This document shows, piece by piece, positions 1 to 20,000 of a stretch of 20,000 nt of DNA. A model generated the notes under the pieces. That model searched no databases. It was not told where the DNA came from and saw only the letters and a program-made list of their open reading frames with translations. Numbering within the stretch: position 1 is the stretch's first letter; each line of letters starts with the position of its first letter. The stretch comes from Psammoneis japonica (taxonomy: Eukaryota), in contig QPGO01000197.1 of assembly GCA_008632985.1 (NCBI GenBank), positions 115,713 to 135,712 of the forward strand. The letters run 5' to 3'. Both the position numbers and the translations under genes were made by a program.

Positions 1-482
1 ATGCGGCATGCGAGCGCATGCATCAAACTGTTGGAAGTGTCTTGCGCACTTTGCTTCATGTTTGTCCTCCACAGAATGTTGAGCAGGCCAATCAACTGGT
101 GGACAATGCATTGGCAACCGCCATGCATGCAATGCGATGTGCGGTTTCTCGTGCTCTCAAGATTTCACCCGGTGCTGTGGTTTTTCAACGTGATGTGATT
201 CTCGACTTGCCGGTCCCAGCCGATCTTGCCGCCATTCAAGAACACCGACAAGCGATCATCAATGCGAATCTCCGTCGAGCCAACGCTAAACGCCGATCCC
301 ACGATTTTCAAGTTGGCGGACAAGTTCTGCTCAAGGCCATCGACCCAACCAAGCTCGAGCCACGAGCTCACGGTCCACATCCTGTCGTTCAAGTGCATGC
401 TGACGGTGCGCTTGCGGTCCAACGTGCACCTCATGTGACAGAACGATTGAACACACGTCGCGTCGTACCGTGTCACACCTGA
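1..482 (+). mobile_element. Ty3/Gypsy LTR retrotransposon pol C-terminus (end of integrase core plus GPY/F-type module), eroded by TpA mutation
   Basis: Translation reads ..CERMHQTVGSVLRTLL..ATAMHAMRCAVSRALKISPGAVVFQRDVIL..NAKRRSHDFQVGGQVL..KLEPRAHGPHPVVQVHADGALAVQR..ERLNTRRVVPC. This matches the Gypsy integrase tail (ERxHQT..L, SPG.lVF.RDM, KL.PR..GPY.I..VH.NGT..I, ER.NIRR..P). 5' part lies outside the window. Confidence 0.9.
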
Positions 483-582
483 GGTCAAGGGTTTTCTCCC
501 CAACATTTGGGTTTCCCTTCTATCCTCATCCATTGGAATTTAAATTTTTTGAGTCCCGCATGATTCTCGACACTCGAGTCAT

Positions 583-594
583 GGAAGGGAAGAG
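583..594 (+). other. Polypurine tract (PPT) of the Gypsy element
   Basis: GGAAGGGAAGAG, about 100 bp after the pol stop and immediately followed by TG. Confidence 0.75.
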
Positions 595-722
595 TGCAGT
601 GTCTCGCACCTTATTTTTCTGACACACAGCATTAATGAACCTGTTAGATATAACGGAAGCCGTTGTAACGGGCTTCGCTGAAAGCGACCCTCGTTACCTC
701 GGTCTTTCGCTCACAATTTTGT

Positions 723-746
723 NNNNNNNNNNNNNNNNNNNNNNNN
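723..746. other. Assembly gap (N run)
   Basis: Run of N. Confidence 1.
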
Positions 747-777
747 ATAAGTAATCATAAGTCATCATAAGTCATCA
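747..777 (+). repeat. Short tandem repeat, about 3 x ATAAGT(A/C)ATC
   Basis: ataagtaatc ataagtcatc ataagtcatc a. Confidence 0.8.
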
Positions 778-1064
778 ACAGCCCTCACGACTCAAAACAT
801 AGAAAGGCACATGAATAAATAATGCATAAACAGTATTATGTTCTTCGCCAAACAAGACTAAATTTAACGGATAACCGTTAAAAACTACATAACACCATTG
901 ACAAAAATTTCCGTTGTGTTCATATAAATATACATAACTCATAAAAATTCGCGGACGGTGCTGTGTTGTTGCGTGCATCGCACAAACCATCCTCATGATG
1001 TTACCAACAGACATACACCGCCAACATTTCTGCTCTTCAAGATAGGAACTAGTCGTTGTTTACT

Positions 1065-2295
1065 ATGAGGATTTCAACTGTGTGTGCTGTTACAAGTCTT
1101 GTTGTTGCCCTGAGTGCTGCTGTTGAAGGAACCTTTTATCCTGCAAACAACATAGAGAATTTCAGTTTTGCAGGCCGGTGGCAACAGCTTGAGGATGATG
1201 GTGTTGTCAGGTCGGACTGGCCGTGCAGCAGAGTGCAATTCAACATAAACATGACTGCAGAAGATGGCGTCATTACCCTCCGAGTAAAACTTCATCGGGT
1301 GCGGCTCAACGCAGTCGTCACCAACGCAGTCACCGGCGAACTGGAGCAAACAACGATTCTGAAAGGTAATTCGTTTCGGCAGAGAAGGATAAATACGGCA
1401 TTCGAATTGAAGCACCGGAATGCACACCGTCACACTGACAAAATTGACACAAGCGGCACCCTATGGCAATGGTTTGGGCAAGTCAGCCACGTCGGTGCTT
1501 GAATTCTATGGAGTAGAAATGGATGACGATGTCGCGACTCTTTCGCTTCCACCAAAACTGCCGGTACACCGGATTGGTTTTATTGGTGCCAGTGATACGG
1601 CAGGCTTTTGTGTGGATGGTACTCCGCAAGCATGTGACCATCTCGTTCGACCCTGGAAATACAACAATTGCGACTCTGCATATCCTGGCGTCTTGGGAAA
1701 ACGTTTGAATGCCGAGGTGAGCGTCCAAGCCATATCAGGCATTGGACTGACGCAGAATGCGTTTGCGAATTTGCCAGTGGCGCTTGGTGAAAAAACAATA
1801 CAGGATTATTACAACCGAACCCTTCAGACAGAGACGCTGCCTTTTTGGGACTTTGAAGAGTGGCGACCACACCTTGTGATTGTTTCTCTTGGTGGAAATG
1901 ATTATAACCACCAAGAGGAGGTACCTTCCAACGAGACTTTTGTTCAAGCATATCAAAAGTTTCTTTTACAGATTGCCGAACCATATACAAACGATGAAAT
2001 TCCAACAATTGTGAGTATATGTGGGCAAGGGGACCCGACGGAACTGAGCCGAGATCCAAACAATGATCGTTGTCGGCCTTGTCCGTACATACAATACGCG
2101 GTCGAATCCTTTCAGACTATGCATGGTGCAACCATTCCGACCGAATACATTTTTGTTCCATGCGACGGCACGGTTGTGTCGGGAGATGGTGATATTGGTT
2201 GTGACGGCCACAAGAACCGGCTTGGTCAAGAGCGGGTGGCTGACTTTTTGGAACCAAAGCTTCGTGAAATCATGGGCTGGCCCAACAGCCAATAA
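1065..2295 (+). CDS. Secreted carbohydrate esterase family 2-like (CE2) SGNH/GDSL hydrolase, split by two apparent 1-bp deletions at about 1380 and 1412
   Basis: Signal peptide MRISTVCAVTSLVVALSAAVEG; CE2 N-terminal module (FSFAGRW..SDWPCSRVQF); SGNH blocks RIGFIGASDTAG (Ser nucleophile), AISGIGL, SLGGNDY and GCDGH. ORFs 1056-1502 and 1420-2295 join if the extra C and G seen in the paralogue (about 4279 and 4311) are restored. Confidence 0.85.
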
Positions 2296-2812
2296 GTTCG
2301 ACAGAGCCGATGGCTACATCAACGAGCGGAGGTGTTGCGATGACTGTCGTAGCCTACCCATGTAGTGCACGGCAGCATTTTGGCATTATCGGAAGTTAAC
2401 TTGCTGCAAAGGGCGACGTATTATTTCAGCTTCTTCCTTCAGACTTAGTGAGCTCTTGTGTGATGAGAACTTTCCTCTCTCTTCTGCACCGGTGTAGTCT
2501 CGAGATTATGAGCTGTAGCTACACAGATGTGACTTTTCAATCGCTTTGGGCTCCTAAGTGTCAGCTAAGTCGCAAAGCGTCAACCGCTTATTTTGCCATA
2601 AGAATCTTTGGTGAAAGACATAAGACAGCGTCGTGCGCAACAGAGTCACTCTTGCCGTGAGTAGGTTCAACACACGTCGTATTGGATAGTTTACAGGTTT
2701 TAGCTGTTATAATAGACAATGTCTAATGTGCAATACACTGACGTTTCGTTACGCACTGGCATATTTTGGAATGGTGTGAACGTGCTGCGATTTTCCGCCA
2801 ACAAAAGTCGGA

Positions 2813-3604
2813 TCAAGTCAAGAAGCCAGCATCCACCAATCCCTTGATTTTTTTACACTCGACCTTGTGATTTCTCTTCCATGCAGCACGTTGGCATTCT
2901 TTGGAACAAAATTGGGCGATTTTGCAGGCGGAGCACTTTTTCATGACTCTTGCAGAAACCACCTTTTGACAGCCCGGACAATACGCCTTGCGCCCATCCA
3001 AGCAATGGCAATCAATGCGGCGAGCGAGAAACGGAACCACATCATCGCCGCAGTCAATGCGAGCAACCTCTCTGTAGCGATATTTCAAGGCGTCCGTTTC
3101 AGAGGAAAACTTCGGCTGACTGCCCGTCTCTTCTTCCGCAAGTTTTTCAATCACCACGCATACTGCGTCAACAACGGAGCCCTCTCCGGAGGCAACTGGG
3201 GGTCACCGTCCACCAGGGCGTCAACCGCCGTGGAAAAAAGAAAGCACGCAAAATCTTTTGTAATCGGAATTTGATCCTTACAAGCATTCACGGCATCTAC
3301 GGCGGGGCTTAGTTGGGTGTTGTTCCAACTAATTCGCACAAGCCTCGTTCAATTTTGACATTGACATTGAGTAGGACATGAATTTACTTTTGTTGCCTTG
3401 ATGGTTGTAACAGTGATAGCACGGTTCACCATTCGGTTTGTTTGCCTTGTGGATACAAAACGGGTTGTTGCACGGACAAGCCGCGGGTGCTGGTCTCTTT
3501 TCCGCAACGCAGCCTCTGCACAACCGTTTTCCCCACTTTGTTAAGTTCAAAGGCAGTAAAGTCCGCCGAACCAGCTCTTCTTGACAACGGTAGCAGGTCG
3601 GCAT
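2813..3604 (-). CDS. MYND-type zinc-finger protein, frameshifted near 3158 and 3335
   Basis: C-terminal CPGCQK..KKCSACKIAQFCSKECQRAAWKRNHKVEC is a canonical MYND finger, preceded by FLARRIDCHCL. Upstream ORFs 3151-3339 and 3329-3604 (MPTCYRC..CRGC) overlap it in different frames. No clear intron signals. Joining the three ORFs is inference. Confidence 0.7.
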
Positions 3605-4340
3605 GGTGTATGATGATGGTTTTATAATCGTCAATCTGTTTCCACTCTTCTTGATTCTTGATGCAATGCTAGATGCTTAGCTACTGTAGCTATCGAAACT
3701 GAAAACTTCTGTGCGCCGCAAGCCGCAAGGCAGACAACGCCTGCAATGAGGCACAGAATCAAGACCAACACACACCCGAGACACTGACAAGACAATCCCC
3801 GTGGACTGACGTCCGTCCCCCAGCCGTCCCGACGCCCGTCGCAGTTTTGAAGTTCGAAAGTTGTGCACATCGAACAAAAACCATCCCATGGTTATGGTGT
3901 CACTGCCAACAGACAGCACCAACCTTGTTGCTTTTCAAGCTACAGCCGTCGTGTTGCTGTGAGGATTTCAACTGTTTGTGCTGTTGCAAGTCTTGTTGTT
4001 GCCTTGAGCGCTGCTGTTGTTGAAGGAACCTTTTGTCCTGCAACAATGCAGAGAACTTCAGTTTTGCAGGTCACTGGCAACAGCTTGAGGACAATGGTGT
4101 TGTCAGGTTGGACTGGCCATGCAGCAGAGTGCACTTCAACACAAACATGACTGCAGAAGAGATGGCATCCTTGCCCTCCGAGCAAAAATTCATCGGGTGC
4201 AGCTCAGTGCAGTCGTCGCCAACACAGTCACCAGCAAACTGGAGCAAACAACAATTCTGAAAGGAAATTTGTTTCAGCCAGAGAAGGACAAACATGGCAC
4301 TCAAATTGAAGGCACCAGGGTGCACACCGCGGCATTGGCG

Positions 4341-4730
4341 GACGTGCTCCAGCCCCAGGTGGGACTCCGTGTGACATTGGGCCCGTAGAATTCTACGTGC
4401 GAGCTCCGCAGTGCAAGAATTTAATTGATGGATGTGTTTGTTTTCAACATCAAATAGACGGCCAAGTTTGTGGCACAATTGTGCCTCTCACCACTCGACG
4501 TTTTTGCAAATGCGCCTGCCCTGCGCGATTCTCAAGACGTCACAGAATCGCGCTGTGACAAAAAATGTCAAAAGTTTTTGGACGGATCGCTCAATGACTG
4601 CACCGTAAAATGACACAAAATGTCGAAAAAATCACGCAGAAATCTGTGTGCGCGACATGCGACGTGATTAAAAAAACTGTCGACGTCACAGCTCAGCAGT
4701 GCGAGGTCCCACCCAGACCTGGAACGCGTC
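4341..4730. mobile_element. Non-autonomous TIR element (MITE, 390 bp) inserted in CE2 copy 2
   Basis: Absent from the intact gene. Left end GACGTGCTCCAGCCCCAGGTGGGAC versus reverse-complemented right end GACGCGTTCCAGGTCTGGGTGGGAC. GGCG flanks both sides (4337-4340, 4731-4734). Internal 14-bp palindrome CGTAGAATTCTACG at 4384-4397. Confidence 0.85.
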
Positions 4731-5517
4731 GGCGCTGACAAAATTGCTGACACAAAAGCGGTGCACCCTGTGGCAACGGTTTGGGCAAGTCAGCCATGCC
4801 GGTGCTTTAATTCCACGGAGTGGAAATGGATGACGCTGTTGCAACTCTTTCAACTCCACCAACACTGCCAGCATGCTGGGCTGGTTTTGTTGGTGCCAGT
4901 GATGTGGCAGGCTTTTGTGTGGATGGCACTCCGCAAACATGCAGCCATCTTGCTCAACCCTGGAAATGCAACAATTGCAACTCTGCATGTCCTGGCATCT
5001 TGGGAAAACGTTTGAATGCTGAGGTGAGCGTCCAAGCCATTTCAGGCATTGGACTGACGCAGAGTGCGTTTGCAAATTTGCCAGTGGCGCTTGGCAAAAA
5101 AACAATGCAGGGTCATTGCAACCGAACCCTTCAGACCAAGACACTGCCTTTTTGGAACTTTGAGGAGTGGCAACCACACCTTGTGATTGTCTCTCTTGGT
5201 GGAAATGATTGCAACCACCAAGAGGGGGCACCTTCCAATGAGACTTTTGTTCAATCACATCAAGAGTTTCTTGTGCAGATTGCCACAAGCCATTTACAAA
5301 CGATGAATTTTCAACAATTGCGAGCACATGTGGGCAAGGGGACCCGGCGGAACTGAGCCAAGATCCAAACAACAATCATTGTCAACCTTGTCCACATGCA
5401 CAAGATGTTGTCAAATCCTTTCAGATTGCGCATGGTGCAACCATTCTGACCGAACACATTTTTGTTCCATGCAACGGCCCGGTTGTGATGGGAGTTGGTG
5501 ACATTGGTTGTGACAGC

Positions 5518-5908
5518 CACAAGAACCGGCTTGGTCAAGAGCGGGTGGCTGACTTTTTAGAACCAAAGCTTTGTGAAATCATGGACTGGCCAAACAGCAA
5601 ATGCGTTTGACAGAGCCGATGGTTGCACCAACAAATGGAGTTGTTGACACAAGAACCAGCTTGGTCAAGAGCGGGTGGCTGACTTTTTAGAACCAAAGCT
5701 TTGTGAAATCATGGACTGGCCCAACAGCTGACATGCGTTCGACAGAGATGATGGCTGCACCAATGAATGGAGTTGTTGACACAAGAACCAGCTTGGCCAA
5801 GAAAGGGTGGCTGACTTTTTAGAACCAAAGCTTTGTGAAATCATGGACTGGCCTGACAGCTGATGCGTTCGACAGAGCCGATGGTTGCACCAACAAATGG
5901 AGTTGTTG
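5518..5908 (+). repeat. Tandem triplication of an approximately 130-bp unit (CE2 C-terminus plus start of the 3' UTR)
   Basis: AAGAACC(G/A)GCTTGG..GACTTTTTAGAACCAAAGCTTTGTGAAATCATGGACTGGC recurs at 5521, 5651 and 5783. Confidence 0.95.
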
Positions 5909-6382
5909 TGATGACTGCCAGACAACTGCGGACATTGTTGTCTGCTCATGTGGTGCCATGTGCAACATTGCAACTTTGTCAGAAGTTAACTTGCTGTAGA
6001 AAGTGACTTTGGTTTTAGTTTCCTCTTGCATTGGTGAGCTTTTGGATGATGAGAACTTGCCTCTCTCTCTGCTGCACCAGGCAATCTTAAGACCAGGTGC
6101 TGTTGCCACACGTGCATCTCTTGAGGAGAGAGAAAGAGATTGTTCTAAGTCAGAGTGATTGTGGCTGATGCGTGCAAAGCTGCCATGTGTTTGGAAGTTG
6201 TGGTGTCTCTCATGAATCAGGCTGGAGGTGTTGGCATCCTTTTGCACTGCCAGGAATCCCACTGCACCAGTCTCATTTTCAAGCAAGAATCTTCCACACC
6301 AGTGCTCATGTCCCAAGTTTCTCAGATGCGGAAGATTGGAGACCAACAGGAAATGAAGTGGTCTGTGCTTCCCCCTGCATGA

Positions 6383-6424
6383 GTGTGTGTGTGTGTGGTG
6401 GTGTGTGTGTGGGGGGGGGGGGGG
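6383..6424 (+). repeat. (GT)n microsatellite followed by a poly-G run
   Basis: gtgtgtgtgtgtgtggtggtgtgtgtgt followed by a G homopolymer. Confidence 0.8.
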
Positions 6425-8177
6425 TGCTGTGCGTTGCTGCTTCTGAGGTGCTTTGTGCATTGCAGAAGCAGCACTCATGGCTGCGAGCACCTGACAAGCC
6501 ACGGCAACCTCACTCTTTTCTTTCACCAATGTTGCACTGCATGTTTGACGAGTTGAGAGTGAGTTTTTGCTTGCAGCCCACACCACCCACCCATTGTGGC
6601 TCTCTGGCAAGAGCTCCAGTTCTGGGTTCCTTGAGTTGCAAGCTCTGGCTTGAGGTCTGGTGCCAGTGGCTTGCACCACAACCAACCAGAGTGCTCAAAA
6701 TCAGGATCATCAGCCAACAGTGAAGAGCAGAGTCAGAGAATGACAGAGGTCAATTGACCAGCAATTGCTGAAGAATCAGCTGGTTGGCCATTGAGCAAGT
6801 CAAAATGACAAGGAATTCAAAGACTCAGGTTGCACCTGGCACTGGCAAAGCTGGTGCTGGAAGCAAAACAAGAGCAGTGGTGCTGGGTGCTTGCTGAGGA
6901 AGCAGCACATGCTCCAGCCACACACGAGCTTTTGTTGTGATCTCAGGACAGCCAGCAATGCTGAGCTGGGAGGATTGCCTCAGTGAATGGTTGTGATTTC
7001 CAAGTGCATGTGCTCATGATTGGTGTGCCACACAAACAGCACCCAGTTGCTTGTGCACTCTGTGGGAGCATCTTTGCTGCAGTTGTGCCTGCTGTGCAAT
7101 CTTTGCAAGTTTTTCACATTTTTGATCTTTTCAACTCTGCTGAAATTTTTTGCCAACAGACAGCACACCACCGACCAGGGAGGTTTCCACAGAGAGAACG
7201 TTTGATGTGCGGCTGCTGCAGCGCACCTTGGATCCTGTTGCATCATGGCATTTGTTGATTCCGCTGCTGGCGCGGCCGTGCTTGCTGGGGCAAGAGCTGG
7301 TGGTGGTGGTGGTGGTGGGGTGGAGGTTGAGAGTTCAAATCTGAGGCTCTGTCAAAAAAGCAATTGTGGCTTGTGAGGCAAAAGAAGAGCTGCCGCCGAG
7401 TGCTTCGCCAGCCTGGAGCCACTGTTGCTCTGTGTTTTGCACTGGTCACTGGCTGCCATCAAATGGCCAATGGAGTTGTGTGGTTCTGTTGCATTGGGGC
7501 CGGGAGACACAGAAATGGATTGCAGTTGAGTCACATGAAGAGCTGCGGGGGCGGTGAAAAAAGACAGAGCTGGAGCATGGGATTCAGATGGGATTGAACA
7601 CAACCAGGCCTGCGGGGAGCATTGACCACTTGTCTTTCTTTGTGGGTGTGGGTGCATGTGTGCCGTTGCATGCTGCATTGCCTGTACGTGCACAGGGCCC
7701 TGCCGTCGGGGCCGGCATTGTGGTGGCTGAGTGGCGTGGCCACCGCACCGGTGACGCGGATGACCGTCACATTTGATGTCTCATGCCATTTTTGGGGCTG
7801 CAGCGAGGTGCACGGACACTCTTTTTTTTCCAATTTATCGCCACAACAGCACATCGCACAAACTCACTTGTTGTTTGATGTGTTTTCCCCAGTCTGACTT
7901 TTTCATGTAGAATTCACGACAAATTGTCTTTGTGTGCAACTGAACACATTTTTGAACATGCCACGCCGGCAATCCCAATTTTTCAGAACTTTTGAGCTCT
8001 CCTGAAAAACCGTGCCATGCACCAGTCGCAGGGAATTTGCCGATTTTTTAGGATGTCCCCACAACCTCTCATGTCCTCAATGACAATTCCAAGAATCCGA
8101 AGAATTCATCTGCACTGAACAACCCATGCCCTTTCAAAATCCAAGGGACACACTTTCAAATTCAGACGGACAAACCG

Positions 8178-8207
8178 ACTGCCCCACTGCCCCACTGCCC
8201 CACTGCC
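8178..8207 (+). repeat. 8-bp tandem repeat (ACTGCCCC) x3 plus a partial unit
   Basis: actgcccc actgcccc actgcccc actgcc. Confidence 0.85.
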
Positions 8208-8489
8208 GGACCGACACGAAAAAGTCTGCAATCACCAACCACTGAGTGGTCAATGATTTGTTCTTCTGCTCACGCATGTCATGCTTCGAGCAGTCATGCA
8301 ATCTGTCCGTCGGTCTGTGCGTGAAGCCAAAAAATGACAAAAGAAAACAAACAATGAAAGAAGGCTCTGCGTGCGTTGCAGGTTGCAGCAGTGAAGCATC
8401 CAGCATTGCTGCGATCGCTGCATGCTGCGTCTCTTCATCCTCCCCACCTTGCCATCATCTTGAGTGCCACTTTTGACAACAAGCCTTCC

Positions 8490-9272
8490 ATGACTTCCTT
8501 TGACCAACTCGACAAGGGTGTTCAGCGTGGGCTGCAAGTCCTTGCAACACAGCATCGGCATGCTGTCGTTCAAGCAGTTCTCAAGAAAGAAGATGACTTT
8601 GGCAGGACAGAAAGTCATGAACTGTACAAAGGCTGTGCGCAAATCATGAAGGAAGAGAATTTGTCCCCTGCTGCATTTCTGGCTCGCTCTTTTGACATGA
8701 AGGTGCTGACGGGTCACGCTGAGTGGCTGGAAGCACCCTGTGACAAAAACAACGACACCGTGACCGACTTGTGCACATGCTTGGAACAAGCGTGGCTCAA
8801 CCGAGAATTTCCGAACAAATCAATTCCGATGTGTGACAATGCCAATCATGAGGAAATTGAAGGGAGGAAGAAGAAGCTCGAGCGCGAGGCCCGTGAGAAT
8901 TCGTCGTTCGAGAAGAATGATCCAACAGAAATGACCAAGCCACACTGCCGGTTCTTCATCTGCCTTGCACATGAAGAAAAGGACAACAACCAACCTCCTG
9001 AAAACTTCTATGAAATGGCAGAAGAGGCGGCTCAAGCTTTCTGGGAATTGATGTTTGGAACCTGTGGGCATGCCAATTGCCACTTGGATTGCCCCGGTTG
9101 GCTTGCAAACAAATTCTTCATCTCTGCTGAAGTTGAACTTGAAAACATGGAAACCACTGGTGTTCCGGAAACTGCAGAACTGATTGATCAAGAAATCTCA
9201 ATGAAAGGGGTGTTCAGATTGGATGCGGGTGATGTTGGAAAGAGTTACGTTGAAATCACTCGTGTGGAATGA
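8490..9272 (+). pseudogene. TpA-eroded gene of unknown function (260 aa, frame still open)
   Basis: Protein-like, charged and helical composition (MTSFDQLDKGVQRGL..SPAAFLARSFDMKVL..AWLNREF..EEAAQAFWELMFG). Only 3 Tyr, with Cys/His at plausible Tyr positions. Lies within the TpA-depleted domain. Could still be expressed. Confidence 0.55.
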
Positions 9273-9483
9273 ACGCCTGGTGTGGCACATGGCTCTTGCA
9301 TTGAGGTTCACAGTGCCACTTGATTGCCAGGGGACAGCTCGGGGAACACATTCCACATCTTGTGAATGGTCGTGCGGTGGCAGAGACACGTTCACATCAC
9401 CGTGACAAATGTTGCTTTGCATTCTAATGACCAACGACAAAGGCTGCAACACAACTCAAACCATTGTGCAGAACTGCAGCCAT

Positions 9484-9940
9484 TGCAGTGTGCATGCAGA
9501 CAAAAGGTTGTTTTTGTCATGCCCTTTGTGACATTTAAAGGCTGCAACACGTCGCTGTGATGCATTGGCTCTTGTTGGCAGCTGTGTGTTGCACTCCTCC
9601 CCATGTGTCACGCGTCCATGCGGCTCTTTACTGACATGTGCTGACACTGCACGGTTTTGGCAGAACAGTGTGGGTGCGTGCGAAGGAACATGCAGAACTG
9701 CACAGAGTTTTTACGCGTTCGACAGTGATCAACGTTGCTGCAGACAACTCCCACTCAGGGTTTCGAACCCCTGGCCTCCTGCCTGATGGTTGCGATGAAC
9801 TGCTGCATTGTGAACTCACAATGCAGTGTGCATGCAGACAAAGGTCATTTTTGTCATGCCCTTTGTGACATTTAAAGGCTGTAACACGTCGCCGTGACAC
9901 ATTAGCTCTTGTCAGCAGCTGCACACTGCACTGTCCCATT
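9484..9940 (+). repeat. Pair of approximately 120-bp direct repeats (9484-9605 and 9822-9940)
   Basis: TGCAGTGTGCATGCAGACAAA..TTTTTGTCATGCCCTTTGTGACATTTAAAGGCTG(C/T)AACACGTCGC occurs twice, 338 bp apart. Confidence 0.9.
9747..9815 (-). pseudogene. Possible tRNA-derived remnant (B-box/T-arm)
   Basis: Minus strand reads ..GCAGGAGGCCAGGGGTTCGAAACCCTGAGTGGGAG, resembling the 3' half of tRNA-Asp/Glu (GGTTCGA in a CAGGG/CCCTG stem). No intact anticodon arm. Confidence 0.35.
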
Positions 9941-10515
9941 GTTGCCGTTGCATCTCTCTAGACTGCAAATTTCAGTTTGTCGTGTTCGCAAGCAGCTGCA
10001 GTGTTGCACTCATCTTGCAAACTTTCCTTCCTTCTGATTGTTCCGTCCTTCTCTTGCTTGAGATGGTCCCTGCCACGCATGCCGGCAGAAGTCAGTCACC
10101 CGATCTGGGGGGGAAGCATTTTGGTTTTAGGCGGGCGGGCTCATCGCGCCCTTGCCCAGTCATGATGTCACGATCACGATCACGTCCATCCATCTGTCTC
10201 ATCAACGCAGACGGGAAATTGACCGTGCTTCCACCAAATGGCAAACTGCCAACTGCTGCTCTAGATCAGAGAGGGTCATCACCAGAGTGCAGCCACAAAA
10301 AAAGATGAAATTGGTGCCTGGAGATGCTGGTCCATGGGCATTCTTGTGGCGCACTGAGAGCAAAGCTTTTCTGCATTTTGTGCACAAACCATCCCCTCTT
10401 GAGCCCAAGCATCTCGGCATGGGGTCATTCACCACAGCATGGGCACATCATTCCTCTTTTGTCACTGCCAATTGGGAGGACTTTTGCTCCTTTGTTGCAC
10501 CTCATGTAACAGCAT

Positions 10516-10945
10516 CTTTCTGGAAAACTTGGAAGAGCAACAGCAGCTCTGCACCTTGTGATTGTCTCTGTTTTCTGTTGGTGCAAACAACCACAGCCAT
10601 CAGGAAAATGTGCTTTCTTTGTTCAAGTGCATCAAGAGTTTCTTCTGGACATTGTCAAGCCACATGCACATCATGCAACTCCAGCGCTGTGAGTGCATGT
10701 GGGTGAAGGGACCCCCGACCGAGGTGAGCCAAGACCCAAACAATGGTCATTTTCAGCCTTGTCAAAAATCCTTCTAGATTGGCGTTCATGGCACAACAAC
10801 TCCATTGGAACACATTTTTGTTCCATGTGATGGCACAGTGATCTCAAGGGAGATGACAATGTTGGTTGTGATGGCCAAGAGCGGGTGGCTGACTTTTTGG
10901 AGTCAAAGCTTTGTTGAGAAGTCATGGGCTGGCCCAGCAGCCAAT
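10516..10945 (+). pseudogene. Third, more decayed fragment of the CE2 gene (3' part)
   Basis: Matches about 1851-2293: CACCTTGTGATTGT, TTTGTTCAAG..CATCAAGAGTTTCTT, GAGCCAAGACCCAAACAATG, GAACACATTTTTGTTCCATGTGATGGCAC, CAAGAGCGGGTGGCTGACTTTTTGG, CATGGGCTGGCCCAGCAGCCAAT. Confidence 0.9.
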
Positions 10946-11330
10946 TTTGAGCACAAAAAGCAATTGGCATTGATGACTTTTGAGGAAAAAGCAGCTGAGA
11001 CTGGTTGGCAAATCCAAGTGTTGTTTGAGCCCACAAATGCTTTTTGACTCTCTGCTTGGCATGTCTTGCTCTTCCTCAAAACTGCGCTCCACACCTCTAA
11101 TGTCTCAGGGGCAAAACAAGCATTTGACAATGGAGAACAAAAGGACAATGCAGCCATTGACAATCAGCAGATTGAAGGATCTCTTCAAAGATCCAAAAAA
11201 CCAAGAGCTTGTTGTCTTGTCAGCTTGTTCTTGCATGACAGGGGGAGGCCTTGGTGGAAGCTGGTGTTTCTCATGTTTTTAATTCGTTTGTGGGACAGGC
11301 CCACATCACAAGCATGATGGCAGACAGACC
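10943..11330 (+). pseudogene. Decayed CHAT (caspase-HetF-like peptidase) domain fragment
   Basis: Read across frameshifts: NFEHKKQL..IQVLFE..ALHxS-(C)xG-QNKHLTMEN..LKDLF..ELVVLSACSCMTG/EALVEAGVSHVF. This matches the CHAT motifs LHFSxHG and LVxLSACxS..G.AF..AGV.HV. Confidence 0.65.
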
Positions 11331-12638
11331 TTCATTTGTGCATTCATCCAATGCATTGAAGCCACCAGCGCTGCATTTGCCTCCTCCTCGGATGTCCACT
11401 TTGGAGTCATCTTTGGAGTTGTGGAGTTGCTGATGCGCTGATCATGGGAGTGGTTGAGCTCCTCTTTGCATTCCCTTGTGCTTCTTCTTTGCATTTGAGA
11501 CACAGGTCTCTGCTCTCTTCTTGATGATGGAGTTTGACTCTTCCTTGTCCTGAGGTTTCTGACTGGGCTTGTTGTGGAAATCACTTCAGCACCCCCAAGT
11601 GCTTCACAGAGCTCTTCACTTTGAAAGAGTGACCCGGTCAAACATTTTGACCATGTCTTGGCCACAAAGCCACCTTCTGGGACAGCAGCATTGTTGAGGT
11701 TTTTGGTTTCAGCAATCATCTTGGATCTGCTCATGGCGGCTGCATCTTTTGTGGCTTGAGTTGGTGCGGGCTCCCCATGCTGACTGACTGACAATGTGCC
11801 GGGTTGGTCATCAACCAGGGACTCCAGCCAATGTTGCATCCACAGCCAAAGTGCCCAACAGAGCTGATGACTGCGCCAACAAACAGGGGCATCACAAAGA
11901 CTGCCAGGCCACTGCGACATTGTTTTGCCTGCCCACTCCTGCGCACAGCGCTGCAGCAGAGTTGTGGCATCAATCAATGAGGAGCATGAGATCCACAAGA
12001 GGGGAGGCAGTGCAAAGCTCGCTCTCCACTCACAAATGTGCGCGAGGTTGGTGAAAAGAAAGAGCGCGCTCGCAGCTTGCTCTGGTGGCTTGCAGCGCCA
12101 ACAGACTCCAAGAAGCAGCTCTCGAACATCGGCAGAGCTTGAGAGCTCCGTTTTGAGCCTCTGCAAAAAAGCAATTGTGGTGTGATGTTCACCCTGCCTG
12201 GAAACTGTTCTCTGGTGCGTTGTCGTGTTTCTCTGCCAAGCCCAACAGCCACGTCGAGTTGCCGCCCTCGTCGTCTGGCCCCCGCTTGCTTTTTCATGGT
12301 GATGCTGGCCTGGCCGGAGGGAAGTTTCGCAAGTTGAAGTTCCCATGCGATCTTTCTTGCGTGAGTTTGAAAATCTGAAGCGCAACAACATGCGTTTCTC
12401 CGGCTGGCAGCCTCCATGGCAGGGCAGCTGCAATGACATCCAATGGCACTGCCCAAGTCACAAAAATGGCCCCTGCTGTGGGTTGGGCAATAGGACAATG
12501 CTCGCATAATGCGACGACAAATTTTGTAATGACCTTGAGAAAAATTCGAAAAATCCGTTGCTCCTCGCTCCTGGCAGCGCAGCAATGCCGTCAACACGCC
12601 CCATTCACTCTTCATCTCGTTGTAGTAGATTGTAAACC

Positions 12639-13724
12639 ATGCTGTCAAAGAGCCTCAAACATGCTGCTATTACCATTGCTGTAGGGCTTATTACATGGGA
12701 ATTATGTTTTTTACTCAGAGTTCACTCGTCTTCTGCTCTCTCCTCCTCGTCTTATTCGGTCGGACTTCATCAAGCCAATAAGTTTGAAAAGTACAGTGGC
12801 AATTGGAGGTCACGACCGTTGGTGATGGTTTCCAATGGTTGCTCTGGAAGCACGTTCGCAATTGCGTTTGCACGAAAGCTTGTGGAGCGTCACACGGGGT
12901 TGGATCCCACAGTCAGTTTAGCACATGACGAATCCTCTGAATTTCTTAAACACCAAAACAACAAGCTCTTTAAAAGAAAAATGTCAGACCCGGTTTTGGC
13001 AGACAAGGACATGGTCATCGATAGCTACAAGCACGTGATGAGGAATCATTCTCAAGTGTTTGTTCCCAAAGTTCTGGCGCCTCATCTTACACGTGGGGTG
13101 GTAGAAGGACTCAAGCAGCTGAATCCTCGTTATGTCTTGATGTACCGCAGTAATATATTGGAACGGATTATTTGTGACATTCGTGATTGTTTTCTACCAG
13201 AATCAAATCACCAATCTGTGTTTGAGAACGGTACTCGTTCCGATTTTTGTTATGAGCGACGAGAGCACCCTGAAGTCAAAACTCTGGCTCTTGTCAACAA
13301 GAAAAACTTTGAAGAGGTGGTGGCAAGAGACATGAAAACGTGGGGCTGTGAAGAAGCTTTGAAACGTCCGTCTTTAAAGTTGAGATTGGACCAGGCAATG
13401 GATTTTGACAATAAAAAGGAAAACTACCCTCGCGTGGAAAAGGAACTTCTCGAAGCCTTTCAATACGTGCCAGAAAAGTCGGTCGAATTCCAACAGAGTG
13501 TTGACGAATGGAAGACGTTGCTACTGAGCTGGGATATCGAACCGCAAGAATCCATAATTGTGGATGAAATGCGCAGTAAAGGTATTGATAAGCGGAATCA
13601 CAAGAGCGTCTTGAAAAATGTTTACAACACGGATTTGATTGAATCTCTATTTCAATACTGGGCAAAGACCCCCCACTACTGTGACTGGCGATGGATGATG
13701 CATGAGCGTCGAGAGAAGCCATGA
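12639..13724 (+). CDS. Type II membrane sulfotransferase-like protein (P-loop fold, Stf0-like motifs)
   Basis: 361-aa intact ORF with normal Tyr and TpA content. N-terminal anchor AAITIAVGLITWELCFLL; 5'-PSB-like VMVSNGCSGST; 3'-PB-like YVLMYRSNILERIIC. The CDS is confident; the function is inferred. Confidence 0.7.
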   Translation: MLSKSLKHAAITIAVGLITWELCFLLRVHSSSALSSSSYSVGLHQANKFEKYSGNWRSRPLVMVSNGCSGSTFAIAFARKLVERHTGLDPTVSLAHDESSEFLKHQNNKLFKRKMSDPVLADKDMVIDSYKHVMRNHSQVFVPKVLAPHLTRGVVEGLKQLNPRYVLMYRSNILERIICDIRDCFLPESNHQSVFENGTRSDFCYERREHPEVKTLALVNKKNFEEVVARDMKTWGCEEALKRPSLKLRLDQAMDFDNKKENYPRVEKELLEAFQYVPEKSVEFQQSVDEWKTLLLSWDIEPQESIIVDEMRSKGIDKRNHKSVLKNVYNTDLIESLFQYWAKTPHYCDWRWMMHERREKP

Positions 13725-13979
13725 AACAACTAGTTGACAATCGAGCTAGCTAGTATAGCCCAAAGCAATAGCCGTTTACACAAGGAATGAAACAACAAAT
13801 TGAAATGTGAAAAACAAATATTACTAATATTACCCAAAGCAGCACATAACTGATTGGATTGTGGAAGAGAGCTGCAACTCCTTCTCTTTACTAAAAACAG
13901 AACTACGCATTTGCCATGCTGAAAGATAAATATGGAAACATGCATTGTACTGTCAAAGCATCCCTTGTGTATACGTCTT

Positions 13980-16900
13980 TTACCTTTTGCTTTTGCGGAT
14001 GCGCAGCGAGCCAAGAAATGAACGTTTCGGCTTTGCCCCTTCACTCGTATGCTTAGCCTTGTGGCCTTGATTTCCGTCAGATCTCGGTTTCTTCAACATT
14101 CGTGCAACCCGTCCTTTGCTCGCCTTGTCTTCACAACAAAACAAGGCCATTTTGCAAGAGACACCTTTTAATTCCTTTGCACATACAAACTCCACCGACA
14201 CTTCGGAGTCCATGGTTGGAGGTGGTGGCATCTCTGCTGACTCGACAACTGGCACTCCCACAAACACCTTGCCCGCATCCGTGGCAGCCGCAACCCGAGC
14301 GGCACGGTTCACTACAGGACCGACATAATCGGCACGACCGGTCAATGGATGCGGGGCCATTCCTGAAAAGGCACCAGAATGAATACCAACTCGGATAAGA
14401 TTGGTGGTATCAACTTCATCGTCAAAGGGTGCGTTACCAACCGCCGTCATGAGCATGAGCCCAAACTTGACAGCCGGATCCAACGATTCGAATGCAATCA
14501 CCCATTTGCCTTATTCGTCGAAACAAGAAATTTGTTAGTTCATTTCCAAAGAACCCATCGGCATGTATCGACTGCCTATTTACCTTTGTCTTCTTGGCAT
14601 TCGTAGCCCGGCGGCGACACTTGCAACAGTAGAGACCTGACCACTTTTGTCAAGATCGAGAATGTCCGCTGCGCCAAGTCATCAGCAAAGTCATCTGTCC
14701 CCGATGGATAAACAAACATCATTGTAGCGGTTCCACTCTTATCCGGTGCATCCAAGAACGATGTAGTAAGTCTGCGGGTAGTGTCAGCCTGCGGGGAACC
14801 TCCGTCCTCTTGCCGGCACAAGAGAAGCGTGGCTAGTACTACCGGTCGCATTGAAGTAATCATAGGCCAATTCCTTAGGAACCAACTGTACGACACCCTT
14901 TGCAATGATACCTTCGTCCATAAATTCACCAGTCATGAGCACATACTCTCCATAATCAACTACTTGAGGAGTTCCCAACTGCTCACTCAGTTCAGAAACA
15001 ACCCGCCAAGTTTCGGCAGTTGCCAGTATCTGTCCACCAAAACACAGAGCCTCGATGCTTTTTGCCAACCGAAACGTCTTTCCGGAATACGATGCACGAC
15101 CACTAACTTCGTTGATCTGAGGCGTCGCACTGCCATGGTGGATACCCATCCGGACACGAAGGCCACGAAAGCGTCCCTCTTCATCGATGCCTGCATCAGC
15201 CAAGGCTAGAATACTATCCGACCAATCTGCCTTGTACAACTCCATTTGAGCCTCGAGAGCAAATCCAATGGCATCCACGGGATCATGAAAGGCCAAGTGA
15301 AACGCGTCGCCTTCAGTTTTGATTTCGTAGCCACTATGGGCGGAAATGCACTTTCGGAGGATTTTGTCATGCAAGCCCAACGCCTCCTTCATGGCATCAG
15401 CGTCAGCCTCCCAAAGAGAGGTCGAGCCTTGAATGTCGGTAAGAACAATCGTGACCTCACCAGACGGGGCATCGCGCTTGCTCTCTCGCAACGACATGGT
15501 ACTAGTGAGGTGCTTGAGGAGCTTACGTTCTTCGACAAGCTCGTCCATAATTCGACGGTGCTCCCAATTTTCAATGGTTTGCGCCATGAGGAGAGCCATT
15601 CGTTCAAGCTCTAATTCGTGGTCCTTGGTGAAATCGTGCCTCGGAACTGTGTCCAACATGCAAAGCACAGCTACGACGTACCCATCGGAAGTGATTATAG
15701 GAGTTCCAACGTAAGAACGCATGGGACTACCAGTGTAGCAGCTCATAAATGCCTCATCCTTCCACAAATCGGGGACAACAAACGTGCCTCGTTTCATAAT
15801 TGTATAGTTGCAGGCGGTGGTGCCGCGTCCATAAGCAACGCAAAAGGGGGCGCCTTCGCTGTCGGAGCAAATCGTCTCTCCAGCTTGAATAACACCAACA
15901 CCGCCGTCCTGAATACCAAGGGCGAGCTGATTCGAGTGGTTATGGATTGTGATGGCAACAACTGGAAACCGAAATAGAGACGCAGTCCTGCCGACCAATC
16001 CCTTTAACTGCTTCGCCATGGGCGAGTCGGGATCCATCTTGTGCAATCCCAATGCCTCTACCCTGGATACACGGGCCATGTCGTCTCTTCCCACGGGTGG
16101 CGGAGGCATACCAGCCTTAGCAGCCTCTTCGAAAACCGAGGAAGGAATGTGTTGCCGTTCCAACTCTGACGCTCGATACCGGTTTGCCACAAACGGCAAC
16201 AAGCTTGAGTTCGAAGTCGGGCCATCATCAACATGTGGTGGTACGTTCTGCTCAGACTTGGACGACTTGGGGCCATCATCAACTTGTGGTGGTACGTTTT
16301 GCTCCGACTTGGATGACTTTTCTTCTTCTTCTTTAGACTTGAGATCCATGTATTCTTTCCTGGCGTTCGCAACTTGTTCTGTAAGTGACTTGTTGCGATC
16401 TTGCAATTGTTTTCGTAGACGGAGTTGCTGCTCCGTCATGGCAGCAATCTCGGCGGACAAGAGTCGCAAGGACTCCTCTTCACGTTGACTCTCTTCATAG
16501 GTATCTGTGGTAATCTGGCATACTACTCCTAGTCTCGACCCGTCATCGTTCTTGATGACGTGACCCACATAGGTTGACCCAATGGAACGAAAGTCCTCGA
16601 TTGTCACCTCACGAATGACAAAATCTTTGGACTTGTCCAACACCAACTGAGAGCAGAAACTTTGATTATGATCCACAACTGTTCCTCGATCCATAGGTAT
16701 GAGTTCACCGTTGGGTCCACGCAGATTTCCACAGAGCACGTGCTGACCATCTAATCGACACAGGTGTACGCCGGCATAATTGGCGCTGGAATTGGATCCC
16801 ATAAGTTGTCTCGCAAGTCCATCAAACTCCTGAATCTCTGAAATGGGAGTATACGCGGTCAAGTCATACTCTTCTGCGGCCAAAAAATCAGGCACATCTT

Positions 16901-17270
16901 GATTAGGAGGGATGCTTGATTCTGTTGACACCTTTTCTTCTTGTTTACAATCATCCGTGTTGTTCGTCTCGACCACAGGTGTCGTCGGAGCAGACTTGTC
17001 CGTTTTCTCTTGATCCAACAAGGATGACTCCAATGCTCGCGCAATCACTTTTCGATGAATTTTGGACGAAATCTCCAACTCGTCCAGCATCTCTTCGAGT
17101 TCGCTCGCATCATCTCCAAGGGAACTCAAGAGACCGCCGTCAATCCCGGAATCGCGAATCGAGGCAGCATACTCTTTATACTTTGGACCACCCAACGAGA
17201 CTACGGAATCAGCCACATCGTCCTTGGTCCACTGCTCCAAAGGACGACTCTTCGATTCAGAGTTGCCCAT
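13980..17270 (-). CDS. Class III nucleotide cyclase: SAM + two GAF + two tandem cyclase homology domains; one intron (14510-14583) and one apparent frameshift (about 14795)
   Basis: Start MGNSESK. SAM: LEQWTKDDVADSV..YAASIRDSGIDGGLL. GAF1: SFCSQLV..YVGHVIKNDDGSRLGVVC. GAF2: TACNYTI..VVPDL..RSYVGTPIITSDGYVVAVLCMLD. CHD1: VTIVLTDIQGSTSLWE..EIKTEGDAF..LRVRMGIHHG. CHD2: GYECQEDKG/KWVIAF..IRVGIHSG..ADYVGPVVNRAARV. Confidence 0.9.
14510..14583 (-). other. Spliceosomal intron (74 bp) in the cyclase gene
   Basis: Minus strand AAAG|GTAAAT...CTAAC...TAAG|GC. Splicing joins ECQEDK-G-KWVIAF in frame. Confidence 0.85.
16219..16318 (-). repeat. In-frame 51-bp (17-aa) tandem duplication in the cyclase linker
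   Basis: KSSKSEQNVPPQVDDGP KSSKSEQNVPPHVDDGP. Confidence 0.9.
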
Positions 17271-18386
17271 GTTGTCGCTGTTGTATGAAACAATATTTGA
17301 AAAGTGAACCCGTTCTTCTGATTTCGCAAGATCCAGATCGCAAATCAAATCTTAGGTCTCGCGTTCTCTCTTTTGAGAGTACTGTAGCTACTGCATAGGC
17401 CTACAGTAGAGCTATCGTGTATCGCATGGGCGGCGGGCGGTGCGGCGTACCGTACAGTAGAGTTCTTCTCTGTCATGTCGTTGACAACTTCAACTTGTAA
17501 CGGCGAAAAAGAACGTTGTCACCAACAAAACTCAAAAACTGACATCATGAATGACGGGTAGGGCCCTAAGTAGAAAAAATCAAGTAGCTTTTTTACTAAA
17601 AGTCAGCTGGATTTCTACTGGCAATCTTGGTGCAGTCTGCACATCACCCCTAAAAATGGAAAAAGCACAAAGAACCTGTCATGCATGGAGGCCATTTGGC
17701 GCGACAGGAGCTCGTTTTCTGACTGACAAGCAGTTTTCAGGCAAGTGGAAGTAGATTGAGTAGATTTCGAGCTGTTTAGAAAAAAAAAAATCATGATGTC
17801 GGCAGTTGATTTTTTTGGCGACACTTGTCTTGGCCAAACATTTCTCGCCCCTGTGCAAGGGCTGCCGTGGGATGCATGTGGCTGTGGTGTGTGATGACAT
17901 CATCACACTCGTTGAGCTGAGCATGCACACAGCTTTGCCAGCATGCACATGTCATCAAGGTGGCATGAGATGAAAATTGTGAAAATCATTTCTGCGTGCA
18001 TTTTCTGTGAAAATCATGGGAGTCAAAGATTCGTTGTCGCAAAAAAGCGCTGTGTGTGTTTTCAGCAAACAACATGGTCAGCATGCGAGCAACAGCAAGA
18101 GCATCACTCAATGGAAACTCTGGATTGCTCATTTGCATGAAAGGCACTTCCAAGATGAAAACACTTGTGAGCTGAAAGCTGAAGCATGTGGGCACATTCT
18201 CTGCGCTGTCTCGGCCACCTCTGACAAATGTGAAAGAAGCCGCAGCTTTCGACACTTTTTCCCACTCAAGCAGCCAATTCAAAAATTTGGGGCAAAAAAC
18301 ATGACCTTTTTTGCCAACTGCAATGTCATGTTGATTGAATCTTGAAATGCGCAGCTTCTTTTCATGGACAAGTCAAGAACACACCA

Positions 18387-18648
18387 GGCCTGTTCCAGCT
18401 CCAGGTGATGCGCACAGGCTCGATTCCCATCACTGGCCCATTTTTGCATTCAGTGCAACAAACTCCTTAAAAATCAGGTTTTTTTCAAATCGAAGGGTGA
18501 GTGCACACAAAACTCATGCATTTTGTGTGCACTCACCTTTCGATTTTCGAAACGATCAAATTTGAAGGAGTTCTTTGATGCGCTGAACTGCACAAAGAAT
18601 TGGCCTCTTGCGTGATGGATTTCTCATCCCCTGGGGCTGGAACAGGCC
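18387..18648. mobile_element. MITE (262 bp) with 24-bp TIRs, 4-bp TSD and a central hairpin
   Basis: Left end GGCCTGTTCCAGCTCCAGGTGATG versus reverse-complemented right end GGCCTGTTCCAGCCCCAGGGGATG (22/24). ACCA flanks both sides (18383-18386, 18649-18652). Inverted repeat at 18487-18546. Confidence 0.85.
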
Positions 18649-18812
18649 ACCAATGAAGAATGCAGGACACTTGTTTGAAAGGAAACACAGCATTCAATGG
18701 CATCCTGGGAGAGGCCAAACTGAGGCCATCATTTTGTGTGGAAACATGCAGAAATCACACCGGAAAAATGTCCCAACAAATTTTGCCTTTTGCCATCATG
18801 GACCAGTGAAAA

Positions 18813-18849
18813 NNNNNNNNNNNNNNNNNNNNNNNNNNNNNNNNNNNNN
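18813..18849. other. Assembly gap (N run)
   Basis: Run of N. Confidence 1.
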
Positions 18850-20000
18850 CATCAAAGTGCTCAAGATGACACATCATCTTGAACCAATGCAAGGGCCTTT
18901 TTCATCAATTCTGTGGATGAAGGCTCCACTTTTTTGAACACATCATCTGTGACATCAATGTCATGGAATGACCAAGATGGCAATGAATTTCCTTTTGTTT
19001 TAAATGTGCCACCAAAAGGTGAAAGAAGTCAAGAAGCTGCCACACGGAGGACCCAAAGAGCTTGCACAGGGAAACTCAAGTCATGGTTTTTGATGGAAAT
19101 GATGATGGCAATGATGTGATTTTGGATTGATCTTTCGACTCTCTTCCCTTTGAGACTTGGAAAAGTTTGTCACATCAGATTTGGGGGCAAACGGCATTGA
19201 AGCCACCCAGGCAAGAAGTGAAAAACATCTTTGCTGCTTTCGCCAAAGACATCAACCATGAAACAGATCAAGATGTTCTTTTTCTGCTTCTCTCTGATTC
19301 AATGGATTGTGAGCTGCCCCCTTGTGATTGCAGCTCAAAAAATGTTGCCAGGAGACCTGCCACCTGCTAGAATCAAAAGCAAAATCAGGTTGAAGCTGTC
19401 AGCTCACTGGTGCTCTCCATGCCAAGCCCCTTTGCAACCATTTTACAAACACCACAATCACTCATGGACTCCTTCATGCCTTTGAATTTTCTGTGACAAG
19501 CTGTGCTTGCAACTGGAGACTTTAACTTTGAACGCTGTGCTCACAAATTCTGTGCAACAAGTGCAAATCATTTGTGTCTTTCCCAATGCTGTGCCTCAAT
19601 GCCAAAGCTTTGTCACTGTGCAATCAAAACCAAAATCAGATGCAAGCACAATCATTTCCCCAGTTGTCCAGAATCTGTGCTAAGATGCCACCGACAACAC
19701 CATCTTTGCAGCTGAAGCTGTCAGCAATGTTTCAGGCAGAGCACTGCAGGATGCTGCGCGTGACGAGCATTCAAGCACTTTCCTCACTTTTGCCCAAGAC
19801 TTGAAAGGTTGAACACTGCTGGACTCCTCGTTGATCTGCACTCAAACAAGACCACTTCAAAAGGATCTCCATGTCAAAACCAATGCCTTTGCACCTGACT
19901 TTGTCGCAGGCTTGTTGCTGTCCTCCAGATGTGCAACAGACTCAGAGTTTTTCCAATTATTGAAGCGGCACTCCCTCTTGTTCACTGTGGTTGTTGCTTT

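Follow-up and report, generated by a model that had tools for sequence, protein, structure and literature searches.

Hypermutation directed at cytosine is an established form of defence against selfish DNA (RIP, APOBEC), whereas an adenine- or TpA-directed counterpart acting on resident DNA is known from one experimental report. Mettrop et al. (April 2026, bioRxiv 10.64898/2026.01.13.699255) described TpA>TpG/CpA hypermutation in mutation-accumulation lines of Bigelowiella natans. According to the available parts of that preprint, 231 of 302 nuclear single-nucleotide mutations fell in two integrated viral regions, where the rate was ~6e-7 per site per generation; 230 of these 231 were A>G or T>C, and the GC-ward changes were all on TpA. 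The same parts report 324 low-TpA coding sequences enriched in reverse transcriptase and DDE domains, propose adenine deamination and name an ADAT2-like candidate in B. natans (bioRxiv 10.64898/2026.01.13.699255). Its main text, in the portion available, mentions neither a 3' base preference nor decoupling from CpG decay nor diatoms. A literature search on TpA hypermutation covering diatoms, algae, transposable elements, RIP and TpA depletion returned only this preprint for such a process. In diatoms, an RID-related DNMT4 has been described with its function not known, and the accessible text of that paper holds nothing on TpA (PMC9998398).

The locus described here belongs to a 20,000-nt stretch of DNA that was analysed as a whole and is called the window below. 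With the accessible account of B. natans it shares changes that consist almost entirely of A>G/T>C, are restricted to TpA, hit either strand and lie in discrete regions, as well as long-term TpA depletion with CpA and TpG enrichment and low-TpA coding sequences of the reverse transcriptase and DDE kind. It differs in that the B. natans account concerns de novo mutation in single-copy NCLDV and virophage insertions with many TpA left (Rho 0.45), whereas the window holds a near-complete fossil record in an LTR retrotransposon and duplicated host genes. Two features of the window, its preference for a pyrimidine 3' of the TpA and the separation of TpA loss from CpG decay, go beyond the B. natans text as available.

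RIP of ascomycete fungi likewise riddles repeats, transposons and duplicated genes with context-dependent transitions and leaves blocks of skewed dinucleotide content. However, RIP changes C:G to T:A, mostly CpA to TpA, creating TpA and lowering GC, while in the window TpA is destroyed and GC is unchanged; RIP also mutates both duplicates, whereas one duplicate in the window, copy A of a CE2 gene, was spared. Deamination decay of 5-methylcytosine yields TG and CA, as seen here, and is present in other TA-poor blocks of the window (CpG observed/expected, o/e, down to 0.09), but it cannot remove TpA and is absent from positions 1–482. Finally, ADAR and APOBEC3 of animals are deaminases that drive context-dependent hypermutation against retroelements, ADAR with a preference for 5' U. 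Their substrates are RNA or the single-stranded cDNA of one strand, in contrast to the window, where both strands of resident DNA are altered and erosion extends to sequence never retrotranscribed.

The end of a pol gene and its dinucleotide composition

Positions 1–482 contain two TpA, at 287 and 466, whereas 25.5 would follow from base composition (o/e 0.08), and each of 20,000 mononucleotide shuffles of this segment retained at least 12. Even with a TA o/e like that of ordinary genes in the window (0.56), 14.3 would be expected (Poisson P(<=2) = 7.6e-5). TG (45, o/e 1.61) and CA (49, o/e 1.54) are both in excess, and CpG is present 39 times (o/e 1.12). GC is 0.54, and the GC content of the erased blocks is unchanged. 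A sequence-only reading had described TpA as scarce and CpG as abundant in this segment, and the counts confirm both. Two candidate causes were rejected on composition: decay of methylated CpG, by the undepleted CpG of 1–482, and fungal RIP, by direction, as the TA o/e and GC of this segment are opposite to the TpA excess and AT enrichment that RIP leaves. The features at this end of the window are as follows.

1–520, no strand assigned: TpA-erased block with 2 TA, TG and CA excess, and CpG not depleted
3–479, plus strand: last 159 codons of a Ty3/gypsy pol gene, downstream of the integrase core, from the open frame and protein homology
480–482, plus strand: TGA stop codon of pol, coinciding with the C-termini of homologs
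480–722, plus strand: probable start of the 3' LTR, placed by repeat depth and contig joints and cut by an N gap at 723–746

In a search among longer proteins, the 159-residue frame matched 88 Pol proteins (best E 5.7e-63, 70–71% identity). These carry PF00078, PF17917/PF17919, PF17921 and PF00665, which we take to be, in this order, reverse transcriptase, RNase H, integrase zinc-finger and rve domains, in agreement with the earlier call of a gypsy integrase. The only named sources among the matches are Cyclotella species, at ~50% identity. Pfam gave nothing above threshold for the 159 residues and, below threshold, DUF7232 only, so the family assignment comes from the protein search. In 81 of the 88 proteins the alignment reaches within 9 residues of the C-terminus of the homolog, which indicates that 3–479 is the very end of a Ty3/gypsy pol gene and that its stop is native. 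The integrase catalytic core (rve, DDE) of this copy lies upstream of the window start.

The encoded protein is eroded. It has no Tyr, compared to 2.3% in homologs, and it departs from the consensus at 4 of the 41 columns that are at least 95% conserved, where homologs depart at a mean of 0.54 and a maximum of 3. Judged from these comparisons, 3–479 appears to be part of a decayed, dead copy of a high-copy Ty3/gypsy LTR retrotransposon of a eukaryotic alga. The closest relatives, P0001 and P0003 (69–70% identity), also have TA-loss-type replacements at conserved sites: P0003 reads GPH, NVRR and PH, and P0001 reads PH. Both may come from a related genome in which these copies are partly eroded.

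Repetition is higher from ~480 onward than in the pol part. Summed contig depth is 700–3000 in the pol bins; from 476 on, it is 3000–7000 in five of ten bins and 880–2600 in the other five, and four contig joints end at 480. The LTR-like part at 480–722 is also much less eroded than the adjoining coding part. Positions 483–722 keep 9 TA (o/e 0.52) with no TG/CA excess, which was counted against a hypermutation reading. Polymorphism of TA, CA and TG among other copies occurs in the LTR-like part too (627, 630, 643 and 666). As for paired LTRs and a target-site duplication, the N gap truncates the probable 3' LTR and the 5' one falls beyond the window.

Direction of the change

The query was aligned with 85 Pol homologs having a match span of >130 residues, three shorter ones of the 88 being dropped. 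The part of the window around the motifs singled out earlier reads GPHPVVQVHADGALAVQRAPHVTERLNTRRVVPC. Among the 85 homologs, the consensus position of GPY is Y in 56, F in 25 and H in 4, RDM has M in 85/85, and NG after the invariant N is found in 85/85. NIRR has I in 82/84, xYD has Y in 46, F in 18 and H in 16 of the 85, and PY has Y in 69/83. The motifs GPY, RDM, NG, NIRR, xYD and PY, which the sequence-only reading had taken as the family consensus, thus match the alignment. The codons cat gct gac ggt gcg ctt gcg, encoding HADGALA, are present at 396–416 as it had reported.

Departures at the most conserved positions, M65V (M in 85/85), N134D (N in 85/85) and I151T (I in 82/84), are each one TA>TG or TA>CA change. 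The same holds for I128V, T136A, T138A, Y100H, Y126H and Y157C, given the neighbouring base. When every possible transition was reverted in turn, TG/CA>TA reversals brought back the majority residue at 11 of 93 sites. The proportion was lower for the remaining A>G-type reversals, 7 of 166 (Fisher p 0.038), and for the remaining C>T-type ones, 2 of 126 (p 0.002). The enrichment over other A>G-type reversals is modest, and CpG-type reversals, restoring 6 of 92, are not different from the TA type (p 0.31); both points were counted against hypermutation. Several departures are of other kinds, namely N12S, an A>G after A, and Y102F and L59V, which are transversions; they too were counted against it.

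The DNA of related elements provides a second comparison. A contig scan found 80 of them in metagenome contigs at 49–56% amino-acid identity. Their homologous ~468 nt hold 9–48 TpA (o/e 0.34–1.13, median 0.84, none below 0.3), with CpG o/e ranging from 0.10 to 1.62. A codon alignment was made with the 73 relatives whose homologous stretch is free of stops, and their TA frequencies at query-aligned positions sum to 26.9. In 27 dinucleotide columns, 30% or more of relatives carry TA; the window keeps TA in none of these columns and reads TG 8 times, CA 5, TC 7, TT 4 and another dinucleotide 3 times. The relatives' TA frequency at the window's TG/CA positions sums to 11.8; with each relative taken as the query in turn, the same sum has a mean of 6.5 and a maximum of 10.7, all below the window's value. 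By these alignments, the element family does not avoid TpA and the copy at 1–482 has lost it.

Other copies of the element were found in contigs of the one sample that contains the window (three coded runs of one study, no RNA among the listed runs). Placed on 1–722 at >=80% likeness, they amount to 201 pieces, with no piece on 1–722 from runs X2 and X3. The sample may be the window's own source, and the contigs show other copies rather than an independent organism. Of 148 variable places on 1–722, 107 vary by transitions. Among the 40 places listed of these 148, TG or CA dinucleotides of the window account for 28, its surviving TA for 2, a CpG for 1 and other sequence for 9; the nine of other kinds were counted against a hypermutation reading. 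The T136 and T138 sites are not among the 40 listed.

At 63/64, 77/78, 176/177, 194/195, 401/402 and 471/472 the window reads TG and other copies read CA or TA, and at 257/258, 300/301, 338/339 and 378/379 the window reads CA and other copies read TG or TA. Position 300/301, for example, is CA in the window, TG in 9 contigs and TA in 1, while 401/402 is TG in the window, CA in 6 contigs and TA in 6. Depth at 378/379 is split about half CA and half TG. At 217, where the window has CA, one contig (depth 737) retains TA, and at 466 it is the window that has retained TA, with CA in 4 contigs. Independent loss of a single ancestral TA would produce just such adjacent-base transitions in opposite copies. 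Twelve contigs have N where the window has D134, and 7 have I where it has T151, so that the consensus of genomic copies is without the window's damaged motifs.

The proposal that HADGALA derives from HTNGTLT through four TG->TA reversals stands except at its first alanine. Ala133 (GCT) is Ala also in three of the ten best homologs (P0003, P0005 and P0009), and 12 same-sample contigs read C at 398, giving CAC GCT. The TG at 398–399 therefore looks like CpG decay rather than a lost TA, and Ala133 is probably ancestral, so A133>T is probably wrong. Relative to other copies, 1–482 has at least two CpG losses, at 398 and 475.

Erased blocks, CE2 gene copies and sequence context

The window contains three TpA-erased blocks, which are sharp-edged and adjoin ordinary genes. 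Across 40 bins, TA o/e and TG/CA o/e are inversely related (Spearman -0.77), and erased 500-nt bins have a TA o/e of 0.00–0.23. The second block includes TA-free runs at 6146–7685 (1539 nt) and 11280–12491 (1211 nt). The features beyond the retrotransposon are listed below.

968–2337, plus strand: CE2/GDSL esterase gene copy A, ordinary TA, frames 1053–1499 and 1411–2292
3860–5646, plus strand: CE2 copy B, decayed, with an in-frame stop, inside the second erased block
~3890–12490, no strand assigned: 8.6-kb TpA-erased block, CpG o/e 0.09–0.87
9462–9942, plus strand: repeat pair 9462–9606 / 9806–9942
10516–10945, plus strand: CE2 copy C fragment, decayed
~17780–20000, no strand assigned: third TpA-erased block, running off the window end

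The CE2 copies allow the change to be followed in a host gene. The two frames of copy A are presumably joined by an intron. The best database identity of its protein is 66–67%, and the Atlas confirms for it the CE2/GDSL family and gives no lineage. Neither this esterase nor the cyclase described below has a near-identical database entry, and the nearest named matches of the window's proteins are from diatoms, bolidophytes, a pelagophyte and haptophytes, which suggests an organism other than B. natans. The alignment of A and B starts ~85 nt upstream of the reading frame, and copy B has a 356-nt insertion near the presumed intron. Of 43 TA in copy A, 18 are TG and 18 are CA in copy B, and 2 are kept; 46 aligned CpG of copy A have likewise become TG or CA in it. 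At 4 of 10 sites where copy A has TA, the outcome differs between copies B and C. The repeat pair differs at 18 bases, including 5 adjacent TG<->CA double differences.

Compared to 51 outgroup proteins, the 67 non-synonymous differences between A and B favor copy A, whose residue is the commoner one at 52, that of copy B at 11, with 4 ties. At every Tyr>Cys/His change in copy B, the Tyr is conserved in outgroups. These residues indicate that the TA-poor copy B is derived. The direction given earlier, that TA was lost, is therefore upheld by four independent lines: by the reversal test, by the DNA of 80 relatives, by same-sample copies and by the CE2 pair with outgroups.

Rates by context were taken from the CE2 pair, copy A standing for the ancestor. 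Among A preceded by T, 35 of 84 (42%) changed to G, compared to 12/212 after A, 14/228 after C and 10/163 after G (pooled 36/603, ~6%), making A>G ~7-fold higher after T. The A>G/T>C transitions are thus concentrated at TpA, as in B. natans. Both strands are hit, with TpG and CpA products and opposite products in different copies. The 3' base also matters: TAC changed at 14/25, TAT at 16/35, TAA at 3/16 and TAG at 2/8, which is 30/60 for TAY against 5/24 for TAR (p 0.016). YTAY became TG in 12 cases and CA in 3, and RTAR became CA in 5 and TG in 2, so that 17 of 22 outcomes lie in the direction predicted by T-A-Y (p 0.017). Among surviving TA, YTAR accounts for 27/48 in erased blocks and 43/312 in ordinary parts (p 6e-10); YTAR is refractory on both strands. 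In the LTR-like part just 3 of the 8 TA counted in 521–722 are in YTAR context, which was counted against hypermutation. The simplest reading is a one-strand motif, 5'-T-A-Y, in which A>G occurs on either DNA strand.

Loss of CpG follows a different pattern. The 22 bins with TA o/e <0.25 have CpG o/e of 0.09–1.08 (median 0.47), and the other 18 bins have 0.56–1.22. TpA loss is almost complete wherever it is present and CpG loss is variable, which marks them as separate processes. The sequence-only reading had suggested that TpA loss can precede CpG decay or be decoupled from it. On decoupling, the range across the 22 TA-poor bins, together with the CpG o/e of 1–482, agrees with that reading. 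It is plausible that TpA loss comes before CpG decay.

Other frames in the window were also noted. Pfam was run on 51 ORFs; inside the TA-poor blocks it recognised the decayed GDSL copy and otherwise gave just one CHAT match, below threshold (E 0.0064, ORF 10977–11279, plus strand). The 383-residue ORF 11309–12457 (minus strand) had no usable match in the Atlas and no recognisable relative. At 5518–5908, the 3' end of copy B is followed by two more tandem copies of a ~130-nt unit, three in total, the unit being the end of the CE2 gene (2209–2337). For a 304-residue frame at 8358–9269 (plus strand), within a TA-poor block, 26 relatives lie at E<=1e-3 (best 6.6e-18). With two exceptions they are shorter than 262 residues, and the 10 scanned have no Pfam family above threshold. 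The frame's parts ~41–190 and ~147–304 match the same kind of protein, and it may be a decayed two-unit gene of an unrecognised family. Between the erased blocks lies an ordinary-looking 362-residue frame without a family (12636–13721, plus strand). Another ordinary-looking frame, of 855 residues, at 14787–17351 (minus strand) has GAF and adenylate/guanylate cyclase domains and three weak matches in the protein collection (32% identity). At 4000–12500 and 17780–20000, long open frames overlap on both strands. As the erased blocks have lost TAA and TAG, TGA is the one stop codon left in them, and gene callers would over-predict there.

Proposed explanation and alternatives

We consider it likely that TpA-specific DNA hypermutation made this pattern. 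The results above show which way the change went, its TpA specificity, its strand symmetry, the independent resolution of one site in different copies, the arrangement in blocks and the T-A-Y preference. The retrotransposon copy would have been struck after insertion by A:T -> G:C hypermutation at the DNA level, only at TpA. A struck A on the top strand would give TA>TG, and one on the bottom strand TA>CA. The target would be discrete silenced or repeated blocks with sharp edges, the neighbouring genes being spared, and the process would be independent of CpG (5mC-type) decay. Strand symmetry, erosion of a host gene upstream of its frame and independent resolution between copies locate the process in resident DNA and rule out editing of retrotransposon RNA. 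The sparing of copy A argues against a symmetric, RIP-like scan, unless selection preserved copy A. Fungal RIP was likewise rejected by its all-copies rule, since copy A keeps its 43 TA and has the outgroup residue at 52 of 67 differences; here too, selection could mask the effect.

The chemistry may be deamination of adenine to hypoxanthine in DNA by a TadA/ADAT2-like enzyme recruited to silenced chromatin. In the natural tRNA target of TadA/ADAT2-like enzymes, U precedes the edited A. A DNA adenine deaminase of this class, by analogy with what has been proposed for B. natans, is the favored, if tentative, candidate that we put somewhat short of even. Thymine chemistry would fit the pattern equally. 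A modified T in silenced DNA, such as 5-hydroxymethyluracil made by a TET/JBP-type oxygenase, could mispair with G when in R-T-A; the resulting T>C would look, on the opposite strand, exactly like A>G at T-A-Y. Older literature has 5-hydroxymethyluracil preferring TpA in dinoflagellate DNA. This alternative is nonetheless improbable, as there is no sign here of such a base or enzyme and the B. natans precedent, in the parts available, favors adenine deamination, by proposal and without a chemical test.

The scarcity of TpA could instead be intrinsic to the family, through selection on RNA stability or codon use or through avoidance of TA-targeting insertions. The window's ordinary genes are already below expectation in TA, and in some copies TA was removed synonymously, as in GAC ATG at 194/195. 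However, the changes destroy invariant residues and the 80 relatives have normal TpA, which together exclude intrinsic composition and UpA selection as the cause. In addition, a decayed CE2 copy with an in-frame stop and erased sequence with no recognised gene are eroded alike, and the same site is TG or CA in different copies. We regard this explanation as very improbable.

ADAR-like A-to-I editing of retrotransposon RNA, with its 5'-U preference and fixation by reverse transcription, would account for A>G after T, which is the ADAR preference according to the accessible part of the B. natans preprint (bioRxiv 10.64898/2026.01.13.699255). It is hardly credible here, as the changes are strand-symmetric both in 1–482 (TG 45, CA 49) and in the CE2 pair (18 and 18), and as duplicated host-gene DNA is equally hit, in an alignment that begins ~85 nt upstream of the frame and has a 356-nt insertion in copy B near the presumed intron. 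To our knowledge, ADARs are restricted to animals. Repeats can exchange sequence, and the contigs and window may share one data set, but GC-biased gene conversion among repeats is excluded by the ~7-fold effect of 5' T on A>G and the unchanged GC of the blocks, and with the dependence on the 3' base and edges that are sharp beside ordinary genes, conversion or a sequencing or assembly artefact deserves next to no credence.

The same TpA hypermutation signature apparently now extends to another algal lineage. New here are the T-A-Y flank rule, which makes the enzyme easier to look for, and the clear distinction between TpA loss and CpG decay. Should the process be general, it would explain long, stop-poor, Tyr-free pseudo-ORFs that confuse gene callers, and it would offer a clock and polarity rule for dating repeats. 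Decayed transposable element families would be recoverable by reading TG and CA as possible former TA, and the process would point to a natural DNA adenine editor. It is conceivable, if on balance doubtful, that a chromatin-targeted T-A-Y DNA adenine deaminase is a RIP-like defence shared by distant SAR algae (chlorarachniophyte and ochrophyte-like), faster than and independent of cytosine methylation. If so, such a defence would act on transposons, integrated viruses and silenced gene duplicates, and would erase TpA and thus Tyr codons and TAA/TAG stops.

Follow-up and report, generated by a model that had tools for sequence, protein, structure and literature searches.

The esterase gene and its genic surroundings

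The window, i.e. the whole 20,000-nt stretch of DNA that was analysed, carries on its forward strand an SGNH/GDSL-type esterase gene with its flanks (copy A, the parent, 968-2524; ORF 1065-2295). This gene has 87 homologues, the closest of which shares 66% identity, and it matches the Pfam family Lipase_GDSL_2 with 26.1 bits, under the 32.9-bit cut-off. In the window as assembled it is read as two frames (ORFs 1065-1502 and 1420-2295), with a frame switch that tblastn places near 1376-1423. Contigs from a separate public run (X1) have an extra C after 1379 and an extra G after 1411, and show no further letter difference over positions 1193-2236 of A. With these two bases the gene can be read by hand without interruption over about 410 codons, from which it follows that the gene is intact and that the window assembly contains indel errors. 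The preliminary description, which had called the gene intact, was therefore right about the gene with the X1 bases and wrong about the window itself, where it is split. Over copy A, the ratio of observed to expected TpA (o/e) is 0.48-0.62, and both the reading frame and the conserved Tyr residues are kept.

Gene A shares a block of normal genic DNA (501-3699; TpA o/e 0.41-0.74, CpG o/e 0.83-1.21) with a Cys-rich gene on the reverse strand (about 2830-3604). A second block of normal genic composition (12491-17789) holds an ORF on the forward strand (12639-13724) and a GAF-cyclase gene on the reverse strand (13980-17270), with a TpA o/e of 0.29-0.73 and a CpG o/e of 0.80-1.22, apart from its last 500 nt, which straddle the boundary (CpG o/e 0.56). 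Both blocks served as controls. The best homologues of proteins encoded in the window are 66%, 49% and 71% identical, and those that bear a name, none of them above 53% identity, come from ochrophytes, haptophytes, dinoflagellates and one choanoflagellate. Cluster look-ups yielded no nearer name, and four ORFs of the window are absent from a collection of 15 billion proteins. Environmental relatives are found at two metagenome loci (L001 and L002), neither of which is extremely depleted in TpA, the lowest o/e being 0.18-0.23 over 1 kb of L001, where CpG is normal.

Three blocks purged of TpA

Loss of TpA, previously described for 3860-6110, is real and reaches far past that interval, into three blocks whose edges are sharp (within about 100-200 nt). 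Together these purged blocks span 11,362 nt and contain 49 TpA for 727.6 expected (o/e 0.067), with TG at 1.72, CA at 1.67 and a CpG o/e of 0.47; the genic blocks have a TpA o/e of 0.55, their non-coding parts lying at 0.55-0.86. Block 1 (about 3700-12490) is CpG-poor and comprises two degenerate copies of the esterase gene (B and C), a MITE-like element and a relic ORF. It has 0-2 TpA per 100 nt throughout versus 1-9 outside, which corresponds per 500 nt to a TpA o/e of 0.0-0.23, with a CpG o/e of 0.09-0.87. Block 3 (about 17790-20000), which is also CpG-poor and continues past the end of the window, has from 18001 onwards a TpA o/e of 0.0-0.08 and a CpG o/e of 0.16-0.48.

The remaining purged block (1-500, forward strand, open frame 3-479) is a fragment of a Ty3/gypsy-type retrotransposon corresponding to the C-terminal part of the integrase, with 88 homologues that bear RVT_1, RNase H, rve and integrase zinc-binding Pfam domains, and with named relatives in the diatom genus Cyclotella. 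Its TpA o/e is 0.08 and its CpG is intact (o/e 1.08), which makes the loss of TpA independent of that of CpG and suggests that TpA may be lost ahead of methylation. The 159 residues that it encodes include no Tyr, and none of the 88 homologues has less than 0.8% Tyr; the four columns of the alignment that are dominated by Tyr read CAC, TTT, CAT and TGT, i.e. His or Cys in three of four. The relic ORF of block 1 (8490-9272, forward strand, 260 codons) belongs to an uncharacterised protein family (25 relatives at E<=1e-3, the best at 5e-18) and has no match in Pfam, atlas or viral_contigs. Six of the seven columns that are mostly Tyr among its C-terminal homologues have likewise changed to His or Cys (CAC, TGC, TGT, CAT, TGC, CAC, with TAC at the seventh), all three C-terminal homologues having Tyr at five of the seven.

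The purged blocks contain 46 frames of 80 or more codons between stops; 35 of them were scanned with Pfam (the other 11 overlap copies B and C) and none scored above the cut-off, so that foreign DNA is established for the gypsy fragment and the MITE-like element alone. Rfam and tRNA scans of the purged blocks returned nothing. Because TAA and TAG stops are erased along with TpA, open frames in such DNA are misleadingly long, and the long frames at 8490-9272 and 11306-12439 are not evidence of genes.

A hypermutated pseudogene of the esterase

Copy B (3860-6111, forward strand), a pseudogene of A in which alignment blocks and dinucleotide fates reveal hypermutation of both TpA and CpG, lies 1.3 kb from its parent at the edge of the 8.8-kb purged block. 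The two align over 1530 columns at 85.9% identity (968-2559 in A, 3860-6150 in B), and their homology includes sequence ahead of the start codon as well as 230 nt after the stop. In B, the start codon has changed from ATG to GTG (tactatg in A reads tgctgtg in B, exactly as first noted), a single TAA stands in frame, and indels, an insertion of 405 nt and a tandem triplication add to the damage. Substitutions, 38/34/31 at the three codon positions, are evenly spread; one stop and six gapped codons were counted. TpA sites are mutated to an equal extent in the flanks (4/5 upstream, 8/14 downstream), and no poly(A) trace was found in B. The depth of the X1 contigs over B (54-58) is that of single-copy DNA, as for A. 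A larger tandem duplication was considered and rejected, since no copy of the region downstream of A (2524-3860) could be detected in 6101-8300 (alignment score 31 versus a maximum of 34 for shuffled sequences).

Within copy B lies a MITE-like element (4330-4735) that is not in A and has 28-nt terminal inverted repeats (4338-4365 and 4706-4733) that are 75% complementary. It is present in high copy number, its summed contig depth exceeding 100,000 versus about 57 in the flanks, and has a TpA o/e of 0.10 and a CpG o/e of 0.87. Further downstream, a segment of about 130 nt from the 3' end of the gene is present three times in tandem (5518-5908, forward strand), as detected by find_repeats (D1/D4) and by tblastn (5648-5773 and 5780-5857). 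Copy C (10552-10945, forward strand) likewise derives from this esterase gene, as a partial pseudogene of greater age, robustly aligned to positions 1870-2293 of A; over 374 columns A equals B in 332, A equals C in 293 and B equals C in 282, which places B and C each nearer to A than to one another.

Fates and contexts of the mutated sites

Comparing A with B over the 1530 columns, 54 TpA became TG (22) or CA (20), changed otherwise (8) or were kept (4), and 78 CpG became CA (30) or TG (20), changed otherwise (3) or were kept (25). The earlier contention that TpA decays more completely than CpG, and by a separate process, is borne out by these fates (93% versus 68% of sites lost in B). For the part of A considered at that time (1501-2280), the starting counts of 27 TpA and 44 CpG are matched exactly, and the fates need slight revision: 25 of the 27 TpA fall in ungapped positions, of which 21 turned into TG or CA (instead of 23 of 27), three changed otherwise and one survived, and among 43 aligned CpG there are 26 TG/CA and one TT, where about 28 of 44 had been reported lost.

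These changes depend strongly on context. A>G substitutions affect 23/56 sites at TpA versus 17/338 in other contexts (Fisher p=6e-12), which settles that A-to-G change is not equal in all contexts, and T>C substitutions affect 20/55 versus 21/344 (p=7e-9). The corresponding figures at CpG are 22/81 versus 19/268 elsewhere for C>T, and 31/79 versus 17/309 for G>A. Conversely, only 3/113 CpA of A turned into TA in B. The choice of strand is random (22 TG versus 20 CA outcomes), and strand-coordinated clustering was rejected, TG and CA alternating along B in 22 runs versus 22 expected. The 5' context of mutated CpG is only mildly skewed (20/49 for TCG versus 8/31 to 12/43 for the others), which is no evidence for a single enzyme acting on TpA and CpG under a common 5'-T rule, an idea that was dropped.

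On the 3' side of TpA, conversion per strand amounts to 24/50 for TAT, 20/37 for TAC, 6/18 for TAG and 3/25 for TAA, i.e. an order of preference T-A-Y > T-A-G >> T-A-A in which TTAA is spared. Where TAA occurs on one strand only, it is mostly the opposite strand that was mutated (17 versus 3, p=0.003). The TpA that survive in purged blocks, compared with those in normal blocks, show the same bias (TTAA 11 versus 11, ATAN 2 versus 107), provided that the purged blocks started with the composition of the genic blocks.

Direction of change and reality of the bases

Several comparisons indicate that TA is the ancestral state and that the change ran from TA to TG or CA. At 17 TpA sites where the A/B difference is non-synonymous, 42 outgroup proteins favour the residue of A 13 times and that of B four times, and so they speak against an ancestral TG/CA. 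At Y178, for example, 38 of 42 outgroups have Tyr and none has His, and at I127 it is the residue of B that is favoured, 35 of 42 having Met; the four sites where outgroups side with B imply that some TA in A are derived or ambiguous. In addition, B and C show opposite outcomes (TG in one, CA in the other) at 5 of 12 common TpA sites, or 4 of 9 when only the robustly alignable segment is counted, and such discordance needs a TA ancestor. That each of these two copies is nearer to A than to the other points the same way, as do the replacements of Tyr by His or Cys in the gypsy integrase (3 of 4 columns) and in the relic ORF (6 of 7).

The pattern is real DNA and no assembly artefact. The X1 contigs, which were built separately from reads, bear the same TG and CA bases in B, and none of the sites converted from TA to TG/CA reads TA in them. 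Errors do occur in the window assembly, with 12 indels listed relative to X1 in 5.3 kb. Window and X1 also differ at positions in B (11/842) versus none in A (0/1044), which may be strain, allelic or assembly differences; the 13 window/X1 differences in B are of mixed types and include six CpG changes, one TG/CA double change and one new TA in X1.

Comparison with known hypermutation systems

The TpA-erasing signature is already known from Bigelowiella natans, in which mutation-accumulation lines undergo hypermutation of TpA to TpG or CpA (Mettrop et al., 10.64898/2026.01.13.699255). This preprint reports exactly the change that the preliminary description could not assign to any named system, and is the only report of the signature found in the literature. 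According to its text, the DNA targeted is that of integrated NCLDV and virophages, two viral inserts had acquired 231 de novo mutations of which 230 were A>G or T>C, all of them at TpA, the de novo rate in affected regions is up about 1000-fold, and an ADAT2-type adenine deaminase is put forward as a candidate, amphioxus and Trypanosoma ADAT2 being cited in its Discussion as active on DNA (10.64898/2026.01.13.699255). The resemblance to the present locus is close, as far as that text goes: the change is solely from TpA to TpG/CpA on either strand, it is confined to regions while the rest of the genome is normal, and its long-term footprint, seen in TE-related CDS and in windows that cluster, is TpA depletion with CpA and TpG enrichment. 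Differences are nevertheless several. The B. natans evidence comes from mutation accumulation and ours is comparative; depletion is deeper here (o/e 0.067 over 11.4 kb versus a Rho of 0.45 for a B. natans NCLDV region); targets here include a duplicated host gene, unlike those reported in the text of the preprint; and CpG decay accompanies TpA loss here, while the term CpG is absent from that text. The dependence on 3' context, with T-A-Y preferred over G and far over A and TTAA spared, likewise goes beyond the text of the report, whose figures and supplements may add data on motif or CpG. The organism is apparently diatom-like, to judge by its sequence, and other than Bigelowiella.

Like the process seen here, fungal RIP inactivates repeated or foreign DNA through transition hypermutation in a dinucleotide context and is read as genome defence. 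However, it turns C into T mainly at CpA, thereby creating TpA and stops, whereas here TpA, TAA and TAG are destroyed, the opposite direction; and it mutates both duplicates, whereas here the parent has escaped and DNA present only once is struck. The term RIP-like, with its implication of a duplication trigger, is therefore inappropriate, copy A having kept a TpA o/e of about 0.5 and its Tyr codons. The broader proposal of a mutator acting in silenced or repeated DNA survives in part, since the affected blocks are non-genic and apparently silenced, but repeats as the trigger do not fit with the sparing of the parent.

Deamination of 5-methylcytosine explains the CpG half of the pattern (50/78 CpG in B, CpG o/e 0.47 in purged blocks); it is powerless to remove TpA, the loss of which is faster and also occurs where CpG is intact (1-500). 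AID/APOBEC enzymes produce programmed or defensive hypermutation with a short context and, unlike the process seen here, act on C. TadA, ADAT2-ADAT3 and ADARs prefer a 5' U or T, as observed here, and produce I from A, so that a G is read, but RNA is their natural substrate. The 3' pyrimidine preference is furthermore at odds with that of ADARs, which favour a 3' G, and with the natural substrates of ADAT2/3, which are tRNA.

A model and its alternatives

The evidence makes it probable that copy B is a dead local duplicate of the esterase gene, lying in a block where two context-specific, domain-targeted transition processes are nearly complete, with adenine deamination as the likeliest chemistry. 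The first process, with a random choice of strand, would turn TpA into TpG or CpA (A:T to G:C) at a rate that exceeds that of these transitions at other sites by a factor of at least about 20; the second, slower and variable in extent, would turn CpG into TpG or CpA, as expected from 5-methylcytosine deamination. Both would be limited to non-genic blocks with sharp borders beside active genes and would affect anything inside a block, in this window the duplicated host gene, the gypsy retrotransposon, the MITE and the orphan gene alike. With the parent untouched 1.3 kb away and single-copy DNA purged equally, targeting is by domain and not by homology; what defines the target might be a chromatin domain or foreignness, rather than sequence duplication. 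Most plausibly, an enzyme would deaminate adenine in DNA, yielding inosine; this deaminase would require a T on the 5' side and may be recruited to silenced DNA. Tyr codons and ATG starts preceded by T would be expected to be lost. TATA boxes and AATAAA signals are also expected to disappear when TpA is erased.

That the thymine is attacked instead is rather unlikely. A TET/JBP-type enzyme would convert T into 5-hydroxymethyluracil (hmU), or into a T modified further, preferentially at TpA in silenced DNA, and mispairing with G or misrepair would then give T-to-C; since TpA is palindromic, T>C at R-T-A fits the fates and contexts as well as A>G at T-A-Y, and the sequence is compatible with attack on either base. 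In dinoflagellates T is indeed replaced by hmU, preferentially at TpA and TpC. Nevertheless, hmU opposite A is only weakly mutagenic, and the sole experimental report of the signature proposes deamination of A (10.64898/2026.01.13.699255). We give little chance to the absence of any dedicated editor, i.e. to a polymerase or repair bias of heterochromatin such as error-prone patch repair at methylated DNA or G:C-biased mismatch repair. The purged blocks are CpG-depleted as methylated DNA would be, which implies frequent repair of T:G mismatches there, but block 1-500 was purged of TpA at a CpG o/e of 1.08. A Pol eta-type polymerase, suggested earlier for its WA-to-WG bias, would also have to strike ApA, where A>G is at background (7/113 or 6.2%, like 7/111 at GpA) versus 23/56 at TpA; biased gene conversion is context-independent and incompatible with a net loss of CpG to TpG; and the B. 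natans process was active in only 11 of 15 lines, which its authors, in the text of the preprint, read as regulation (10.64898/2026.01.13.699255).

ADAR-like hyper-editing of double-stranded RNA, followed by reverse transcription and reintegration, would be strand-symmetric when both strands are edited, and the 5' U preference reported for ADARs suits TpA. It is very unlikely all the same, because B carries mutated flanks outside the coding region, has no trace of poly(A) and sits next to its parent, because the signature extends over all 8.8 kb of the block, unrelated sequences and a DNA-type MITE among them, and because a 3' pyrimidine is preferred over G, contrary to what ADARs favour. Scarcely credible, finally, is that the polarity is reversed (A having gained TpA by a RIP-like C-to-T process) or that assembly erred at modified bases. 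The indels of the window relative to X1 and the four TpA sites of A that look derived lend this some colour, but outgroups have conserved Tyr where B has His or Cys, the discordance between B and C requires a TA ancestor, and the X1 contigs agree with the bases of B.

Implications

This locus constrains the mechanism of TpA hypermutation in that there is no duplication trigger, no dependence on CpG loss and a T-A-Y preference with TTAA spared. In addition, a natural enzyme that acts on chromosomes and changes the A of TpA to G would be of interest for base editing. As a second case, far more extreme and from an alga apparently unrelated to B. natans, the locus would make TpA hypermutation both general and old. 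If the window indeed stems from a diatom-like stramenopile and not from Bigelowiella, it is conceivable, and offered here tentatively, that DNA editing directed at TpA is an ancient and widespread genome defence of SAR eukaryotes, which would act on domains rather than repeats through a dedicated, putative double-stranded DNA adenine deaminase with a T-A-Y motif, would be faster than and independent of the decay of methylated CpG, and may have left most of the non-genic DNA of this organism free of TpA.

The purged and normal blocks

Read in 500-nt steps, the window has two composition states. The TpA-depleted stretches (1-500, ~3700-12490 and ~17790-20000), hereafter purged blocks, amount to 11,362 nt in which TpA is found 49 times against 727.6 expected, an observed/expected ratio (o/e) of 0.067, with CpG at 0.47, TG at 1.72 and CA at 1.67. 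The remaining 8,638 nt, home to four apparently live genes, have an o/e of 0.55 for TpA and 0.96 for CpG, and non-coding stretches of these normal blocks have TpA at 0.55-0.86. At the 100-nt scale the block edges are sharp, and they adjoin gene starts. Inside the purged blocks lie a duplicate of a host gene, a gypsy fragment, the relic of an orphan gene, a MITE-like element and much sequence without a recognisable domain; of 35 frames scanned there, none has a Pfam domain at cut-off. The genes of the window have long uninterrupted frames, the top homologues of three of them (66%, 49% and 71% identity) being unnamed environmental proteins, and none of four window ORFs is present in a 15-billion-protein collection.

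Several further repeats are present: (i) a 93-nt direct repeat, 85% identical (9503-9595 and 9840-9932), and (ii) an inverted repeat with 57-nt arms (18456-18577), both in purged blocks and unclassified, and (iii) two 51-nt tandem copies, 88% identical, in a GAF-cyclase coding region on the minus strand (16212-16313). Locally, 6000-8000 has more TG than CA, e.g. 73 vs 38 in 6001-6500 and 74 vs 44 in 7001-7500, and includes a (GT)n/G run at 6380-6425; the rest of the block is balanced.

The esterase copies

Copy A (968-2524) comprises an esterase gene of SGNH/GDSL type and its flanks; it has 87 homologues (the closest, 66% identical, is an unnamed environmental protein) and matches Lipase_GDSL_2 with a score under the family cut-off. 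One metagenome contig, encoding a 57%-identical relative of this esterase (L001), has a TpA o/e of ~0.2 over 1 kb (1001-2000) with normal CpG. Local alignment to A defines copy B (3860-6111), whose homology begins ~100 nt before the start codon and extends ~230 nt past the stop, and which is split by a 405-nt element (4330-4735, local alignment) and carries three tandem copies, ~130 nt each, of the gene 3' end (5518-5908, alignment and repeat search). Copy C (~10552-10945, alignment and tblastn) is older and partial. Identical positions among 374 columns (A=B 332, A=C 293, B=C 282) place B and C each nearest to A. Leaving TpA and CpG aside, the three codon positions of B have taken up similar numbers of substitutions (38/34/31), which marks it as a drifting pseudogene.

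The preliminary description took gene A to be intact, which holds for the gene but not for the window as assembled, where it is split into two frames with a switch near 1376-1423 (tblastn). Contigs built separately from a public sequencing run, X1, have two extra letters, C after 1379 and G after 1411, and show zero substitutions relative to A over 1193-2236; with both letters, the hand-read frame is open from 1065 to 2295. These two indels break the esterase frame in the window alone, a draft eukaryotic sequence with two N runs, which differs from X1 by 12 listed indels of one or two bases in 5.3 kb (900-6200) and one further unlisted. Gene A is thus intact, and the window assembly carries indel errors. 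At 3268-3379, X1 yields two alternative 114-nt contigs differing at five positions, with depths of 27.9 and 30 vs ~58 in the flanks, which suggests two alleles of a diploid.

Fates of TpA and CpG

Counts made beforehand for A 1501-2280 (27 TpA, 44 CpG) were reproduced; in ungapped alignment, 21 of 25 TpA are TG or CA in B, three are otherwise changed and one is kept, and 27 of 43 aligned CpG are lost. Over the whole alignment (1530 columns, 85.9% identity), the 54 TpA of A became TG (22) or CA (20), changed otherwise (8) or were kept (4), and the 78 CpG became CA (30), TG (20) or other (3), with 25 kept, so that TpA loss (50/54) is ahead of CpG loss (53/78). By context, A>G occurs at 23/56 TpA vs 7/113 ApA, 3/114 CpA and 7/111 GpA (Fisher p 6e-12), and T>C at 20/55 TpA vs 3/81, 10/136 and 8/127 in other contexts (Fisher p 7e-9). 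As a rough estimate from B, TpA is lost ~20-fold quicker than A>G plus T>C occur elsewhere, and the block totals of 49 TA to 2402 TG+CA suggest ~50-fold, provided that equilibrium has been reached.

Both strands were hit about equally and without clustering (TG 22, CA 20; 22 runs vs 22 expected). The 3' base matters, with conversions per strand of 24/50 for TAT, 20/37 for TAC, 6/18 for TAG and 3/25 for TAA, and where TAA lies on one strand alone it is the opposite strand that was struck, 17 vs 3 (p=0.003). What survives in the purged blocks fits this effect, with TTAA undepleted (11 vs 11 in normal blocks) and ATAN nearly absent (2 vs 107), similar starting compositions being assumed. In each of the three tandem units of B, a TpA newly made by G-to-A (TTTTAG at 5560, 5690 and 5822) is still present, in the poorly converted TTAG/CTAA context.

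CpG loss, in which 5' context has a mild effect at most, fits ordinary 5mC decay; within B, six of the 13 changes that separate the window from X1 are CpG transitions. CpG loss is no precondition of TpA loss, because two elements are low in TpA with CpG retained: the Ty3/gypsy-type integrase end in frame 3-479 (TpA o/e 0.08, CpG 1.08), which has 88 homologues with RVT_1, RNase H and rve domains and named relatives in the diatom genus Cyclotella, and the MITE-like element splitting B (TpA 0.10, CpG 0.87), which has 28-nt terminal inverted repeats and a summed depth >100,000 vs ~57 in its flanks, i.e. thousands of times single-copy. Where this MITE copy has CpG, most family members have T/A.

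Artefact and direction of change

The X1 contigs over B have a depth of 54-58, single-copy like A, and their TG/CA bases are identical to those of the window, none of the converted sites reading TA. X1 may be the source sample of the window, so the match rules out assembly and base-calling error but not a strain-specific history. At 5373-5374, X1 and copy A agree on TG and the window has CA, a double change expected if G-to-A first gave TA, which the TpA process then resolved on the other strand.

Four independent lines of sequence comparison indicate that TA is the ancestral state, bearing out the direction originally proposed. The 42 outgroup homologues side with A's residue at 13 of 17 non-synonymous TpA-site differences and with B's at four; at the majority, Tyr (TAY) is conserved in A and outgroups and B has His (CAY) or Cys (TGY). 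The four exceptions, such as I127, which is Met in 35/42 outgroups, show that TA is derived or ambiguous at a few sites of A. TpA sites of A that are TG or CA in both B and C have opposite outcomes at 5/12 (4/9 in the robustly aligned part), which requires a TA ancestor struck independently in each. The gypsy integrase frame has no Tyr in 159 residues vs ~3.7 expected, its codons at four Tyr-dominated columns being CAC, TTT, CAT and TGT. Finally, the open frame at 8490-9272, of an uncharacterised two-domain family (25 relatives, best E 5e-18, no Pfam), has CAC, TGC, TGT, CAT, TGC, CAC and TAC at seven columns that are mostly Tyr in C-terminal homologues (3/3 at five). The sole three TpA of this frame are all in-frame Tyr codons (chance ~0.04), and six other conserved Tyr are gone.

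Mechanism and significance

What acts here turns A:T into G:C specifically at TpA, prefers T-A-Y, treats both strands alike and is confined to domains; CpG decay runs beside it. The preliminary description was correct as a description and largely so as an interpretation, except for its appeal to RIP and Pol eta. Fungal RIP runs in the opposite direction, and the process is not duplication-triggered as RIP is, since copy A, 1.3 kb from B, is unaffected; it follows the domain and is a property of the blocks rather than of the copy. The WA motif of Pol eta fails at ApA, where A>G is rare, and a bias in repair or in a polymerase is less likely. ADAR enzymes have a 3'-base preference of their own, with which the one seen here does not agree. 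Most probably, adenine is enzymatically deaminated in DNA, by an activity that would be recruited to silenced or foreign chromatin. TpA being palindromic, thymine-directed chemistry (hmU-type) in place of attack on adenine explains the same data.

In the literature searched, one report with this signature was found, Mettrop et al. (bioRxiv 10.64898/2026.01.13.699255). There, 15 mutation-accumulation lines of Bigelowiella natans gave 302 nuclear point mutations, of which 231 fell in an integrated giant-virus region and a virophage region; all but one of the 231 were A>G/T>C, and every such change was at TpA, with hypermutation ~1000x the background rate, seen in 11/15 lines only. An ADAT2-type adenine deaminase was put forward as a candidate (10.64898/2026.01.13.699255). 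Since the signature is the same as at the present locus, the process is of a kind already known, if only recently. The window probably does not come from B. natans, given the homologue identities, the four ORFs missing from the protein collection and the Cyclotella relatives named above.

Consequences would include the loss of Tyr codons and of TATG-context starts, the latter seen in B. Loss of TATA and AATAAA signals is likewise expected. Because TAA and TAG are erased, long open frames in purged blocks are no indication of genes. The footprint is real and striking but not categorically new, agreeing with a process first described in 2026; what it contributes is a case that is apparently independent and far more extreme, together with added constraints, namely (i) domain over repeat targeting, (ii) independence from CpG decay and (iii) a 3' context in which TTAA is spared.

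Follow-up and report, generated by a model that had tools for sequence, protein, structure and literature searches.

TpA-stripped blocks beside an intact esterase gene in a 20-kb window: a probable footprint of region-targeted DNA hypermutation

The closest described counterpart of the pattern reported here is the TpA hypermutation of integrated viral regions in the alga Bigelowiella natans (Mettrop et al., bioRxiv 10.64898/2026.01.13.699255). According to the accessible part of that preprint, 230 of the 231 new mutations in two regions of mutation-accumulation lines were A>G/T>C changes, all on TpA, and the local mutation rate was about 1,000-fold above that of the remaining genome. The changes occur in situ in DNA, the hypermutated viral region is single-copy, the process is tied to foreign (viral or transposon) DNA and an ADAT2-like candidate was found; clusters are recognised by a rho TpA of at most 0.43 together with a rho CpA+TpG of at least 1.52 (Mettrop et al., 10.64898/2026.01.13.699255). 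Beyond this preprint, no other literature account of a TpA-erasing signature was found.

In the RIP of ascomycete fungi, C>T changes at CpA create TpA; the process needs a duplication and mutates both copies. ADAR prefers a G on the 3′ side of the edited base. The properties of RIP are also cited in the Discussion of the B. natans preprint (Mettrop et al.), and TadA edits the A of TACG (PMC5630033).

Here we describe a 20-kb stretch of DNA (20,000 nucleotides; hereafter the window) in which TpA is nearly erased from long blocks and retained in the gene islands beside them. The named relatives of its proteins are diatom, bolidophyte, haptophyte and pelagophyte; in a collection of NCBI, UniRef, JGI and MMETSP proteins, the best match reached 67% and the best MMETSP-labelled ones about 46-49%, and none was 100%. 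On these matches, the organism probably differs from B. natans.

Division of the window into TpA-stripped and TpA-normal DNA

Sliding windows and a two-state HMM, with P(A|T) as its emission (0.148 in the normal and 0.017 in the stripped state), resolved five segments (Table 1), at a log-likelihood of -1194.5 versus -1344.0 for one state. The contrast between them is very strong, as an earlier sequence-only reading of this DNA had maintained: stripped DNA holds 42 TpA in 11,131 bp versus 323 in 8,458 bp of normal DNA, where one occurs every 25-30 bp, and the observed/expected ratio (obs/exp) of CpA+TpG is 1.53-1.73 versus 1.19-1.27. Stripped block 1 (8.8 kb) is complete in the window, and blocks 0 and 2 are clipped by the window ends. 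Judged by its summed word depth in the sequencing run X1, block 0 belongs to a repeated element. The stripped sequence is diverse, as described earlier, and much of it lies near single-copy word depth in the same run.

Table 1. Features of the window, with positions counted from its first letter.
Feature	Positions	Strand	Basis and remarks
TpA-stripped block 0	1-519		HMM; TpA obs/exp 0.07; CpA+TpG 1.53; CpG normal, obs/exp 1.06
TpA-normal island 1	521-3691		HMM; TpA obs/exp 0.58; SGNH esterase gene of CE2 type; further region under X2 contigs, 2246-3297
CE2-type (GDSL/SGNH) esterase gene, unmutated duplicate partner	1059-2295 (1053-2337 at its widest)	+	Similarity search
TpA-stripped block 1	3693-12484		HMM; 39 TpA in 8,792 bp; TpA obs/exp 0.07; CpA+TpG obs/exp 1.69
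Degenerate CE2 copy with flanks	3860-6111	+	Best-aligned parts 3946-4334 and 4745-5646; frame breaks present
MITE-like insertion, 411 bp	4335-4745		Imperfect terminal inverted repeats 4338-4365 / 4706-4733
CpG-poor sub-segment in stripped block 1	4836-7171		P(G|C) 0.057 vs 0.208
Tandem triplication, 130-132 bp unit, 3′ end of CE2 copy	5518-5908	+	All units already TpA-stripped
CpG-poor sub-segment in stripped block 1	10228-12018		CpG segmentation
Third, older CE2-like fragment	10552-10945	+	~35% amino-acid identity to the gene; TpA-stripped
TpA-normal island 2	12491-17777		HMM; TpA obs/exp 0.54
Sulfotransferase-like ORF	12636-13724	+	Island 2
GAF-adenylate/guanylate cyclase gene	14024-17351	-	Island 2; 74-nt skipped stretch 14509-14582
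TpA-stripped block 2	17791-20000		HMM; 7 TpA in 2,210 bp; TpA obs/exp 0.04; CpA+TpG 1.73; CpG 0.33
CpG-poor sub-segment in stripped block 2	18090-19997		CpG segmentation

The block edges are sharp, at a resolution of about 200 bp, and several had to be moved from where they had been drawn. The left edge of block 1, formerly put at 3850, lies at about 3692, since 3692-3892 is without TpA; the first normal island starts at 521 instead of 750, with bases 1-519 forming an extra stripped block; and the AGTAG sites at 17569-17765, once counted as inside an edge, were placed by the HMM in the normal state. What is left of the proposed gradation of the edges are the sensitive-context TpA at 3893 and 3941, which do lie just inside the edge, but these two are the only ones and make a weak case (Poisson p ~0.06). 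The non-coding parts of the islands retain TpA (obs/exp 0.55-0.86), which points to a mutator confined to the blocks. In island 2, the X2 contig over the cyclase gene skips a stretch whose ends, CT..AC, read GT..AG on the minus strand.

The reads support the stripped sequence as it stands. X1 is a public run represented by short-read-like contigs and may be the window's own assembly sample, and hence is not fully independent; its contigs differ from three stripped stretches by 1 in 1,022, 12 in 1,295 and 2 in ~1,400 letters. An assembly or base-calling artefact is unlikely because these contigs repeat the stripped sequence, where an artefact would need about 35 differences per kb. Summed word depth in X1, which has a baseline of 54-69 and gives no copy number, is 64-86 in at least six stripped bins (8672-9338, 10006-10672, 10673-11339, 11340-12006, 18677-19343 and 19344-20000) and very high in bins 4003-5336, 7338-8671, 9339-10005 and 18010-18676. 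The second run, X2, is labelled ‘DNA?’ and gave long pieces only at 1193-3297, 12618-13907 and 14024-17274; its cover of the stripped blocks is little or none outside repeat-containing bins, which is no evidence of silence. The window sequence is itself imperfect, with indel-type disagreements with the read contigs and two N gaps.

Within the stripped blocks, CpG is depleted in patches. All three CpG-poor segments are nested in TpA-stripped blocks and fill none of them fully. Stripped DNA with normal CpG comprises 1-519 and 7172-10224. CpG decay is a process separate from TpA loss, as it affects the blocks in patches and leaves 1-519 untouched; since block 0 is TpA-stripped without CpG loss, a link between TpA loss and methylated chromatin is not general. 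The MITE-like insertion, whose summed word depth in X1 is very high, still carries 6 TpA, four of which stand in sensitive contexts, along with a normal CpG content; because both dinucleotides are still present it was probably inserted after stripping.

Other contents of the blocks gave few clues to their origin. When 117 stop-free block ORFs of at least 55 aa were compared with Pfam (E 0.1 or better), none had a viral or transposon match at E <=0.1, although heavy mutation may hide origins. The only origin-informative match was the GDSL of the CE2 copy, and the others were weak, under gathering scores and to unrelated families. In 296 of 300 shuffles no ORF was as long as the one of 383 aa at 11309-12457 (minus strand). 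The only hit of this ORF, P0103 (E 2e-30 over 34 stretches), was rejected as spurious, being a 2,848-aa translated tandem repeat with single matches of ~30 bits. Rfam and tRNA scans found nothing, and two metagenome scans, one with the CE2 protein and one with a 26-base stretch of the MITE, returned no match.

The esterase gene and the direction of change

The SGNH domain of the CE2 gene resembles the solved CE2 enzymes 2wao, 2wab, 2waa, 2w9x and 4xvh (E 8e-12 to 1e-5), and its Pfam Lipase_GDSL_2 match falls below the gathering cut-off (26.1 vs 32.9 bits). The gene has a frame break near 1415-1423 in the window sequence, and the X1 and X2 contigs over it (e.g., 1193-2236) are 2 letters longer than the window. 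Homologues align straight over 1415-1423 in two frames, so the gene is probably intron-less and the break an assembly indel. The same alignment speaks against the notion that the copy retains an intron of the gene. A probably intron-less gene makes a retro-copy origin possible for the degenerate copy, which reaches ~90 bp upstream and ~230 bp downstream of the ORF.

The pair of gene and copy acts as an internal control, from which the direction of change can be read: TpA was lost to TG or CA. In the copy, 40 of the 41 TpA of the gene are changed, as are 47 of 70 CpG (46 of them to TG or CA), against a background of 75 changes at 1,030 sites that are neither TpA nor CpG. The 41 TpA became TG (18), CA (18), TT (2), AA (1) and GA (1), with one kept and none turned into CG; such an absence of TA>CG double changes is expected if a single hit destroys the target. 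The sequence-only reading had held that only one partner of the duplicate was hit and that the good copy retains even synonymous TpA, and both points stand. The gene is unmutated, with its synonymous and flanking TpA included. Within 1459-2292, eight TpA occupy codon positions 2-3 and another eight straddle two codons; the copy's ORF in the same frame (4811-5353) is left with 1 and 0, respectively.

The target base is the A of 5′-TAY-3′, and YTAR sites are largely spared. Per A-site, A>G changes affected 15 of 26 TAC, 17 of 34 TAT, 2 of 7 TAG and 2 of 15 TAA, with frequencies of 0-0.15 elsewhere. At asymmetric sites the TAY strand was hit in 17 of 21 cases (YTAY 12 TG : 2 CA; RTAR 5 CA : 2 TG; binomial p 0.0036). 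The surviving TpA of the blocks agree with this context rule taken from the alignment, as YTAR makes up 24 of 40 there versus 46 of 323 in the islands (Fisher p 1e-9). The mass balance per 1,000 trinucleotides is -20.9 for TAY and +20.0 for TGY. Both the direction and the motif of the change, TAY to TGY, were absent from the sequence-only reading, as was the earlier description of the phenomenon in B. natans. A>G at TAY is, on the opposite strand, T>C at RTA, so that thymine chemistry is possible. Strand clustering of the hits is absent (19 runs vs 19.0 expected).

A candidate mechanism and its alternatives

What is directly established is which way the change runs, its motif, its saturation, where the blocks end and that only one partner of the duplicate was hit. 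From this we consider it likely that a DNA hypermutation targeted to regions, of the same kind as in Bigelowiella natans, ran to saturation and left the stripped blocks as its footprint. The A of 5′-TAY-3′ would be turned into G, to be read as TpA to TpG or, from the opposite strand, as TpA to CpA. The motif suggests, as the likeliest chemistry, enzymatic deamination of adenine in DNA, carried out by a deaminase of the TadA/ADAT2 type; the resulting hypoxanthine would be read as G at replication. Hits would fall site by site, without strand runs, and would affect whole non-expressed blocks of any origin (a copied host gene, fragments of repeats and unique DNA), while the gene islands next to them, promoters and remaining non-coding DNA included, would escape. 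In sub-segments of the stripped blocks there is also a slower and less even change of CpG to TpG/CpA, which is probably 5-methylcytosine decay, and the young MITE insertion would not yet have been hit. Either silent chromatin or the absence of transcription may act as the targeting cue. Chromatin guidance is plausible, and the nesting of the CpG-poor segments in the stripped blocks is the only hint toward it in the sequence.

A duplication-triggered, RIP-like mutation of a repeat-bearing block, leaking into neighbouring unique DNA, would account for a stripped block that begins ~170 bp ahead of the CE2 homology (3693 vs 3860), contains at least three CE2 fragments and a triplication, and shows very high X1 word depth in several bins. 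However, the partner gene is intact down to its synonymous and flanking TpA, the at least six stripped bins named above lie near baseline word depth (64-86 vs 54-69, which is no copy number), and only the MITE, the element of highest copy, is unstripped. In B. natans the hypermutated viral region is single-copy (Mettrop et al., 10.64898/2026.01.13.699255). We regard this explanation as unlikely. The earlier view that the process differs from pairing-based RIP therefore holds, with one CE2 partner spared and diverse, often near-single-copy sequence stripped.

The strand ambiguity of the motif would also suit a change on the thymine side, in which the T of 5′-RTA-3′ is modified in silent chromatin (e.g., to 5-hydroxymethyluracil, 5hmU, by a TET/JBP-type enzyme) and mispairs with G to give T>C. 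Base J and 5hmU do occur at T-before-A positions in some protists, but 5hmU pairs well with A and is weakly mutagenic. Moreover, the context of a T at -1 and a pyrimidine at +1 suits the TadA target TACG (PMC5630033), and the candidate in the B. natans preprint is ADAT2-like (Mettrop et al., 10.64898/2026.01.13.699255). Such a chemistry seems to us slightly less likely again than leakage from duplicated DNA.

Under a third alternative, the blocks would be retro-copies that were hyper-edited as RNA by an ADAR-like enzyme, then reverse transcribed and inserted. The seemingly intron-less CE2 gene and the span of its copy fit an mRNA template, but stripping runs evenly through 8.8 kb of unrelated DNA and already covers the 170 bp ahead of the copy, both strands are hit equally (18:18) without runs, and a 3′ pyrimidine is preferred where ADAR favours G. 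The U that ADAR favours before the edited A, a preference noted in the B. natans preprint, would agree with the motif, yet the changes in B. natans arise in situ in DNA (Mettrop et al., 10.64898/2026.01.13.699255). Edited RNA is thus a very improbable source. No more probable is the absence of any mutator from the host, with foreign or ancient, intrinsically low-TpA DNA or an assembly or base-calling artefact at modified bases in its place: the imperfect assembly and the unassignable origin of most of the block would allow it, but the CE2 copy beside its host-gene partner directly displays the change of TpA to TG/CA, double changes are lacking, X1 contigs reproduce the stripped sequence, and the context rule is consistent between alignment and survivors.

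Region-targeted hypermutation remains our preferred reading. A more far-reaching version is doubtful, if possible: that a TadA/ADAT-type DNA adenine deaminase, steered by silent chromatin and not by foreignness or repetition, saturates every non-expressed block, host pseudogenes included, outside the chlorarachniophytes. If that were true, long-term silencing would be recorded heritably in the sequence as TpA density, and the TAY rule would be an enzyme fingerprint searchable in any genome.

Comparison with known systems

The window resembles RIP in its defence-like, dinucleotide-specific transition hypermutation, its blocks of distinct composition and its killed gene copies. Unlike in RIP, TpA is destroyed (A>G) and the partner copy is unmutated. 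ADAR hyper-editing differs as well, in that its one-strand A>G runs are absent here and a 3′ pyrimidine is preferred. The CpG-poor segments are like the CpG decay of methylated DNA, with 46 of 70 gene CpG turned into TG/CA in the copy and a P(G|C) of 0.057. The likeness to TadA/ADAT2-3 lies in a T at -1 and a pyrimidine at +1 of the edited A (TAC 15/26, TAT 17/34); the known enzymes act on RNA loops, whereas the substrate here must be nuclear DNA over whole domains. The pair of gene and dead copy settles which way the change runs and sharpens the motif to TAY, narrowing the enzyme search toward TadA/ADAT-like deaminases.

The nearest likeness is to B. natans, in both the TpA to TpG/CpA transitions (36 of 41 TpA became TG or CA here) and the fact that single-copy DNA can be targeted. 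The blocks also pass the cluster cut-offs of the preprint, with a rho TpA of 0.04-0.07 and a rho CpA+TpG of 1.53-1.73. Besides the probably different organism, three differences stand out against the part of the preprint available to us. The window is saturated, with an obs/exp of ~0.05 versus 0.45 in the NCLDV region of B. natans, which shows that the process can reach saturation. What can be identified of its target is a copy of the host CE2 gene, along with unassignable sequence, and not viral ORFs; host-derived and unique DNA can thus apparently be hit, and foreignness would not be required. Lastly, the TAY/YTAR rule and the nested CpG decay are found here, and the available preprint text mentions neither ‘trinucleotide’ nor ‘CpG’. 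The window further indicates that the process halts no more than a few hundred bases away from expressed genes. Targeted A-to-G DNA hypermutation is a new candidate for eukaryotic genome defence, hitherto known from one alga and one preprint. If the organism of the window is indeed not Bigelowiella, the mechanism is wider than reported, and the TAY/YTAR footprint offers a simple screen for it in other genomes.

Alternation of TpA-depleted blocks and TpA-keeping islands

In sliding 500-bp windows, the observed/expected ratio (obs/exp) of TpA is 0.00–0.23 at ~3.75–12.5 kb, beyond 17.75 kb and over the opening 500 bases, and 0.4–0.8 in the remainder of the window, with CpA+TpG obs/exp reaching 1.5–2.0 where TpA is low. 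Segmentation with a two-state HMM on P(A|T) (emissions 0.017 vs 0.148) gained 149.5 log-likelihood units over one state and gave five segments (see table). Both approaches confirmed the contrast between stripped blocks and TpA-normal islands that the sequence-only reading had described. Its two blocks were recovered, but the left edge lies near 3692 rather than 3850, the first island begins at 521, not 750, and an additional stripped block precedes it. The graded edges it proposed come down to two TpA (3893 and 3941; Poisson p ~0.06), and the sites at 17569–17765, taken as a further edge signal, fall in the normal state.

Segments and features of the window
Feature	Position	TpA obs/exp	CpA+TpG obs/exp	Remarks
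Stripped block	1–519	0.07	1.53	
Island 1 (normal)	521–3691	0.58	1.27	SGNH/GDSL esterase gene (CE2-type)
Stripped block	3693–12484	0.07	1.69	
Island 2 (normal)	12491–17777	0.54	1.19	GAF-cyclase gene; sulfotransferase-like ORF (atlas lead only: score 0.95, Sulfotransfer_1 on 24% of cluster members)
Stripped block	17791–20000	0.04	1.73	
Copy of CE2 gene region 968–2524	3860–6111			82–86% identity
MITE-like element	4335–4745			411 bp; imperfect terminal inverted repeats 4338–4365/4706–4733
Tandem triplication	5518–5908			units of 130–132 bp, 91–93% alike
Third, older CE2 fragment	10552–10945			from self-comparison
CpG-poor segments	4836–7171, 10228–12018, 18090–19997			CpG HMM
Stop-free ORFs	11309–12457 (−), 8358–9269 (+), 5822–6694 (−)			383, 304 and 291 aa
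Dispersed repeat fragments	9481–9584 and 9819–9921; 7338–8671; 18387–18648			
Inverted repeat	18456–18577			57-nt arms; among dispersed repeat fragments
Tandem duplication in cyclase ORF	16212–16313			51 bp, 88% alike
(C)TACWGTAG	3681–3689, 17380–17387, 17401–17409, 17453–17460			palindromic motif

A base-calling artefact would require ~35 differences per kb. Contigs of X1, a sequencing run from one public sample (word depth ~54–58), differ from the window at 1/1,022, 12/1,295 and 2/~1,400 letters on stripped DNA and at 0–8 per 1,046–2,657 letters on island DNA, although X1 may be the window's source sample, so that this support is not fully independent. Nor does the contrast separate coding from non-coding DNA, since seven island stretches that look non-coding retain TpA (obs/exp 0.55–0.86).

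The motif (C)TACWGTAG gives six strand matches against 0.13 expected, with six or more in none of 200 shuffles. Three of its four copies sit just ahead of the cyclase ORF, and the other is no more than 10 bp from the edge of island 1 (3691). The motif may serve as a promoter or boundary element.

An esterase gene, its degenerate copy and the mutated motif

The esterase gene of island 1 has CE2 esterases as its nearest solved structures (2wao, 2waa, 2w9x and 4xvh; E 8e-12 to 1e-5). Its top homologues, at most 67% identical, are JGI or Logan proteins without a name; those that are named belong to a diatom, Triparma, haptophytes and Aureococcus. The frame shifts at 1415–1423 relative to homologues, which align through it in two frames, and contigs of X1 and a second run, X2 (labelled 'DNA?'), over 1193–2236/2256 exceed the window's length there by two letters. 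Probably, then, the gene is a single uninterrupted exon, and the frame change reflects an indel error in the assembly, not an intron or a true frameshift. No window protein had an identical entry in a protein collection listing NCBI, UniRef, JGI, EukProt and MMETSP sources, so that the host is probably a species other than Bigelowiella natans.

Self-BLAST and alignment revealed a degenerate copy of this gene in the long stripped block, interrupted by the MITE-like insertion and tandemly triplicated at its 3' end. Opposite the gene's 41 TpA sites the copy has 18 TG, 18 CA, 2 TT, 1 AA, 1 GA, 1 TA and 0 CG; opposite its 70 CpG sites, 29 CA, 17 TG, 23 CG, 1 AG and 1 TT; and 75 of the 1,030 other sites are changed. 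This site-by-site comparison shows that the block began as TpA-normal DNA and lost its TpA through single transitions. TG and CA outcomes follow in random order (19 runs vs 19.0 expected). All units of the triplication share the same TpA losses, which places it later than the stripping.

Strand-collapsed A>G frequencies were 15/26 for TAC, 17/34 for TAT, 2/7 for TAG and 2/15 for TAA, with a ceiling of ~0.5 because a single hit abolishes a site. Where only one strand reads TAY, that strand was hit in 17/21 cases (p 0.0036). Survivors in the blocks are mainly YTAR (Fisher p 1e-9): relative to island density, persistence is 0.65 for TTAA, 0.34 for CTAA/TTAG and 0.35 for CTAG, against 0.00–0.12 in contexts with a 5' purine or 3' pyrimidine. 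Per 1,000 trinucleotides, there are 20.9 fewer TAY and 20.0 more TGY.

CpG decay and the content of the blocks

All three CpG-poor segments lie within stripped blocks, which they only partly fill, and the first block (TpA obs/exp 0.07) has a normal CpG obs/exp of 1.06; CpG decay is thus a further process that can be separated from the TpA loss. The MITE-like insertion, surrounded by stripped DNA, keeps six TpA, four in sensitive contexts, with CpG at 1.25, and probably arrived later than the stripping.

Several stripped bins have a summed X1 word depth, which according to a tool warning is no copy number, close to the island baseline (54–79). It is very high in further bins, among them the MITE-like element (>1,000 times baseline), 7338–8671, 9339–10005 and 18010–18676. 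The dispersed repeat fragments, also of very high summed depth, are TpA-poor and CpG-moderate.

Among 117 stop-free ORFs of the blocks, no origin-informative Pfam match was found besides the GDSL of the CE2 copy; the remaining matches (E 0.1 or better) were weak, under gathering scores and to unrelated families. The three listed in the table exceed dinucleotide-shuffle lengths (383 aa was reached in 4/300 shuffles), and a homologue search gave no credible match for them. They may be gene relics, kept open as TA loss deletes TAA and TAG.

Comparison with known hypermutation systems

A full-text literature search returned one match for the TpA signature, a preprint on Bigelowiella natans (10.64898/2026.01.13.699255). 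According to its text, 231/302 new nuclear single-nucleotide mutations in mutation-accumulation lines fell in two integrated viral regions, 230/231 of these being A>G or T>C changes, without exception at TpA, and an ADAT2-like protein was put forward as the agent (10.64898/2026.01.13.699255). The window shows this signature and lies within the cluster cut-offs in that text. The best reading is a DNA hypermutation that changes A to G specifically at TAY within targeted regions, a process of the type recently described in B. natans; guidance of the mutator by chromatin, as the sequence-only reading suggested, would be compatible with these data. The words 'CpG', 'trinucleotide', 'pseudogene' and 'heterochromatin' do not occur in the preprint's running text, and saturation, a host-gene target, a trinucleotide rule and nested CpG decay are features of the window beyond that text. 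The TadA target TACG, as given in PMC5630033, agrees with the window's TAY rule.
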